A stretch of 64,000 nucleotides of DNA. Origin: a virus (Duplodnaviria; Caudoviricetes). The notes beneath the pieces are model-generated. The model saw only the letters and a list, made by a program, of their open reading frames with translations, had not been told where the DNA came from and did not search any database. The translations under genes were made by a program, and so were the position numbers. The stretch is taken from the IMG/VR virus record IMGVR_UViG_3300033072_000529; one strand, written 5' to 3'. Positions within the stretch are counted from its first letter, which is position 1. Each line of letters starts with the position of its first letter. Shown piece by piece: positions 1-64,000 of the stretch.

Positions 1-1
1 A

Positions 2-532
2 GTGGAAGGTGATGAAGCAGCAGCTTCTAAAGTGGGTAAAGTATTAGTGTTTCGCTTCCCCGCTCAACGTATTAAAGATAAGAAAACCGATCAGATGGTC
101 CCATCTTCTGATATCTTATCCAAGATCGAAGAAGCACTATATGGTGACAAGAAAGCCAAAATCGGTCGTAGAATGTGGAAACTTGATGCGACTGGACGTA
201 GCTTTGTTCTAAAAGTTACAGAGAAGGCTGATTATCCTAATTATAGTAAATCAGAGTTCGATGATGCCGAAGACCTAGGTTTGACCACGGATCAAATCAA
301 CGATATTATGTTGACTCAAGCGCATAATCTCCTTGAATTTGTGCCAGAAGTTAAATCTCAGGATGAACTTCGCCAATTATTGGATGCACATTATTTTGGC
401 ACTATTGCTGCACCTAGTGATAATGTGGATGTTCCTGAATCCGAAGATGAAGACGATTTGATACCAGGGTTGGGTGCGCCATCTAATTCAGATGACGACG
501 AAGACTTCCTAGCTGGTGTCGATGACGATTAA
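2..532 (+). CDS. T4 gp32-like single-stranded DNA-binding protein (5'-truncated by window edge)
   Basis: GKVLVFRF...G.SFVLKV...YPNYSKSEF motifs and strongly acidic C-terminal tail; near a clamp-like gene. Confidence 0.75.
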   Translation: MEGDEAAASKVGKVLVFRFPAQRIKDKKTDQMVPSSDILSKIEEALYGDKKAKIGRRMWKLDATGRSFVLKVTEKADYPNYSKSEFDDAEDLGLTTDQINDIMLTQAHNLLEFVPEVKSQDELRQLLDAHYFGTIAAPSDNVDVPESEDEDDLIPGLGAPSNSDDDEDFLAGVDDD

Positions 533-570
533 TCTTTGATTAGCTTAATATTCCCGCTAAATATTGCAAT

Positions 571-1203
571 ATGACTGATGAAGAAGATATTGCAATTTTA
601 GCGGGAATGAATGGTCAATTCCTTAGACAAACTATAGGACGCGACCGTGGTGCTGGCCCGTTGATCACTGGGACAGTTCGCCTTGATCCTAGAAAATTCT
701 TGAATGGTGGTGGATACCCACAACAACCACCCCAAGGATACCCTCAACACCCCCAATATCATCCTCAGGGGTATCCACCACCATATCAGCACAATCCATA
801 TCAACAACAACCTCCGCCGCAACAAGGGCAATATGATATGTATACTCCCCCTGATACACTTCCAGGGACGATACCGAGTTTATTACAATTACCTACTAAC
901 GATAAAGGAGAAGTAGTGATTGCAGATGAATATAAAGCCAAGCTAGATCAAATAGCACAAGCACATTCTAATGTGCCTACATCCGGTTCAGGATTTAATA
1001 TTGATAATACTCAATCTTTTAATGTGCCAGGATTTGATCCAACCAAAGTATCCACATTCACCGAACAATTTGATGAAGTGAAGAAAGAACTAAAATTACT
1101 GAGAAGAGCAGTAAACACCTTGACAAATCTGTTACGAAAGACTATACTAGTAGAGGATCAGCCAACGCCTCCACCAACCAATACCAATGAAATTGATTCT
1201 TAA
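571..1203 (+). CDS. hypothetical protein, P/Q/Y-rich low-complexity region plus short coiled coil
   Basis: 210-aa ORF with TAAATA 7 nt upstream of ATG. Confidence 0.7.
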   Translation: MTDEEDIAILAGMNGQFLRQTIGRDRGAGPLITGTVRLDPRKFLNGGGYPQQPPQGYPQHPQYHPQGYPPPYQHNPYQQQPPPQQGQYDMYTPPDTLPGTIPSLLQLPTNDKGEVVIADEYKAKLDQIAQAHSNVPTSGSGFNIDNTQSFNVPGFDPTKVSTFTEQFDEVKKELKLLRRAVNTLTNLLRKTILVEDQPTPPPTNTNEIDS

Positions 1204-1921
1204 CGCACCCGATTTTACTGAAAATTATATCAAACCTGTCTTAGACCTGGATAAGAAAGGAAAGACCTCCCTATTTGTGGAGGATGGAGACTTGTATTCC
1301 ATAAATGAAGACGTAGGAGTTGCACTCTATAGTAGATACACCCCTGAGAGTATTCAGGAACCGATTGAAAGATTCAATCTGAACTTGAATACCTTAAATA
1401 AGGCATTAGCTTGTATACCTAAATCAACGTTAGAATTTGAGGTAAATGCCAATGCCAAAGTATTGACTTATAATGATTCCTTGATCAGGATCAAGCTTAC
1501 ACTCTTGGATAGCAAGGTGATGATACCGCCCCACATGCCGTATAAAACCCATATTATGGCAACACCATATCCAACACAGTTTACCGTTACCAAACTCGCG
1601 TTTGATGATATTCAACGAGCCATGAATTTCACAGAAACGGAACGCTTCTACATAGAAATGGAAGACGGGAAGGCTTTTATATACCTAGGTAATAAAAGCG
1701 ATAAAAGGGGCACACACCAGCACGATAATACTGCTCGAATTTTTCTTACAGACCAAATAACCGGAATCTCAACTGAGTCATCATATTCAATTAAAGTTTT
1801 AAAATTGTTATGCCAGCGTAAGGATGAGGTACGGTTCAAGATAGCACAAAATGGAACCCTTGTATGTGAAGTACAAGGGGGATGTTATGTGCATCGATAT
1901 TTGGTGTCATCAATAAAATAA
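1187..1921 (+). CDS. DNA polymerase sliding clamp (gp45-like)
   Basis: 244 aa, two-lobed clamp-like pattern, context downstream of SSB; gp44 clamp loader elsewhere in window. Confidence 0.6.
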   Translation: MKLILNAPDFTENYIKPVLDLDKKGKTSLFVEDGDLYSINEDVGVALYSRYTPESIQEPIERFNLNLNTLNKALACIPKSTLEFEVNANAKVLTYNDSLIRIKLTLLDSKVMIPPHMPYKTHIMATPYPTQFTVTKLAFDDIQRAMNFTETERFYIEMEDGKAFIYLGNKSDKRGTHQHDNTARIFLTDQITGISTESSYSIKVLKLLCQRKDEVRFKIAQNGTLVCEVQGGCYVHRYLVSSIK

Positions 1922-1941
1922 CTAACCAACCAACCATTATA

Positions 1942-2292
1942 ATGAGATACAACAATCAGAATGAACCAATGGATTTCCTAACTTTTCAACAGAAAGTAGG
2001 AAAGTATGAAATACAATCCCAACTATTAGATATTATGTATAAGCATAGTGATCCCCGCGCATGGTCCGCAGTGGTAAATCCTGGCACACACAATATCGTT
2101 GTGACATATTTCATCAATCGCAAAGACTTAGGTGATCGCAATTTTGATATCATCTCGTCTCGTAGAAACTTCTATGAAGTGGATGCAGACGATGTGTTCC
2201 AAACATTGGATTTGATCGTCAATCATGACGACAAAAACACTGTAGTCGATTTAAGCAGCTTAAATGCTCTCAACAGCATTAACCCCCGATAA
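1942..2292 (+). CDS. hypothetical protein
   Basis: ORF; non-overlapping ATG at 1942; shares a W.(A/I)(V/L)(V/I).(P/M)G..NI..T motif with the next ORF. Confidence 0.65.
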   Translation: MRYNNQNEPMDFLTFQQKVGKYEIQSQLLDIMYKHSDPRAWSAVVNPGTHNIVVTYFINRKDLGDRNFDIISSRRNFYEVDADDVFQTLDLIVNHDDKNTVVDLSSLNALNSINPR

Positions 2293-2301
2293 TATCCATT
2301 T

Positions 2302-2634
2302 ATGTCAAAAATATCAACACAAGCATATACAATTAAACGACTACGTGACTCCGGTTACAATGTCGTAAAACTAGATAATCTACAATATACTCTGGAGGAC
2401 GAACGCAAGTGGACGATTCTCATCGATATGGGGGTTGCCAATATTTTGGCAACTTGTTATAAAGATGGTCGAATCAGCCTATACGATGGCGGACAATTCA
2501 CCGTCAATAATATGGCATATCGGGCGGAATCAGTGGAGGTTATTATAGATACCCTTAATACCTTGGGGATTTATAATAAGCATCATAGTTATTATTCTCG
2601 TCCGCAGACACTAACGGTGGATACCCTGGAGTAA
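2302..2634 (+). CDS. hypothetical protein
   Basis: 110-aa ORF in operon. Confidence 0.7.
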   Translation: MSKISTQAYTIKRLRDSGYNVVKLDNLQYTLEDERKWTILIDMGVANILATCYKDGRISLYDGGQFTVNNMAYRAESVEVIIDTLNTLGIYNKHHSYYSRPQTLTVDTLE

Positions 2635-3035
2635 TGCCTGTAAATAATTACATGGATGATATCACCGACAATGATCCGTTAGACCCTGTACAACCTTCTG
2701 ATGAAGTGAAAGATTCTTCATCAGAAGATGAGAAAAAAGTTATTCGATTGATGAAGGCGATGCAAGCATCTGCTAAAAATCGAAAAAACAAAGTACCTAC
2801 CAAGGTGTATAAGAATAAAGCTAAGTTAGCTGGGTCTTTACGACACATCGTAGGAGAATATCTGGATTGTTTCATCATATTGGGGTACGATGGAGAGGGA
2901 AATGATATCGTCATCACCGAAGCATCTACTCGTATGCACAATGCATCCCTGACTAAACTCATCGAGGCGTTCGTGGATAAAGTTATGATGGCAGACCAAA
3001 TACATACAACTCAGGACACGGAAGAAGACGATTGA
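2634..3035 (+). CDS. hypothetical protein
   Basis: 133-aa ORF, stop/start coupled (TAATG). Confidence 0.7.
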   Translation: MPVNNYMDDITDNDPLDPVQPSDEVKDSSSEDEKKVIRLMKAMQASAKNRKNKVPTKVYKNKAKLAGSLRHIVGEYLDCFIILGYDGEGNDIVITEASTRMHNASLTKLIEAFVDKVMMADQIHTTQDTEEDD

Positions 3036-3050
3036 GCATAAATAGCTATT

Positions 3051-3935
3051 ATGGCTATTTCGCTTAAAGATATTTTTCCTTGGGTTTCCACCGATACAGA
3101 CAAGACTTCATACCCTTCATTACGTAAGGGTATGAAGTCTTCATATGTTGAGGTATTGCAGCAACAGTTATCTCGTAACGGGTTTTATTCCGGTAGAATT
3201 GATGGTGATTTTGGAGAACAAACATATGCAGCAGTCGTACATTTTCAACAAACTCATGTAGGCTCCAACAAACAAGCACTGGATGTCGATGGAGTAGTAG
3301 GTAAACAAACTTGGTGGGCATTATACAACCCAAGTGTTGCAACAGTATCTAATAAAGTATCCAAATCGGATGATGTTATACCTGCTAATTTATCTGCAAA
3401 ACGGTTAGCAGTTTTAAAGATCGCCACTCAGGAATTGAACAAAAAAGTCAAAGAGATTCCAGATGGGTCTAATTGGGGACCAGATGTACGTAAATATCTA
3501 GAATTCTGTGGTATTGGACCAAATCCATGGTGTGCATGCTTTGCCTCCTGGGTAGTATATAACGGATTAGACAACAGTTTACCATGGGGTTCCAGAATAG
3601 CACACGTGGCTACTTTGTATAATAAGGCTAAATCTTTACAAATGGGGCATAGTGTAGCATCGGGTTACAAACCTCGTCCAGGCGATTTATTTGTAATGGT
3701 TCACTCTGATGGCACCGGACATATTGGTGTAATATCTAGAGTGTCCAAAGATGGAAAATCATTGAATGTTATAGAGGGTAATTCTGGTAATAAAGTTGCA
3801 TTGCGCACCCGTGTAGTAGGCGCAAATGATCATGTGGGATATATCAATTATCTAAAAGATGAAGATACCCCGTATGATTTCGAACTAGGATTAATTGGAA
3901 ACACTGATAGCTCCAATATATTACAAACGCGTTAA
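3051..3935 (+). CDS. modular endolysin: PG_binding_1 domain + CHAP domain
   Basis: LQQQL..G.IDGDFG..T..AV..FQ...VDGVVG..TW (PG binding); PWCACFASW, PGDL, GHIGVI, IEGNS (CHAP catalytic Cys/His). Confidence 0.9.
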   Translation: MAISLKDIFPWVSTDTDKTSYPSLRKGMKSSYVEVLQQQLSRNGFYSGRIDGDFGEQTYAAVVHFQQTHVGSNKQALDVDGVVGKQTWWALYNPSVATVSNKVSKSDDVIPANLSAKRLAVLKIATQELNKKVKEIPDGSNWGPDVRKYLEFCGIGPNPWCACFASWVVYNGLDNSLPWGSRIAHVATLYNKAKSLQMGHSVASGYKPRPGDLFVMVHSDGTGHIGVISRVSKDGKSLNVIEGNSGNKVALRTRVVGANDHVGYINYLKDEDTPYDFELGLIGNTDSSNILQTR

Positions 3936-5947
3936 GCGATTAACGATTCTAATTTTTTAGCTAATTCTGTATACCGTTGCTCGTATTTTCGATCCAACTC
4001 TGCAATGAGAGATTGAACTTCGTCAACGGTATATTTTTTTGTTCTACAACCGTCGCCGTCTGGCAATGTATCTAGGTCGTTAGATGTTTGCCAAGAGCCG
4101 TTATTTATAGATATGGGCTCGCATACACCCCCGAATTTTTCGACAATGGAAAATTGGGAGGTTGCATTCTGAGTCGGTAAAGGTTGTACAGGATTAGGTA
4201 GATTATTACTGGAGCCTATCGATCTGACCGCACTGTTGGGGTCTAATGCACCAGAAAAAGTTTTACCGTTATATGTATTGTTTATTTGTGTATTCGCGCC
4301 CACTAATTTTGTGGGAATACTAGCATAATTGTGAAAGTGGGGATGCACTTGCACAGAATTTTCACTTAATAATGATTCTATTATTATTGTCCTAGCAGGT
4401 ATGACACATGTTGCGCCATCACTACATTGACCTATAACATCATATTTGTTTGTACCTATTTCGCAGCCTTGTAATATATCTGCATATACCGTGCTTTTTT
4501 CCGGTGGTTCCATGCAACTTTCGGCACCCGTAGTATCCATTTCACAACTTTTTTGTTTACCCCATTCCCATGATTCGTATGTTTGTTGTATTTCTAATGG
4601 AGCCGTTATATGTTGTATAGTTAATTCGCCCTCTATATGTGCGCCCCCTCTTATAATAGCATTGGCAGCAACTTGTAAATTACCGTCGATTAATACTTGT
4701 TGTTCGGGGGCTGCGTTATCACCATGTATATTTTTGGATGTGGTATTTGGTCGAATTGATATAACATCTGCATTAATATCTATTCGTTCTGCTGCCAAGG
4801 CTATTTCCCCTCTGGAGTGTATTTGTATATCCTCAGATGTTTGGTGAATAGTTGGCGAATATAATTCCATAGGTCCAGTAGTTTTTATACTGATACCATT
4901 GGAACCCGCTACTAGATTATAATGATCATTACATGTCAAATCATACCCGCCTCCTGGTAGACGATCCACGGATACTTGTTCCACCAAAGGACTATGAGTA
5001 TATTGTACTTGTATGTGAGAACCATCAGGGCTAATTTTGACACCGTTGGGGACTAGTTTACCAGTTGCATCCCGACGAAATGATTCCAAATCATTGAAGG
5101 TCATGCCAACCATACCAACATAATCTTTAGTTATTTGTTCAATTTTCGTACCTGAATCAGGTTGATCATTTCTACCTAATTTTTTCTCTATTTCTAGTAA
5201 TTGTTTTTGTAGGTCAATCCGCAGTTGAGTCAATTTTTCTTTGGATGATTCTGCTGCCCAATCTCCATCTTGCGTAGACGGGCTTTCATGGGAACCATTA
5301 CAGGTTGCACAAAAATCACCGCCAGGACTCACAGTTTTATATTCTGTTTTTACTTCGGTGAATTCAGGGGGCGTTGAATTTCCTGGACTCTTTATAGATG
5401 CAGTGTATTCCGTTGCTTCGGATGTGAATATAAACTTACCATCAGTGTCTTCTACAGGACAAGACGCGTATCCGCCCGATTGTTTTTGATCTTTAGCATG
5501 ATCTATAACATTATCATATGCAACTCTCTGTACTTCAAATAGTCGTTTGATTTGATGCGATGGTCGCAGTGCTTTTTTATATTCTTCCTGAGCTTTTGAT
5601 TCTTTTACTACATCTCCTATTTTTTGATATGCATCCCCTAAAATGATTTCTTCTTTAGTTTTATCAACCATTACGATATTATTACCGTTTATTTCTGTTC
5701 TAGAATCTCCGATAATATGTTCTCGTTTATCTAATGGGTGTAATTCGTCTGTGGAATATTTATTAAATCTTAATAATGTGCCATTTTTATGGTATAATGT
5801 GACCATTTCATCACCTTTGGTATTAACAAACTCTAAACCACCAGCCGGTTGGTTGATTATAGATAAATCGCGAAACACATCTTCATTTGGTTGCGCATCA
5901 TTTTGTCTATTACCTGGATATGTAGGACTGGTCTTATTATTTTCCAT
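3932..5947 (-). CDS. baseplate central spike, gp5 C-terminal (beta-helix) portion
   Basis: LEFVNTKGDEMVTLYHKNGT resembles the gp5/VgrG segment preceding the beta-helix; beta-repeats; HPHFH metal-tip-like motif. Confidence 0.6.
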   Translation of the reverse strand: MENNKTSPTYPGNRQNDAQPNEDVFRDLSIINQPAGGLEFVNTKGDEMVTLYHKNGTLLRFNKYSTDELHPLDKREHIIGDSRTEINGNNIVMVDKTKEEIILGDAYQKIGDVVKESKAQEEYKKALRPSHQIKRLFEVQRVAYDNVIDHAKDQKQSGGYASCPVEDTDGKFIFTSEATEYTASIKSPGNSTPPEFTEVKTEYKTVSPGGDFCATCNGSHESPSTQDGDWAAESSKEKLTQLRIDLQKQLLEIEKKLGRNDQPDSGTKIEQITKDYVGMVGMTFNDLESFRRDATGKLVPNGVKISPDGSHIQVQYTHSPLVEQVSVDRLPGGGYDLTCNDHYNLVAGSNGISIKTTGPMELYSPTIHQTSEDIQIHSRGEIALAAERIDINADVISIRPNTTSKNIHGDNAAPEQQVLIDGNLQVAANAIIRGGAHIEGELTIQHITAPLEIQQTYESWEWGKQKSCEMDTTGAESCMEPPEKSTVYADILQGCEIGTNKYDVIGQCSDGATCVIPARTIIIESLLSENSVQVHPHFHNYASIPTKLVGANTQINNTYNGKTFSGALDPNSAVRSIGSSNNLPNPVQPLPTQNATSQFSIVEKFGGVCEPISINNGSWQTSNDLDTLPDGDGCRTKKYTVDEVQSLIAELDRKYEQRYTELAKKLESLIA

Positions 5948-6002
5948 CGTTATTTAAGTATTTATGGACTTGCATATGCACCACAACGGTGTAAAGTAGT
6001 GT

Positions 6003-8003
6003 ATGTCTTTAGAACTACTTCAACAGATTTCCCAACGTAAAACCCGACTAGACGAATTAAATAAGCATTTGAAATCCCTGTTCTTTGGTATAGACCAAGA
6101 AATAGATAAGATCGTGGAATCCATGAAGTCATGGTATCTGGTTCCCGATATATTAACCAGTCCCATAATTATAAATCTATGGTCATTAACTGGTCATGGT
6201 AAAACGGCACTGGTTCGTGCTATTGTAGAATTTTTAGATTATAAGGATAAGTTTTGTGAAGTGCAATTATCTGATTCCGTGACAACTGATTCCCCGTCAT
6301 CATTAGCCGAAAAAATATTAAAAGCTGGTATAGGCGAGAGAAAACCGGGTATTATATTACTGGACGAATTCCAGCGTTATAAGACTATTGATAACAACGG
6401 TGAAACGATACGGGATTTACCCTACCAGGATATTTGGATGCTATTAAGTGATGGCAAATTTCCTATAGTTAAGGATTATGCCAAGGATTACCAAGATTTG
6501 TTACGAGATTTTTATTTTACTTGGAAGTCCCGACCTGTGGATAAACCCGGTAATTCTTTGACACCTGAGCCATCCGACTCTAGTGTGGAGTCCCCTAATA
6601 AAACCGAAGAAGACGAAGAAATGGAATTCGGAGCAGGGTCATATACCATGGTTAGACGTTCTAAAGATATTGGATTCAATGCCTATAATGAACATATGGT
6701 ATCTAGATTCCAACAATGCATCAATTATAGTCTTACCAAAGAAGAAATATTCAAGATGACATATTTCAGTGCGGGAGCATATCTGGAAGACTATAATGCT
6801 AAACGCAAATCGACATTTGATTTCACCAAATGTCTCATATTTGTGTGTGGTAATTTAGATCAAGCCTATCCTGGCTCAACGGATGTTGATGATTGCGATA
6901 TGGATGCCGATGTATATCATACTCGCACTCGGAAAGTTTCAATCATTGAAATTAAACAAGCATTAGGTGCCCGATTCAAACCAGAACAGATTTCCCGATT
7001 AGGTAATAACCATATCGTATATCCTTCTTTGAATAAATCGGCATATATGTCAATTATTGAGGATCAATGTAATAAATGTATCGAGCAATCGACCCTGCTA
7101 TCAGGGGTTCAATTTAGTATAGAACAGAACCTCATAAAACAAATATATGATAATGCGGTCTTCCCATCACAGGGTACACGCCCTGTATTTTCCACTATAC
7201 ACATGATGTTTGGTTGCCCAATGGCGAATGGCATATTATGGGCCTTGACCAACAGTTATAATAGTCTTCAAGTTGATATTGATGTTGCAAAATCTAGTCT
7301 AGTGTTCAAACACGGTGAGGATACATTATATGTTCCAATCGACTTCCAGCTTAAGATTCGCAAAGATCGCCACACTGAGGCTTTCCAAGCATTAGTTAGT
7401 GTTCATGAAGTCGGGCATGCTATCGTATACTCCAAATTATTCAAGAAACCCCCAGCATCTATTAAAATCAATATAGCGTCGTTTGATGGAGGATATAATA
7501 TGCTAGATGAGCAATTCCCGTCTGCACAGGATGTATTAGATAATATATGTGTAGGTTTAGCTGGTATAGTGGCGGAAGAAATAGTGTTTGGCGAAGGCAA
7601 TAGATCAACGGGGTCTGCTAGTGATTTATTATCATGTACTTCTCAAGCAGGACAATATTACCGTCGATGGGCGATGGGCACTAAATTAGCGGTGCAAATG
7701 AAAGACCAAAGCAGTCTATATGTTCACAATTTAGATGAATCTGATAAGCATATAGAGAAATTGCTAAAGGAACAGAAATCGCGCTGCAACCGTATTATGA
7801 TGGATCATCACAAGTTTTTACTAACTTGCTCCATGGATTTACTTCAACGAAAAGAATTCACTCGCGCAGAATTTAGAGAATATGCACGATCCGAATTCAA
7901 CTTCGAGTCATCTAATAAAGATGAATCAAAGATTGATACTACATCGGATTATGCAGCATTATTATATGCTGCTGCCGAGGCTAAATCATGCAAACCTGCA
8001 TAA
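6003..8003 (+). CDS. AAA+ ATPase fused to M41 (FtsH-like) zinc peptidase, no TM segment
   Basis: Walker A-like SLTGHGKT, Walker B ILLDEF, RFKPE.ISRL; HEVGH, GLAGIVAEE, GSASDL. Confidence 0.8.
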   Translation: MSLELLQQISQRKTRLDELNKHLKSLFFGIDQEIDKIVESMKSWYLVPDILTSPIIINLWSLTGHGKTALVRAIVEFLDYKDKFCEVQLSDSVTTDSPSSLAEKILKAGIGERKPGIILLDEFQRYKTIDNNGETIRDLPYQDIWMLLSDGKFPIVKDYAKDYQDLLRDFYFTWKSRPVDKPGNSLTPEPSDSSVESPNKTEEDEEMEFGAGSYTMVRRSKDIGFNAYNEHMVSRFQQCINYSLTKEEIFKMTYFSAGAYLEDYNAKRKSTFDFTKCLIFVCGNLDQAYPGSTDVDDCDMDADVYHTRTRKVSIIEIKQALGARFKPEQISRLGNNHIVYPSLNKSAYMSIIEDQCNKCIEQSTLLSGVQFSIEQNLIKQIYDNAVFPSQGTRPVFSTIHMMFGCPMANGILWALTNSYNSLQVDIDVAKSSLVFKHGEDTLYVPIDFQLKIRKDRHTEAFQALVSVHEVGHAIVYSKLFKKPPASIKINIASFDGGYNMLDEQFPSAQDVLDNICVGLAGIVAEEIVFGEGNRSTGSASDLLSCTSQAGQYYRRWAMGTKLAVQMKDQSSLYVHNLDESDKHIEKLLKEQKSRCNRIMMDHHKFLLTCSMDLLQRKEFTRAEFREYARSEFNFESSNKDESKIDTTSDYAALLYAAAEAKSCKPA

Positions 8004-9484
8004 TCCTCTTGATTGTAGAATACGCCATCCACTATAGGGTATAGTGGATCGCCGTTATCGAAATACACAGATACATGTGAACCGACTCCAGGTATGCTTA
8101 TCATACCTTTCACTTTGTTATTCTGTGTATTTCCTATTATAGGAGGAAGGATATCAGGTTGTAACTGTTGGTTTAATCCATATATTTTATTAGGGTCTAA
8201 AGTTGATGGTATGGTAGTGCCCATATTTCCTCCTTGTTTGGATTGCATATTAGTCGATCCAATATTATTCTGTAGTAGATTATAAGCAGGCAGAAATTTA
8301 CTATTAGGCATATTGAACATATTACCTGCGCCTCCCCCATGATTATATTGGGGAGTGTTTATGATGCCAGGAGGTAATATAGGTGTAGTAGGTTTGGCTT
8401 CTACCGTTTGATAGGGTGCTAATACTTGCGACAATACGCCTAATCTAGGGGATGATAAATTGGGTTGTTGAGTAGCATCCACCGTCTGCACTACCCAGTG
8501 AGATATATCGTCTGCGTTGAATATGTATGTTCGAGGCGCAGCATAGGTTGTAGGGGTTTGAATCGAGTCTGCTACTCCACTCCCCTCTAAACTCGCAGAA
8601 GCCTGTACACTCACTCTACGACGCAATCGCGCATTGCCTCCTATATTCACTTCAAATTGCGTACCTGTCAGAGTTAATGCGGAACTATTAGTTGCCAATA
8701 TTTGACCATTAGGCTGAATTATGTTCACGGGAACACTCGTAGGCGTAGTAACTTTTGTAGGAGTGACATCAGCCGTGTATAGTATAGGTTTAGAAAAAGT
8801 CTGAGTTACTAATTGCGTAGTTCTGGCTATAGATGCAGTAAATTCATTCGGTCCACCGACATCTGTAGTAGCTGTAACCCCTACAAATCGTCGTCTATTA
8901 GGATTACCTGTTATGCTGATAGTTATTTGTGATATATTATCCTCAGTCGGATTAGCAGAAGGTGTAGGAGTTTTAGTAATAGCAGGTGCAGTAGATACGG
9001 TATCAGGTGCCACTATATGACTCAACGTGTTTTCCGGTGATAAGGCTACAACTTGAGTAGTTTTAGTATTATTCGGACTTACCATATATGGCGTACCAGA
9101 TAATCTATCAGCCAATGATGTTATTGGTGTAGGAGGTAGACTAGTATTCAGATCATTGGATTGAACAGTCTTATTACTGTCATTAGTAGGTTCATAATGA
9201 TCACTATCAGCATTATAAAAACCTGCGGTGCCCATGCCGAATATTGGCTGTTTCACTTGTCCCCAAGGTAGAGCTTGTTTGAGCCTTAATAATATCTCAG
9301 GTGTTAAAGAAGATGCCAAGTTATTCCCTGGATAAGTTACATGTTTATCTACGGTTTTGTCCTTATTCCACTTATCAAAAAGTGTCATATTAACTTCTGG
9401 AACAAAAACTTTCACTCGTCCTATTTTATCAGGATCGTCGTTTTGTATCACTATTCCTCTGTAACTGTGGGGGTATTTTGTCAT
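7949..9484 (-). CDS. gp5/VgrG-type OB-fold baseplate hub protein with long insertion
   Basis: YRGIVIQNDDPDKIGRVKVFVP...LPW at N-terminus and IPGVGSHVSVYFDNGDPLYPIV near C-terminus are the two halves of the gp5 OB-fold signature. Confidence 0.75.
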   Translation of the reverse strand: MTKYPHSYRGIVIQNDDPDKIGRVKVFVPEVNMTLFDKWNKDKTVDKHVTYPGNNLASSLTPEILLRLKQALPWGQVKQPIFGMGTAGFYNADSDHYEPTNDSNKTVQSNDLNTSLPPTPITSLADRLSGTPYMVSPNNTKTTQVVALSPENTLSHIVAPDTVSTAPAITKTPTPSANPTEDNISQITISITGNPNRRRFVGVTATTDVGGPNEFTASIARTTQLVTQTFSKPILYTADVTPTKVTTPTSVPVNIIQPNGQILATNSSALTLTGTQFEVNIGGNARLRRRVSVQASASLEGSGVADSIQTPTTYAAPRTYIFNADDISHWVVQTVDATQQPNLSSPRLGVLSQVLAPYQTVEAKPTTPILPPGIINTPQYNHGGGAGNMFNMPNSKFLPAYNLLQNNIGSTNMQSKQGGNMGTTIPSTLDPNKIYGLNQQLQPDILPPIIGNTQNNKVKGMISIPGVGSHVSVYFDNGDPLYPIVDGVFYNQEDYAGLHDLASAAAYNNAA

Positions 9485-10446
9485 TATACTTTAGCATTCT
9501 TCTTGGACTCATCCGCCACTGGTAATTCAGGGTTATACAACACTGGTCTATTAAGACCGTCTGCTACATATTCACCGTTTTCGGCAGATATATTATATAA
9601 TTTAGCTCTGTTTTGACTGTTGTATTCTATAGGATAATAAGCATTTAACAGTTGTACTGTTGGTCCAAAGTGTTGAACTGTTTGTAGTGCGCTTTCTTGC
9701 ATTGCGCCTTTTATTCTAGCAGCATTTTTCACATCCGGCATCATACTTAATCCATGTGCTTTAGAGGAATCCGTATTCACCAAACTAGTACAATGCGGTC
9801 TAATACCTCTATTGAATAGTATATTAACCATGTTATGGGAGTCATCTAGCAAAGTTGCAGATGGTTTATAGATTTTGGATTGTGTTATACGTCCTAGGCG
9901 ATTGGATGTACCCATCTTCAAACCATCTGATTGTATACGATTTACATGTGATACATCCTGGGAACCTAACACGATTTGTCCAAATGTGCCCACATAATTA
10001 GACACTTCTTGGAAATGTGGATATTTACCTATATTCAGTTGAATATAGTTGTTTATAACAGGACTAATAGATTGACATTTGTTGATGAATGCTCTATATA
10101 AAGGCACATCCATATCATTGGCGACTATGTTGTTTATTCGTCCAACACTGGATTGTGTAGTGGGTATAGTCTTGAGCATTTGTATAGCGTTTCTAGCATA
10201 ATCTCTATAACCTTTGAATTTACCCGATGTGCTACTTAAGTAGTTTATTATGTTGAGTATATTGGCATTCATCCCTGACCAGGGTCCATGGAATTCTGAT
10301 ATAAGTTGCAACACTTGATCGATAGGGTATTGACTGTGTTCCATGGCTAATCGCAACTCATCGAAGATAGTCGGGTTATTATCCCTCTTTCCCGATGGAG
10401 GAGTATATATACGTTGAAGTATATTTTCGTTTACAATTTGGGCCAT
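9484..10446 (-). CDS. hypothetical protein (baseplate gene cluster)
   Basis: 320-aa ORF coupled to neighbours. Confidence 0.7.
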   Translation of the reverse strand: MAQIVNENILQRIYTPPSGKRDNNPTIFDELRLAMEHSQYPIDQVLQLISEFHGPWSGMNANILNIINYLSSTSGKFKGYRDYARNAIQMLKTIPTTQSSVGRINNIVANDMDVPLYRAFINKCQSISPVINNYIQLNIGKYPHFQEVSNYVGTFGQIVLGSQDVSHVNRIQSDGLKMGTSNRLGRITQSKIYKPSATLLDDSHNMVNILFNRGIRPHCTSLVNTDSSKAHGLSMMPDVKNAARIKGAMQESALQTVQHFGPTVQLLNAYYPIEYNSQNRAKLYNISAENGEYVADGLNRPVLYNPELPVADESKKNAKV

Positions 10447-10450
10447 ATAG

Positions 10451-12019
10451 TTATTTAATTATGATAGTATCGTCCGCAGTGAAAGCTACGTCATCATATT
10501 TGTGCGTTTTAATCCCTGTCATGTTGGTGTAATATCCAACTTGAGTAGTCGAAAAATAGTGAACTACATTAGTGATGAGATATTGCCCTTCTATCAAATG
10601 ATCATAATCTTGGTCATTTGTGGTCCGTTTAGATATAGCAAAAAATCGACCGGGTTGTCGTATTGTAAATCCTCGTAATGAGAAATTTATACCTAAATTA
10701 TCGAATAGATAGTATTTCAACAATTTGTTTTTACCATCCGCAAATCTAGCAATATCAGTTTGTCTAGGGGTATATATGGTTTGGGTGTTATACCCTTGGG
10801 TTATATAGTTAGTTAATGGTATTCGATCATCTGTTGATTTGGTGACAACATTAGGTATAATGTTTTGCTGGGCATAGGTCTTAATATTTTCAGTGGAGTG
10901 ATCTTTGCATTCAAAATTATATTGACCATCTTTCGTATTATATGAACATACAACTCTATTAGTTAGATGATTACTATAATCTTTACCCACCATATCTACC
11001 AGTTGGTAACTGGCTATCTCAGAGTATTCTGCTCCTTTAACATCTTTGGATACAGACATGGCAGATGATTCCGGTGATTTTTTAAGATATATACCACCTG
11101 ATTGTGCTATTGTCTCACTATGCTCCTGTAGATAAAAGTGTTCCATCTGATATTCCCCTGGTTCAGTCAATGACTTTCCTGCTTTATCAAAGTAACTTTT
11201 AATCGGTAATAAGGAGAATTGTCTAGGGGTATTCTTTTGTTCAGGGCGTTCCAATTTTAATATACAAGGTTGATTGAATGTATCATCTGATGATGTATGC
11301 AATGCTGATAGATAATTCAGATCATCTAAGAATCGATGATTGGAGGGAGACGTGTAGAACACTTTATTTTTATCAGAACCAGAATCCCATTTATCAGTAT
11401 TGTATAATTTGGCGTGTTTCTTGAAATCCTCATCCTGTAAAATCAATTCACCCAAGGCTTCTCCGGTTTTCAATGATCGTTCATCATTGTTTAATTTATG
11501 GATATCCTTTTTGTTTTTATTAGCACCAATGGTAGCAGTGGAGAATTCTATGTTTTTCTCCGCCATCATTTGGTGTGTTTTTTCTATGAAATATATTTTT
11601 TTAGCCTTGTTTGGTATATTACTATGGATATAGTCCTCCACATCTACTATAGATGCTTCTATTTCTATACGCCATAGTGCTTCTGGTAATTCTATACTAT
11701 TACCGGTTACAGCCGGATCATTTTTAGGATATATGGATATGAATATGGTATCTCTACCATCCCCTCTGAATTTATATATCAATTTGGTGTTGTCACTACC
11801 TGTTAGTTTGATAGTGTCCTCTGATGATCGTTCCAAAGTGTTATGGGGTGATTTTAATAGTATACTTCCTTTAGTAGCCCAATCAAAAATATCCTCTTCT
11901 ATATATAGATCATCCCATGCTTCTGGACGCAATTGTATATCATTTACACCGTTATATAAACGTACAATACATTCAAAATCATTACCGTTGAATGATATAT
12001 CATTGGGATTCGGGGTCAT
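10451..12019 (-). CDS. putative baseplate hub protein (gp27-like)
   Basis: LYIEEDIF...G.I.L at N-terminus; G...RQPGRF...GQYLITNVVHYF at C-terminus; between gp53 and gp5 genes. Confidence 0.55.
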   Translation of the reverse strand: MTPNPNDISFNGNDFECIVRLYNGVNDIQLRPEAWDDLYIEEDIFDWATKGSILLKSPHNTLERSSEDTIKLTGSDNTKLIYKFRGDGRDTIFISIYPKNDPAVTGNSIELPEALWRIEIEASIVDVEDYIHSNIPNKAKKIYFIEKTHQMMAEKNIEFSTATIGANKNKKDIHKLNNDERSLKTGEALGELILQDEDFKKHAKLYNTDKWDSGSDKNKVFYTSPSNHRFLDDLNYLSALHTSSDDTFNQPCILKLERPEQKNTPRQFSLLPIKSYFDKAGKSLTEPGEYQMEHFYLQEHSETIAQSGGIYLKKSPESSAMSVSKDVKGAEYSEIASYQLVDMVGKDYSNHLTNRVVCSYNTKDGQYNFECKDHSTENIKTYAQQNIIPNVVTKSTDDRIPLTNYITQGYNTQTIYTPRQTDIARFADGKNKLLKYYLFDNLGINFSLRGFTIRQPGRFFAISKRTTNDQDYDHLIEGQYLITNVVHYFSTTQVGYYTNMTGIKTHKYDDVAFTADDTIIIK

Positions 12020-12028
12020 ATGAAATAT

Positions 12029-12358
12029 TTAATCTGGTAAATTGATTTGTGAAATTATATCAGATACCACGAAAGATTTCAATATTTTAATTTTGGTATT
12101 GGCTAGAGATTCAAAAGGATTGATAATATTATTAGCTATCAATATAGTCCACCATAAGCGATTATCCCCATAGTATCTATTGGCTAGATCATACCAATTA
12201 TCTGATGATGTCATATAGTACTCATCATATAAGGATGCATCAATATCGCCATCTATATATATTGAATTTAATAGATTATAATATTCGTAGCCATCCTCAT
12301 CTGTATAGGTTTGAAATATATTTGCCATGTCTACGGCAGCTAGTTTATTATTAGTCAT
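12029..12358 (-). CDS. baseplate wedge protein gp53-like (LysM-like)
   Basis: LANRYYGDNRLWWTILIANNIINPF motif. Confidence 0.8.
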   Translation of the reverse strand: MTNNKLAAVDMANIFQTYTDEDGYEYYNLLNSIYIDGDIDASLYDEYYMTSSDNWYDLANRYYGDNRLWWTILIANNIINPFESLANTKIKILKSFVVSDIISQINLPD

Positions 12359-13334
12359 TGTTGATATTTATGTCCTGTATTTTTATCAATTCTAATAGTG
12401 CATCAGGATTCGACCAATCTATATTAGCAATAGCCTGCACTGTTTTGCCAGAATATACTTTCTCTAATATATTTCTATATGGTAGGAATAGAGATTGTAT
12501 ATTCATGGTTATGCGGAATGCTTCTGGTATAACTTTGTTTACACCATTTATATTCATCATTCGTTTATTACCTAAATCTGTGACCTCTAAGGAGTTCATA
12601 AAGGCAGCAGGTAGATTGACCACGCCGGGAATATTAACGGAGTATATACAGGTTGGATCAACTATGGCTACCCCTCGTCGGAAAGGACTTTGTTGATAGG
12701 TTAATAATTCCACCAATTTAACATTTTGAGTAATATCTTGTACGGTGGCAGAATTGAATAGATCGAAAGTTATGATATATCCGCTATCATTTGTACCAGT
12801 CCATTGGCGAGGATTATCTAGACTCAATTTACCGGGGACTATTCCACTACCCACTTGCATAGCAGCACCAACCATAGCAGTGAACGTACTAGCACCCCCT
12901 ATCTTATTACTCAAGCCAGGAACAGTATGACCAAATGATAATAATTCACTAAAAGGATTCTTGCCATCTTCATATGAAAATTCTGTATTACGGGATACCC
13001 GTTTAGTGTCAAAATAAGGGAATCTATAACTGAAACCCGTTGGTTCCGCAATATACTTCAATTGAAACACATCAGCGGGGTCTTTCGGTCCAGATATTAA
13101 TTGTGATGGATTTTGGATTAATCCTGGCAAAACTCTTGCAAAGTATAGAATGCTGGCTATAATTTTGCCTGCGGTTTGTTGGTATTCTATCAGTTCAATA
13201 TAGGGCACATCCTTGCGAGGGAAGGTGGGGGATAGAGTCCAAGAAAAATCCTTAACAACGTCTATGAAACCCGCACCATTGGCGGGTTTCATAAAACGGC
13301 TTGATTTATCAGATATCACATAATCTATAGGCAC
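12351..13334 (-). CDS. putative baseplate/tail-tube initiator (gp48/gp54-like)
   Basis: Tube-like C-terminal pattern (P.IYSVNIPG...A.M.SLEV...P....ITM.I); immediately upstream of gp53. Confidence 0.5.
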   Translation of the reverse strand: MPIDYVISDKSSRFMKPANGAGFIDVVKDFSWTLSPTFPRKDVPYIELIEYQQTAGKIIASILYFARVLPGLIQNPSQLISGPKDPADVFQLKYIAEPTGFSYRFPYFDTKRVSRNTEFSYEDGKNPFSELLSFGHTVPGLSNKIGGASTFTAMVGAAMQVGSGIVPGKLSLDNPRQWTGTNDSGYIITFDLFNSATVQDITQNVKLVELLTYQQSPFRRGVAIVDPTCIYSVNIPGVVNLPAAFMNSLEVTDLGNKRMMNINGVNKVIPEAFRITMNIQSLFLPYRNILEKVYSGKTVQAIANIDWSNPDALLELIKIQDININND

Positions 13335-13343
13335 ATATATTAT

Positions 13344-14078
13344 TTATGATCCTGATACAGGTGGTTTTTTGTATATCTCTAAACGTTCCACTAAGAATTT
13401 GACTAGTTCTGATCTTTTGATATCTTCCACACCAAAAGTTCTAACATGAATGCCATAATTCTGTGCCTCTGCATCCAAAAGTTTTTCATATACTGAACTG
13501 AATTGATTATGTTGTTTAATATCAGTCTGTAAGGAGTCGCCCATCAGAAAAATCTTGCAATTATCTGCACAACGTGTTAATATGGTTAATAGTTCTTTAT
13601 ATAGAATATTTTGGGATTCTTCTACTATGATTACGCAGTCTTTGAAATTTCGTCCCCGTAGATAGGATATAGGCGCAAACTCTATTTTGTCTGATTTTCT
13701 AAATTCTGCCAATTCTTCTTCGGTGATGAAATTAGAACATGCTTCGAAAGCAGTTTGAAACCATTCTTCCACTTTATCGTTTTTAGAACCCGGTAAATAT
13801 CCCAAATGTGCCTGTGATGATTCCACCACACTACGTATATATACGATTTTGTTTATCTTTTGGCGATTTAGTAGATTAAGGGCTGCATACATGGCACATA
13901 CACTTTTACCTGTACCTGCTGGTCCTTCGACAAATATAGCTCTAGAGTTAATATTTAACATCAGCTTTATTAATTCTGATTGTTTCTCTGTCCAGTCAAA
14001 AGGTTCTGATAATAGAATATCGCCTTTTAGTTTTCTTTTTACTTCCCCGATGTTTTTGATGCGGTGTTTAGCTGACAT
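13344..14078 (-). CDS. phoH: PhoH-like ATPase
   Basis: GPAGTGKS, LGYLPG, LRGRNF, IVEESQN, LTR, GD..QTD. Confidence 0.92.
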   Translation of the reverse strand: MSAKHRIKNIGEVKRKLKGDILLSEPFDWTEKQSELIKLMLNINSRAIFVEGPAGTGKSVCAMYAALNLLNRQKINKIVYIRSVVESSQAHLGYLPGSKNDKVEEWFQTAFEACSNFITEEELAEFRKSDKIEFAPISYLRGRNFKDCVIIVEESQNILYKELLTILTRCADNCKIFLMGDSLQTDIKQHNQFSSVYEKLLDAEAQNYGIHVRTFGVEDIKRSELVKFLVERLEIYKKPPVSGS

Positions 14079-14101
14079 ATGCAGTGTATGTCGATTACTT
14101 A

Positions 14102-14587
14102 CTACTTTCCCAGTATAGTGTTTATATTTTTTTCAGTTATTATTATGAACGACACATCGCGTCCTTTTCTTCGTTTTTCTTCACACCATTTCTCTGCTGC
14201 CGCCCATTTATCTTGATTGGTTCTATACGTCATCTGTTCATATAGAATAGTAGATGGCTTCTTATTACCATGTGTAGTAGGTTTCACACATTGCTTAGAT
14301 GGTTTCAGTTCTACTATAAATTCTTTGACTTCTGTTTCCGATATGCGTATACGGAAACAGAAGTCTACAAAATAACGGGCATTTCGTTTCTCTATAGATT
14401 TATAATAAGGTATAACGGTTTGTTCAGAACTCCATGAAATAACATTAGGATTCTTATCCAATACCAACATTAAAGATAATTCTAATCCAGATCGATATAT
14501 TATACGACCTTTATTAGTGCATTTATCCTTGTTTTTTGGGGTGAATACTCCCTGTTTGAATTCCCGATATGTCCTCTTTTTTCCCAT
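14102..14587 (-). CDS. head completion nuclease (T4 gp4-like, TnsA-type)
   Basis: IIYRSGLE...NPNVISWSSE...IPY...RYFVDF...ELKP...NQDKW.AA...IITE. Confidence 0.88.
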   Translation of the reverse strand: MGKKRTYREFKQGVFTPKNKDKCTNKGRIIYRSGLELSLMLVLDKNPNVISWSSEQTVIPYYKSIEKRNARYFVDFCFRIRISETEVKEFIVELKPSKQCVKPTTHGNKKPSTILYEQMTYRTNQDKWAAAEKWCEEKRRKGRDVSFIIITEKNINTILGK

Positions 14588-14828
14588 TTTTATTATCTAA
14601 ATCCACTATCTCGACTTTACTTTTATATGATTGTAGTTCTGCTTCCGCATTATTAAGTTTCTTCTCTAATCTATCAGATTCAGCTTGTTTATAATAATGT
14701 GTTATAATAGAACTAGCTATGCCTATGAAATATTCCGCCGAAAGTTTATCCATAAAGAATGCCAAGACAATGGCACCCAATATAATAAACGCATATATAT
14801 CTTTAGCGGTTATAGTAGGCATACGCAT
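14523..14828 (-). CDS. small membrane protein with coiled-coil tail (holin-like candidate)
   Basis: Two N-terminal hydrophobic segments, charged C-terminus. Confidence 0.5.
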   Translation of the reverse strand: MRMPTITAKDIYAFIILGAIVLAFFMDKLSAEYFIGIASSIITHYYKQAESDRLEKKLNNAEAELQSYKSKVEIVDLDNKNGKKEDISGIQTGSIHPKKQG

Positions 14829-15148
14829 TATTTTAGTAGATCATCTAATGCATTTAGAGCATTAGTTAGTTCTAATTTAGGGTCATCTGTAGATTGTGCA
14901 GATACAGGAGGTACAAACCCGATAATTGGGCCATATTTCAGAATCAAATCTTTTAGTTTGATAAGTGTAGATTCTACACCTGGGACATATTGCTTGATTA
15001 TATTACCCAATTTGGTATTATCGGTTTGTTTGGATACTATTTGAATCACTGCTAAGGCTTTGTCTAGGACAATATAAACAGTGTCGATTGCGGCTTTGAT
15101 TTTGCCGATGTTGGTTGCTATCTTAAATGCTGCGAAAATGTTGGACAT
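14828..15148 (-). CDS. hypothetical protein
   Basis: ORF coupled to downstream gene; TAAGTA upstream. Confidence 0.6.
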   Translation of the reverse strand: MSNIFAAFKIATNIGKIKAAIDTVYIVLDKALAVIQIVSKQTDNTKLGNIIKQYVPGVESTLIKLKDLILKYGPIIGFVPPVSAQSTDDPKLELTNALNALDDLLK

Positions 15149-15205
15149 ATACACTTGTACTTATCTTTTCTCTTGACTTCCCAAAGGGAAGGATTATCAT
15201 ATAGT

Positions 15206-15721
15206 ATGAAAAAAGTTATATCTATACTATTATTAAGTACAATATTTGCGGTGTCTAGTTTGGCCCAGCAAGTACCTCCAACAATTCCTCCTGCGGAATT
15301 GAATACCACCATATCAGAGAAATATTCCTCAGTAGATTTGGCCAAATCCCTAGCATTTAAGCAAGAAGTCAAACGACTAATCAAAGATTTTGCCGACAAG
15401 GGTAATATGGCGTCTGCTAGAAATGTCTATGACTATCTAATCAGCATAGACCCTGATGCAGATGTGTTGAAGACTGACTTTTTTATTAATAAAACCTGGA
15501 AAAGAGAGAATCGATCATTGTATAGATTCGCTCGCGATGGCACAGGCGTTCTGAAAGACAGCGGAACCGTGTCGAATTTCTCCTGGTCTAAAAATGCAGG
15601 GGTAATACACATCATTACATCCCAAGGTGTGCATACCTATGTGCGTTTTGTTACTAAGAATATCGCAGCAATAGGTGAAAACCCTGATCTACCACAGCCT
15701 AAAAAACTAGAATTAAACTGA
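15206..15721 (+). CDS. secreted hypothetical protein
   Basis: Signal peptide MKKVISILLLSTIFAVSSLA; promoter 5 nt upstream supports ATG 15206. Confidence 0.75.
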   Translation: MKKVISILLLSTIFAVSSLAQQVPPTIPPAELNTTISEKYSSVDLAKSLAFKQEVKRLIKDFADKGNMASARNVYDYLISIDPDADVLKTDFFINKTWKRENRSLYRFARDGTGVLKDSGTVSNFSWSKNAGVIHIITSQGVHTYVRFVTKNIAAIGENPDLPQPKKLELN

Positions 15722-16315
15722 TGAGTTGATAAATATCGGTTCTAATTTGTCGATCTTTTTATTAAGGGAATTAAATTGAGGAGCTTTGATCAATACTCGA
15801 TCAAAGCTCTGTTTGTTTATACAGGGGAAACTAGATGCATATTGGGGATTGATATCCAGATGAAACAATACATCTGGAATATTATCCCATATTTTATGAT
15901 AATTTATGCATATGATATCATATGCATATGATGTATTAACATAGTTATCAAAGAATTGTTCATATTGAATTATATCTGTCGGAATAGCCAACAGTTGATC
16001 CCTGGATATATCGCCCAATTGTTTAATCACCTGTGCATGTACTCCGATGTTTCTCCAATGAACATCTCCAAATGATGCACGGGATGCTATGGAGTGTTCT
16101 GGTTTAGAATATAGATATATGACTTTTGCAGGCTCCAACTCCGGTATAGAACTGAATTGTTCGTGGGGTTTACCATCTGCATCAAAAAAAGGCTTACATA
16201 ACACTTTTGGTGGAAATCTACTATGTATATGATACGCCGTATGACCTAAATTGGTCAGAAAATTACACATCATCCAACTACCACATCCCCCATAACTGCA
16301 TACATAGTATATCAT
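15713..16315 (-). CDS. putative sulfotransferase-fold protein
   Basis: N-terminal SYGGCGS (5'-PSB-like loop), KVIYLYSKP..SIAS (3'-PB-like), ICINY. Confidence 0.5.
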   Translation of the reverse strand: MIYYVCSYGGCGSWMMCNFLTNLGHTAYHIHSRFPPKVLCKPFFDADGKPHEQFSSIPELEPAKVIYLYSKPEHSIASRASFGDVHWRNIGVHAQVIKQLGDISRDQLLAIPTDIIQYEQFFDNYVNTSYAYDIICINYHKIWDNIPDVLFHLDINPQYASSFPCINKQSFDRVLIKAPQFNSLNKKIDKLEPIFINSSV

Positions 16316-17115
16316 AACTTAATATATCTATCTATTAGATGTTGTTTGGATTTCAACTGTAAAATTGGAGGTAAGTGTAGATTATAGATTGCCTGGATTT
16401 TTTCGGAAGGATAGAATTGTAAGGGTCTGGTTGAAAAGTTGAGAGTGTTCTGTTTATGATATTGGAAATTATCAGGGCGGTTGATTGTTCCACTTTGTTT
16501 ATGTCCTCTCATGAGTCCTTGATCATGCCAATTGAAACAATATGCTGGTATGCTGTCATCGTCTATCTTTATTTTATCATGTTTGGATAGGTATTCATAC
16601 CAAGATAAATGTTCCCCTCCGCCAGGATGAGGAATATAACCTATATTTCGTATGGTGTCAGTATGCGAAATAATGCTGGCTTCCATGACATTTCCTGCAA
16701 TTTCCGGTAGATCATCGGGTGCACCGGCCCACCACATACTTTTAACAGGTTTCCATGCTAGATAATCAGAGTGGCGATTTATACCATCCCAACATTGCTG
16801 TATGTTCCATGGTAAAAATATATCATCATCATCCCAGCATATATAATATGTTCCAGTTGCATGAGTCATAGCATCCCGTCGAATACTACCCAAATTATTA
16901 TACTCTGTTCCAGTTAGATAATCTGTATTATTATTGATTATTTTTATATTGGATATGTTCTTGAAATCATCTCCCAATACTAGAGGGAATCTCACAGCAG
17001 TATTATATATAATCAACTCTGTGGTGGCAGTTGTATGCTGGTTTAAAAAGAATTGTATAGATCGCTCCACACATTCAAATCTACCATAGGTGGTCATTAC
17101 GCAAGATATATTCAT
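16312..17115 (-). CDS. glycosyltransferase family 2 (GT-A)
   Basis: ISCVMTTYGR, LGSIR, YYICWDDDD. Confidence 0.85.
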   Translation of the reverse strand: MNISCVMTTYGRFECVERSIQFFLNQHTTATTELIIYNTAVRFPLVLGDDFKNISNIKIINNNTDYLTGTEYNNLGSIRRDAMTHATGTYYICWDDDDIFLPWNIQQCWDGINRHSDYLAWKPVKSMWWAGAPDDLPEIAGNVMEASIISHTDTIRNIGYIPHPGGGEHLSWYEYLSKHDKIKIDDDSIPAYCFNWHDQGLMRGHKQSGTINRPDNFQYHKQNTLNFSTRPLQFYPSEKIQAIYNLHLPPILQLKSKQHLIDRYIKL

Positions 17116-17504
17116 GATATTGTGAAAAAGTACGAGGCTTCTTCCATCGTGGGAGGCTCGTATAACGAGTTGGTGTCAGGATATCGTTCATCTCCTGGTC
17201 TTTTTATATAGAAAATTACATCCGGTTGTATGATTTTTCTTAATTCGACAGTAGGACATATGAAATCCAACAATACTATAGAATTGGTAGATTTACCAGC
17301 TAAATCTTTCATACGATGTGCTTGGCGTATCCGTCCTTCTATACTGAAATCCCAATCATTCGCATTTGCTCGTATAATATCAGCATTTAGGTGACAAGAA
17401 TCAGGTAAAATACTGTTTAGTATTTTACTATAAAAGGTTTTACCCGATCCAGGTAAACCGGTGACTAATATTATATGCTTATAAGGTTTGTATGGCATCT
17501 GCAT
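17112..17504 (-). CDS. adenylyl-sulfate (APS) kinase-like protein
   Basis: GLPGSGKT, NAD.IR, DWDFSIEGRIRQA.RM, DFICP, YEPP. Confidence 0.75.
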   Translation of the reverse strand: MQMPYKPYKHIILVTGLPGSGKTFYSKILNSILPDSCHLNADIIRANANDWDFSIEGRIRQAHRMKDLAGKSTNSIVLLDFICPTVELRKIIQPDVIFYIKRPGDERYPDTNSLYEPPTMEEASYFFTIS

Positions 17505-18330
17505 ATATTGAATTCAATTGTTCAGCCGTTAAGCGGGAGGAAAAATGGTCATATATACTTTTGATAAAAGGATGGTTAGGGTCTTTATATATTTCTAGCC
17601 ATCCTACGAAATAATTCCATACTCTATCCTTTAGATCGTTGGTATAGGGCAACCCGTTTGGTCTACCAAAACGGTGATTCCATTTTAAATTAGGAAGGCA
17701 TATACATTTGGCTCCATTTTGGCGGAATTTTTCGTGTATATATCCCTCTTCGCCTCCAAATCCACGGAATAACGGATTGAAACCCAACCATTCAGATGTT
17801 TTACAAGAGAATAATCCTAATCCTTGAGATGGTATTTCAAATGGCTCACCTATCAACATTGCCATATGATTTGACCCCCAAATACCAAACATACCATCTC
17901 GCCATACAGGATCAAATTGTGTTGAATATCCTTGTAAACTATCATCCCATAATGGTCCTTGTATTAAATTTTTAGTGTTCGGATTTTGTGCGTAATACTG
18001 TAGCAAATGTTTAATCCCATCAGGTTCCAACATAACATGGCAATCCAAGCATAAAGTGTATATACCCTGTGCTAATCTGAAAATTTCATTTCTCGTAGAT
18101 GTGCCAGTCTTATCTTTATATGGAACATATCTAGCAGATATGTTTTTATTAGCATAGCCTTCTATGAAATGTTTGATCGCTTTACCATGAGCAGAATCAG
18201 GATTATTATCAACAACTATCAATTCAAATTGTTGATTATTACAACCCTGATATATACGTAGTGCTTGTACAGTGAAATAAACGCCATCGAAATCATCATA
18301 CACTGCCATACCAATCGTTAATTGTTTCAT
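17479..18330 (-). CDS. GT-A glycosyltransferase with DxH and GGEE motifs (GT27/GT60-like)
   Basis: IVVDN, CLDCHV, FRGFGGEE, WNHRF. Confidence 0.8.
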   Translation of the reverse strand: MKQLTIGMAVYDDFDGVYFTVQALRIYQGCNNQQFELIVVDNNPDSAHGKAIKHFIEGYANKNISARYVPYKDKTGTSTRNEIFRLAQGIYTLCLDCHVMLEPDGIKHLLQYYAQNPNTKNLIQGPLWDDSLQGYSTQFDPVWRDGMFGIWGSNHMAMLIGEPFEIPSQGLGLFSCKTSEWLGFNPLFRGFGGEEGYIHEKFRQNGAKCICLPNLKWNHRFGRPNGLPYTNDLKDRVWNYFVGWLEIYKDPNHPFIKSIYDHFSSRLTAEQLNSIYADAIQTL

Positions 18331-18371
18331 ATCGGATATTTACGAATAGCTATTCATAAGTGCAATATCAA

Positions 18372-20030
18372 TTAAGGAGGGGGTGGTGGGTTAGTGGTAG
18401 ATGTAGGAGGATTAGTAGTGGATGAGGTTGGCCCAATGGTAGTAGAAGTGGACGTAGACGTGGTTGACGTTGTGGGAACCACTGTGGTCGTTGTTGTAGA
18501 CGTAGACGTGGTTGTAGACGTTGTAGGCATCAATGTGGTCGTTGGCATTGGTGTGGTGCTTGTGGTCGTTGTAGTGGTCGTTGTAGCACAATCCTCATCG
18601 TATGTCAATACACCTAGTCCATCAGTTATATATTTTCTGATTCCCTCCACATATACCCCGCTGATTAATTTGGTGGTCAACGATGCATTCAAATAAGCTA
18701 TCGGAGAATCATCTAGATAGTATCCTTCTTGAGTATATATCCGCAGTAATGATCTAGGATCAGATGGACATGCATCATAACCCTCATATAATTCGTAAGG
18801 TGGTGGAACATATGGTGCCGGTGTGGTAGTAGGCGGAATAGGCACAGGGGGTGAACAACCATCCTGATATATAGATTCCTTAAGAATGGATAGCGCAGTA
18901 CCAAACAATATATTCTCATTATCATATACTTGCCGAGGCTGTATATAATTAACCAAACACTTAACATTCTGCCCTTTGATAATTGCATCTATATATTTCC
19001 CTATATATGATTCCAATTCAGCAGACCGAGATAGGTAATATATACCATTACATCCCGCTAGTTCATAAGTCAATTTACTTGCACAATCAGTTCCAGTGTA
19101 ATATGTGTTGGGGTCGATATAGGTAAAGCATTTATCATTTTTAGGCGTGCAGAAATTTATATTACCATTAGGAATGTATTCCCAGCCAGTGCTTCGTTTA
19201 ATATAACTAAACACCCCACTGTATGTATTATATATATTTTGGGTATTAAATTTTGAGAGAATATCGGGTGATATTGTATTCAGTCCTTGACTCACCAAAT
19301 TGTTATAAGTGGGTGCCAATAGTTCCCACTGATATATCAGGGTGTATAGTTGATTGATTGAATATTGCTTAAATGTAGCATATTCAGGATGGCTAAGTGT
19401 TCTATTTAAAATCTGAAATGTATTACTGTTAGGTATAGTAGTACTAGATTTGATTATCAAATCTGCCCGGTTTTCTCTTCGAAATATATTGTTTATAGTC
19501 GATATGATCACATCTACGTGATTTTTATAGATTATAAATGTTTGGATATTTTTGGTGGTAAAACCCAATGCTGCTGATACAGCATTCATAGCTTCTATGG
19601 TGATGTTGCTGACTGCCGTATTGTTCAATACATCAGGATCATAATTTTTAACAAAGAATGTCACATTAGCTATTTGTCCTGTGGATACCGTTTGGACGGT
19701 GTTATTCAACCAGTATAATATATCAGAATAGTTTCCGATATATGCGAAAGTTTTAGGATATATTAGGGATAATGGTGTTAGCCAATATCCTTCCAGATTA
19801 GAAACTGTATTAGTAGTATCTCTCCAACCTGCACTAAGGGTGTTGGTAGTAGTGTATAACTGTTGATATAATGCACTGTTATTCTGCATCAGGGTTGTGA
19901 ATGCACGCATTTTAGCCTCTGTGGTATTATAATCACATAGCCGGAAATTGAATAACTGGAAATTTCCATTAATATCCGCTAATGGATTTCCTAGGGAGTC
20001 AAATATATCAATAGTTTTAACAGTGTTCAT
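18372..20030 (-). CDS. putative virion fibre protein with mucin-like Thr/Ser/Pro C-terminal tail
   Basis: N-terminal region paralogous to 20033-20710; ~70-aa Thr-rich tail ending PPPPP. Confidence 0.65.
   Translation of the reverse strand: MNTVKTIDIFDSLGNPLADINGNFQLFNFRLCDYNTTEAKMRAFTTLMQNNSALYQQLYTTTNTLSAGWRDTTNTVSNLEGYWLTPLSLIYPKTFAYIGNYSDILYWLNNTVQTVSTGQIANVTFFVKNYDPDVLNNTAVSNITIEAMNAVSAALGFTTKNIQTFIIYKNHVDVIISTINNIFRRENRADLIIKSSTTIPNSNTFQILNRTLSHPEYATFKQYSINQLYTLIYQWELLAPTYNNLVSQGLNTISPDILSKFNTQNIYNTYSGVFSYIKRSTGWEYIPNGNINFCTPKNDKCFTYIDPNTYYTGTDCASKLTYELAGCNGIYYLSRSAELESYIGKYIDAIIKGQNVKCLVNYIQPRQVYDNENILFGTALSILKESIYQDGCSPPVPIPPTTTPAPYVPPPYELYEGYDACPSDPRSLLRIYTQEGYYLDDSPIAYLNASLTTKLISGVYVEGIRKYITDGLGVLTYDEDCATTTTTTTTSTTPMPTTTLMPTTSTTTSTSTTTTTVVPTTSTTSTSTSTTIGPTSSTTNPPTSTTNPPPPP
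18375..18585 (-). repeat. low-complexity ACN-codon (Thr-rich) coding repeat
   Basis: GTAGACGT/GTGGTCGTT runs on + strand encode TTTTTTTTSTTPMPTTT...NPPPPP. Confidence 0.9.
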
Positions 20031-20032
20031 GG

Positions 20033-20710
20033 TTATTCAAAAATCTTTGTACCATTAGACCATTCGAGATTAGAATCCAAGGTATAGCGTATACCTATGA
20101 ATTTGTTTATAAATTGGTCTTCTAGTGTCAGCGATGCATTGGTTGATCCGCAGTCTACTTTGGATTGGCCTTTTATAGTTATGCGTCTACTTATACATGA
20201 TGTTGTAGCAGTCCAGTTCACTATCTTTGTTCCTATATTGGATGTGGATGATGCGGTACGATTTATGAAATAATACTCGGGAGAAAATATGTATAGAACT
20301 TGACCCGTGATGTAATTCATACATGATCCGTTTCTAGGAGATACGTTCTCATTCAACCATTGTCGTATGACTTCTATATCAGAAGATGCCGTGAATGGAT
20401 ATGGATAGACCAAGGTTATGGGGGATAACCAAAATCCACTCATTTCACTAACAGTTGTAAAGGTATTTTGCCAGCATGCAGAATTTTGTGCAAGGGTCGT
20501 GTATGCACTATTCCAATTAGCACTTAAAGTGGAGAACGTTGTCAATGCTGGATTAAAAGAAACCCTGATTTCATTCTCCACACCGCATACTTGGTAATCT
20601 AATTGTTTAAAATTCAAGTTGATTGCTGATAAACTATTACCGATGGAATCCCCGCCTAAGATAGGATACACATAGTCACAGTCACCGCTTTTACATAAAT
20701 GTAAGGACAT
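20033..20710 (-). CDS. putative structural protein, paralog of upstream fibre N-terminus
   Basis: DSIGNSLSAINLNF...LSANW...GFWLSPITLVYP matches DSLGNPLADINGNF...LSAGW...GYWLTPLSLIYP. Confidence 0.65.
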   Translation of the reverse strand: MSLHLCKSGDCDYVYPILGGDSIGNSLSAINLNFKQLDYQVCGVENEIRVSFNPALTTFSTLSANWNSAYTTLAQNSACWQNTFTTVSEMSGFWLSPITLVYPYPFTASSDIEVIRQWLNENVSPRNGSCMNYITGQVLYIFSPEYYFINRTASSTSNIGTKIVNWTATTSCISRRITIKGQSKVDCGSTNASLTLEDQFINKFIGIRYTLDSNLEWSNGTKIFE

Positions 20711-20714
20711 ATTA

Positions 20715-23700
20715 TTATTTACACACCGTCATACAATCTGTAAATCGTTTACTTGGTAATAACACACAGTTGTTTGCTAAATCATCCCAGGTAATACCTT
20801 TCGCGGATAAATCAGCCCATGTAGTAGGAACCAAACAATTACTACCCATGACATTCCAAGTTCTACTATATGGATATATAGTGGATTCAGTCTGACAATC
20901 AGGGCTCACAGCCGTATTCCAAGTGATGGAACTTAATAATGGATTACTCAATTTATTAGTATCGGTTAATTCCCACCAGGAATATGGATTTATACGATCA
21001 CTGGTATTCTGTGGACTTGTGATAGTGTGAGCATTCCAAGTCCAACATACTGGTCCTTGTGTGAAATTATCCCGAACTTGCAACATATCTTGTAATAAGA
21101 GTAAATTATTATAAACTCCGTCAATACTTCTATTGATAGTGTCCCAGGTCACTAATTCATTTATACCCAACAAGGAATAATTCAATGCCGAGAGGGATAT
21201 TTCCGATGCTCTTATATTATCTATGGTGTGTGATAATAGCTCGAAATTGGAATCATATTTCGCGACAAATTTATATTGTATATCCTTCGCTAATAGATAG
21301 ATATTATCATTTAGTTTTTTAAATGTATCATTATATACCACGGGAGATACCAATTCGGGGGAGGTCACTAACATGGAATCGATACTCCATGCAGATGCAT
21401 AGAACTGATGCGTATCCACTGATAAAGGTTCCAAATATTCTAGATATTTGGTTAGTCCGTATGGATTAGATATATACATCTCATTGCCATTGAATGCCAA
21501 ACCTGTAGCAGAAGTGGTCAATATATTGGAACCGATTCTCAATCCATATATGGTATAGGATTTAATAATCGAGCCCGATATTACATATAATAGTTCATTA
21601 TGGAAATATATTTTAGTACCTGTGGATATTGTGAAAGTCCGAACAAGATTCAATGTGGAATCATATAGATAAACCTGTCCTGATTCTGTCAAGACCGCTA
21701 TATATGAGTCATTTGCAGCTACCGCTAGGGGTATATTCGTTCCCGCCCAATCTATGTTGCGAAGATCGCCAATCCAATTGAAGTATGCATTATATATTTT
21801 AACGGTCGGTTCTCCTTGGTCCACAATATAGATATTATCATCTGTATCAATCGTCATATCCATAGGCTTATTCAAATGAATATGTGAATAAGCTGGACCT
21901 GAACCACCCCAATATTGAGCCAACGTCATATCATCTTCAAATGCATAAATGGATTTCTTATCTTTATCCAATACTACTATTTTACTATTTGTATTATTGT
22001 ATACTATTCGAATTGGCTTGACAAACACTTCGCTGGGCGTTATGCTTCGCGCAGACAAGCCCAATGATACTGTAAAATCATTATTCCAAATTTTGATAGT
22101 GTCATCATCAATAATATAAAATTTTCCATCATTATAATATACATCTCCAATATTATGGATTTTATCCGAATATATAGGTGTAGCAAATGTGTTATCCCAA
22201 TGCCATTGTAATGTGGCATTTCTCTCTCCCAACCATCCAATATATTGTTTTGGTAATACTGAATTATAAGTGTATGCCATGCTACTTAGATAGACAATAT
22301 TGGTGTTAATTTTATTGATTGTGCTATTGAGTACAGATTCTAATTGCCAATCATTTGGAGAAATTTGGATATCATTCAAATTATATGGTAATGTGATTTG
22401 ATCGGGGAATTCTCTGATGATATTTTTATCCCAGGTTGGGAAAGAATCACGTATTAAGAAATAGTTTGGCCAAGTCCGTATAATCGGTGATCTACCATCT
22501 GCATAATACCCTGTCATACTAGGAGTATATGTCCCTTCGTTTAGGTATTGTGCGTATATAGGTTCAGATGCACCACTTAATGTAGTAGTTCCAGTATTTG
22601 TACCATCTGTGAAATCAAAATGATCAAATATATCAGGGGTTTGGTTCGATATGCTGATCATCTCACTGGTAGCATATATATTACGGGGAGAGAAAATTTC
22701 TAGATATGGACCATCATATGCTGTCAGTGTTACAACATTGGTTGTTATTTTCTGTGTTATCGGACAAGTATCATAAGGATAATTAGCTGGAGTTTTAATC
22801 ATATTACCTGATAGCGATAATGTGAACACGTTATAACTATTTTCAGTTATATGGAACTGGTTTGTTTTGTCAAAATTAAACTCGTTATTATATGTGAAGC
22901 TGTTACCTGTGAATGATAATTCGTCGGAAACACTGGTTAATCCGGTTTGTGCACTACTAAGAACCCATACTGCATTGGTTGATAATGCAGTATAATTTGT
23001 GGATACATAATTTACGTTTACTATAAACGGTGCATACTTATTAATTGATAAATTCAGATCAGGTGTATTGAGTATAATTGATGGGTTTATAGTTTGCGGA
23101 GTTCTAGGGGTTATCCATCCATTGAATACTGTTGTTCCAGTCGAACTAGCACCATTATATATGGTTATTGGATCGGTTGGCACGAATATATTATTAAATG
23201 CGGATACGTTTATGGATGATATAGGTGATATATCAGAAAATGTTACGCCTATGGTTTCTATATTAGATGTAGAGCTTACTTGTTTAGTACCAATTTTATA
23301 GATATATTGATCAAATCCGCCAAATGTGGATATTATGAAATTTTGTGTACCACATGGGCGCAGATAACGTAATCCACCAGAAGACAGATAGGTATTGTCT
23401 TCTATGTTTAATTTAGTTGTAGGTTGGAATTTATATTCAGGGAAAGCTATGAATTCCAGTTTACGGGGAGTAGAACCCAACACATTAATGCATATTTCAT
23501 CTGTAAAATCATATGCACCAAATCCACCATATTTAGGAATAGCGTCTATAGCTGATATTCTCATACAGTGGGTAGCAGTAAGCGGGAATGTGGCGGATAT
23601 ACCAGTATGTATGGTGTTATCAGGATATAACCATCTGATTTCTCCATAAGATGAGAAATCTTCCAGTATAGCAGATGCAGAAACATTTACAGATGAAGAT

Positions 23701-25901
23701 ACGAAAAATATACTTTCATACTCTCGGGAGTCTAATACTTGTCCATTGGAGCCGGATAGTGATGCATATATATTTGATTGCGAAGGGTAATCCCGTATAT
23801 TGAAAATGCGATTTTGTGATAAATTATAATCCGAGGAGAATACGTTTAATGCGATATTAAACGCTTGTATGGATGGATTATCAGGCGTACTATTAGCCGT
23901 ACATAATGCTTGAGGTTGTATATATTTTTGAATACCAGGGTATGCTATATTCTCAAAAAAGTTCTCGCCACTAGCAGTTTGGAATTGTATATCGGCATTA
24001 TTGTTTTCGTTCCATATAACTGACCCCGATTCCGGCACATCATATATTAAACCATTTTTAAGTATGGTTGGCTTTAATTTTAATTTACTGGATAATAGAT
24101 TGTTTTCAAATGTTCCATCTAACAACAATGATATATTGGCGAAAGATGCAGACGTTGGATACCATTTTATAGACCCTGATGTATTATATTGCTCTGAATA
24201 CATCGATATAGTAGTTGGCTCCACACCTAGGTTTAATATTTCAACTGAAAAATCATTTGCTACTGTTAATGTATTGTGGGGTAATATCTGTGTTCTTTCA
24301 CCGTTTACTAGTTCCCATATAACGGCATTCGCAGAAGGACTCACTGACCATTTTATATTATCGTTGGGGTCAGATGATGGATTTATTATGGATTGTAGTG
24401 CTATTGAATTAGGAGTAGCAGATAATTGTGTTAGCTGGATTAGTGCTTTATCACCATTCAAGGTGAACGTTATGGGGTCTAGCCGGTAGTAGGCACCACT
24501 CAAGGATGCAAACTCTAGTGCAACATCATAGGTGTTCACGTTTCCATCATTTATGAATTTCAGAGGTGCATTCACAGGTATCCAAGTAGATGGAACATAT
24601 ACAATATCTGTATTAGCTATAGGGCTGGCAGATAGTGTTATATCTCCACTAGTGTCTCTAAAGTTCATGAACCAATTATTGGTGTTTTGTTCTATAGGGA
24701 TGTTGGTGGACCAATAGTTATCCGTCATAGTCAATAGAAGATTGACAGAACTAATATCCACATGTACTGTATTCGCAGATGGGTGGAAATATACTACCAT
24801 ATCACGGTTTACCGGTCTACCAGATATCGGGAAGGTGTATATATAATCAAATATAGATGAATTGGTTGATAATGAATAATAGTTATTATCCAGTTTTGTA
24901 AATGATGTAGTTGCTGCTATGGGAGTAGCAGATGTACAGTATGTCAATAGCACATCTGATTGAGCAGGTATTTGGAAATTACTTTTCAGTTTCAGATATA
25001 AGTTCCATTGATTATTAGTTGTGCGGTATAATGTACTGGTCGTATCTAATACATCTCGATCTTCAATAGGTACACCGGATAGAGAATATGCAGTAGCAGA
25101 TGTATTCCGATCCACAGACACACTATATAATAGTGCACTATCTTCTAGATATGAAGTCGATAATGGGAAGGTGACAATAAATGATTGAGGTAATATATTA
25201 GTGTCGAATGGAGAAACTGCCGGTATTTTAGAACCAACTGATGCAGTTTTGCTGCCCAATAAATTGGTATTTTTGGTCGTAGTCATCCATGTCAATTGTC
25301 TTTTCTGATTATTGACTTTTATAACGGGCTCTCTCAGAGATGCGATATTTCCCGATATACCATATAGGGTAGCCGGATCAAGAGACTCATAGTAGTCTTG
25401 TCGAGTGGTCACGTTTTCTAGCCCTATATAGGGAGATAATACAGCAGATAGGGTGAAACTATTATTAACTGCACTACCACTTTGGTATATGGATGTACCT
25501 TGTATGATTGGATAAAAATTGGTAGGAAATACCGCTATTGCCGTTAATCCCCCGTGGAAACTCATATGTCCATACCTATCGCTGCTATTGGAGAAATCCA
25601 CAAATAGTGGATAGTCTGCGGGTATTTCTAGACTGTAATGAGTTTGTTGATATGAATCAGTTTTATCATCATCATATATACCTGATATAACTTGGGAACT
25701 CAATACTGCATATGTAATGCCGACTTGATCGAAGGTTGGTGCATTGCGCCATTTTTTCATCACATCTCCGTCGATATACGTATTATCTCGTATTGCGAAT
25801 GATGTAGAGGCATTAGATTCTGCATCAATATCCTGGGATAGAAAAATACCTAATTTTTCATGGGGAAAAGCGCAGAGAGGAAATACTTCCGATAGAATCA
25901 T
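20715..25901 (-). CDS. large virion structural protein with PKD/Ig-like and NHL beta-propeller domains
   Basis: FDFTDGT...Y.NEGTY (PKD-like); LNKPMDMTIDTDDNIYIVD (NHL); TAAATA 5 nt upstream of ATG 25901. Confidence 0.65.
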   Translation of the reverse strand: MILSEVFPLCAFPHEKLGIFLSQDIDAESNASTSFAIRDNTYIDGDVMKKWRNAPTFDQVGITYAVLSSQVISGIYDDDKTDSYQQTHYSLEIPADYPLFVDFSNSSDRYGHMSFHGGLTAIAVFPTNFYPIIQGTSIYQSGSAVNNSFTLSAVLSPYIGLENVTTRQDYYESLDPATLYGISGNIASLREPVIKVNNQKRQLTWMTTTKNTNLLGSKTASVGSKIPAVSPFDTNILPQSFIVTFPLSTSYLEDSALLYSVSVDRNTSATAYSLSGVPIEDRDVLDTTSTLYRTTNNQWNLYLKLKSNFQIPAQSDVLLTYCTSATPIAATTSFTKLDNNYYSLSTNSSIFDYIYTFPISGRPVNRDMVVYFHPSANTVHVDISSVNLLLTMTDNYWSTNIPIEQNTNNWFMNFRDTSGDITLSASPIANTDIVYVPSTWIPVNAPLKFINDGNVNTYDVALEFASLSGAYYRLDPITFTLNGDKALIQLTQLSATPNSIALQSIINPSSDPNDNIKWSVSPSANAVIWELVNGERTQILPHNTLTVANDFSVEILNLGVEPTTISMYSEQYNTSGSIKWYPTSASFANISLLLDGTFENNLLSSKLKLKPTILKNGLIYDVPESGSVIWNENNNADIQFQTASGENFFENIAYPGIQKYIQPQALCTANSTPDNPSIQAFNIALNVFSSDYNLSQNRIFNIRDYPSQSNIYASLSGSNGQVLDSREYESIFFVSSSVNVSASAILEDFSSYGEIRWLYPDNTIHTGISATFPLTATHCMRISAIDAIPKYGGFGAYDFTDEICINVLGSTPRKLEFIAFPEYKFQPTTKLNIEDNTYLSSGGLRYLRPCGTQNFIISTFGGFDQYIYKIGTKQVSSTSNIETIGVTFSDISPISSINVSAFNNIFVPTDPITIYNGASSTGTTVFNGWITPRTPQTINPSIILNTPDLNLSINKYAPFIVNVNYVSTNYTALSTNAVWVLSSAQTGLTSVSDELSFTGNSFTYNNEFNFDKTNQFHITENSYNVFTLSLSGNMIKTPANYPYDTCPITQKITTNVVTLTAYDGPYLEIFSPRNIYATSEMISISNQTPDIFDHFDFTDGTNTGTTTLSGASEPIYAQYLNEGTYTPSMTGYYADGRSPIIRTWPNYFLIRDSFPTWDKNIIREFPDQITLPYNLNDIQISPNDWQLESVLNSTINKINTNIVYLSSMAYTYNSVLPKQYIGWLGERNATLQWHWDNTFATPIYSDKIHNIGDVYYNDGKFYIIDDDTIKIWNNDFTVSLGLSARSITPSEVFVKPIRIVYNNTNSKIVVLDKDKKSIYAFEDDMTLAQYWGGSGPAYSHIHLNKPMDMTIDTDDNIYIVDQGEPTVKIYNAYFNWIGDLRNIDWAGTNIPLAVAANDSYIAVLTESGQVYLYDSTLNLVRTFTISTGTKIYFHNELLYVISGSIIKSYTIYGLRIGSNILTTSATGLAFNGNEMYISNPYGLTKYLEYLEPLSVDTHQFYASAWSIDSMLVTSPELVSPVVYNDTFKKLNDNIYLLAKDIQYKFVAKYDSNFELLSHTIDNIRASEISLSALNYSLLGINELVTWDTINRSIDGVYNNLLLLQDMLQVRDNFTQGPVCWTWNAHTITSPQNTSDRINPYSWWELTDTNKLSNPLLSSITWNTAVSPDCQTESTIYPYSRTWNVMGSNCLVPTTWADLSAKGITWDDLANNCVLLPSKRFTDCMTVCK

Positions 25902-25945
25902 AACATTATTTATACACATATAATTCCCGTAAAATGGGAAACTCC

Positions 25946-25973
25946 TTGACATTACCAATATAACTGGTATAAT
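25946..25973 (+). promoter_or_regulatory. sigma70-type promoter (representative)
   Basis: TTGACA-16nt-TATAAT, 6 nt before ATG 25980; same geometry at 5970, 15173, 31641, 38749, 43862, 44598, 51367, 54357 and 29977(-). Confidence 0.8.
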
Positions 25974-25979
25974 TAAAGA

Positions 25980-26687
25980 ATGACTATAAAGTTAAATACT
26001 TCTCAATTATACCTATTAGGTGATATACATGCTAAATTCGATATATTGGAGAAATATATCGAATTGCTACCTAATGATGTAGCCATTATACAGGTAGGCG
26101 ACTATGGAATAGGATTTAAATCATTCGCGGAAGACTATGAACAGCAGTTTCATATAAACGAAAAACTGGCAAATAAAAATATCAAGATGTTTGTTATTCG
26201 CGGTAATCACGATGATCCATCAAAGTTTGTGGAAGATAGTGATATGAACTTTTCGTATATAACCTTTTTACCGGACTATACTACGTTAGAAGTCAATGAT
26301 AAGAGGATACTATGTGTAGGAGGAGCAATATCAGTTGATCGAGCGGATCGTATAGATAAGATATCATACTGGATTGATGAAATATTCCGTTTACCGGATG
26401 ACATGGCAGCAATATCAACAGACTATGATATATTAGTGACTCATGCTAGTGCCAAGGGAATGCCACCATTTACAACGGGTAATATACGATCATATATAGT
26501 AGATGATCCTAAATTAGAAGCTGATTTGCTTCAAGAAAGGAATCAGATATTACAATTATTACGACACCTTAAACAGGGACCGTTGACACATATGTATTTT
26601 GGACACTATCACCAATATCTAGCTGGTAGATGCGAAGGTGTATTTTACCGAGGATTGATGATAGGTGAAATGGTATCAATATTATAG
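25980..26687 (+). CDS. calcineurin-like metallophosphoesterase
   Basis: GDIH, GDYG, GNHD, VTH, GHYH. Confidence 0.9.
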   Translation: MTIKLNTSQLYLLGDIHAKFDILEKYIELLPNDVAIIQVGDYGIGFKSFAEDYEQQFHINEKLANKNIKMFVIRGNHDDPSKFVEDSDMNFSYITFLPDYTTLEVNDKRILCVGGAISVDRADRIDKISYWIDEIFRLPDDMAAISTDYDILVTHASAKGMPPFTTGNIRSYIVDDPKLEADLLQERNQILQLLRHLKQGPLTHMYFGHYHQYLAGRCEGVFYRGLMIGEMVSIL

Positions 26688-26939
26688 CTGAACAATATCG
26701 GGTAATTTCAATGTGTTAGATTGGGGTTGCAGTTGCGGTATAGGTGGAAGGATCAAGGGCGGAATAACTTCCAACTTTGGTCCTTCTATTTTTGGCATAG
26801 GGGTTACTTGTTGGGTAGCTAGGGTTTTGACGATCAATTCCAGGGCAACATGTTCACTAGATTGAATACATGTGATACCTAGATATAAAATTGTCGCACA
26901 CACTGCGACACACCGGAAGGTTTTACATATTTGCTTCAT
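26682..26939 (-). CDS. small membrane-anchored, Pro-rich protein
   Basis: Hydrophobic N-terminal segment; ATG 26939 minimises overlap. Confidence 0.5.
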   Translation of the reverse strand: MKQICKTFRCVAVCATILYLGITCIQSSEHVALELIVKTLATQQVTPMPKIEGPKLEVIPPLILPPIPQLQPQSNTLKLPDIVQL

Positions 26940-27720
26940 ATAATAATTTGTTTTTATAGGTTGATAAGGCTTCATATATTTTATACGTATCGGCAGCATA
27001 ATAACTGGCGGTGTCTGCTGCATTGATTTCTAATAGCTTGAGTTCATTATTAACTACGGCTATATCAATGACAAAATTAAAGATATTAGTGAAATATCCT
27101 GATTTTGCTATACTGGTAGCAAAATCCACCACTTTTTGGGGGATACCCGGTTGCACATCCAGTTCTTCATTGGTCATATATTGACAACCACTTATGTATG
27201 TATTACCTATGAATATTGTCCGATATTCAGAACTTATTCGGGATACAGGAGCATATACACAAGTTATATATTCAGGCTCTAGATTTTTCTGTTGTTTGAT
27301 ATATGCTATTTCTGAATTAAATTGTTCATTAGATTTGAACACTTGTCCCGAGAATGTTTTATACGGTTCTACAGGACGGATGAATAGTGGCATACTATCA
27401 AAATCGTGATACTTTTTAAAGTATGCCATATCCAAGAATTTTGTTTCTTTTGGATAAATTAAAATATCTCTAAATGCTGGAACCCATTGCAAGGCATCTG
27501 CATATGTATAACGTCTACCTAATAGGCGTGCTAATTCTAGACTTCCCCTGAATTCCTCTGCGTTTATCTTATTTTTGGTTTGTAAAAAGTCAGGAGTTCT
27601 GAACAATGTATTCAGATCGATAGGGTGAACATCAAAAAATGTTTCTATATTTTCGGCTGTTTGGGGATTATCATCCTCGTGGAACAACCCGCGTTGTACA
27701 TATATAATAGGCTTATTCAT
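26923..27720 (-). CDS. ATP-grasp protein (DUF4343/R2K-like)
   Basis: LFIRP....KTFSGQV, EYRTIF, FVIDIA...LKLLEIN....ASYY. Confidence 0.75.
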   Translation of the reverse strand: MNKPIIYVQRGLFHEDDNPQTAENIETFFDVHPIDLNTLFRTPDFLQTKNKINAEEFRGSLELARLLGRRYTYADALQWVPAFRDILIYPKETKFLDMAYFKKYHDFDSMPLFIRPVEPYKTFSGQVFKSNEQFNSEIAYIKQQKNLEPEYITCVYAPVSRISSEYRTIFIGNTYISGCQYMTNEELDVQPGIPQKVVDFATSIAKSGYFTNIFNFVIDIAVVNNELKLLEINAADTASYYAADTYKIYEALSTYKNKLLYEANM

Positions 27721-28009
27721 AGTTCTGCTCATAGACACGCTCTGCTATGCGCTTTGCGACCAGTGCCGCCTGGTGCCATGCGTAACGTGCCTTTGTTTTG
27801 TTACCGCGCTTTTGCTCTGCCCAGAGCGCTTCGCCTTCTGTTTGCAGCTTATGCCATTTGATGGCCAGTTCGGGAAGGGTGAGATTCGCAGTGGCAGAAC
27901 GGGTCGCAATGAAAGACGCAGAACCAGGCACTGGAGGAGAGCACTTGGCACACGGCCTGTCCTCCCAATGGGCATCTCCACATTTTTCGCATGTAGTAAT
28001 TTTTGGCAT
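27713..28009 (-). CDS. hypothetical protein with N-terminal CxxC..CxxC, GC-rich
   Basis: Fills the gap in a minus-strand operon; CEKC/CAKC. Confidence 0.55.
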   Translation of the reverse strand: MPKITTCEKCGDAHWEDRPCAKCSPPVPGSASFIATRSATANLTLPELAIKWHKLQTEGEALWAEQKRGNKTKARYAWHQAALVAKRIAERVYEQNYE

Positions 28010-28010
28010 A

Positions 28011-28682
28011 TCAGCGTGCCTCCTCAGTTGTTGCGTTCATATGGTTTTGTCGCAACATTCTAGTATTCATCAATACTGTACCCAACACATTTAATCCTTG
28101 CCATTTATCCACATCATATGTGTCTGGATTATCTGGACCCATACCAATACCCCATATAGCATCCCATGGACTTGCTTCGCATATTATATAATTTTTATAC
28201 TTTATAGTTAGTAGTTCGTCTATTACTGGATTTTGTTTAAATTTCTCGAATAGAACTTTGGTCATATAATCTACTCTGATATTAGCCCAATACACAGGAT
28301 TATACCCTTTAATGGCACGTCCTAGAGTTTTTTGTATATTCGGGTGACTGGATCGCATAATCTCTTCGGCTTTTTCCCAATCCCCGAATATAACAGCCTT
28401 TCCAAACATCATGGCTTGTTCAGAACAGTTGAATGATATATTATTATTGGTTAATATATCACCATTATCATATAATTCATAATAACGATCCACATTGGAC
28501 TGTGAATAGGGTTGTATAAACCGGGTGAAGTCACCTGGTTTCATGTTAAATGCGCCCCATGGTTGATTTTTAAATGCACCATACCAGTTAGAAAAAAAGG
28601 ACCGCTGAAATGCCGCCACATTGTTTTTAATAGTTATACCGTTTTGTGCGATTTTAAGTTGTTCTTCGTGTAATGTATTCAT
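28011..28682 (-). CDS. NADAR family protein
   Basis: FFSNWY, CSEQAMM..KA..FGD, LGR.IKGY, KFKQN, EASPWDAIWGIG, W.GLNVLG.VLM..R. Confidence 0.92.
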   Translation of the reverse strand: MNTLHEEQLKIAQNGITIKNNVAAFQRSFFSNWYGAFKNQPWGAFNMKPGDFTRFIQPYSQSNVDRYYELYDNGDILTNNNISFNCSEQAMMFGKAVIFGDWEKAEEIMRSSHPNIQKTLGRAIKGYNPVYWANIRVDYMTKVLFEKFKQNPVIDELLTIKYKNYIICEASPWDAIWGIGMGPDNPDTYDVDKWQGLNVLGTVLMNTRMLRQNHMNATTEEAR

Positions 28683-28683
28683 T

Positions 28684-29133
28684 TTATCTTATTTTTATAA
28701 TTGATCCGAAATTAGGTCGGATGCCTTTAGTCGGGTCGTGTTGGCTATATTTAGTATTTGCTATTGTGATATGGTAAGCTCTAGATGAGACATTGAAATT
28801 TTTAGCCACCACATCTAGTATGGGAGAATATATCTTTACCCAGTAATTAGTGAAATTAGCGTATTTTCCACCTACATGTATATATGGATTATAATACACC
28901 TCCACAGGTGTATTATGCCATCGATTTAATATTTTCTCTGATACATTTGGAGTGTAACGAGAATCCACTAAAGTAGAGTGGGCACCATGCATAGGCGTAT
29001 TCACCAGTACTTTAAAATGCTGTTCAATTAACCATTTATAATAATTGATAAAATCATTGGAATATATGACTTTTAACATCATATCTTCTTTCTGGATGAT
29101 ACCTTTTACTTTTAATGGAAAATCAGTGGACAT
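28684..29133 (-). CDS. 2H phosphoesterase-like protein
   Basis: Two Hx(T/S)-type motifs: AHSTLV and YHITIA. Confidence 0.65.
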   Translation of the reverse strand: MSTDFPLKVKGIIQKEDMMLKVIYSNDFINYYKWLIEQHFKVLVNTPMHGAHSTLVDSRYTPNVSEKILNRWHNTPVEVYYNPYIHVGGKYANFTNYWVKIYSPILDVVAKNFNVSSRAYHITIANTKYSQHDPTKGIRPNFGSIIKIR

Positions 29134-29944
29134 GGTGATCTAAATGGAGAGGCTTTTTCTTATTCATTATATTCTGGACATCTTTCCAAGAGAAAAATGC
29201 GGACGAATTGTATTTTCTACTGTTATCTATTCCTACGTCTAAGCGTTGACCATATTCATATTCTGTTGGACTGGACCATGGTAGATTACCGTGACTATGC
29301 CCATGTAATGACCAACAATGTTTTGGGGGTATCAATGGAGCCTGATGGCGACAATGTACCAATTGTTTTGGAGCTTTTTGAGATGGGGTAACTCGATCCG
29401 ATATACTGAAAATAGCATCGTTCCCGAAGAACACCATATCATATGCGGGATTAGTTGTCAATCCGAAGTCATATATAGGCACACAATCATCTGCCAGTTG
29501 GGGTATAGTCCCATCTTTATATGGTAGTTTGAATTTAATGGATTTACTCTGTATTGATAATGGATACATATCCATTGAACGCGCAGGCGTATCGTGCACA
29601 GGTATATTATGCTTCTTGAATATAAACTCGATAATCCGTTGATATATTCTATAATCATATGAACTATGATCGCCCCATATGATATATTTTATAGCAGGAA
29701 TATTTTGGAACCATTCTAGAGTTCCTTCATATGTACTATTCAATGTATTATCCCCTAATAGAATTAAAAGATCATTTGGTTTGAGAGAGAATAACTGATT
29801 TCTAAGCCATTCGTCGTGGCTGGATATATCCTTGAATCCGCGATCCCCATATATCCATGGTCTATCATGGTTGTAATGACAGTCAGACCCGAAGTATATG
29901 TTATTATATCGGTTGCTTAAAATTTGATGATGTACGTCTCTCAT
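29123..29944 (-). CDS. calcineurin-like phosphoesterase
   Basis: SDCHYNH, LGD, WGDH (GNH variant), LHGHSHG, RLDVGID; promoter supports ATG 29944. Confidence 0.85.
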   Translation of the reverse strand: MRDVHHQILSNRYNNIYFGSDCHYNHDRPWIYGDRGFKDISSHDEWLRNQLFSLKPNDLLILLGDNTLNSTYEGTLEWFQNIPAIKYIIWGDHSSYDYRIYQRIIEFIFKKHNIPVHDTPARSMDMYPLSIQSKSIKFKLPYKDGTIPQLADDCVPIYDFGLTTNPAYDMVFFGNDAIFSISDRVTPSQKAPKQLVHCRHQAPLIPPKHCWSLHGHSHGNLPWSSPTEYEYGQRLDVGIDNSRKYNSSAFFSWKDVQNIMNKKKPLHLDHHVH

Positions 29945-30031
29945 GGGGAAATATAACATGTGCATGGAAAAAGTCAACTTTTTGTTGACTTTTTGTTGAC
30001 TTTTGAGATGTAGTGCTGTATAAGTAGCGAT

Positions 30032-30406
30032 ATGAAAAAGATATTGATAGCATTACTAATGTGTTCACTGAGCGTGTCTTGTGTAGCGTTCAAAGATGGA
30101 CCAACTTACCTGGGGATTGTTGGCGGAGATGCCTCCCTTATTGAAATACCAAACAAGTTGACAATTAAAGATTTGAATACCTCCATTGCATTCAGTTCAA
30201 CTGTCAAAGCAGTCAAAGATATGTGGTCAAATTACCTGATCTCCGAAGGATTGAAATATGTCGCTGGACAATACTACAATCATGAGGGACAGGTGCTAAA
30301 GGCTAGTACTTCTGTCAAATTGGAAGAACTGAAAAATGCAAAGTCTGCTGCCGATGCAGCAGCAAAGTTAGAAGAACTTAAACTGTTAGAATCCACAACC
30401 CCTTAA
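30032..30406 (+). CDS. putative lipoprotein
   Basis: MKKILIALLMCSLSVSC lipoprotein-like signal. Confidence 0.6.
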   Translation: MKKILIALLMCSLSVSCVAFKDGPTYLGIVGGDASLIEIPNKLTIKDLNTSIAFSSTVKAVKDMWSNYLISEGLKYVAGQYYNHEGQVLKASTSVKLEELKNAKSAADAAAKLEELKLLESTTP

Positions 30407-30410
30407 TTAT

Positions 30411-31004
30411 ATGGTAAAAATGAACATGAAGAAGAAAGCATCTGCTGTCGATGATTCTATGCAAATAGCACTTATCATTCAGCAGGCAGAACAGCCTACG
30501 ACTAATACCCGATCCATCAAGGTGGCATATCCCCTCGTTCGCTCACTTATGAAGTCGTATACTCTGATATCAACTGGCAATGTAGAACAGTTGATCCCAA
30601 CTGATATCTTCATGAAAATGGTTAAAGCCTCGAATGCCAATAATAAGCTATTATATGATATTCATCCAGTGGCAATGACTGCTAAAGTAATAGCCAGACT
30701 AGCAGATATGGTCAAAGCCGTTGCTCAAAAATATAATGTCGAGGTTCGAGATTATAGAATTGATACACCAAATGGTTCATATAATACCATTTTGATAGAT
30801 CAACAGGTGAATGATGTGGAGTGGGCATACATGACTAAGGTTTATGATGATGCTATTACCAATAATAAAATATATGATTTGGAGAAGAAATTAGCATCAT
30901 TAGTACAGGTTCGCAATCAATTAGCACGGCAAGTGAAGCTAACTGCAATTGCGATTGATAAAACGGCTCGATCTATTCTCGATTTGGAGAAAACCATAAA
31001 GTAA
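30411..31004 (+). CDS. hypothetical protein with C-terminal coiled coil
   Basis: 197-aa ORF. Confidence 0.7.
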   Translation: MVKMNMKKKASAVDDSMQIALIIQQAEQPTTNTRSIKVAYPLVRSLMKSYTLISTGNVEQLIPTDIFMKMVKASNANNKLLYDIHPVAMTAKVIARLADMVKAVAQKYNVEVRDYRIDTPNGSYNTILIDQQVNDVEWAYMTKVYDDAITNNKIYDLEKKLASLVQVRNQLARQVKLTAIAIDKTARSILDLEKTIK

Positions 31005-31012
31005 TATTACAT

Positions 31013-31633
31013 ATGGCTGATGATTGGAGTTGGCAACCATATTGGAAATTTTTTAAGTTAGGTTATAAAGAACAATTATTCAATTCTTCCTTTAAAAGGA
31101 TAAAATCTATAATCTCTTCTATAGAGGGTTCTTGTCCATATAAAATAAAAACTAGCGTAGATAAAAGATTACATGTTGCCTGGGCGGTAGAAGGCAATAT
31201 AAACGACATATCCAAAACCATAGTATTTAACTCTAGAGAGAAAATATCAGAATGGATGATATGGCATGAGTTGGGGCATATTCACGATAAAGTGGTATCG
31301 AATCGACTATTTGATCGTGATAGTAGCCTATTCAACCATATAAATGGCGACTGGAAATCCAGGAATGCCCAATTAACGTGGCGTGCAGCCAGTGAATATA
31401 TTGCCCATAAATGGGCGATAGATAAAGCTATTGCGCTGAAACGATGGGATGTGCTAAAGGGATTATTATATTGTATGATCTTTATACCTAAAAATGGATA
31501 TTCTGATGAAAACTACTATAGAATAGCATTTGACAGATTGGAACAATTACCCTATATTGAGCGACTGGTTAAAGAATATTGCCATCCCCAAGTATATCGT
31601 ATGCGGGGTTCTTGGTGGAAAATGTGTCAGTAA
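31013..31633 (+). CDS. putative zinc metallopeptidase (HExxH)
   Basis: WHELGH followed by SEYIA third ligand. Confidence 0.6.
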   Translation: MADDWSWQPYWKFFKLGYKEQLFNSSFKRIKSIISSIEGSCPYKIKTSVDKRLHVAWAVEGNINDISKTIVFNSREKISEWMIWHELGHIHDKVVSNRLFDRDSSLFNHINGDWKSRNAQLTWRAASEYIAHKWAIDKAIALKRWDVLKGLLYCMIFIPKNGYSDENYYRIAFDRLEQLPYIERLVKEYCHPQVYRMRGSWWKMCQ

Positions 31634-31674
31634 AAAAAGTTTGACAAAAGATAAGAAAAAAGTATAAGTATACG

Positions 31675-31978
31675 ACAGACATGAAATCATTTCTCATAAA
31701 TCCTATTTGCCCGGTAAGCCATAAATGGCAGGGCACTGGCATGTCCTATATAAACGAGTTTAGTGTAAAAACTTATCGTTTATAACTCCAAAGTCCTAAA
31801 CCACTTTGGAAACAATAACCAAACTGTGGTGTCTTTAAAAGATTTCAGCCCAAATACGAGAAATGCTAAGGTTGATACGATTTATATTGGATGCCCGATA
31901 TAAAGGAAATGGAGGAAATCCATTCGTTATTGCTTAAAATAACGTTATAACGTTATTTTAACGGCGAATGAAATTATT
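31675..31978 (+). ncRNA. candidate structured RNA / multi-hairpin element upstream of HNH gene
   Basis: Promoter TTGACA(31641)-16-TATAAG followed by about 8 consecutive stem-loops including a perfect 28-bp palindrome at 31934-31961. Confidence 0.45.
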
Positions 31979-32650
31979 ATGGCAAAGAGAGATAAAAAAC
32001 GAGAATGTTTAGACTACATAAAATGGTGCAAAGCGAAAGGGTTTATGTTACCTGTACAGCAATACTATGATAAAAGTAACCGTATTGCGCAATTAAAACG
32101 TGACCGATTGCATCGGATTTTGAATTTAGAAATAAAAGATAAATTTATTAATGATAAACGTGCCTATTATAGGCAAGAATATCTAAAGTCTGAACATTGG
32201 CGAGCTTTGAAAGCTGAAAAGCTAAGACTGATTAAAAAATGCGAGAATTGTGGTGCAGGGCAGTGTTTAGATGTACATCATCTAAACTATAAAAATTTAT
32301 ATGATGTTAATGTAACAGATTTACAAGTATTATGTCGAGCTTGTCACATAAGAGAGCACGCAACTTATACAAAGTCTGATAACAATAAGTATGTTGAATT
32401 ACGATCTAAAGAATGCATCAACATATATGAGTCAGGCACCTCGCATAAAAAACCGAAACCCCTGACGGATATAATAATACAGTGTAGTTCATTGAAAAAT
32501 GAAGATAATTTATCTGATAAAGATAAAATGTACCAGAGGAAAATAGAAGAATTTATGGATTCAGGTAAATGGAGGGGATTAAGTAAATCCCAGATAAAAG
32601 CACAGAAACGTAAGATATATCGTGAATGTGTCGCCTATTATAGGGATTGA
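31979..32650 (+). CDS. HNH endonuclease
   Basis: YLKSEHW, CENCG...LDVHHLNY...DLQVLCRACH..EH. Confidence 0.85.
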   Translation: MAKRDKKRECLDYIKWCKAKGFMLPVQQYYDKSNRIAQLKRDRLHRILNLEIKDKFINDKRAYYRQEYLKSEHWRALKAEKLRLIKKCENCGAGQCLDVHHLNYKNLYDVNVTDLQVLCRACHIREHATYTKSDNNKYVELRSKECINIYESGTSHKKPKPLTDIIIQCSSLKNEDNLSDKDKMYQRKIEEFMDSGKWRGLSKSQIKAQKRKIYRECVAYYRD

Positions 32651-32764
32651 TAGAAAAACGAAGAAAATAGTTGACTGGCACACTAAATAGTGTATTGTAT
32701 AGATAGTTAATAGCGAACACAGTTCGCCCTGTAACTGGAAAAGTTATAGGATTAGATTTTTAAT

Positions 32765-32840
32765 TCCAGATTAGCCAAGCAGCTAAGGCACTTCGCTCAT
32801 ATCGAAGGGATCACAGGTGCGAATCCTGTATCTGGAACCA
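32765..32840 (+). tRNA. tRNA-Met/Ile2 (CAT)
   Basis: TCCAGAT/ATCTGGA stem, CTTCG-ctCATat-CGAAG, encoded CCA. Confidence 0.9.
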
Positions 32841-32849
32841 TGATAAAAA

Positions 32850-32927
32850 TCCCATCGGGCTGGCTTGGTGTTAAGCGGTGCTCTGTTAAAGCACATAAGT
32901 GTGGATCGTAACCACAGGTGGGAGCCA
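32850..32927 (+). tRNA. tRNA-Asn (GTT)
   Basis: TCCCATC/GGTGGGA, GTGCT-ctGTTaa-AGCAC, CCA. Confidence 0.9.
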
Positions 32928-33000
32928 TAAACAACAAATTATGTTGCATTCTTCTTGACTTGGGAGAAAGTTAGAGTAAGTTGTTAAAGTAAAGTAAAAT

Positions 33001-33076
33001 TGCGGGAGGCTAGGCCAAGTGGTCTGATGACTCTCATAAGGTTATAAGCTACGTGCGATTCGTAGTCCCGCAACCA
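33001..33076 (+). tRNA. tRNA-Met (CAT), fMet-like acceptor stem
   Basis: TGCGGGA/TCCCGCA, ctCATaa loop, CCA. Confidence 0.85.
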
Positions 33077-33089
33077 TGTTAAGTTAAAT

Positions 33090-33167
33090 TAGGAAGTAAC
33101 CGGTAATTGGTTTCCGACATGCTTTGGGAGCATGATTATGCGAGTTCGAGTCTCGTCTTCCTAACCA
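33090..33167 (+). tRNA. tRNA-Pro (TGG)
   Basis: TAGGAAG/CTTCCTA, CATGC-ttTGGga-GCATG, CCA. Confidence 0.92.
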
Positions 33168-33177
33168 TTTTATATAT

Positions 33178-33253
33178 GCGCGTGTAGCCCAACGGTAGAG
33201 GCACTAGTTTTAGGAACTAGATAGTATGAGTTCGAATCTCATTATGCGTACCA
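33178..33253 (+). tRNA. tRNA-Leu (TAG), short variable loop
   Basis: CTAGT-ttTAGga-ACTAG, TTCGAAT T-loop, CCA. Confidence 0.9.
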
Positions 33254-33255
33254 AT

Positions 33256-33331
33256 ATCCAGTCATGTTCCAAGGTTGGCGACTTTGACTCCAAATCAGAG
33301 TGGTAGAGTTCGATTCTCTAACTGGATGCCA
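33256..33331 (+). tRNA. tRNA-Trp (CCA)
   Basis: ATCCAGT/ACTGGAT, ctCCAaa loop, CCA end. Confidence 0.88.
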
Positions 33332-33345
33332 TGTTAGTAATAAAA

Positions 33346-33431
33346 GGGTTTTGATCCTGTCGGGTGTCTGTAAAACACTTGCCTTTAATATGACGGGAAG
33401 TTGGCAATTCGAGCGTTACGAACAAGACCCA
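33346..33431 (+). tRNA. atypical tRNA-Tyr (GTA), no canonical D-arm
   Basis: GGGTTTTG/CAAGACCC acceptor, GGTGT-ctGTAaa-ACACT, long variable arm. Confidence 0.65.
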
Positions 33432-33441
33432 CGTAGATTGT

Positions 33442-33548
33442 AACATATAGGTATAAAGATAGTACGCCAATAGGAGCATTATTAGAGAGGATGTCATCAC
33501 TAGTAATGCGTGTGATTGGAGGGGACGGCTCAAATCCGTCATATGTAC
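33442..33548 (+). ncRNA. tRNA-like RNA with large hairpin insertion in place of anticodon loop
   Basis: ACATAT/ATATGT acceptor, GTAT/GTAC D-stem, CCAAT/ATTGG stem, GACGG-CTCAAAT-CCGTC T-arm. Confidence 0.55.
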
Positions 33549-33602
33549 GCGATTGACTTGAATTAACAAGTGCAAGGGGAGTTAGTAGTCCCCACAATTT
33601 AT

Positions 33603-33673
33603 CGCTGAGTAGCTTAATGGCAAAGCAATACACTGAAAATGTATGGAATCCAGTTCGATTCTGGGGTCAGCGG
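33603..33673 (+). tRNA. tRNA-Phe (GAA)
   Basis: ATACA-ctGAAaa-TGTAT, TTCGATT T-loop. Confidence 0.88.
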
Positions 33674-33684
33674 CTCCGTATAAA

Positions 33685-33760
33685 GGATGAGTATGCCGCC
33701 TGTCTTCGAAACAGGAGAAAGCTAATTGGACACATGGAGGTTCGAATCCTCTCTCATTCA
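33685..33760 (+). tRNA. atypical tRNA-Arg (TCG), no D-arm
   Basis: GGATGAG/CTCATTC, CCTGT-ctTCGaa-ACAGG, GGAGG-TTCGAAT-CCTCT. Confidence 0.7.
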
Positions 33761-33775
33761 TATCAAAATATAAAT

Positions 33776-33851
33776 GCTCTTGTGGTGGAATGGATAACAC
33801 GGTTCCCTGCGAAGGAATAGATTAGTGGTTCGAGTCCACTCTAGAGTACCA
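33776..33851 (+). tRNA. tRNA-Arg (GCG)
   Basis: GTTCC-ctGCGaa-GGAAT, CCA. Confidence 0.88.
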
Positions 33852-33874
33852 ATAAAAAAAATGAACAGATTTAT

Positions 33875-33948
33875 GCTCCTGTAGCTCAATGATAGAGCAG
33901 AAGGCTCTTAACCTTTTGATGAGAGTTTGATTCTCTCTAGGAGTACCA
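33875..33948 (+). tRNA. tRNA-Lys (CTT)
   Basis: GAAGG-ctCTTaa-CCTTT, CCA. Confidence 0.92.
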
Positions 33949-34079
33949 TTTTCTTTATTAAGTGCCCATTAGGAATAAAGAATTAAAGCATCGAATGGCG
34001 AACGTTCGGTCATATGTAAACGATTATTAGCAACGAAGGGCAGCATTCAACTTCTAACACATGATAATTAGACCTAAAT

Positions 34080-34153
34080 GGGTGTGAAGCATTTTAGTGA
34101 TGCAGCGGTCTTTTAAACCGCAGAACAGGGAGCGTTACCCTGCACACCTACCA
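34080..34153 (+). tRNA. tRNA-Lys (TTT)
   Basis: GCGGT-ctTTTaa-ACCGC, CCA. Confidence 0.92.
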
Positions 34154-34178
34154 TTTAACAACCAAATCAATATAATAT

Positions 34179-34592
34179 ATGTCAGAATCGCCAAAATTGA
34201 AAATTTCAACCAGAAAAGTGATTGATGAACTAGACTTTTCAGATTTAGTTACCCAGGTATATGGGCGACCATACAACTATCAACAACAAGATAATTGTAA
34301 GGACCGAGGTACGGAATATTTAACCGTACCAGTGGAGAATCCATATGATTATGAGAATGATACTGTACCGGAGATAGTAAATGATGATAAGATGGGTGTG
34401 TCATTCAAAGCATGGTTGGCCCGCGATCCGAAAACTCCATTAGCGGATGGAGAGTATAATAATCAGTATGATTGGGAAGTTCCAATGTGGTGGGAACAAA
34501 ATTTCTACCCGCACATTGATCAGATCATCAATGATCTACACTCCCGAGGAATATTACCCGCAGGCGAATATACACTGGATATAGATTGGTAA
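34179..34592 (+). CDS. hypothetical phage protein
   Basis: 137-aa ORF within tRNA array. Confidence 0.75.
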   Translation: MSESPKLKISTRKVIDELDFSDLVTQVYGRPYNYQQQDNCKDRGTEYLTVPVENPYDYENDTVPEIVNDDKMGVSFKAWLARDPKTPLADGEYNNQYDWEVPMWWEQNFYPHIDQIINDLHSRGILPAGEYTLDIDW

Positions 34593-34636
34593 TATAATCT
34601 GCTATCATCGAGTGAAGTATACTTTCAATATAAAAT

Positions 34637-34712
34637 GTCTACATGGCTCGAAAGGTTAGGCGCAGTACTGCAAATACTGATTATGAGATTTCAAAATTCT
34701 CTGTAGACTTCA
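34637..34712 (+). tRNA. tRNA-Cys (GCA)
   Basis: GTCTACA/TGTAGAC, U73, CAGTA-ctGCAaa-TACTG. Confidence 0.88.
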
Positions 34713-34727
34713 TTGCTAAGTATAGAA

Positions 34728-35351
34728 ATGGAGCAAAAAACTTGCAAAAACTGTAACATCACTAAAAATGCTAGTGAATTTTATAAAACTTCATTAGCTA
34801 AAGGCTACTGTAAAGTGTGCCATAATCAAAAATCAACGGAGCACAAGATTGCTCGCAAAGTTATGTTCTGTGCCTTATTAGGCAGTAAATGTTCTATATG
34901 TGGATATATGAGATGTGTCAGAGCTTTGGAATTTCATCATGTTAATCCAAAGGCTAAAGAGTTTAATATTTCAAAGAATATGAACAATAATGTAATTGTT
35001 TTGGAAATCGACAAATGTATATTAGTATGCTCTAATTCTCATAGAGAAATACATAGCGGATTAATACCTCAGTCGATCATTGATGAAATATATAAGAATA
35101 TTGATAAACAGCGAATATATAATTCGTTATGTAAAAACGAGAAAGTTGAGCATAAGTGTCGCATATGTGGAATAGATCGAGTATCATCTAATAATAGAAT
35201 GTGTAATAAGTGTAAGGGTATTAAATCTAGGCGTGTGAAAAGTCGTCCACCTATGGACGAATTGAGGGAGATGATATCAGCAACTTCTTATGTGAAAGTC
35301 GCTGAAAAATATGGAGTCACGGATAATACTATACGTAAATGGCTGAAATAA
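34728..35351 (+). CDS. HNH homing endonuclease with Zn fingers and C-terminal HTH
   Basis: CSICGY...ALEFHH...KCILVCSNSHREIH; VAEKYGVTDNTIRKW; inserted in tRNA array. Confidence 0.85.
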   Translation: MEQKTCKNCNITKNASEFYKTSLAKGYCKVCHNQKSTEHKIARKVMFCALLGSKCSICGYMRCVRALEFHHVNPKAKEFNISKNMNNNVIVLEIDKCILVCSNSHREIHSGLIPQSIIDEIYKNIDKQRIYNSLCKNEKVEHKCRICGIDRVSSNNRMCNKCKGIKSRRVKSRPPMDELREMISATSYVKVAEKYGVTDNTIRKWLK

Positions 35352-35428
35352 AAGTCGATATGTTAAATCCCTTCTCTTTTTAGATAAAAAACATTTGACA
35401 TTCAGACTCTTATAGAGTAAGATAACAT

Positions 35429-35659
35429 ATGATGACGACCACAAGTATTTTAACTTCTACCGCAGAAGCAGACAAGCTAATCCTAGACATGGGTTTTGAC
35501 CCAGGATTGATCCCCAATCGGCTCAAACAAGATATCCCTTCATTAGAAGAATATTTGAAATCTCTCCAAAAGATGACAGATCGGATAGATAATGTAATGG
35601 ATATTATGTATGGCGATGAAAAAGCATCGTGTTGCGGTAAATGTGGATGTGAAAATTAA
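35429..35659 (+). CDS. hypothetical protein, Cys-rich C-terminus
   Basis: Own promoter TTGACA-17-TAAGAT 5 nt upstream. Confidence 0.65.
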   Translation: MMTTTSILTSTAEADKLILDMGFDPGLIPNRLKQDIPSLEEYLKSLQKMTDRIDNVMDIMYGDEKASCCGKCGCEN

Positions 35660-35667
35660 TTAATAAT

Positions 35668-35739
35668 GACCCTGTAGATCAATAGTAGTATCGTCACGCT
35701 TTCAACGTGAAGACGCCGGAGCGTAACCGGCCTGGGTTG
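35668..35739 (+). tRNA. tRNA-Glu (TTC)
   Basis: TCACG-ctTTCaa-CGTGA. Confidence 0.88.
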
Positions 35740-35756
35740 CTTTGTAATAAAAAAAT

Positions 35757-35830
35757 TGCCCATTAGCATAAAAGGAATGCATTCGGCTTTGGCCCGAATC
35801 AAGGGGGAGCGTTACCCTCATGGGCTGCCA
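35757..35830 (+). tRNA. tRNA-Gln (TTG)
   Basis: TTCGG-ctTTGgc-CCGAA, CCA. Confidence 0.88.
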
Positions 35831-35839
35831 TATAATAAC

Positions 35840-35912
35840 GGTCGTATGACAGAAATGGTTATGTGCTTCTCTCGTAAAGAAGATTATAGGGATTCAATCG
35901 CCCTTGCGACCT
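35840..35912 (+). tRNA. tRNA-Thr (CGT)
   Basis: GGTCGTA/TGCGACC, CTTCT-ctCGTaa-AGAAG. Confidence 0.85.
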
Positions 35913-36098
35913 CATGACAAATACATTGACTCAGACAATAACAACACAGTTGACTGCACTCGCTAGTGGTTATGGATTAACATCCATGCCTATAGATGAG
36001 TCTACCAAAAAAGTGAAGAGTATTCAAACGATTTGAATCTGAATCTAAATGAAACCGGATTCAAGAATATAGAATAGTATTAGACATATCCAAAATAA

Positions 36099-36257
36099 AT
36101 GAGTGATATTGAATATTTTAATGATGTGGCAAAGACAGTTTGGTCTAGGTTATACCCTGAAAGAAAGCCATTTGATCAGATTGATCCAGTGGCACAATCA
36201 GAGTGGCGTAGATTTGTAGAAATCACTTTGTTGGTGAATGCCCAATGGGGGCGATAA
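36099..36257 (+). CDS. small hypothetical protein (52 aa, below ORF-track cutoff)
   Basis: MSDIEYFNDVAKTVWSRLYPERKPFDQIDPVAQSEWRRFVEITLLVNAQWGR. Confidence 0.5.
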   Translation: MSDIEYFNDVAKTVWSRLYPERKPFDQIDPVAQSEWRRFVEITLLVNAQWGR

Positions 36258-36262
36258 TTTCT

Positions 36263-36334
36263 GGTCCATAAGCATAATTGGTGATGCACAGCTTTTGTAA
36301 TGCTGACAATGGGGTTCGATTCCTCAATGGACCT
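36263..36334 (+). tRNA. tRNA-Thr (TGT)
   Basis: GGTCCAT/ATGGACC, ttTGTaa loop. Confidence 0.88.
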
Positions 36335-36344
36335 TTCAGTTAAT

Positions 36345-36418
36345 GGGCTATTGGTGTTTAACAGTTAGCACGATACATTGCCAATGTGTAAGAAAGGATG
36401 CAAATTCCTTATAGCCTT
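36345..36418 (+). tRNA. tRNA-Gly (GCC)
   Basis: GGGCTAT/ATAGCCT, ttGCCaa loop. Confidence 0.85.
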
Positions 36419-36435
36419 CGTAAAAAATAATATAT

Positions 36436-36509
36436 GCGTCGTTGACAGACCGGATTAATGTAACTGCCTTCCAAGCAGATTCTAGGGGGTTCGATTCCCC
36501 CACGACGCT
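36436..36509 (+). tRNA. tRNA-Gly (TCC)
   Basis: GCGTCGT/ACGACGC, ctTCCaa loop. Confidence 0.9.
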
Positions 36510-36515
36510 TTTAAT

Positions 36516-36588
36516 GGTCATTAAGCATAGATAGCGATGTAATACATTGGTAATGTATGGATGGCGAGTGCAAGTCTCGCAATGACCT
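36516..36588 (+). tRNA. tRNA-Thr (GGT)
   Basis: GGTCATT/AATGACC, ATACA-ttGGTaa-TGTAT. Confidence 0.88.
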
Positions 36589-36610
36589 CTTAATCTTAAA
36601 CTAATAAAAA

Positions 36611-37072
36611 ATGAAACCACTACACTACGAAATAATATTTACCAGATGGAATGGTATGACTTGTTCATGCTGTCGGGAAGATTATCAGACAGAAGAAGAA
36701 ATCGATGTCGATTCTATCGAGGATTTAAAATCCTATATCGAAAAATATATACTAGAGGATGCTGTTAAATGCGCATTAGATTTCGATGAAATACTTTGTC
36801 TTTGGAGAATAACACAAAGGGTGAGTTACAACGCATATATAACAATTGATCTAGATGATGAATTTCCTGGTTGGCATGATACCTTGCAAGAGAAAGCCAA
36901 AAAGCTTCGACATAAGCATGAAACGATAAATCAAATTGAAAAATTGGATAGATCGATTCAGGTGGCAAGAATCGAATTGGCGGAAAATGCGATACAGCAG
37001 CGAATTAATCGATTAGTAGATAAACAGAAAAAGTTGCAGGAAGAACTTGGCAAACTCGATCTTGTGGTGTAG
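36611..37072 (+). CDS. hypothetical protein with coiled coil
   Basis: 153-aa ORF in tRNA array. Confidence 0.7.
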   Translation: MKPLHYEIIFTRWNGMTCSCCREDYQTEEEIDVDSIEDLKSYIEKYILEDAVKCALDFDEILCLWRITQRVSYNAYITIDLDDEFPGWHDTLQEKAKKLRHKHETINQIEKLDRSIQVARIELAENAIQQRINRLVDKQKKLQEELGKLDLVV

Positions 37073-37081
37073 AATACCAAT

Positions 37082-37321
37082 ATGAGTGAAGAGAATCACA
37101 TTGAATATGCAGTGTACCATGGTAAGCCAGGGTACGGAACAGGCGAACAACAAAGAGAATCTGCAAAGGTTTTCGAGGTTGGTAAACAATATAAAATTAT
37201 AGGTGGAGAGATGTATGCGTACCATACGGATATTATCCTAGAGGGTGTTGATGGGAGATGGAATTCAGTTCTATTTGACTTCGATTATAGTAAAGCCCCT
37301 TTAAAGCACCTATATCGATAA
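37082..37321 (+). CDS. hypothetical protein
   Basis: 79-aa ORF. Confidence 0.7.
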   Translation: MSEENHIEYAVYHGKPGYGTGEQQRESAKVFEVGKQYKIIGGEMYAYHTDIILEGVDGRWNSVLFDFDYSKAPLKHLYR

Positions 37322-37328
37322 CTTTTAT

Positions 37329-37405
37329 GCGGAGATAGCTCAATTGCGTGGAGCAACACGTTTACACCGTGAAGGTTGAGGGTTCAAGTCCCTCTCTCCG
37401 TACCA
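37329..37405 (+). tRNA. tRNA-Val (TAC)
   Basis: GCGGAGA/TCTCCGT, ttTACac loop, CCA. Confidence 0.92.
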
Positions 37406-37420
37406 TTTAACATAACTTAT

Positions 37421-37495
37421 GCCCTTGGTCGTCTAACGGTAGGACTCAAAATTGTGGATTTTGTAATACGGGTTCGATTCCCGTCCAGGGAACCA
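37421..37495 (+). tRNA. tRNA-His (GTG)
   Basis: CAAAA-ttGTGga-TTTTG, encoded G-1, A73, CCA. Confidence 0.88.
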
Positions 37496-37549
37496 ATAAT
37501 AATATATAGGTATAGAATACCAGTCAGTTATAGATTCCAACGAGAGTGG

Positions 37550-37777
37550 ATGTATGAGGATGATATCCAATGTTATGTGGATAACAACAAAGGTGGTAAA
37601 CAAACTACCATCATTGTACCATCAGAAGCAACGGCATCGTATATTAAGCAGACTGGAAAGACCCAAAAATGGTATGTGTATAGTGTTTGGTTGCGGCAAC
37701 CATTAGCATCTTTTGTTCATTGGAAATATGCTCTTAAATTTCTAAGAAAACATATAGATTGTGATAGATATCCATGA
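37550..37777 (+). CDS. hypothetical protein
   Basis: First ATG downstream of tRNA-His; the track's longer ORF runs through two tRNAs. Confidence 0.55.
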   Translation: MYEDDIQCYVDNNKGGKQTTIIVPSEATASYIKQTGKTQKWYVYSVWLRQPLASFVHWKYALKFLRKHIDCDRYP

Positions 37778-38118
37778 ATATAGTTAAATCCGCTAAGCTA
37801 GAATTAATATCCATTAAAAAATCAGTTCGGAATTGGGAATCCTATAGAGGTTGTGATTCGATAGCCCTATTGGCTCAGATTCGACGGATGTATGAAAGTA
37901 TAATCGTTTCTGATATAGAAACAGCTAAAAAGTATTATTCAGTTAAAATCATATTACCTGAATGGGTAGCGAATCATCTATTTGGTATAGAAGAAACCCA
38001 TTGTTATATGGGATGGTTTAGGCGGAATAGACAAGTAAAAGCGGGTGCGATTAGTTATAGACGAGATTCGTCGGGAAAATATCTTTTCAGTAAAAAACAA
38101 ACCCTTAAACGGGTTTAA
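37774..38118 (+). CDS. hypothetical protein
   Basis: ATGA-coupled 114-aa ORF. Confidence 0.65.
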   Translation: MNIVKSAKLELISIKKSVRNWESYRGCDSIALLAQIRRMYESIIVSDIETAKKYYSVKIILPEWVANHLFGIEETHCYMGWFRRNRQVKAGAISYRRDSSGKYLFSKKQTLKRV

Positions 38119-38123
38119 TAAAT

Positions 38124-38214
38124 CAGTCCTACTGAGGTTGGCTCCTCAAACTGCTTGGAAAGCAGTAGTATCTAATCGTTTGATTGGATAATCGTTCGAT
38201 GCGATTAGGATTGG
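38124..38214 (+). tRNA. tRNA-Ser (GGA)
   Basis: ACTGC-ttGGAaa-GCAGT, long variable arm. Confidence 0.85.
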
Positions 38215-38228
38215 CTTTTTAATAAAAA

Positions 38229-38316
38229 GGGTAATTAATTCCAGCGGCCTGGAACACTGCTTTGAATACAGTTGGAACGGCAAAAACCGTTTGGGGATCG
38301 ACACCTCAGTTACCCG
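38229..38316 (+). tRNA. tRNA-Ser (TGA)
   Basis: GGGTAAT/GTTACCC, ttTGAat loop, long variable arm. Confidence 0.85.
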
Positions 38317-38385
38317 TATTAATAGAACTACCAAAATAGAAGAATGTCAGATCGGTACGGTGGATGTATATAACGATAGATATAT

Positions 38386-38470
38386 GGAATATGCTGAGTA
38401 CGGTAGCTCAAACGCCCTCGAAACGCGTAGTATCCCGTGAAGGATAACGGTTCAATTCCGTCATATTCCT
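38386..38470 (+). tRNA. tRNA-Ser (CGA), 8/4 fold possible
   Basis: GGAATATG/CATATTCC, ctCGAaa loop, ACGG-TTCAATT-CCGT. Confidence 0.8.
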
Positions 38471-38482
38471 CTTAGATTTAAT

Positions 38483-38575
38483 GGAAAATAAACCACTGAG
38501 GTAGTGGACCTCCCTGCTAAGGAGTGTGTGCCGTAACCAATCGTCTTGCATGGATTTCGAATATCCTGTTTTCCT
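38483..38575 (+). tRNA. tRNA-Ser (GCT), 8/4 fold possible
   Basis: GGAAAATA/TGTTTTCC, CTCC-ctGCTaa-GGAG, GGAT-TTCGAAT-ATCC. Confidence 0.8.
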
Positions 38576-38586
38576 CTTTCAATAAT

Positions 38587-38661
38587 CCGTGTGTGCCTGA
38601 ATAGTAAAGGACTCGCCCGATAAGCGAGCATATAAGGGTGCGATTCCCTTCACACGGACCA
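38587..38661 (+). tRNA. tRNA-Ile (GAT)
   Basis: CCGTGTG/CACACGG, CTCGC-ccGATaa-GCGAG, CCA. Confidence 0.9.
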
Positions 38662-38786
38662 TAAAATAACTTTTATTACTTAATAGTGTTCCCTTAGCTA
38701 GACAGTGGATTCTCTATTTTTCAGATACCATTCCCTGCGAACTATAGTTTGACATACCATAAAAATACAGTATAATTCACATTGAT

Positions 38787-39323
38787 ATGAATAATTTTCC
38801 GATAGATGTTAATAAATTATATGGTATACCTTTAGGTTCTCATCCAGGCGCATACGGAGTAAAACGTAAGTTTAATGTACATGAAGGTATTGACTTATAC
38901 GGTAAACCGGGTGATAATGTATATGCAATACGGGATGGGGAAGTGTTAGTGATTCTACCATTCACTGGTCCTAAAGCAGGGTGTCCTTGGTGGTTAGACA
39001 CTGATGCTGTACTGGTTAGGGATGAGGACGGTTACTATGTCTATGGGGAGGTTAAAGCCTCTGTAGAAGTGGGTGACAGGATTGTATCAGGGCAAGTGAT
39101 TGCCACCCTGACTCCAGTGTTAGAGGCGCAAAAATTTAGAAAAGATATTCCAGGGCACAGTGTAACAATGCTACATTTAGAACGATATGATAATACATAT
39201 AATCCCAATGATGGGTGGGCTACTTGGAATGATCTGCCGGATAAACCCCTATTCTTACAAGACCCCACCCCAGCACTAATACAAATATTAAAAGATAACA
39301 ATATAAATTATAAAGAATTATGA
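38787..39323 (+). CDS. M23 family peptidase
   Basis: HEGIDL, VYAIRDGEV, VEVGDRIVSGQVI, LHLE. Confidence 0.85.
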   Translation: MNNFPIDVNKLYGIPLGSHPGAYGVKRKFNVHEGIDLYGKPGDNVYAIRDGEVLVILPFTGPKAGCPWWLDTDAVLVRDEDGYYVYGEVKASVEVGDRIVSGQVIATLTPVLEAQKFRKDIPGHSVTMLHLERYDNTYNPNDGWATWNDLPDKPLFLQDPTPALIQILKDNNINYKEL

Positions 39324-39976
39324 AAATACTAATAACAAGTGGAGGCACACGCATACCTATTGACGATGTTCGATATATTGGTAATATGTCTACGGGTAGA
39401 TATGGTGCATTACTAGCAGAAGAAGCCATTAAACGTAAATGGAAAGTTCATCTATTGGCAGCAAAGCATAGTGTATTACCTTTGGTGCCAGATAACACCA
39501 ATCCTTATAATGTGGATCATTTTGTATCCTTTGAGGATTATAGAGAACTGGTATTGGATGCGATTAAAGAGACTACACCAAATGTGATTATATCTGCTGC
39601 GGCTGTATCTGATTGGACCGTGGCACCCGTGAAGGGTAAAATATCAGGTGTAGAGGATACGCTATCATTGACATTGAAGCGTACACCTAAGGTGATATCA
39701 GAAATGCGACAGGTTGCAGCACCCAATACATTGTTGATAGGTTTCAAACTGTTAGTAAGTCCTACATATTCAGAGGTATATAATGCAGTACGCAAAGTAT
39801 TAAATAATGGTGCCGATTATGTAGTATATAATGATTTGACTAGAATTAAGGCAGGAGATGCTACACGATTGATCTTTGATCAAAAGATGAATTTTCGATC
39901 TGCGGAAAATACTACAGATTTGATGAATATTATAGCATCATATGCTGATGATAAAGCTATCAAGGGCAATGCATAG
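39320..39976 (+). CDS. coaB: phosphopantothenate--cysteine ligase (stand-alone CoaB)
   Basis: ILITSGGT..PIDDVRYIGNMSTG..G, AAAVSD, GFKL, VVYND. Confidence 0.9.
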   Translation: MKILITSGGTRIPIDDVRYIGNMSTGRYGALLAEEAIKRKWKVHLLAAKHSVLPLVPDNTNPYNVDHFVSFEDYRELVLDAIKETTPNVIISAAAVSDWTVAPVKGKISGVEDTLSLTLKRTPKVISEMRQVAAPNTLLIGFKLLVSPTYSEVYNAVRKVLNNGADYVVYNDLTRIKAGDATRLIFDQKMNFRSAENTTDLMNIIASYADDKAIKGNA

Positions 39977-40103
39977 CCCTCAACGGCAAAGAGGCGCTAT
40001 ATATTGGCTAATATGATAGCATCATATGCTGATGATAAAGCTATCAAGGGCAATGCATAGCCCTCAACGGCAAAGAGGCGCTATATATTGGCTAATATGA
40101 TAG
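39932..40103 (+). repeat. perfect 84-bp tandem duplication
   Basis: Unit ATAGCATCATATGCTG...GGCTAATATG starts at 39932 and again at 40016. Confidence 0.95.
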
Positions 40104-40113
40104 GGGATATGCT

Positions 40114-40686
40114 ATGAATATACTTCATGCCTCGACCGGTAGCATTGCCGTTACAACTACAACAAAGTTTACTAAAGCATATAGTGCAGCAGGATATAAT
40201 TATAAAAGTGTAATTACTTCTGCTGCACAAAAGTTAAAGGTTGATATTTTACCGTTTATTATACATATGGGTACGCCTTTATATGATAAACCGTGGTTGG
40301 CCGATAACCATTATATGGACTATAATGAATGGACGGTGTATGAGGATTATAATAAAGTTTTACATATTGAGTTGGTGAAGTGGGCAGATGTGTTAGTTAT
40401 TGCACCCTTGAGTGCGAATACGCTTGCTAAGATAGCTAATGGTATATGTGATAATCTAGTCACAAATTGTGCTAGAGCCTGGGATTTCTCTAAACCATTC
40501 ATAGTTGCGCCTAGTATGAACACTAATATGTATAATCATCCCATCACTAAAACTCATATTGATAGTATCAAATCTTGGGGTGTAAAAGTAGTTGACCCAG
40601 TAGTTAAAACGTTGTACTGTGGAGACACAGGCATAGGCGCAATGGCAGATGTTAATGATATTATAAACACTATAAAATTATGTTAG
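40114..40686 (+). CDS. coaC: phosphopantothenoylcysteine decarboxylase (stand-alone CoaC, HAL3-like flavoprotein)
   Basis: TGSIA, LHIELVKWAD, APLSANTLAKIANGICDNL, APSMNTNM, CGDTGIGAM. Confidence 0.92.
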   Translation: MNILHASTGSIAVTTTTKFTKAYSAAGYNYKSVITSAAQKLKVDILPFIIHMGTPLYDKPWLADNHYMDYNEWTVYEDYNKVLHIELVKWADVLVIAPLSANTLAKIANGICDNLVTNCARAWDFSKPFIVAPSMNTNMYNHPITKTHIDSIKSWGVKVVDPVVKTLYCGDTGIGAMADVNDIINTIKLC

Positions 40687-41186
40687 GAATAAGTATAAAC
40701 GGCTCTAGAAATATAGAAGAATTCTCCGAGGAAATAAGCAATTTCCCCCATTTGGGAGATTTTAATTTGATGACATTGGGATTTATATTCCGAAATAATC
40801 GAACAGAAGTTGCTCTTATTCAGAAGAGTCGCCCTGAATGGCAAAAGGATAAACTGAATGGTATAGGAGGAAAGGCTAACAAAGATGAGACTCCTTTGGC
40901 TTGTATCCGTCGAGAGTGTTTAGAAGAATGCGGTCTGAATATTTCAGATTGGAAAATCTCCACCATTTTAGCTGGAGATAAATGTGATTGGGCAGTCGTA
41001 GTATTTTATACTGATCTACAACCTGATCAACCAAGTAACTTGGTCAATAGCGATAGCACTGAACCTGTCAAGTGGGTGACGGTGACAGATTTACCGAAAA
41101 TGCATACATTAGACAATATTCAATGGTTGATACCCATGATCATTTATGACAAAAACATAGGGATGAATATGGCAATTTATCAATAA
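40680..41186 (+). CDS. Nudix hydrolase
   Basis: GGKANKDETPLACIRRECLEECGL Nudix box. Confidence 0.88.
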   Translation: MLGISINGSRNIEEFSEEISNFPHLGDFNLMTLGFIFRNNRTEVALIQKSRPEWQKDKLNGIGGKANKDETPLACIRRECLEECGLNISDWKISTILAGDKCDWAVVVFYTDLQPDQPSNLVNSDSTEPVKWVTVTDLPKMHTLDNIQWLIPMIIYDKNIGMNMAIYQ

Positions 41187-41251
41187 GTGAAAAAAGATGT
41201 TGCATTTCAGTGGAAATAGAGTAGATTAGAGATAAGTAAGAGAAAGCTAAT

Positions 41252-41323
41252 AGACCATTAGTGTAGGAGTTCGCACGATAGATTGTCAATCTGTAAGGAC
41301 CGGAGCATAACCGGTATGGTCTG
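41252..41323 (+). tRNA. tRNA-Asp (GTC)
   Basis: AGACCAT/ATGGTCT, ttGTCaa loop. Confidence 0.88.
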
Positions 41324-41340
41324 CTTAAGCTAGAATTAAA

Positions 41341-41417
41341 GGGGGCGCATGTACTAAGCCTAGCGATGGATTTTCGCAAAATCTGTGTTGTGAGTTGAAT
41401 TCTCACCGTCTCCACCA
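41341..41417 (+). tRNA. tRNA-Ala (CGC)
   Basis: GGGGGCG/CGTCTCC with G3:U70, ttCGCaa loop, CCA. Confidence 0.88.
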
Positions 41418-41442
41418 CTTACTGTAAGTAAGTAAACTTACG

Positions 41443-41649
41443 ATGAAATTTGTAGATATAAAATGTCCATTCTGTAATAACCCTGCCTCGAAACGAGCAG
41501 CAGAGGTTAAACGGCAAGCTAAAAAGGGTAGACCGGTGTATTGTGGAAAAGAATGCGCCATAGCTTCTAATAAATTACATGGAATAGTAATATTATCAGG
41601 CGACCTTGCCGATAATAAGAATGATATTGGGAAATATATCCCATCTTAG
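41443..41649 (+). CDS. small Zn-finger protein, possibly truncated homing endonuclease remnant
   Basis: CPFC...YCGKEC; directly after a tRNA. Confidence 0.5.
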   Translation: MKFVDIKCPFCNNPASKRAAEVKRQAKKGRPVYCGKECAIASNKLHGIVILSGDLADNKNDIGKYIPS

Positions 41650-41661
41650 ATATCCTCCACT

Positions 41662-42369
41662 TTAAACGCCCACCAATTTCCTGGTAGGCTTCTTTATGTC
41701 TATACTAGACGGTGGCGAAGGTTTTGCAGGGGGTGCTTCCCGTTTTTTATTTCTACCTTTACCATCTATTATTCCTTTTATATGGATAGCTAACTTATAA
41801 AGATCACCATCAGTTAATATATGATGACTGCCCCCTATAGCCTTTTTAAGGTATTTATTATCATTTAATTCTATAGTGTGTATGGTAGCCAGGGGCTCAA
41901 ATTGAGAATATTCTTTACCTGTATTCAGGTCCACATCATATTGTTCTTCCTCTATAGAACCTACCACTGTTACTTTATTCTGTAAATTTATGGTATCCTT
42001 GGCTTTACCCTGAATTCGGGATTGAATTCCTGTACCGGTATAGGTGTCAACAAAATCTTGTTGTTCTGGTTCTGATCCCCATTCGTAAAAGGATAGATCA
42101 ATAACATATTGAACAAATTTATATTTTATAACAAATGCACTTTGTATATGATTTTTGGTCTTTGCGGGTATTCTAAAATCCAGATATGTACCTAATTTTT
42201 GGTATATATGCTTGTTCAACTCAGGGGTGTTTGCTGTTATTAATTCTTCTTTATCTAGATCAAAAGCTATACGAAATGCATTATATATGTGAGAACTAAA
42301 TTGATCCACGGTCATTTCCACTTGTGCACTATTTTCAAATAGCACGTCATATAATTGCATAAATTTCAT
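41662..42369 (-). CDS. hypothetical late protein (possible internal head protein)
   Basis: TAAATA 5 nt upstream; MKFMQLYDVLFE N-terminus resembles prohead-protease-cleaved leaders. Confidence 0.6.
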   Translation of the reverse strand: MKFMQLYDVLFENSAQVEMTVDQFSSHIYNAFRIAFDLDKEELITANTPELNKHIYQKLGTYLDFRIPAKTKNHIQSAFVIKYKFVQYVIDLSFYEWGSEPEQQDFVDTYTGTGIQSRIQGKAKDTINLQNKVTVVGSIEEEQYDVDLNTGKEYSQFEPLATIHTIELNDNKYLKKAIGGSHHILTDGDLYKLAIHIKGIIDGKGRNKKREAPPAKPSPPSSIDIKKPTRKLVGV

Positions 42370-42441
42370 AAACATATTTATCATTCCTGTTGCAATAGGT
42401 CCAGGGGCGTGTATAGTAGACTAAACTGTGAACATTAACTT

Positions 42442-43050
42442 ATGAAGAAACAAGATATATTAAAACTAAATGCTAACTTTTTCCCTGTCTCCGTTGGAGA
42501 TTGGAAAAAGATATTCGTGGATATCGTATCCGGCGCATGTTACCCTATCGATGTTTCTTATGAAGTATTAGATGATGGAACCGTTAATCAAGAAAAGATT
42601 GAAAGTTTCCAAGTGATTCGCACATTTGAAGAATGGTCTACCTTGCCTATACGTCCATATGATGAATATATACAATCTGCTAAACGTATATTTCGTCTAC
42701 CACCTATTGTAGTATGTGCTCACTATAAAGATATTCACCATAAAAAGGTGATATTTCCTACCAAATCCAATATTTGGAAGAGAGATAAGTTTATATGTGC
42801 ATACACCGGGGTAAAATTGACGAAAGATCAGCTATCCATCGATCATATCATCCCTAAGTCTAGGGGTGGACCTAATACATGGGAAAACTTGATCACTGCG
42901 TCTAAGGAAGTCAATGTGATGAAGGGCAATAGAACACCTAAAGAAGCAGGGTTGAAATTATTATATCAACCCGTTAAACCTAAAAATGGAATAGTATTCC
43001 CTTCCCTACGTAAGGAATGGCAGATATTCTTAGATGGAGATTCGCAATAG
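42442..43050 (+). CDS. HNH endonuclease (McrA-like)
   Basis: NIWKRDKFICAYTG, SIDHIIPKSRGG.NTWENL, N..KGNRTP.EAG. Confidence 0.9.
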   Translation: MKKQDILKLNANFFPVSVGDWKKIFVDIVSGACYPIDVSYEVLDDGTVNQEKIESFQVIRTFEEWSTLPIRPYDEYIQSAKRIFRLPPIVVCAHYKDIHHKKVIFPTKSNIWKRDKFICAYTGVKLTKDQLSIDHIIPKSRGGPNTWENLITASKEVNVMKGNRTPKEAGLKLLYQPVKPKNGIVFPSLRKEWQIFLDGDSQ

Positions 43051-43059
43051 AATAACTAT

Positions 43060-43470
43060 ATGGATAAACCTAATACATCATATCCATCGGTGATAAAAGA
43101 TATTCTACCTGTTATACAACAGATGATTATAGATGAATATGGGTATTGGTCTGCCAATACCTTGGATAAGCTCAAACAATTATGCGAAAATTATGATCGT
43201 AAGATGGATCACTGGTTGACGGCTGCGGATACGGAGGTAGTATTATCGGTTAATACCGCACGGAAATGGGAAAAACGCTACGATGCATTGATGCTGGAAT
43301 ATAAAAAAGTGCAGGAGGCGGCAATAACCCCCAAACCCTCGGTGGATACCGCTGATTCTAAAATGTATGAACCGTTGACGACTACATATAGGCAATTACA
43401 CGATAAAATGCCGAAATCACCGTTTACCGTAAATGTGGATTTACACCCCTTACAAAATATAAAATTCTAA
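43060..43470 (+). CDS. hypothetical protein
   Basis: 136-aa ORF. Confidence 0.65.
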   Translation: MDKPNTSYPSVIKDILPVIQQMIIDEYGYWSANTLDKLKQLCENYDRKMDHWLTAADTEVVLSVNTARKWEKRYDALMLEYKKVQEAAITPKPSVDTADSKMYEPLTTTYRQLHDKMPKSPFTVNVDLHPLQNIKF

Positions 43471-43471
43471 T

Positions 43472-43861
43472 ATGGATATTAAACTGTTAGTTGATGAATG
43501 TAATAAGTTTTTGAGTAGTCACCGTAATGTGAATGATCGATCAACCGTAGTACTATCATTATACGGCTTTATACGCCGATTGTTGAGTTCTAAAAAGTGT
43601 TTGCCTATATTTGGCGGATCGGGATATTCCGAAACTAACACATTTGCTTTTACTAATCGTATACATCCTTGCGCCACAGTCAAACGGCATAATAAGAGAT
43701 GGATGGTGGACTCTTTGCAGTTCACGTCTGACTACTATGATTATAGTCCATATCTTTCCCTTATAAACAACACTTTGTCTACCTATGTGTATGACAGTCA
43801 TTTTCCAACTGAAATAGACGATCTTATAAGTTTCAAAAACTTAGAAGCATTCAAGTTTTAG
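43472..43861 (+). CDS. hypothetical protein
   Basis: 129-aa ORF. Confidence 0.6.
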   Translation: MDIKLLVDECNKFLSSHRNVNDRSTVVLSLYGFIRRLLSSKKCLPIFGGSGYSETNTFAFTNRIHPCATVKRHNKRWMVDSLQFTSDYYDYSPYLSLINNTLSTYVYDSHFPTEIDDLISFKNLEAFKF

Positions 43862-43897
43862 TTGACTAACCAAACAAACACAGTATAATACACCACT

Positions 43898-44341
43898 ATG
43901 TCAGAAGATAACACAAACACCATCGATGTCGATAACACAGAAGATAGCGCCAATAAGAACGCTAAAGTTGAAAAGAAATTCACAGCCGCTTTAACAAAGC
44001 TGACTGCGATTGTTCAGGGGAAGGATAATCTATTCTTTCCAAAGAAAGTTGCAGCAGATGCCCTAGGTGATCTAGTTGCGGGCCTTTTCAAGGAGGAAAA
44101 CGAGGCACTTGTTCGACAAGTCCGTGAAGACTTGCGTACTCTGTTGAAGTCTTATTCCGAAATGAATAAGGCATTCAAGGCTAAGCAAGAGGAACTAGAC
44201 AAGCTCAATAAGCAGAAGAAAGAGGAATTCGTTAAAGCTGCGGAAACTCTATTCAGCAAGATCGATAATATCGGTGAAGTTGAAAAAGAGTACTATAATG
44301 GCTTGACTGTTGCCCTAACAGAAAAGGAGGATAAGAAGTAA
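43898..44341 (+). CDS. coiled-coil hypothetical protein
   Basis: Near-consensus promoter TTGACT-16-TATAAT upstream. Confidence 0.75.
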   Translation: MSEDNTNTIDVDNTEDSANKNAKVEKKFTAALTKLTAIVQGKDNLFFPKKVAADALGDLVAGLFKEENEALVRQVREDLRTLLKSYSEMNKAFKAKQEELDKLNKQKKEEFVKAAETLFSKIDNIGEVEKEYYNGLTVALTEKEDKK

Positions 44342-44342
44342 T

Positions 44343-44549
44343 ATGGCTGATGACCAAGAGGAAGAAGGGCCTACTGCGTATGATGATGCGATAGAAGCAA
44401 TGCTTGAATCAGTGCAAACTTGTGCAGAGTATTTGACTTCCGCTATGAAGCGCGGAGCATTGGGGGAGGTATCCGCCTATGCAAATGCTTTACGAGCAAG
44501 TACTGATAGTCTGGCTACTGTAGAAGATATAATCTTTAAGACGCAATAA
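44343..44549 (+). CDS. hypothetical protein
   Basis: 68-aa ORF followed by terminator. Confidence 0.65.
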   Translation: MADDQEEEGPTAYDDAIEAMLESVQTCAEYLTSAMKRGALGEVSAYANALRASTDSLATVEDIIFKTQ

Positions 44550-44560
44550 TTGATTAATTA

Positions 44561-44594
44561 AAAAGGGTACAATCCTTATGGATTGTACCCTTTT
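44561..44594 (+). terminator. intrinsic terminator
   Basis: AAAAGGGTACAATCC-ttat-GGATTGTACCCTTTT. Confidence 0.85.
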
Positions 44595-44630
44595 CCCTTG
44601 ACTAGTTACCATTCTGGAGTATAATGGGAT

Positions 44631-44966
44631 ATGAACAACCACTACTTAATGGACATTGGAATGGTGCTATATGCTATCATAGGATACTGCTATCTATCTC
44701 ATTATAAATATCAATGTTATCAGCGAGGTATCCTACCGTTCAATGGCTCCTTTCTAAAAGGGTTTGGCATGGCCGTTATATGTGGCCCAATATCACTACT
44801 ACAATATGTGATATGTTTTCTGACCGTTCTAGGTAAGACGATAATCCAATTCATAAAAATAGTATACACCGAAATAGGATTCGGAATTTATATGTTTTGG
44901 GAGCAATATAAAGATAGAGAATTCTATAAATATGTGCAAACTTTAGTTAGAAAATACCATTTATAG
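44631..44966 (+). CDS. membrane protein
   Basis: Hydrophobic segments; promoter 5 nt upstream. Confidence 0.65.
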   Translation: MNNHYLMDIGMVLYAIIGYCYLSHYKYQCYQRGILPFNGSFLKGFGMAVICGPISLLQYVICFLTVLGKTIIQFIKIVYTEIGFGIYMFWEQYKDREFYKYVQTLVRKYHL

Positions 44967-44976
44967 TATTTTGATT

Positions 44977-44984
44977 TATAAATA
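44977..44984 (+). promoter_or_regulatory. T4-type late promoter TATAAATA (representative, upstream of infA)
   Basis: TAAATA core recurs 5-10 nt before starts of many structural/late genes. Confidence 0.7.
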
Positions 44985-44992
44985 GATGGAAC

Positions 44993-45205
44993 ATGAAAAC
45001 ACCAGCAGTGAAATTAGAAGGTAAAGTTTTGTCAGTGACAAAGAATGCATATGTGATACAATTGAATGGGGTAGCGGAGCCGATGAAGGCGTACCTATCT
45101 GGTAAAATGATGCAGCGTAAAATCAAACCAGTTATAGCCGATATGGTTGAAGTAGAATTTGATCCGTCTGACCTAACCAAAGGACGGATAGTAAAAAGAA
45201 AATAA
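44993..45205 (+). CDS. infA: translation initiation factor IF-1
   Basis: 70 aa; EGKV...AYLSGKM....I.....D.VEVE..P.DLTKGRIV.R. Confidence 0.9.
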   Translation: MKTPAVKLEGKVLSVTKNAYVIQLNGVAEPMKAYLSGKMMQRKIKPVIADMVEVEFDPSDLTKGRIVKRK

Positions 45206-45215
45206 TATAAAATAT

Positions 45216-45611
45216 ATGAGTACAAGAAAAAACAAAATACCAGTGAAACTAAATAAAACACAACTACCACCTGCTATCAAAAAGCGTTGGGTGGCAGCAC
45301 TTCGTTCGGGAAAATATAAGCAACGCAACGAATTCCTATATGATTCTGAGGATAATAGCTATTGCTGCTTAGGTGTATTGGGATCAATCTGTAATGTATC
45401 AAAGCGTGTACTTGATAATGTCGGCATGTTATACGATATTGGCACCTGTAATGAAAATAAATTACCGGATGCATGGTTGATTGAAAATGAAAAGGAGGAA
45501 CCAAAACGTGGAGCACCCTCAGTTAAGGATATTGCCCATAAATTGGCAAACTTTAATGATAATGGGAAGTCATTCAAATGGATTGCTGCCTATATTGAGC
45601 GGTATCTGTAA
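45216..45611 (+). CDS. conserved-type phage hypothetical protein
   Basis: WVAALRSGKYKQ...YCCLGVL...ND.G.SF..IA.YIE. Confidence 0.75.
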   Translation: MSTRKNKIPVKLNKTQLPPAIKKRWVAALRSGKYKQRNEFLYDSEDNSYCCLGVLGSICNVSKRVLDNVGMLYDIGTCNENKLPDAWLIENEKEEPKRGAPSVKDIAHKLANFNDNGKSFKWIAAYIERYL

Positions 45612-45628
45612 TTGGTAAATAATTATAA

Positions 45629-45664
45629 AAAAACCCGTAATAGCTCACACTATTACGGGTTTTT
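45629..45664. terminator. bidirectional intrinsic terminator
   Basis: AAAAACCCGTAATAG-ctcaca-CTATTACGGGTTTTT between convergent genes. Confidence 0.9.
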
Positions 45665-45684
45665 CGTTTTATAGTTATAGGGTA

Positions 45685-46356
45685 TTAGGGCTTGACGGCA
45701 CAGCTTCTGCTGCTATTAGCCAATATACTGGATTCGTATGATTGTAATATACCATCAATATTGCTACCAGGATTGAAGTCGATTGCTCCAGTGTCAGTTA
45801 CTTCTACTGGTTCCCAGCGAGTGTAATAAAATGCGAAATCGAATGTTACTGCATCTATAGATTCATTGTTGTAAGTGATGGCACCGATGGAGGTTGGCCA
45901 TACACCAATCAGACGCACTACACGTTGAATGGTACAGTCTGGTCCCAGGATCGCTACGTCGATAGTGGCATCAGGACAGGTGAATCTAGGAGCACCACAA
46001 GTGGTTGCTTCATTAGCAATGTCGAATTGCCAACGAACTAGGCTGTTATAACCCAGGAAGTCAGATGGCACTTTAGCCGTGAGAGCCCATGGATTAGGTT
46101 GATCATAGGCAACTTGTCCAGGGGAGTGGAAATCGAAGCCTTGGATCGTCACTGGAAGGTCTTTAAGGGTACGTCCTGGCAGAGTAGCAGATGATATGTA
46201 CACCGCGCCATTCAGCCCTGCCGGGGAATATAACCATTCATTACGCACATATTCTGGTACGGCATTAGACATAGACAAAATACGCAATTGATTTGACCGG
46301 CTGAAATCATGTTGCGAAAATGTACGGTGGGTGGTAACTAAATCTCCAAGAGGCAT
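45685..46356 (-). CDS. tail tube protein (gp19-like)
   Basis: YISSATLPG, RVVRLIGVWPTSIGAITY...VTFDFAFYYTRW; TAAATA upstream. Confidence 0.8.
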   Translation of the reverse strand: MPLGDLVTTHRTFSQHDFSRSNQLRILSMSNAVPEYVRNEWLYSPAGLNGAVYISSATLPGRTLKDLPVTIQGFDFHSPGQVAYDQPNPWALTAKVPSDFLGYNSLVRWQFDIANEATTCGAPRFTCPDATIDVAILGPDCTIQRVVRLIGVWPTSIGAITYNNESIDAVTFDFAFYYTRWEPVEVTDTGAIDFNPGSNIDGILQSYESSILANSSRSCAVKP

Positions 46357-46403
46357 ATTATAGATATATTTATGCCGGTGAAATTCTTTTTCTAAACACA
46401 TAC

Positions 46404-46439
46404 AAAAAACCCGCTGATAGTACTATCAGCGGGTTTTTT
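46404..46439. terminator. intrinsic terminator
   Basis: AAAAAACCCGCTGATAG-ta-CTATCAGCGGGTTTTTT. Confidence 0.9.
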
Positions 46440-46452
46440 ATTTTATTTAGAT

Positions 46453-47238
46453 TTATAGGTTATTCTCCGTAACCACTGCAATATATAATAGACCATTACG
46501 TAACCAGGCATTTATATATAACGGATTTATATTATAAGGTAATATAATAGTTTGATTTATCCTTGGAAGGTGAATGTTTTGTATTACGGTATCAGATACT
46601 ATTGTGTTTGCAAGAGTCGGAGGGGTAGTTTTACTGCTAGAACTGATAATGGTTAAATATGACACATTGGCGGGTTTAAGCTGTATATCGATTTCGTTTG
46701 CCGATTTACCCATTGCAGGAATTATATATACTTTACGGGATGGTTTGCCGTTTTCTGTTGAAAAATATTTGTATTCATCCACTAAAGGTAGTGTCAATGT
46801 ATCATCTATACCAGTCGAAACGGGTATAGGTTTTGGGGTGTTAAAGTCATCCCTTATAAGGATGGGGATGTGTTCATCTAGCTCTGGCTGGATTTTGGGC
46901 TTAGTAGGTTCTAACATAGAAGGTTTATCGGATGTAGAGTTCCCAGGTGATTCCTCTTGGACCTCTTGGTCAGACTTGAGGCCCCTTCTCAAATCGTCCA
47001 GTTCATTTTTAATATCCTCTACTACCATATCAAACTTTATATCTTTTCTAAGATCACGGATGAGGGTTTTGAGTTCCTCTTCCGCAGTAGATATCAAGTC
47101 CTGTACGTTTTTTGGCCAATCTTTAGTGATTAAAGCCTTTAGTGGGGTGGAAGATAATTCCTCCAGGGTAGGATTGTTCAATAGACGATCAATCAGTGAT
47201 ATAGGGTTGTTTTTTGGTGTGGTATTTTCTGTGTTCAT
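46453..47238 (-). CDS. hypothetical protein with possible divergent HSP20/alpha-crystallin C-terminus
   Basis: I.LP..I....INAWLRNGLLYIAV. Confidence 0.45.
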   Translation of the reverse strand: MNTENTTPKNNPISLIDRLLNNPTLEELSSTPLKALITKDWPKNVQDLISTAEEELKTLIRDLRKDIKFDMVVEDIKNELDDLRRGLKSDQEVQEESPGNSTSDKPSMLEPTKPKIQPELDEHIPILIRDDFNTPKPIPVSTGIDDTLTLPLVDEYKYFSTENGKPSRKVYIIPAMGKSANEIDIQLKPANVSYLTIISSSSKTTPPTLANTIVSDTVIQNIHLPRINQTIILPYNINPLYINAWLRNGLLYIAVVTENNL

Positions 47239-47241
47239 ATA

Positions 47242-47397
47242 TTACAGTTTAATGCGTTGTGTATCTGATCCGATTTCTCGGATAATTTGTTCTGCCAGTT
47301 GATCTGGATTCTCCAGTTTAGTTTGGACGGACTTAGAATCTTTTTTTGCTTCTAAGAGAGATTTTAATTTATCTAGGAATGTTTCGATTTTATTCAT
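47242..47397 (-). CDS. small hypothetical protein (51 aa)
   Basis: MNKIETFLDKLKSLLEAKK... fills operon gap. Confidence 0.55.
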   Translation of the reverse strand: MNKIETFLDKLKSLLEAKKDSKSVQTKLENPDQLAEQIIREIGSDTQRIKL

Positions 47398-47689
47398 AAT
47401 TGTATTCTATTTCGTTGGTATTAGTAGCATCTTCATCTGAAAGATCAAGACTATACTTGTAGGGGATGCCACCTTTTTCTTTCAGGGAAAGAGCTAAGTC
47501 ACCTGCGACATCATCAATATATTCTACAGTTTTGATCCAGGGTAGATCAAAGTTTTTTAATTTCTTTTTTTGTGATAGTAATCGTTTTTCTTGTGCTGCT
47601 GCAAATTTAACGGCATTCATATATGCATACCATCTAGTTAATTCAGTTAGCGACATTTCACAGGCTTTACGGGGTTGGTAGTTGTCCAT
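47390..47689 (-). CDS. hypothetical protein
   Basis: ORF in minus-strand operon. Confidence 0.65.
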   Translation of the reverse strand: MDNYQPRKACEMSLTELTRWYAYMNAVKFAAAQEKRLLSQKKKLKNFDLPWIKTVEYIDDVAGDLALSLKEKGGIPYKYSLDLSDEDATNTNEIEYNYE

Positions 47690-47690
47690 T

Positions 47691-48269
47691 TTAAACAAAT
47701 TGTACTTTATCATCAACTTCGTAAGGACGAAGTTCCACAGTCTTATCCACGAACGGAAATGTATATATAGTTATACCGATAGGTAACATATTTGAATTTA
47801 TCAATTGACAATTTATAGGGAAATCTGTACCATTATATAATCGATATTCCCCCAAGGCATTATTAATCATGGTGTATAATGCCGTTTGCTCTGCTGCGCC
47901 TCTGGTAGAGGATTTGTACAATTCAAACGTAGCACGTAAAGTTTTTAATAATTTCTTAGTTTGCTCGGAATATTTCAACCAGAATTTGAAGGGATTTTCC
48001 TTTTTAGCGGAGTCACAGGGTTGACATACAAAATTTCTATTGATTTTATCTTCATTACCCCAATAGGCGAAATATGCCTCATATTGATCAGGGTTCAATA
48101 TACGAATAGAATCGCAATGAATACATCGAACTTGTCGATTTATCCTTGCGAGTTTATCCTTATCTTTAGTTTTTTTGGATTTGGAAGGCGTATTATCGCC
48201 TCCTGTTTCCAATAACAGCTCTGGTTTAGGTGTAATAGTAGGTATTACGAATTCTGTGGTAGGTTCCAT
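47691..48269 (-). CDS. Zn-finger hypothetical protein
   Basis: CIHC...CQPC. Confidence 0.65.
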   Translation of the reverse strand: MEPTTEFVIPTITPKPELLLETGGDNTPSKSKKTKDKDKLARINRQVRCIHCDSIRILNPDQYEAYFAYWGNEDKINRNFVCQPCDSAKKENPFKFWLKYSEQTKKLLKTLRATFELYKSSTRGAAEQTALYTMINNALGEYRLYNGTDFPINCQLINSNMLPIGITIYTFPFVDKTVELRPYEVDDKVQFV

Positions 48270-48296
48270 TGGTGAAATTTATCATATCTATCCGCA

Positions 48297-48863
48297 TTAA
48301 CGGACTGAAAACTGGTGCGGGCATGCCGTATTGTTACAAGGCGGGTGAACAATATTCATATCTTTATGACATTGCGGGCAAGTATTGGGATACCAGTCTA
48401 AATCATGTCTGCGAGGACTGCGAGCTAATTCATCTACGATATGAGGTTTGGGAAATTGCGGTTCATGGGGAAGTGATTTTCTACTAAACTCACCATTTAG
48501 CATATCTTTTTTCATTTGAAGAGAAAATGAATCCCAGAATCCTGTAGGAAATCCATCGTCTTTAGCCTGATCAAACCGCACCCCAATAACTGTAATATCA
48601 GTTGCTTTATACCAATTCTTATTATCACCCAGCATAACCATAGTATGTTTCAATACACTGGATTGGAAACTACTACCCACTTTATAGTTAGTATATGGTT
48701 CAGAAAACACACGCGCTACTATTGTTTTACCGGCTAAAGCAGGCCAATTTATATATATACCATTATAATGGGCATATGATCGCATTAAATTAGCATCATC
48801 GGCAGAACATGCAGCCTCTCCCTTATCATTTACATATTCAGTTGTATCAATATATTCGCTCAT
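48297..48863 (-). CDS. hypothetical protein, C-terminal Cys cluster
   Basis: CPQC...CNNTAC. Confidence 0.65.
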   Translation of the reverse strand: MSEYIDTTEYVNDKGEAACSADDANLMRSYAHYNGIYINWPALAGKTIVARVFSEPYTNYKVGSSFQSSVLKHTMVMLGDNKNWYKATDITVIGVRFDQAKDDGFPTGFWDSFSLQMKKDMLNGEFSRKSLPHEPQFPKPHIVDELARSPRRHDLDWYPNTCPQCHKDMNIVHPPCNNTACPHQFSVR

Positions 48864-48866
48864 ATT

Positions 48867-49295
48867 TTATATGAGTCCTTCAATTATACCCATTAGTGCT
48901 GGTATGAATTTATCGTTCTGTGGTACATTATCATCTTTGGTGATAATGTAAAGTTCTTTTTCTAATTTACGCATCTTTTCCAGCCATGCGGTTAATTCAT
49001 CTTTCTTATCAGGTTGATAAGATTGTGCTGTCTGTATAAGGAATGTGACAAATACTTCTAGATAGTTTCTAGTTATCCGTTTATGTTTATGGGATCGAAT
49101 CGCCAGATTAGCAAATTCACAAATATGTTTATCATCTCCTTGATATGTTTTGTTCCATTGTTTGATGGCATCCCGTATTTCATCTATATGCATAACACTC
49201 TCCTGAACCTGTTGTTCTTCTCTAATCGAAGTATTCGGCATATGATTATAAAAATCAAATTCAGGATTAGTGTTTTCAAATGTAGGAATAATCAT
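48867..49295 (-). CDS. hypothetical protein
   Basis: 142-aa ORF. Confidence 0.65.
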   Translation of the reverse strand: MIIPTFENTNPEFDFYNHMPNTSIREEQQVQESVMHIDEIRDAIKQWNKTYQGDDKHICEFANLAIRSHKHKRITRNYLEVFVTFLIQTAQSYQPDKKDELTAWLEKMRKLEKELYIITKDDNVPQNDKFIPALMGIIEGLI

Positions 49296-49296
49296 A

Positions 49297-49674
49297 TTAT
49301 ACTAGTTCGCTGACTATAGCTGTACTAAAGGTGATATGAATACCATTCAACCGCTTGCATTTCATGCATCTAAATTCTGTATTATGTAAATTAAATGGTA
49401 CATTATGCTCTGTTCCACATGCTTCACATCTGAACGGTAAGATATCCTCTCTAAATGGTTTGGCCAACATTCGTGCTTTATAATCAGCTAATATATTAAT
49501 TTGCTCGTATCTATCATATAGGTATCGAAGAATAGGTTGTATACCTATCCAAAATATCATAGATAAACTGAAACTATAACCGAATACAATAGCAGGTAAT
49601 GACAATATAGTAGCTACTAATGTGGTTATACCTAGAGAATAACTAATAACGAATAATCTTTTTGTTGATTTCAT
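49297..49674 (-). CDS. membrane protein with Zn ribbon
   Basis: Two TM segments, CEAC/CMKC. Confidence 0.65.
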   Translation of the reverse strand: MKSTKRLFVISYSLGITTLVATILSLPAIVFGYSFSLSMIFWIGIQPILRYLYDRYEQINILADYKARMLAKPFREDILPFRCEACGTEHNVPFNLHNTEFRCMKCKRLNGIHITFSTAIVSELV

Positions 49675-49682
49675 ACTAGTAT

Positions 49683-50696
49683 TTAACTGATCAACGCCAA
49701 CATATCATCTAAAGATTGGTTATCCGTATAATCTTTATCAAAGAGTTTTACCCATTGAGGTATATCTCTATAGAAGTTTATAAATTCCCAATTGGTGAAT
49801 AATTGTTTTAAGGTATCAATATCAAATTTTAGGGATGCCTGTTGATCCCATTGAGTGGCATATGAGTCCCATTCTTGTTGTAATTCAGGTAATTCGTGGG
49901 TGTAGTTCAGCCATGTAATTTTTAGATTACGCGAAATAATTTCCCATTGTGAGGGGTGCACGAATTGATTTATACGATTATTATGTATAATATCATGATA
50001 TACGGTATCGAGGAATGGCTTACCATCTGGATTATCAGGAGGATTAGCAGTATAATACCGTATAATGGTCATAGCCAATTTTTTTGATCGTACTTTTCCA
50101 AATTTTTCCAACCCTGGAATATTATCAGACGGATCGCCCATGATGGCTTTTTGTAATACAAATCCCGATATGTCAATATCCGTTAATTTTTCAAAGTTGT
50201 TGGGAGTCAGTACCTCCTTTTTGGAAGGGATATAACAGTGTACATTATCGGACACTAATTGATACATATCCTTATCAGATGATATGATCAGGGATGTACC
50301 GGGTTTTTGTACTAAGAAATGCACAACATCATCCGCTTCTAGGGAGTATGGTTGCATATATTTTATACCTAGTGCATCTGTGAAGGGGCGCAATAATTCA
50401 CAGTAGTTCCAAATGTCTAGGGTGACGGAGGTCTGTACTCGATGCTCTTTATAGGCAATCAAAGATTTTCTGAAATTCGGGATTGTTTTGGTTATCTTTT
50501 TATCCCATGTGATGAATAGCTCTTTAGCTGGAAACTGCTCCACAGCAGTACGCAGCATATATAAGAACTGATGCAGAGGAGTGGTATTCACTCCTCCTAC
50601 TATCACTTCGGGGCGAGGTATATAATATGCTCGGTATAAGAAATTATTTCCATCTATTATTAATCTGTCATATTGCGGATAATGATCATCATGCAT
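49683..50696 (-). CDS. 5'-3' exonuclease / T4 RNase H-like
   Basis: IIDGNN, YK.HR, LEADD, SSDKDMYQL, GDPSDNIPG. Confidence 0.92.
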   Translation of the reverse strand: MHDDHYPQYDRLIIDGNNFLYRAYYIPRPEVIVGGVNTTPLHQFLYMLRTAVEQFPAKELFITWDKKITKTIPNFRKSLIAYKEHRVQTSVTLDIWNYCELLRPFTDALGIKYMQPYSLEADDVVHFLVQKPGTSLIISSDKDMYQLVSDNVHCYIPSKKEVLTPNNFEKLTDIDISGFVLQKAIMGDPSDNIPGLEKFGKVRSKKLAMTIIRYYTANPPDNPDGKPFLDTVYHDIIHNNRINQFVHPSQWEIISRNLKITWLNYTHELPELQQEWDSYATQWDQQASLKFDIDTLKQLFTNWEFINFYRDIPQWVKLFDKDYTDNQSLDDMLALIS

Positions 50697-50717
50697 GTGA
50701 CATCATATCACTATATA

Positions 50718-51014
50718 TTAAGTTGTCAACATTTTTTTCATCTTTTTGACATCACTACGAGGCATCACTTCCACGTATTCCAGTAGATTATTATCTAGAT
50801 GCTTGAATAATAGGTCAATGGGCATGTTGTATCGTTCCATTCCTTTTTTTCTAAAGTATAATGTATCCACGGAAGTATCAGCTATACCAAGTATGATCAA
50901 TAAGGTGGGCGTGTTCATAGGATCGATTCTATCTAACAATATGTTTAACCCCTTGTGGTTATATGCATATACACCGTTTATAATCAAATCATCACTTGTA
51001 TGGAACTTCTTCAT
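50718..51014 (-). CDS. hypothetical protein
   Basis: TAAATA 7 nt upstream. Confidence 0.65.
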   Translation of the reverse strand: MKKFHTSDDLIINGVYAYNHKGLNILLDRIDPMNTPTLLIILGIADTSVDTLYFRKKGMERYNMPIDLLFKHLDNNLLEYVEVMPRSDVKKMKKMLTT

Positions 51015-51084
51015 GCTGTACTATTTACTGCTGAATTATTGATTTCTGATAAATCAATAATGAAAAGTGATAAATATCTAACAT

Positions 51085-51294
51085 ATGTCTTCTTATAATG
51101 AACAATACAATAATGGTTTAGTATCCACCCGCACACGGGTATCAGTCGGTAATATGGTATTTGATATACCCACCGAAAAAGTTTCAACATTGGTGGAAAC
51201 GTTGAATAGACTACAATCTATTCAGGTATCAGAGGATACCATGCATGCGTCTCCGCTTATCAAATATAACGGTGTAACCCTAGTACATTCTTAA
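51085..51294 (+). CDS. hypothetical protein
   Basis: TAAATA 8 nt upstream. Confidence 0.65.
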   Translation: MSSYNEQYNNGLVSTRTRVSVGNMVFDIPTEKVSTLVETLNRLQSIQVSEDTMHASPLIKYNGVTLVHS

Positions 51295-51401
51295 TATGAT
51301 TGGTGCCGTCGCAGTTTTTATAGCTTTTGGGTTATTATATTATGGTTTAAAAAATCATAAATGCTATTGACAAATGTGCTGTCCGTGGTAGTATATGCAT
51401 C

Positions 51402-52307
51402 ATGGACAGCACTACCACAAACGCAGTATGGGTCGAGAAGTATGCCCCCCAAACTTTAGATGAAGTGAATGTCATTCCAACTGTTAAATCGACACTAGTT
51501 GGAATGACATCATTAGTTAATAACATTGCCCTTATTGGATCACCAGGGATTGGCAAATCCACTGTGGCAAGACTTTTATGCCGTAAATTTGCCCCTCATT
51601 CTCATTTGTGGATTGATGGTTCTACTGATAACGGCATCGACATTGTACGTAATCGAATTATGGATTTTACGGAGAAATGTAGCTATGATGATTCTCTTAA
51701 GATAGTGTGTATTGAAGAATTTGATGGATTTTCCACTGCTGCCCAAGATGCATTACGAGCAGTGATCGAATCCGACTTAGCAGGAACTAAGTTTATATTG
51801 ACCGCTAATAAAGCTCACAAGATTTCATCTGCTATTAAATCCCGTTGTCCAGTGATTGAAATGGTGCCTGTACTAGAGAATGTGGGAAAATTGGTGGGGC
51901 GCATCCTGCGTTCAGAAGGAATAGCTATTACAGATGATGCTAAAAAAGGAATTGGCCAACTAATTAAACGCAATTTTCCAGATATTCGAGTCACGATTAA
52001 TCAGCTACAATTAGCATATCAATCAGGTGTATTCGTCATGCCTCCTAAATATCATGCATTGGCTGCTACTATAACGCAAATGATCAAAGATAAAAAAACA
52101 GTATTTGACATTCGTCAATATGTAGTTGATAATGTGGAAGCATTTGCAGGCGATTATCATCAACTCATGCGAGATATATTCGATATCTATGTAACTGAGC
52201 GTAATATACAGGGTGTGAAAGTCATACCGGATTATATGCGTTGGTGTGCAGAAGTAGCAGACCAAGAAGTTAATTTCATATCAATGCTTTATCAATTAAC
52301 CCACTAA
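51402..52307 (+). CDS. clamp loader subunit (T4 gp44 / RFC-like)
   Basis: WVEKYAP, GSPGIGKST, GIDIVR, AQDALR, FILTAN, SRC, PDIR. Confidence 0.92.
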   Translation: MDSTTTNAVWVEKYAPQTLDEVNVIPTVKSTLVGMTSLVNNIALIGSPGIGKSTVARLLCRKFAPHSHLWIDGSTDNGIDIVRNRIMDFTEKCSYDDSLKIVCIEEFDGFSTAAQDALRAVIESDLAGTKFILTANKAHKISSAIKSRCPVIEMVPVLENVGKLVGRILRSEGIAITDDAKKGIGQLIKRNFPDIRVTINQLQLAYQSGVFVMPPKYHALAATITQMIKDKKTVFDIRQYVVDNVEAFAGDYHQLMRDIFDIYVTERNIQGVKVIPDYMRWCAEVADQEVNFISMLYQLTH

Positions 52308-52733
52308 CTATATGGTAGATACAGAAACTTTATTACACGCATTAGCTAATAATGCACAACCGAAATACGTCAAAAATCTATCATGTGATAATCGTCATTT
52401 AATATCAAATCCTGATAATATCAGGAAATATATTCGATATGATAGTAGTAGAGGATAGCAATGGGGTAACACATTGCTGGGAAGAACGTTTAGCTCCAGA
52501 ACAAGAAGCGCCGGAAATGGAACCACCTGATCCAACACCTGATCATTAACATGAATAAGTTGATTTTTTATATAGCCATAATGTTATATGGAGATTTATT
52601 TCTTCTAATTGCATATCAATGTAATAGATTCCAAGAGTTATTTTTTATAATAGGCTCGATACAGCATATGGTCGCAGTAGTATTAGGGCTGATACATATT
52701 GGCACTAAAAAAGTACACCCCTATTATTAGTAT

Positions 52734-53390
52734 ATGATTAACTATAGCATACTACAAGATTCTGTCACACATTATGAGAAGTGTGGGTTTCAGCGTATCG
52801 AGTCCCCTTGGACTGTATCTGAGGGTGTATTGAATATCACTCGTCCTGGGGGCGCAGAATTACTACAATTGAAACATAACGATAAATGTTTAGTTGCCTC
52901 CGGGGAACAATCATTTTTATATCTATACCTTAAAGGTTTTGTCCCCTTGGGTGCATACCAGACGATTACACCGTGTTTTCGATCCGATTATTTTGATGCA
53001 TTACATAGCAAATACTTTATAAAAAACGAATTAATTCAAACGGATGATGTATCTAAAGCAGCATTATATGATATGATCGCAGATGCATTGGATTTCTTTC
53101 AGAAATATATACCAGACGCTAGAGTGTTGACTACCGGCACCGATACATATGATATTATTACTAGTGACAATCAGGAATTAGGGTCGTATGGTATACGTCA
53201 TTGCACTTTCCTATCATGGATATATGGTACAGGATGCGCAGAACCCCGCTTATCAACATTAGCTAATAGAAATCAACCCCAATATAATTATGGCTTATCA
53301 TCTAACTCCAATACCAAAAGGCATTCCTGGCGAGTTCTCCAAAATAGAAGAGGAATTCCTGGAACTGCGGGATGCAGTCCAACAAAATAA
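52734..53390 (+). CDS. minimal class II aminoacyl-tRNA-synthetase-like catalytic domain
   Basis: SGEQ, TPCFR (motif 2-like), ELGSYGIR, GTGCAEPR (motif 3-like); no anticodon-binding domain. Confidence 0.65.
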   Translation: MINYSILQDSVTHYEKCGFQRIESPWTVSEGVLNITRPGGAELLQLKHNDKCLVASGEQSFLYLYLKGFVPLGAYQTITPCFRSDYFDALHSKYFIKNELIQTDDVSKAALYDMIADALDFFQKYIPDARVLTTGTDTYDIITSDNQELGSYGIRHCTFLSWIYGTGCAEPRLSTLANRNQPQYNYGLSSNSNTKRHSWRVLQNRRGIPGTAGCSPTK

Positions 53391-53568
53391 TCCTATTCTA
53401 CAATTGGTAGAAATCAGTGATTTAATAGGTGCAATCGACCTATATGTTCGTAAGTACAATATAACAGTGGATGATGCACTTAGTATGGCTAAGTTGACTA
53501 ATTCTGCTTTTGAAGATGGTACTCGCGTGCGACATGATGACTCTACAGAACACAATAATATTAGGTGA
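53290..53568 (+). CDS. MazG-like NTP pyrophosphohydrolase
   Basis: KIEEEFLEL.DA.......VEISDL (EExxE...ExxD). Confidence 0.7.
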   Translation: MAYHLTPIPKGIPGEFSKIEEEFLELRDAVQQNNPILQLVEISDLIGAIDLYVRKYNITVDDALSMAKLTNSAFEDGTRVRHDDSTEHNNIR

Positions 53569-54376
53569 TGGATACATAGGTTCCGCCTATACAGCAGAAG
53601 GTTATACAGGTATAGGTAGAAAAGACTGGGAATATATTCCCGGTTATTTCTCCACCCTTATCCCGTATATCGATCCCTATGATTATATCATAAATTGTAT
53701 CGGTTATACCGATACAAAATGGTCGGAAGATGACCGTAATTTCAAGAAACTCTGGTACACCAATGCTGTATTCGTACAAGAATTGGCGGAGTTTTGCGCC
53801 AAACGTAATAAAAAATTAATACATTTATCCACTACTGATCTATACGGTAACGGCCATGATTTTGCGAAAAACACCGAAGATCGAAAAGATTTAGATGTTG
53901 GGACTAACTATAGATATAGTAAATATGCCGCAGAACGGTTTTGTGATTTGAACCGTGATCTAATTCTACGTATACGTCTACCTTTTGATGGTAGACAACA
54001 TCCGAAAAATTTACTAGTTAAAGCGCAGAAATATACTAAATTTTATCAGTTCACCACTGATTACACATATGTACCTGATTTAATCGCAGCATCATCAGTG
54101 TTATCAGAGCAGGTAGGTATATTCAACGTAGTATCACATGAAGATGACACCTTGTTGAACCTGATGAAAAATATATTAATGCTGCCGCAGTTTCAGCATA
54201 TTGATCCATATAATGAGAATGACCCTAATATCATTCGAGATATAAATGACATACATGTTCATAACACATGTAATGATACTAAATTATGGAATTTGTATAA
54301 ATCAACTAATCTACATGCTGCCGCCATTATATCATACAACAAATTAACATCTATCATTGACAAACCATCAATGTAA
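53534..54376 (+). CDS. NAD-dependent sugar-nucleotide reductase/epimerase (RmlD-like)
   Basis: ILGDGYIG, IINCIG, LIHLST, YRYSK, LRIRLP. Confidence 0.8.
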   Translation: MMTLQNTIILGDGYIGSAYTAEGYTGIGRKDWEYIPGYFSTLIPYIDPYDYIINCIGYTDTKWSEDDRNFKKLWYTNAVFVQELAEFCAKRNKKLIHLSTTDLYGNGHDFAKNTEDRKDLDVGTNYRYSKYAAERFCDLNRDLILRIRLPFDGRQHPKNLLVKAQKYTKFYQFTTDYTYVPDLIAASSVLSEQVGIFNVVSHEDDTLLNLMKNILMLPQFQHIDPYNENDPNIIRDINDIHVHNTCNDTKLWNLYKSTNLHAAAIISYNKLTSIIDKPSM

Positions 54377-54389
54377 CGTAACATACGCC

Positions 54390-55067
54390 ATGAAAATCGG
54401 ATACAAAGCAACAGAAAATATGAAATGTATCAACCTTATATATGAGGTTGGCAAGACATACACCATTGATAGTATGGAAATATGTAGCCATGGATTCCAC
54501 TTTTGTAAAGTAGCAAAAGATGTATTGAATTATTATGATTATGATAAAGGTTTCGTCCTATTGGAACTAGAAATCCTAGGCGATGTGATTGATGAAGGTA
54601 ATAAATCCGTTACTAATAAAGTTAAAGTCCTTAGAATCATCCCTAAGGAAGAATATCCAACTCTACTGGATATTGAAGTAGATGATAATGGTAATAAACT
54701 TTACCAAAAAGATGAATATGAAGGCGATCATCGTTACGAGTATGATGACAGAGGAAATATGATTTACCATACAAATACATGCGGAGAAGAATATCACTAC
54801 AAGTATGATGAACAAGGTAATATGATTTATTATAAAGATTCCTATGGAAGGGAATATCATTGGAAGTATGATGAGAAAGGTAATAAGATTTATAAGCAAG
54901 ATTTCCTAGGAAATGAATATCATTGGAAATATGAATATGATGAGAAAGGTAATAAGATTTATGAAAAAGATTCCAATGGAAGAGAATATCATTGGCAGTA
55001 CGATGAGAAAGGTAACGCTATATCACTGCAATCAGCAGACGCTAATTGGAATATAACAATTGAATAA
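54390..55067 (+). CDS. phage protein with conserved N-terminal domain + YD-like repeats (paralog 1)
   Basis: GYKA...YEVGKTY...C..GFHFC domain; EYHWKYDEKGNKIY repeats. Confidence 0.8.
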   Translation: MKIGYKATENMKCINLIYEVGKTYTIDSMEICSHGFHFCKVAKDVLNYYDYDKGFVLLELEILGDVIDEGNKSVTNKVKVLRIIPKEEYPTLLDIEVDDNGNKLYQKDEYEGDHRYEYDDRGNMIYHTNTCGEEYHYKYDEQGNMIYYKDSYGREYHWKYDEKGNKIYKQDFLGNEYHWKYEYDEKGNKIYEKDSNGREYHWQYDEKGNAISLQSADANWNITIE

Positions 55068-56030
55068 TATGAAAATAGGATATAAAGCAACATATAATAT
55101 GAAGTGCCTGAACCTTACGTATGAGGTTGGAAAGACATACACCATTGACAAAATGAAAATCTGTAGCCATGGATTTCATTTTTGTAAAGTGACTAAAGAT
55201 GTACTAAATTATTATCCATATACAAAAGATTTTATTCTACTAGAATTAGAAATCTTGGGTGATGTAATTGATGAAGCGGATAAATCAGTTACAAATATGA
55301 TGAAAGTCCTTAGAATCATCCCTAAGGAAGAACATATAACACTATTGGATATTAAATTTGATGAGCGGGGTAATATGATTTATAAGCAAGATTCATATGG
55401 AAATGAATATCATTGGAAGTATGATTATGATGAGAAAGGTAATGTGATTGCTTATAAAGATTCCAATGGAAGGGAATATCACTACAAGTATGATGAAAAA
55501 GGGAATAAGATTTATGAAAAAGATTCCTTTGGATATGAATATCATTGGAAGTATGATCATAAAGGGAATATGATTTCTTATAAAGATTCCAATGGAAGGG
55601 AATGTCATTGGAAGTATGATGAAAAAGGTAATAAGATTTATCAGACAGATTTCCTGGGAGATGAATATCATTGGAAATATGATGAGAAAGGTAATAAGAT
55701 TTATGAAAAAAATTCCAATGGAAATGAATATCATTGGAAATATGAATATGATGAGAAAGGTAATGTGCTTTATAAGCAAGATTCCAATGGAAGGGAATAT
55801 CATTGGAAGTATGATGAAAAAGGTAATAAGATTTATCAGAAATATTCCAATGGAAGGGAATATCATTGGAAATATGAATATGATGAACAAGGTAATATGA
55901 TTTATTATAGAGATGCCTTTGGAAATGAATATCATTGGAAGTATGATGAGAAAGGGAATAAGATTTATCAGACAGATTCCAATGGAAATGAATATCACTG
56001 GAAGTATAATGAGAAAGGGAATACCATAGA
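54670..56030 (+). repeat. coding tandem repeats, 63/69-bp units
   Basis: GAATATCATTGGAAGTATGATGAGAAAGGTAATAAGATTTAT...GATTCCAATGGAA recurring in both paralogs. Confidence 0.9.
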
Positions 56031-56073
56031 ATATTCTGATAAAGATATTAAGTGGACTATAACAATCGAATAA
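55069..56073 (+). CDS. phage protein with conserved N-terminal domain + YD-like repeats (paralog 2)
   Basis: Near-identical N-terminus to paralog 1, about twice as many repeats. Confidence 0.8.
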   Translation: MKIGYKATYNMKCLNLTYEVGKTYTIDKMKICSHGFHFCKVTKDVLNYYPYTKDFILLELEILGDVIDEADKSVTNMMKVLRIIPKEEHITLLDIKFDERGNMIYKQDSYGNEYHWKYDYDEKGNVIAYKDSNGREYHYKYDEKGNKIYEKDSFGYEYHWKYDHKGNMISYKDSNGRECHWKYDEKGNKIYQTDFLGDEYHWKYDEKGNKIYEKNSNGNEYHWKYEYDEKGNVLYKQDSNGREYHWKYDEKGNKIYQKYSNGREYHWKYEYDEQGNMIYYRDAFGNEYHWKYDEKGNKIYQTDSNGNEYHWKYNEKGNTIEYSDKDIKWTITIE

Positions 56074-56085
56074 ATTTAAAAAAAT

Positions 56086-57336
56086 ATGAGTATAAACACA
56101 GAACAAACACCAGCAACCAAACCGCTACCACCTGCGATTAAACTATCAAATCTATTATCCGATAATACAGATGTATTAGATTCTAAGGATATACTAGATA
56201 ATGCTTTCACTGTTAAACAAAACAACTTAACGGGTATTGAGTTATTCAACTCCATTTATAATTTATGGGGTCACTATTTTACCGATGCTGCATCATTCGT
56301 GTCCTTTAAAAACAAGGCCGCAGATAGTTTCCTTGATCTTCAAAAGAAACTATTTGAAGACGGTTTCGTTAAGATTTTCTCTGCGGCATCAGTAGAATGT
56401 CGCTCAATGTACTTCCTCAATAAGGATAAGAAGATCATAGTATACATATCTATTGATAAGGATTACATGGTGCCTGATGGTGATCAACTAGCAGTTAATA
56501 TCAATTCATTTGGGGATAAGAGTAAAGGACCATATTTTTATGCATCTTTGATGACTACGATATCCAAAGATGCATCGGTTTGGTTGCGGGGTTTCCATGA
56601 CTTCTATGCCACATTGCCAGAGGTAGAAATAATTCTTAAACCTAAGAACAGCAGTGCCTTCTACATGATTGCACAGAATAGCCAAGGTATTCATAAGAAA
56701 GCCACTGTATGCAATCCCAAACCTATCAAAGATGAACGTTATGAACTGTTCTATGGAGAACATTTTCCTCATAACGTCTTTAAGAAATTTGTCACGGAAG
56801 ATACTATCGGACATCTGATGCTTCTATACGGGCATCCTGGCACTGGAAAGAGTAATTATATCAAATCGTTGATTGCGATGTGTAATCGACCTGTGATTTA
56901 TATTCCTCCTTCAATGGCAGCAGTATTATCCAGCCCTAGTTTCGTGGAGTTCATTATGGATAACAAGGGAAGCGTTCTCTTGATCGAAGATGCAGAAGAA
57001 GTTATGTCCAAGGACCGTAACACTGCAACAAATAATATTCTCAACATCACTGATGGTTTCCTTAAGGACGCATTAGATTTGAAGATTATATGTACCTTCA
57101 ACACCGATGTGAAGAATATTGATGTTGCCCTGCGCCGTAAAGGTAGACTGCATTGTGAATATGAATTCCGTAAATTAAAGCGTTCAGAATCGTTGAAATT
57201 AGTTGATTTCCTTGACTTACAAGTATCAACAGATAAGATTGAAGATGAAATGACTCTAGCAGAACTATTCAACATTGATGATGAAGTTAAATTATCAACG
57301 GGATTAGATAAGCGAGTTATCGGATTTGGAGTGTAA
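56086..57336 (+). CDS. AAA ATPase
   Basis: GHPGTGKS, LLIEDAE, LNITDG, TFN, D.ALRRKGR. Confidence 0.9.
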   Translation: MSINTEQTPATKPLPPAIKLSNLLSDNTDVLDSKDILDNAFTVKQNNLTGIELFNSIYNLWGHYFTDAASFVSFKNKAADSFLDLQKKLFEDGFVKIFSAASVECRSMYFLNKDKKIIVYISIDKDYMVPDGDQLAVNINSFGDKSKGPYFYASLMTTISKDASVWLRGFHDFYATLPEVEIILKPKNSSAFYMIAQNSQGIHKKATVCNPKPIKDERYELFYGEHFPHNVFKKFVTEDTIGHLMLLYGHPGTGKSNYIKSLIAMCNRPVIYIPPSMAAVLSSPSFVEFIMDNKGSVLLIEDAEEVMSKDRNTATNNILNITDGFLKDALDLKIICTFNTDVKNIDVALRRKGRLHCEYEFRKLKRSESLKLVDFLDLQVSTDKIEDEMTLAELFNIDDEVKLSTGLDKRVIGFGV

Positions 57337-57348
57337 TTGTTGATATAT

Positions 57349-57380
57349 CAAACACGGGTATTAATCAATACCCGTGTTTG
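57349..57380 (+). terminator. stem-loop/terminator
   Basis: CAAACACGGGTATT-aatc-AATACCCGTGTTTG. Confidence 0.75.
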
Positions 57381-57392
57381 CCATGTTTATAT

Positions 57393-57731
57393 ATGAATAA
57401 TTTAACAACATATACCAAACGCGATATTATATTCAATAACACTACTCATTTATCGTTACCACCTAGTCAAAGAAAATGGGGAGAGGAATATATAGGTATC
57501 GTACTACTTTTTAACTATCAATTAGAAAATATGTTGACTATGGATAACAAGTTATGCAAGAGACTTTTATATCTATTAACGAGATCGCAAATTACTATGT
57601 CATATCCCTGTGATCGTGGGTGTAACTTTGGTGCCTTTATTAAGGAGGAAATACACGATAATAATCACATGATGGAGGGAAGTGATATATCGTGTCACCA
57701 CAATAAACCAGAAGATTATAGAAACAGATGA
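57393..57731 (+). CDS. short paralog array member 1
   Basis: MNNLTTY...NKLCKRLLY...PEDYRNR. Confidence 0.65.
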   Translation: MNNLTTYTKRDIIFNNTTHLSLPPSQRKWGEEYIGIVLLFNYQLENMLTMDNKLCKRLLYLLTRSQITMSYPCDRGCNFGAFIKEEIHDNNHMMEGSDISCHHNKPEDYRNR

Positions 57732-58087
57732 ATAATATAACTACATATTATACAGCAGATAGAGTATTAAGGGGAGGAACACATCTACCTGTGCCTGCCT
57801 CTGCAATACACCGTGTGGGTGAGGACTATACGACTATAATGGTATTATCTAGGGATGCAGAATATATTATCAACCGTAGTAATAAAATGTGCAAGAAGCT
57901 ATTATATTTCACAAGGTATGGGCATATATCAGCTTTCCCGTTCAAGGATATTAATGCCTATACGGTACAGGAACACGAAGGGTTCTTTAGTTCATCTGAT
58001 TATATACGCATCGATACATCTTATATGCGGCAAGATACGGATATTTATTGTGTTCCTAATATGCCGGAGGACGCTAGAAATAGATGA
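57728..58087 (+). CDS. short paralog array member 2
   Basis: MNNITTY...NKMCKKLLY...PEDARNR. Confidence 0.65.
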   Translation: MNNITTYYTADRVLRGGTHLPVPASAIHRVGEDYTTIMVLSRDAEYIINRSNKMCKKLLYFTRYGHISAFPFKDINAYTVQEHEGFFSSSDYIRIDTSYMRQDTDIYCVPNMPEDARNR

Positions 58088-58090
58088 TAT

Positions 58091-58297
58091 ATGTATAATG
58101 TAATATTAGACCCTGTTGTTATACTATCAATACGGCGTAGACTGCAACATATTGATATAAATACCACGTTGTATACTGGCTTTACTGGCAAAAATATAAA
58201 AGGTAATTATAGTATGATTGACGTATACGAAGACGATATGGTGCATTCCATAGGATTAAAAACCACGATGCGAATGGATAATGTATATACACGTTAA
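58091..58297 (+). CDS. short paralog array member 3
   Basis: MYNVIL...GKNIK...VYTR. Confidence 0.55.
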   Translation: MYNVILDPVVILSIRRRLQHIDINTTLYTGFTGKNIKGNYSMIDVYEDDMVHSIGLKTTMRMDNVYTR

Positions 58298-58298
58298 T

Positions 58299-58511
58299 AT
58301 GGATAATATAATATTAAAGCCTCATACGGATATAATATATGGTAGTGATGCCCGAACTATTCAAGTGCCTACTACACTAGTTTCAGTATATTCCGGTAAA
58401 AATATTAAATATGTATATAGAAGGCAGAATTCAACTTATTATCGATATATTGATACCACTGTATATTTACATAATTCATTAAAAATATCACTGATAGACG
58501 ACAATAGATGA
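58299..58511 (+). CDS. short paralog array member 4
   Basis: MDNIIL...GKNIK...DDNR. Confidence 0.55.
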   Translation: MDNIILKPHTDIIYGSDARTIQVPTTLVSVYSGKNIKYVYRRQNSTYYRYIDTTVYLHNSLKISLIDDNR

Positions 58512-58711
58512 ATAATATTACATATATACCTGGGTCTTTAACTATGCATGCGATCCATTCTAAAAATCACATACATGACCGAGATGTGTTAGTATCCAAC
58601 GATAGAAATATATTTGAAATATCATGTCATCCTTGGCTGTTTTTGGATGATATTTGGTGGATAAGTTGTAATCTGGAAAGAATAGACCTCGTAGACATAG
58701 TTAATCGATAA
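58508..58711 (+). CDS. short paralog array member 5
   Basis: MNNITY...IVNR. Confidence 0.55.
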   Translation: MNNITYIPGSLTMHAIHSKNHIHDRDVLVSNDRNIFEISCHPWLFLDDIWWISCNLERIDLVDIVNR

Positions 58712-58716
58712 ACAAT

Positions 58717-59151
58717 ATGTACAATATAAACCGTAGATACAATCCCGACATTGAAGCTCCGAGAGAATCATACGATACCTTTCAAGGTAAATGTATTAGA
58801 TGGTCACGTCTAAGTGATGATGTAAGCATTAATCCAGTACGTAATCATTTAGCTAATACATCCGCTATTGATATAACAGACACCGCACGTATATGTAATA
58901 TGGATAGTAAATTACATAGATATATAACATATGGATATAATTATATTAATACCCATATTAATACCCATATTACCCATCGTAGTAGACTATCTGATTTGCC
59001 ATTGACATGGTTTGCTATTCCGGCTGCAACCTGTATAGGGAGTCAGGGCGTAAAAAACCCCTCAATGGTTATTGACTTAACATATAAACCTGTTAATGAA
59101 ATCAGCGCATACCCCAATACGTATATATCAGAAGATTCTAGAAACAGATGA
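58717..59151 (+). CDS. short paralog array member 6
   Basis: MYNIN...SEDSRNR. Confidence 0.6.
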   Translation: MYNINRRYNPDIEAPRESYDTFQGKCIRWSRLSDDVSINPVRNHLANTSAIDITDTARICNMDSKLHRYITYGYNYINTHINTHITHRSRLSDLPLTWFAIPAATCIGSQGVKNPSMVIDLTYKPVNEISAYPNTYISEDSRNR

Positions 59152-59189
59152 AAGAACAACCCTTTGAACTAAGTATTATTTCAGCGTAT

Positions 59190-60914
59190 ATGAAAATTTT
59201 ATCTATATTTCTGCTGAGCCTGTTAATGTCGATCCAATCCGTTTATTCTAATGGATTGGATGTGCAATTAACAAAACATTATGTCCAACATAAGACTACT
59301 ATAAACAAAACAGTTGTAGATGATTACACATTTGTAAGACGGGTGTATTTGGATATAGGAGGTAGAATACCAACCCTGGAAGAAATAAAAACCTATGTGT
59401 CCAGTAGAGAACCGGATAAGAAGTCTAAATTGATAGACAATCTTTTATATTCAGAAGATTATGTGAATAATTTCTATAACTATTGGGCTGATACCCTTCG
59501 TATACGTCCTGATAGATTATCAGACGATGTTGCATTATTGAAATCATATCCATATATGGAAGTGGTGAGAAATAATATTCGCTCTGATAAACCCTTGAAT
59601 GTATGGGTTAAGGAAATGCTAACTGCTCAAGGGACCATTATGGATAATGGTAATTCCGGTTATCTGTTGCGGGATACGGGTATGTTGCTAGATAATTTAG
59701 CTACCACGGTGGAGTTATTTATGGGCAAGAATTTATCATGTGCACAATGCCATGATGATCCTTTCCAAGATTACACACAATTACAATTCTATCAAATGGC
59801 ATCATTTTTTGGGGGTGTAGAAAGTCGTCAAGCCCGCAAAAACTACAATGAAGTATTAACCCGTGTAGATGAAGAAATTAAGAAAATAACAGGTAAAGAC
59901 CGTATAGATAATAATATACGTCAACTACTATCCGCCAATATGTTTAGCATACAGGATAATAATGCCAAGAAGCTACGTTTACCATTTGACTACAAGTATG
60001 ACAATGCAAAGCCTAATCAAGAGATAGCACCTGTATCCTTGGACGGTAAAATTCAAAAGGTTAAAGAGTCTCCGAGAAATGATTTTGCATCATGGTTAAT
60101 CGCTCAACCTGAATTCACCTATGCCTATGTGAATCGTATATGGAATGAATTAGTGGGTATACCGTTGGCTAAACCTATGGATAATTTTGATATACATATG
60201 TCGGAGAACGGCGAGGTTATCGCATATCTAGGTAAGCGATTCCAAGACTATAATTATAGTACAAAGGCTCTAGTTAAAGAGATTACTATGTCAGATTTTT
60301 ATAGCAGACCTGCATACACGGGTGCTGACGACAAATATGCATTACAGAGTATATTAGTTAAGCGTTTAACATCATATCAAATGTGGGATAGTTTATTATC
60401 TCTGATATTAGATGATCCTAATTATACACGGGTATCTTTCCAAGATTATTCCAAGTTGGTAACAGTTGACTGGACAGATGTAACTGGACAGAAATTGTTA
60501 GATCAAATGGAATCCATTCGACAATATGATCAAAAACTTCAACAAAATATACTCAAATATAAAGGTATCGATTTAGTGCGTTCTTGTTTTCTATTAAATC
60601 GTAATAATTTCGTGGGTAATTTCCTAAAAGAATTTGGGTCTAGTGATCGTATATTAATCGATGCTACTAATGACAAAGGCTCTATAACACAGATATTAGT
60701 GCTGATGAACTCCCCATTACTGGATGTCATTGCGGAGAATAAGAGTCAAATAATAAATGCATGGCAAAAACATAATAAAGATAAAAATATATTATTTTTA
60801 AGTATTATGGGTCGTCCGTATAGTATAATGGAAAAGTCTGTGGTGGAACGCACAGAGGTAAGAGATTTGGTGTGGGCATTGATCAACACTAGAGAGTTCA
60901 TGTTTAGAAAATAA
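59190..60914 (+). CDS. DUF1549 + DUF1553 (PSD1/PSCyt2-type) protein with signal peptide
   Basis: DDYTFVRRVYLDIGGRIPT, LIDNLL.S..Y, CAQCHDDPF, VNRIW..L.G, DLVWALINTREF. Confidence 0.92.
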   Translation: MKILSIFLLSLLMSIQSVYSNGLDVQLTKHYVQHKTTINKTVVDDYTFVRRVYLDIGGRIPTLEEIKTYVSSREPDKKSKLIDNLLYSEDYVNNFYNYWADTLRIRPDRLSDDVALLKSYPYMEVVRNNIRSDKPLNVWVKEMLTAQGTIMDNGNSGYLLRDTGMLLDNLATTVELFMGKNLSCAQCHDDPFQDYTQLQFYQMASFFGGVESRQARKNYNEVLTRVDEEIKKITGKDRIDNNIRQLLSANMFSIQDNNAKKLRLPFDYKYDNAKPNQEIAPVSLDGKIQKVKESPRNDFASWLIAQPEFTYAYVNRIWNELVGIPLAKPMDNFDIHMSENGEVIAYLGKRFQDYNYSTKALVKEITMSDFYSRPAYTGADDKYALQSILVKRLTSYQMWDSLLSLILDDPNYTRVSFQDYSKLVTVDWTDVTGQKLLDQMESIRQYDQKLQQNILKYKGIDLVRSCFLLNRNNFVGNFLKEFGSSDRILIDATNDKGSITQILVLMNSPLLDVIAENKSQIINAWQKHNKDKNILFLSIMGRPYSIMEKSVVERTEVRDLVWALINTREFMFRK

Positions 60915-60918
60915 GTTT

Positions 60919-62223
60919 ATGAAAACATCACATAATGATATATCCCGGCGTTTGTTCATGGAACAATTCGCATATTCTACCTTAGGTGTATCTACACTAG
61001 GGTCTATTGCCCAGGCTGTAGAAAGTAATCCTGCTACAAAATTTGGCAAAGCTAAGCATCTAGTACTCATTCGACTGGAAGGTGGTATGAGTCATGTGGA
61101 TTCTTTTGATCCAAAAGACAATACTGCTATGAACGGCGGATTGGCACCGATTGCCACCAATATTCCAGGGATGCGTTTATCACCGTATTTCTCCCAATTA
61201 GCTAAACATGGAGATAAATTCACCCTTCTTCAAGGAATGACATCCAAAAGTGGAGCACATAGCCAATCTAGCTACACTATGAAAACTTCTTATACCAAGA
61301 GTTCCTTGATAGTTCATCCTACTCTTGGTCCCATACGCTCCTTCTTAAAAGGCCGAGTACATAAAACTTTACCAGATACTATATCAATTAACCCTTCTAC
61401 CGATAATCCTGGCAGGGGTTATCTAGGATCACAATATACTCCTTTACCTATACAGAATCCATTAGAAGGATTACGATATAGCAAATTATTAGTATCTGAT
61501 ACATCATTCAATAATAGAATGGCAGTATTAAATGCATTGGATTCTTCATTTAGAAAACAGTTTAATTCTCCTGATGTTTCCTCTTATTCCACTTTATATG
61601 ATGAAACCCTCAAGACTCTCAAATCAGAGGATTTGAAAGCTTTTGATTTGGCCCAAGAGTCTAAAGAAACCCGTGAAAAATATGGAATGGATAATTTCGG
61701 ACAAGGTATGTTATTAGCTCGACGTTTGATTGATACTGGTATACCGGTGGTTGAAATAACATTGGGTAGCTGGGATTTCCATAATGATATTCAAGATAAT
61801 ATGGAAAAGAAGACTGCTATTTTAGATAAAGCCTTGGCAGCATTTTTAGAAGAACTGCATGTATCGGGTAAATTATCTGAAACTGTTATAAGTGTAGTAT
61901 CAGAATTTGGTAGAACTCCTGCATATAGGGAAAATGGTGCTATTGTAGCATACAATAAGAATAATGGTCGGGATCACTACCCTGGCGCATTTTCCTGTCT
62001 AGTTGCTGGCTGTGGTCTAGGTGGCAAAGTGATCGGAAAGACGGACGACACCGCAGAGCATGTCGTGGAGCGTCCTACGACGTTCGGAGAGTTGAATGCG
62101 ACACTAGCACACCTGCTAGGCATAGACGCTGCTAAACCCTGGCTAACGCCATCAGATAGCTCAGCCCCCGGTCGTCCTATGACCGTAGGAAACGGGGCAA
62201 AACCGATTTCTGAATTACTGTAA
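60919..62223 (+). CDS. DUF1501 domain protein with Tat signal
   Basis: SRRLF Tat motif, GGMSHVDSFDPK, FGQG.LLARRL, WDFH, SEFGRTP, GRDH. Confidence 0.92.
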   Translation: MKTSHNDISRRLFMEQFAYSTLGVSTLGSIAQAVESNPATKFGKAKHLVLIRLEGGMSHVDSFDPKDNTAMNGGLAPIATNIPGMRLSPYFSQLAKHGDKFTLLQGMTSKSGAHSQSSYTMKTSYTKSSLIVHPTLGPIRSFLKGRVHKTLPDTISINPSTDNPGRGYLGSQYTPLPIQNPLEGLRYSKLLVSDTSFNNRMAVLNALDSSFRKQFNSPDVSSYSTLYDETLKTLKSEDLKAFDLAQESKETREKYGMDNFGQGMLLARRLIDTGIPVVEITLGSWDFHNDIQDNMEKKTAILDKALAAFLEELHVSGKLSETVISVVSEFGRTPAYRENGAIVAYNKNNGRDHYPGAFSCLVAGCGLGGKVIGKTDDTAEHVVERPTTFGELNATLAHLLGIDAAKPWLTPSDSSAPGRPMTVGNGAKPISELL

Positions 62224-62295
62224 TAATATATTAAACAATAAACCGTTATTATAGACTTACAAAATTCTCAAATTGTAAATTTAAATTTAATATCC

Positions 62296-63372
62296 TCAAC
62301 GGTAAATTAAGGAGAAACCTCGATTCAATATATTTTTAGCAGCATTTGTATCAGCATGGTCAGTGTGATTACATTTCATACAACTAAATTTATCTTGTGT
62401 TAATCGATTATTCCTATCAGAATGACCACAAGAATTACATATTTGGCTCGTATAAGATGGATTTACACTTGTAAATCGAACACGGTTCTCTTCACAGTTT
62501 CTTTCCAATCTAGATAACCAATATCTATAATTCCAATTACTAATAGTTTTTCTTGAAGACTTATTAAGTTTTTTACGCTTCTTAGTCTGGAAATTCATAT
62601 TTTTTAATCTTTCAACTATAATTCGTTGAAGATTATTATTTGTCCTAAAAATCTCTTTTGCCGTAAAATCAATATAATGTCTCAAATAATTCCTCAACCT
62701 CTTTTGTCTATTGGAACCATGTTTACATCTATTGATTTTTAGTATAATATCTTCTATTTTATCACCTATTCTCTGTCCATCATTAGTAGTAGCAAGACAC
62801 TTTATTCCCGTATCAATTCCTATAATTTTACCAAATTCTTTCTTCGGACCAACATCTATTTCAAATACAAATTGAATATAATCTTTGGTAATAATATAAG
62901 AATTCAATCTTTTACCTTTTTCTAACCAATAATTAAATTGTTTATGTTTCTTAATAGGAATATCTAATTTAACTTTATTACCAATTGATTGTAAATGAAG
63001 AAAGCAATCAAATGATGAATTGGAATCTTGTAATTCCGCAATAGTAGAAGAACATGTTATCCTTTGACCTCTATGTATAGGTTTATTAATTTTATTTGGT
63101 TTATCTTTCCATCTTTCGCGCACTGCCAAGATCATATCAATAGCTTCTCTTGCTGCAACTTTTCTCATTCTTGCTGAGAACCAAGTAATGTTTATGGGTA
63201 AATCAATAATAGGTTTTAATAATTTACCTTTATCTAATTTATCCTTTAACCAAAAAAATTCTATGAAGAAATTAACTACATTAGAATATTCTTTTAATAT
63301 CATATCTAATGTTTGTTTTTTCTTAGTTGTAGCAAATTTAGTGCTACATTTAACTGCTCTAATTATCTTCAC
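62296..63372 (-). CDS. tnpB: TnpB (IS200/IS605-family RNA-guided endonuclease, Cas12f-like)
   Basis: RuvC IGIDTG / IIVERL / ADTNAA.NI; Zn finger TSQICNSCG...CMKC. Confidence 0.92.
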   Translation of the reverse strand: MKIIRAVKCSTKFATTKKKQTLDMILKEYSNVVNFFIEFFWLKDKLDKGKLLKPIIDLPINITWFSARMRKVAAREAIDMILAVRERWKDKPNKINKPIHRGQRITCSSTIAELQDSNSSFDCFLHLQSIGNKVKLDIPIKKHKQFNYWLEKGKRLNSYIITKDYIQFVFEIDVGPKKEFGKIIGIDTGIKCLATTNDGQRIGDKIEDIILKINRCKHGSNRQKRLRNYLRHYIDFTAKEIFRTNNNLQRIIVERLKNMNFQTKKRKKLNKSSRKTISNWNYRYWLSRLERNCEENRVRFTSVNPSYTSQICNSCGHSDRNNRLTQDKFSCMKCNHTDHADTNAAKNILNRGFSLIYR

Positions 63373-63455
63373 AAAAAGTATTTATACAAAACGGATTATT
63401 TTGTAAAATACTTTAACCCTTATTTTAAATTTTTGTAGATTTTATTTTAACTGTT

Positions 63456-63488
63456 ATAAACCCACTATAGTTCATATAGTGGGTTTAT
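63456..63488. other. perfect 14-bp stem hairpin (IS left-end hairpin or terminator)
   Basis: ATAAACCCACTATA-gttca-TATAGTGGGTTTAT. Confidence 0.7.
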
Positions 63489-63546
63489 TGTTGATAGATA
63501 AACTGTCGGAGTTTATCGTGTTTTGATAAACTGATTAAATACATGA

Positions 63547-63903
63547 ATGGCTGATATTATCCCTATTTTCAATACCTCAACTGTTGAGTTGACAACTGCA
63601 CAAGTGATAGCACAGGAGTTAAAAACTCTACTAATAGAGGGACAATCGAAATTAGTTGCTATTCATCAAGAACCATTTAATAAACTATGGAAACGTACTG
63701 CTGAATTAGGTGTTGATCCCCAGGATGTATTAGATGTATTGGGTACAGATGGTATAAAAATGTTCCAATATGGTGGAGAATTTATCACCTTTTTATTAGG
63801 TGGTTATGGCAACCAACCTATCGCTAATATAGCACCTGTAGATTATACTCCGCCATTCACTGTTACATTCTCCGCCTCTGGTGTTAATTTAATAAAACCG
63901 TAA
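63547..63903 (+). CDS. hypothetical late protein
   Basis: TAAATA 5 nt upstream. Confidence 0.7.
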   Translation: MADIIPIFNTSTVELTTAQVIAQELKTLLIEGQSKLVAIHQEPFNKLWKRTAELGVDPQDVLDVLGTDGIKMFQYGGEFITFLLGGYGNQPIANIAPVDYTPPFTVTFSASGVNLIKP

Positions 63904-64000
63904 CACCGTTCATACGGGCTGGATTTTATTAAATTATAAGGGAATAGAATTTCCCCTTGTACCACTTCTGACACAAAGTGTTTCTGATGATCTTCGATCA

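What the first reader, a model, noticed from the sequence alone, without database searches (positions are those of the whole stretch)
15713..20030. Candidate phage mucin-type O-glycosylation + sulfation system decorating a virion protein
Seen: a late operon (TAAATA 6 nt before 18330) of GT-A (DxH 'LDCH', 'FGGEE', 'WNHRF'), APS-kinase-like, second GT2 and sulfotransferase-fold genes. It lies 41 nt downstream of a fibre-like gene ending in a ~70-aa mucin-like Thr/Ser/Pro tail. Known: DxH plus WGGEN-type motifs characterise GT27 polypeptide GalNAc-transferases (and related GT60), which initiate O-glycans on protein hydroxyls; APS kinase makes PAPS, the sulfotransferase donor; Verrucomicrobia and Planctomycetes are specialists in sulfated-glycan degradation. 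Inference: the phage builds a sulfated O-glycan brush on its virion, for shielding, stability, or as a substrate mimic binding host glycan-uptake machinery. The RmlD-like gene (53534) might supply a nucleotide sugar. This is the strongest candidate for an undescribed system in the window.
Basis: partly seen in the sequence, partly recalled or inferred. Interest (0 to 1): 0.85.

Follow-up and report, generated by a model that had tools for sequence, protein, structure and literature searches.

The report
Phage mucin-type glycosylation and sulfation cassette
A large T4-like phage encodes a fibre-like protein with a threonine-rich, mucin-like tail, followed by an enzyme shaped like the animal enzymes that start mucin sugar-coating plus a sulfate-activating kinase and a sulfotransferase-like protein, so it probably coats that tail with sulfated sugars, though no chemistry has been measured.

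Summary
Four overlapping minus-strand genes (18330 to 15713) follow, after 41 nt, a 552-aa ORF that ends in a 74-residue Thr/Ser/Pro tail. A TAAATA motif lies 6 nt before the first ATG. That motif and spacing recur at 12 of 78 window ORFs, against about 0.14 expected.

- **First transferase (17479-18330):** its best structural matches are all GT27 polypeptide GalNAc-transferases. The DxH, FGGEE and distal His motifs align with those of GalNAc-T10.
- **Link to Thr-rich proteins:** a Thr-rich coding tract lies within 1.5 kb upstream on the same strand in 12/77 viral and 23/74 bacterial loci of this family. Control positions give 0-4 of about 150. The upstream proteins fall into at least 8 unrelated groups.
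- **Kinase (130 aa):** it belongs to a phage mini-kinase family whose profile best matches APS kinases. In 11 of 80 viral loci this family sits beside canonical sulfotransferases.
- **Last gene:** it folds confidently and resembles sulfotransferases most, but lacks the usual Lys/Arg of the PAPS loop.

My reading is a late, cytoplasmic O-glycosylation cassette for the adjacent tail (about 0.75). Sulfation of the glycan is less certain (about 0.55). This scan noted the transferase/Thr-tract pairing earlier on DNA of at least 31 other genomes. I found no paper describing it. The sulfation module is what is special here.

The parts
18372..20030 (-). Fibre-like late protein (552 aa) with a mucin-like C-terminal tail. 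This is the proposed acceptor.
   Evidence: ORF. No Pfam, PHROG or NCBIfam match. Residues 11-112 are 36% identical to the N-terminus of the upstream 225-aa ORF (E 2e-16). Homologues sit at the same position in L009, L010, L046 and L388.
18375..18596 (-). Thr/Ser/Pro-rich tail, residues 479-552. It runs to the last codon and ends in PPPPP.
   Evidence: 38 T, 12 P and 11 S in the last 75 residues. The richest 40-residue window is 87.5% T+S+P. It is the only such tract among the window's 78 ORFs.
18337..18342 (-). TAAATA late-promoter-like motif, 6 nt before the ATG of the first transferase.
   Evidence: Sequence. The motif lies 5-7 nt before 12 of 78 ORF starts, against about 0.14 expected.
17479..18330 (-). 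Soluble GT-A glycosyltransferase with a polypeptide-GalNAc-transferase-like (GT27-like) catalytic domain. Proposed initiating O-glycosyltransferase.
   Evidence: AF2 model, pLDDT 94.3. All top Foldseek PDB hits shown are GT27 enzymes (E 4e-14, TM 0.69-0.76). DxH, FGGEE and H219 align with LDSH, WGGEQ and GH of GalNAc-T10. A Thr-rich ORF lies directly upstream in many loci.
17112..17504 (-). Mini APS-kinase-like P-loop kinase (130 aa). Proposed PAPS supplier.
   Evidence: PF01583 scores 25.3 bits, above the 21.1 cut-off. phrog_10255 'kinase' 3.5e-19. The family profile's full-domain (residues ~4-85) PDB matches are led by 2yvu (1.3e-10) and some 20 further APS-kinase or PAPS-synthase chains (down to ~1e-4). 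A canonical sulfotransferase lies next to the family in 11 of 80 viral loci.
16312..17115 (-). Second GT2-type glycosyltransferase (267 aa, WDDDD motif). Proposed extending transferase.
   Evidence: PF00535 2e-6. Weak SpsA match. Homologues accompany the first transferase in 8 of 80 viral and 9 of 80 bacterial loci.
15713..16315 (-). Compact sulfotransferase-fold protein (200 aa). Proposed glycan sulfotransferase, though atypical.
   Evidence: AF2 model, pLDDT 96.4. The top 20 of 48,161 chains by VIA-align are all sulfotransferases (Z 8.7-6.8). Foldseek's top hits are sulfotransferases, but weakly. The family profile hits sulfotransferases at the 3'-phosphate-binding motif (E 0.003). Relatives are fused to GT2, GT9, GT10, GT25 or Stealth domains.
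20033..20710 (-). 225-aa late ORF sharing the N-terminal domain of the Thr-rich protein. It has its own TAAATA motif 5 nt before the start. Context only.

Best explanation
This is a late-expressed, cytoplasmic protein O-glycosylation cassette that serves the gene just upstream.

1. The 283-aa transferase is a stripped-down catalytic domain of the kind that starts mucin-type O-glycosylation. It has a Mn2+ site of D96, H98 and H219 and a WGGE-type loop. It puts a first sugar on the Thr/Ser hydroxyls of the 74-residue C-terminal tail of the fibre-like protein while particles are assembled.
2. The second GT2 adds a further sugar.
3. The 130-aa kinase turns host APS into PAPS.
4. The 200-aa sulfotransferase-fold protein moves sulfate from PAPS onto the glycan.

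The result would be a negatively charged, mucin-like brush on a tail or baseplate appendage.

Shown: the genes, their order, the late-type promoter motif, the folds, the conserved catalytic positions of the first transferase, and the statistical pairing of this transferase with upstream Thr-rich tracts and of the kinase family with sulfotransferases.

Inferred: acceptor, donor sugars, PAPS use, virion location and biological role.

My odds: glycosylation of the tail about 0.75, the added sulfation about 0.55 given glycosylation, and the whole chain as stated about 0.45-0.55.
For: **Fold and motifs.** The model has pLDDT 94.3. All Foldseek PDB hits shown, to rank 47, are GT27 enzymes: GalNAc-T1, T2, T4, T7, T10 and T12, Toxoplasma T3 and PGANT9 (E about 4e-14). 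A profile alignment to GalNAc-T10 puts LDCH on LDSH, FGGEE on WGGEQ and WNHRF on VGHIY. These residues are invariant in 35 homologues.

**Pairing with Thr-rich proteins.**
- The ORF immediately upstream of the transferase is Thr/Ser/Pro-rich in L003, L004, L005, L006, L009, L010, L011, L030, L036, L037 and L046, and in the window.
- With the tracts masked, these proteins form at least 8 unrelated groups.
- An ORF-free test finds Thr-rich tracts within 1.5 kb upstream on the same strand in 12/77 viral and 23/74 bacterial loci. The controls give 0/151 upstream on the opposite strand, 1/153 downstream on the same strand and 4/153 downstream on the opposite strand.
- On the transferase tree the trait needs at least 23 changes, 11 of them forced by supported branches, so it is not one inherited block.
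- In the reverse direction, 4 of 80 arbitrary poly-Thr viral loci hold a 40-47% identical transferase. In 3 of them it starts within about 110 nt after the tract.
- Thr-rich ORFs make up 13 of 273 ORFs in such loci, against 2 of 918 in transferase-free viral loci.
- L388 is a close relative whose fibre homologue has no Thr tail. It also lacks the transferase.

**Variable decorating genes.** The genes after the transferase differ between loci: GT2, GT32-like, GT29 sialyltransferase-like, polysialyltransferase-like and FkbM or other methyltransferases. This is as expected for a conserved initiator with varied finishing enzymes.

**Timing.** The late-type motif lies 6 nt before the ATG.

**Sulfation.**
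- The kinase family profile best matches APS kinases.
- That family lies beside canonical sulfotransferases (PF13469 4e-15) in 11 of 80 viral loci.
- The 200-aa protein folds closest to sulfotransferases and keeps the YRNP...S and YE..L-type motifs at family level.
- Its relatives are fused to glycan-building domains.
Against: - No glycan, sulfate or virion proteome has been measured.
- In about 52 of 80 viral loci, which form one syntenic lineage, the transferase sits in a replication module (dNMP kinase, PD-(D/E)XK nuclease, primase, DnaB, Pol III alpha) with no Thr-rich neighbour. The five such genomes that I examined do carry Thr/Ser-tract proteins elsewhere.
- The sequence-level link to GT27 is weak (E 0.05). 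The best sequence hit is the wall-teichoic-acid transferase TarP.
- The sulfotransferase-like protein lacks the Lys/Arg of the 5'-phosphosulfate loop (SYGGCGS, where a canonical phage enzyme has LPRSGST). In this copy it also lacks the Arg of the 3'-phosphate motif.
- The structural Z scores of that protein are only moderate.
- The kinase has N in place of the first Asp of the DGD motif and lacks the lid.
- Neither the kinase nor the 200-aa protein accompanies the transferase in any other locus sampled.
- No ATP sulfurylase is known in the phage.
- The Thr-rich protein has no recognisable structural-protein family.
Confidence: 0.5

Rival explanations
1. The tail is O-glycosylated by the two transferases, but the kinase and the 200-aa protein do not sulfate it. 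They would add or process another group, for example phosphorylate a sugar or serve nucleotide or cofactor metabolism. Or they are unrelated cargo of this hypervariable region.
For: - The 200-aa protein lacks the loop Lys/Arg that canonical sulfotransferases use. It gets no Pfam sulfotransferase hit itself.
- P-loop kinases appear in its structural hit list at Z 5-6.8.
- Its family in 80 viral loci, mostly giant-virus bins, never has the kinase beside it.
- Most members of the kinase family (69 of 80 loci) have no sulfotransferase nearby. In Xylella phage Sano the kinase lies among early genes.
- L388 has the kinase but neither the Thr tail nor the GT27-like enzyme.
Against: Two independent weak calls converge on one pathway inside one four-gene operon. 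The kinase family profile prefers APS kinases by several orders of magnitude over other kinases. It is repeatedly adjacent to true sulfotransferases. All top 20 structural matches of the 200-aa protein are sulfotransferases.
Confidence: 0.25
2. The transferases do not act on the phage protein. They would modify phage DNA bases (hydroxymethyl-pyrimidine glycosylation), or host envelope glycans such as LPS, capsule or teichoic-acid-like polymers.
For: - In about 52 viral loci the transferase lies between a dNMP kinase/PD-(D/E)XK nuclease and replisome genes.
- Phage GT-A enzymes that glycosylate 5hmC are documented. By that preprint's account their closest cellular look-alikes include ribitol-phosphate (teichoic-acid) transferases (bioRxiv 10.1101/2023.12.21.572611).
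- The best sequence-level PDB hit here is TarP.
Against: - The structural matches are uniformly protein O-GalNAc transferases.
- The family is common in ordinary bacterial chromosomes, with 374 hits in Bradyrhizobium, Desulfobulbaceae, Arenicellales, Chloroflexota and others.
- The same-strand upstream Thr-tract association has no explanation under this reading.
- No methyltransferase, TET or thymidylate-synthase-like gene flanks the transferase here. The flanking ORFs matched none in Pfam, and the rest of the 272-kb genome was not available.
- Expression looks late, and the protein has no membrane segment.
Confidence: 0.12
3. The Thr-rich tail is an unmodified flexible or extended linker, and its position next to the glycan genes is a by-product of both being accessory cargo in the fibre region.
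For: Thr/Pro-rich linkers are common in secreted and structural proteins. Fibre regions of T4-like phages are known hot spots for gene exchange (general knowledge).
Against: - The directional controls (0-4 of about 150 against 35 of 151).
- The 20-fold enrichment over other viral loci.
- Recurrence in bacteria and across at least 8 unrelated Thr-rich proteins.
- Joint presence or absence in close relatives.
Confidence: 0.08

Closest known systems
Eukaryotic polypeptide N-acetylgalactosaminyltransferases (CAZy GT27; e.g. human GalNAc-T2 2ffu/4d0z, GalNAc-T10 2d7i, Toxoplasma GalNAc-T3 8ujf)
   Same: GT-A catalytic domain with DxH plus a distal His as the metal site, and a WGGE-type Gal/GalNAc-T loop. 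These are the best structural matches. The acceptor logic is the same: dense Thr/Ser/Pro tracts.
   Different: - Only 283 aa, with no ricin-type lectin domain, signal anchor or stem, so it would act in the cytoplasm and not in the Golgi.
- 12-19% identity over the structural alignments, and sequence-profile E of only 0.05.
- Donor sugar and stereochemistry are unknown.
- Encoded by phages and bacteria.
Mycobacteriophage virion glycosylation (Freeman et al. 2023, Cell Host Microbe 31:1216, as cited in PMC12619734; the paper itself was not held)
   Same: Phage-encoded glycosyltransferases decorate the C-termini of the phage's own structural proteins in the cytoplasm.
   Different: - There the targets are the capsid and tail-tube subunits of actinophages.
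- I found no report of a GT27-like initiator, a long mucin-like tract or a sulfation module.
- Homology between the enzymes could not be tested here.
APS kinase CysC / PAPS synthase kinase domain (PF01583; e.g. 2yvu, 1d6j, 2ofx) working with PAPS-dependent sulfotransferases (PF00685, PF13469)
   Same: - P-loop, the NAD..R (DGD..R-like) motif, the DWDFS..GR.RQ..R motif and the CPT (SPY-like) motif line up with the APS-kinase core.
- The family is adjacent to true sulfotransferases in 11 viral loci.
- The 200-aa protein shares the sulfotransferase fold and a 3'-phosphate-type motif.
   Different: - The kinase is about 50 residues shorter (no lid), and the first Asp of DGD is Asn.
- It is far below the NCBIfam equivalog cut-offs.
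- The sulfotransferase-like protein is about 80 residues shorter than solved enzymes and lacks the loop Lys/Arg.
Phage GT-A DNA glycosyltransferases acting on 5hmC (Pyle et al., bioRxiv 10.1101/2023.12.21.572611)
   Same: Small soluble phage GT-A enzymes, often followed by further transferases that extend the glycan.
   Different: By that preprint's account those enzymes sit beside cytosine methyltransferase and TET-like dioxygenase genes, and they resemble the base-J glucosyltransferase and ribitol-phosphate (teichoic-acid) transferases. Here the neighbours are a Thr-rich protein and sulfation-type genes, and the fold matches protein O-GalNAc transferases.

Membership tests
GT27 polypeptide GalNAc-transferase | GT-A catalytic domain closest in structure to GT27 enzymes | tested here: met
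   All Foldseek PDB hits shown, to rank 47, are GT27 enzymes (E 4e-14 to 1e-11, TM by query 0.62-0.76).
GT27 polypeptide GalNAc-transferase | DxH metal motif plus a distal His, and the Gal/GalNAc-T (WGGE) motif | tested here: met
   LDCH, FGGEE and WNHRF align to LDSH, WGGEQ and VGHIY of GalNAc-T10. D96, H98, G192, E194, E195 and H219 are invariant.
GT27 polypeptide GalNAc-transferase | C-terminal ricin-type lectin domain and N-terminal membrane anchor (Golgi type II topology) | tested here: not met
   The protein is 283 aa, and the model is a single GT-A domain starting at residue 4. No further Pfam domain is found.
GT27 polypeptide GalNAc-transferase | Significant sequence-family membership | tested here: inconclusive
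   Pfam finds only PF00535 over residues 8-118. Profile against GalNAc-T10 gives E 0.05, while TarP scores better on the N-terminal half. CAZy/dbCAN models were not available.
GT27 polypeptide GalNAc-transferase | UDP-GalNAc donor, retaining transfer to Ser/Thr of a polypeptide | not testable with these tools
   Needs enzymology. The acceptor is inferred from gene association.
GT2 (Pfam PF00535) | Match above the Pfam gathering score | tested here: met
   31.0 and 28.2 bits against a cut-off of 23.3 for 17479-18330 and 16312-17115.
APS kinase (CysC, PF01583) | Match above the Pfam gathering score, with APS kinases as best solved relatives | tested here: met
   25.3 bits against 21.1. The family profile's full-domain PDB matches are led by 2yvu (1.3e-10) and some 20 further APS-kinase or PAPS-synthase chains (down to ~1e-4); two large multi-kinase-domain chains score between them on P-loop stretches only.
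APS kinase (CysC, PF01583) | Curated equivalog score (NCBIfam TIGR00455 and related) | tested here: not met
   20.3 bits against a cut-off of 138.7.
APS kinase (CysC, PF01583) | Core motifs: P-loop, DGD..R, F/R/R of the APS pocket, S-P-Y, and the lid | tested here: inconclusive
   Invariant in the family: GSGK, N40-A-D42..R45, F53, R58, Q61 and R64; P84 is nearly invariant. The first Asp is Asn, and the lid segment is missing.
APS kinase (CysC, PF01583) | Genomic partnership with a PAPS consumer | tested here: met
   A canonical sulfotransferase (PF13469 3.8e-15, PF00685 1.3e-9) is adjacent or within 1-3 genes in 11 of 80 viral loci of the family.
PAPS-dependent sulfotransferase (PF00685 / PF13469) | Sulfotransferase fold | tested here: met
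   Model pLDDT 96.4. The top 20 of 48,161 chains are all sulfotransferases (Z 8.7-6.8, 147-173 residues aligned). Foldseek's top hits are the same class, at E 3e-3 to 0.1.
PAPS-dependent sulfotransferase (PF00685 / PF13469) | 5'-phosphosulfate-binding loop with Lys/Arg (PKxGTT / PRSGST) | tested here: not met
   The loop is S-Y-G-G-C-G-S with no basic residue in any of 39 family members. The canonical phage enzyme has LPRSGST.
PAPS-dependent sulfotransferase (PF00685 / PF13469) | 3'-phosphate-binding motif R-x-P-x(5)-S | tested here: inconclusive
   The family consensus is IYIYRxP.....S, aligned to IYIYRNPKD..IS of the top hit, mouse amine sulfotransferase 7v1o. The window protein and its nearest kin have YSKPEHSIAS, with no Arg.
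PAPS-dependent sulfotransferase (PF00685 / PF13469) | Pfam model match | tested here: not met
   No hit for the window protein. There are sub-threshold PF00685 hits in three relatives (E 3e-4 to 4e-3).
Phage DNA-base glycosyltransferase system | Neighbouring base-modifying genes (C5-methyltransferase, TET-like dioxygenase, hydroxymethylase) | tested here: inconclusive
   None flanks the operon. Most of the 272-kb genome was not available. In other phages the transferase lies near a dNMP kinase.

The most novel reading that the evidence does not exclude
Tailed phages and many bacteria share an undescribed cytoplasmic mucin-type O-glycosylation system. Its initiating enzyme would be an evolutionary cousin of the animal GalNAc-transferases. 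In this phage the system has been extended with its own PAPS supply and a new, compact class of sulfotransferase that is also widespread in giant viruses. The phage would then carry a sulfomucin-like brush on its fibres. Since the host is probably a planctomycete or verrucomicrobium, a group specialised on sulfated glycans, the brush could serve as bait that docks the particle to the host's glycan-capture machinery.
Probability: 0.12. Interest if true: 0.92.

Novelty: new variant of a known kind. Interest (0 to 1): 0.8.

Why it matters
Mucin-type O-glycosylation is taught as a eukaryotic Golgi process. Protein glycosylation of phage particles has been shown only for a few mycobacteriophages.

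This family is large. More than 2,500 sequence clusters are at least 50% identical to this protein, with hundreds of viral contigs and 374 bacterial species. If its enzyme glycosylates adjacent Thr-rich tracts, three things follow:
- a whole layer of phage and bacterial surface chemistry has been missed;
- the origin of the GT27 fold becomes testable;
- Thr-rich 'linkers' in thousands of aquatic phage fibres would need re-reading as glycan carriers that may affect host range, stability and grazing or immune recognition.

The sulfation module would be the first phage-encoded protein-glycan sulfation pathway. It would also give a function to a compact sulfotransferase-like family common in giant viruses. 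All four enzymes are small and soluble, so the claim can be tested directly by co-expression with the 74-residue tail.

Tried and rejected
**Tools and searches that gave nothing**
- No whole genome is held for this window. ATP sulfurylase, base-modification genes and other Thr-rich proteins elsewhere in the 272-kb phage could therefore not be searched.
- The 50,697 deposited phage genomes gave no match for the operon DNA, the first transferase, the Thr-rich protein without its tail or the 1747-aa neighbour.
- The ESM Atlas gave no usable lead for the Thr-rich protein (scores 0.79 or less, TM 0.35 or less).
- Neighbours of the 200-aa family in viral contigs were giant-virus core genes (topoisomerase, A32-like ATPase, M13 peptidase), which say nothing about its role.
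- hhalign of the 200-aa family against a canonical phage sulfotransferase was not significant (probability 1.3%). Only a YE..L-type C-terminal segment aligned.
- The sigma-70 promoter and terminator scans of 15000-20800 were at shuffle level.
- Tandem Repeats Finder found only weak, short arrays in the tail's DNA.
- No RNA holder was listed among public runs.
- Laying contigs of four runs showed identical sequence in two runs of one study and short near-identical pieces (0-1 differences; two divergent pieces aside) in two wastewater metagenomes. There was no length variant of the tail.
- Complex prediction was not used. An enzyme with a disordered substrate is a poor case for it.
- The library of papers returned no report of a phage GT27-like enzyme, of phage mucin-like glycoproteins or of phage-encoded virion sulfation. 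The Freeman 2023 paper is not held.

**Reading I considered and set aside**
- That the replication-module context makes this a DNA glycosyltransferase. See the rival explanations.

Full report
**What is there**

On the minus strand, a 1747-aa ORF (25958-20715) and a 225-aa ORF (20710-20033) are followed by a 552-aa ORF (20030-18372). After 41 nt come four genes that overlap one another by 26, 4 and 4 nt: 18330-17479, 17504-17112, 17115-16312 and 16315-15713.

The block lies in the baseplate and head-completion region of a T4-like phage:
- a gp4-type head-completion gene at 14102-14587;
- PhoH at 13344-14078;
- a gp53-like baseplate wedge gene at 12029-12358.

The window's own protein is recorded on a contig of 272,063 bases. 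The last 74 residues of the 552-aa protein are 38 T, 12 P and 11 S and run to the stop codon. It is the only such tract among the window's 78 ORFs.

**The promoter claim**

TAAATA lies at 18337-18342, 6 nt before the ATG. I tested whether this is chance. TAA[AG]TA lies 5-7 nt before the start of 12 of 78 non-overlapping ORFs, among them four baseplate-region genes and the 225-aa ORF. About 0.14 would be expected from the motif's density, and only 4 occurrences fall at the other 34 offsets. The operon therefore carries the phage's late-type motif in the leaderless arrangement typical of this genome.

**The first transferase**

- Pfam sees only the N-terminal GT2 nucleotide-binding half.
- With 35 homologues the AlphaFold model is confident (pLDDT 94.3).
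- Every Foldseek PDB hit shown, to rank 47, is a polypeptide GalNAc-transferase (E 4e-14 to 1e-11, TM 0.62-0.76).
- The family profile aligns LDCH with the LDSH metal motif of GalNAc-T10, FGGEE with WGGEQ, and WNHRF with the VGHIY that carries the third metal ligand.
- These residues are invariant.
- The protein has no lectin domain, anchor or signal sequence, so it is a bare, cytoplasmic GT27-like catalytic domain.
- It works like a GT27 enzyme on every testable point. Family membership by sequence is not established (E 0.05), because TarP scores higher on the generic N-terminal half.

**Is the Thr-rich tail its acceptor?**

This rests on comparative genomics, which came out strongly. The family is large:
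- more than 2,500 clusters at 50-66% identity;
- 287 viral stretches;
- 374 hits in one-per-species bacterial genomes.

The evidence for the pairing:
- In L003, L004, L005, L006, L009, L010, L011, L030, L036, L037 and L046 the ORF that ends just before the transferase is Thr/Ser/Pro-rich.
- With the tracts masked, these proteins form at least 8 unrelated groups. Some carry Mtd/FGE-sulfatase-type and glycine-rich domains typical of receptor-binding fibres. One locus has an Mtd_N/phage-tail-repeat protein just downstream.
- An ORF-free test looked for a stop-free 25-residue window with at least 70% T+S+P and at least 35% T. It is positive within 1.5 kb upstream on the same strand in 12/77 viral and 23/74 bacterial loci. 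It is positive in 0/151 upstream on the other strand, 1/153 downstream on the same strand and 4/153 downstream on the other strand.
- On a tree of 146 transferases the trait needs at least 23 changes, 11 of them forced by supported branches. The virus/bacterium label needs only 5. The pairing is therefore spread over the family and is not one inherited block.
- In reverse, 4 of 80 arbitrary viral loci holding twelve consecutive ACN codons contain a 40-47% identical transferase. Three of these start within about 110 nt after the tract, on the same strand.
- Thr-rich ORFs are 13 of 273 in such loci, against 2 of 918 in viral loci without the transferase.
- Relatives of this phage give a natural control. 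In L010 the fibre homologue carries the tail and the transferase follows. In L009 and L046 a separate Thr-rich ORF is inserted between them. In L388 there is neither tail nor transferase.

**The exception**

About 52 of the 80 best viral loci belong to one syntenic lineage. There the transferase sits between a dNMP kinase, a PD-(D/E)XK nuclease and the replisome genes. This is the main support for a DNA-glycosylation rival, since phage GT-A enzymes that glycosylate 5hmC exist (bioRxiv 10.1101/2023.12.21.572611). However, all five genomes of that lineage that I examined carry Thr or Thr/Ser-tract proteins elsewhere. The family's presence in ordinary bacterial chromosomes also argues against a DNA role.

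**Downstream genes vary**

After the transferase, different loci carry the following:
- the second GT2;
- a GT32-like DXD transferase;
- GT29 sialyltransferase-like genes (E 2e-18 and 5e-13);
- polysialyltransferase/capsule-like genes;
- FkbM and other methyltransferases.

This is the pattern of a conserved initiator with interchangeable finishing enzymes. The window's version of the finishing set is a GT2, a kinase and the 200-aa protein.

**The kinase**

The single sequence is ambiguous between APS kinase and seryl-tRNA(Sec) kinase. It belongs to a family of at least 808 small proteins of 120-160 aa from aquatic metagenomes and from Xylella, Stenotrophomonas and Ralstonia phages. The family profile's full-domain PDB matches are APS kinases and PAPS synthase kinase domains, led by 2yvu at E 1.3e-10, some twenty in all down to about 1e-4, with PSTK (1.6e-5) ranking among the weaker of them.

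The invariant N-A-D..R, DWDFS..GR.RQ..R and the conserved C-P-T motifs match the DGD..R, F/R/R and S-P-Y elements of the APS pocket. The first Asp is Asn, and the lid is missing.

Most telling, in 11 of 80 viral loci of this family a canonical sulfotransferase (PF13469 3.8e-15, PF00685 1.3e-9) is adjacent or within three genes. SDR sugar dehydratases, carbamoyltransferases and FkbM methyltransferases are often nearby as well. I read the family as a phage PAPS-supplying kinase.

**The 200-aa protein**

- It has no Pfam match and only 196 relatives among 1.8 billion representatives.
- Several relatives are fused to GT2, GT9, GT10, GT25, Stealth or methyltransferase domains. Three give sub-threshold PF00685 hits.
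- The model is very confident (pLDDT 96.4).
- By VIA-align the top 20 of 48,161 chains are all sulfotransferases (Z 8.7-6.8). P-loop kinases follow at Z 6.8 or less.
- Foldseek agrees, but weakly.
- The family profile hits sulfotransferases at the 3'-phosphate motif (E 0.003).
- Against this, the phosphate loop is SYGGCGS, without the Lys/Arg of all canonical enzymes. This copy has Ser-Lys where most relatives have Arg-Asn.
- The family is common in giant-virus bins, and there it has no kinase beside it.

PAPS use remains unproven.

**Synthesis**

The sulfation half rests on two moderate, independent calls that converge within one operon. Virion location is inferred from the following:
- the late motif;
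- the position among fibre and baseplate genes;
- the N-terminal domain shared with the neighbouring 225-aa ORF (36% identity, E 2e-16);
- the fibre-type domains of Thr-rich partners in other phages.

The RmlD-like SDR at 53510-54376 exists, but nothing ties it to this operon.

**Relation to earlier notes and to the literature**

After I had reached this reading, the scan's notebook showed that the same pairing of a Thr-rich protein with a GT27-like transferase had been reported on DNA of at least 31 other genomes, with the same closest known family. My tests were run independently and agree. Those notes also mention a 17.5-kb island of transferases elsewhere in this genome, which I did not check.

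The paper library returned no description of such a system in phages. The nearest published case is glycosylation of mycobacteriophage capsid and tail-tube C-termini (cited in PMC12619734). What this window adds is the kinase plus sulfotransferase-fold pair inside the cassette. That pair did not accompany the transferase in any other locus sampled.

Noticed in passing
window, 12 ORF starts (e.g. 571, 3051, 10446, 12019, 12358, 13334, 18330, 20710, 30032, 49674, 63372, 63547): TAA[AG]TA sits 5-7 nt before the start codon of 12 of 78 ORFs, against about 0.14 expected. This leaves no room for a Shine-Dalgarno site and suggests leaderless late transcripts.
   Followed up: partly
L005:8851-9417 and L006:7340-7900: GT29 (eukaryote-type sialyltransferase) family genes (Pfam E 2e-18 and 5e-13) follow the GT27-like transferase and a poly-Thr protein, directly in L005 and one gene further on in L006. 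Formally this is the enzyme pair that makes sialyl-Tn in animals.
   Followed up: no
L394-L398, L408, L421, L427, L448, L453, L456, L464: The mini APS-kinase family lies beside canonical sulfotransferases, often with carbamoyltransferases and SDR sugar dehydratases. This suggests that phage-encoded glycan sulfation modules are widespread.
   Followed up: partly
L213-L290 (many GVMAG contigs); proteins P0128, P0131, P0135, P0175, P0177: The 200-aa sulfotransferase-fold family is common in giant-virus metagenome bins. It also occurs fused to GT2, GT9, GT10, GT25, Stealth and methyltransferase domains, in proteins of up to 1416 aa.
   Followed up: partly
L020-L080 (about 52 loci): In one syntenic phage lineage the GT27-like transferase lies inside the replication module. 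The order is DnaB, primase, dNMP kinase, PD-(D/E)XK nuclease, transferase, a Lys/Glu-rich protein with a conserved Cys/Trp C-terminus, then Pol III alpha.
   Followed up: partly
L291, L339, L358 and other bacterial loci: Bacterial genomes, or phage contigs binned with them, hold 1778-1951-aa Thr-rich proteins directly upstream of a 286-303-aa homologue of the transferase. In many other bacterial loci the transferase ORF appears much longer (600-1300 aa); these may be fusions or start-codon artefacts in GC-rich DNA.
   Followed up: no
window 59148-62223: A DUF1549/DUF1553 (PSCyt2/PSD1) plus DUF1501 gene pair, a signature of Planctomycetes and Verrucomicrobia, is carried by the phage (Pfam E 3e-33, 3e-21 and 8e-82).
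   Followed up: partly
window 54357-56073: Two adjacent paralogous ORFs have DUF7666 plus RHS repeats, just after the SDR/RmlD-like gene.
   Followed up: no
window 15155-15721 (+): A convergent ORF overlaps the end of the operon by 9 nt. From an internal Met it encodes a signal-peptide-like N-terminus (MKKVISILLLSTIFAVSSLAQQ). A weak homologue sits at the same relative place in L046.
   Followed up: no
L081 (Xylella phage Sano 15406-16143): In Sano-like phages the mini kinase is the N-terminal half of a 245-aa protein with a faint cytidylyltransferase-like C-terminal part. It lies near a gene annotated as cysteine dioxygenase and a MazG-like gene.
   Followed up: no
window 15700-20100 in public runs X3, X4: Short pieces identical or nearly identical to the operon occur at low depth in two wastewater metagenomes of another study, so the phage or a very close relative lives there.
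   Followed up: partly
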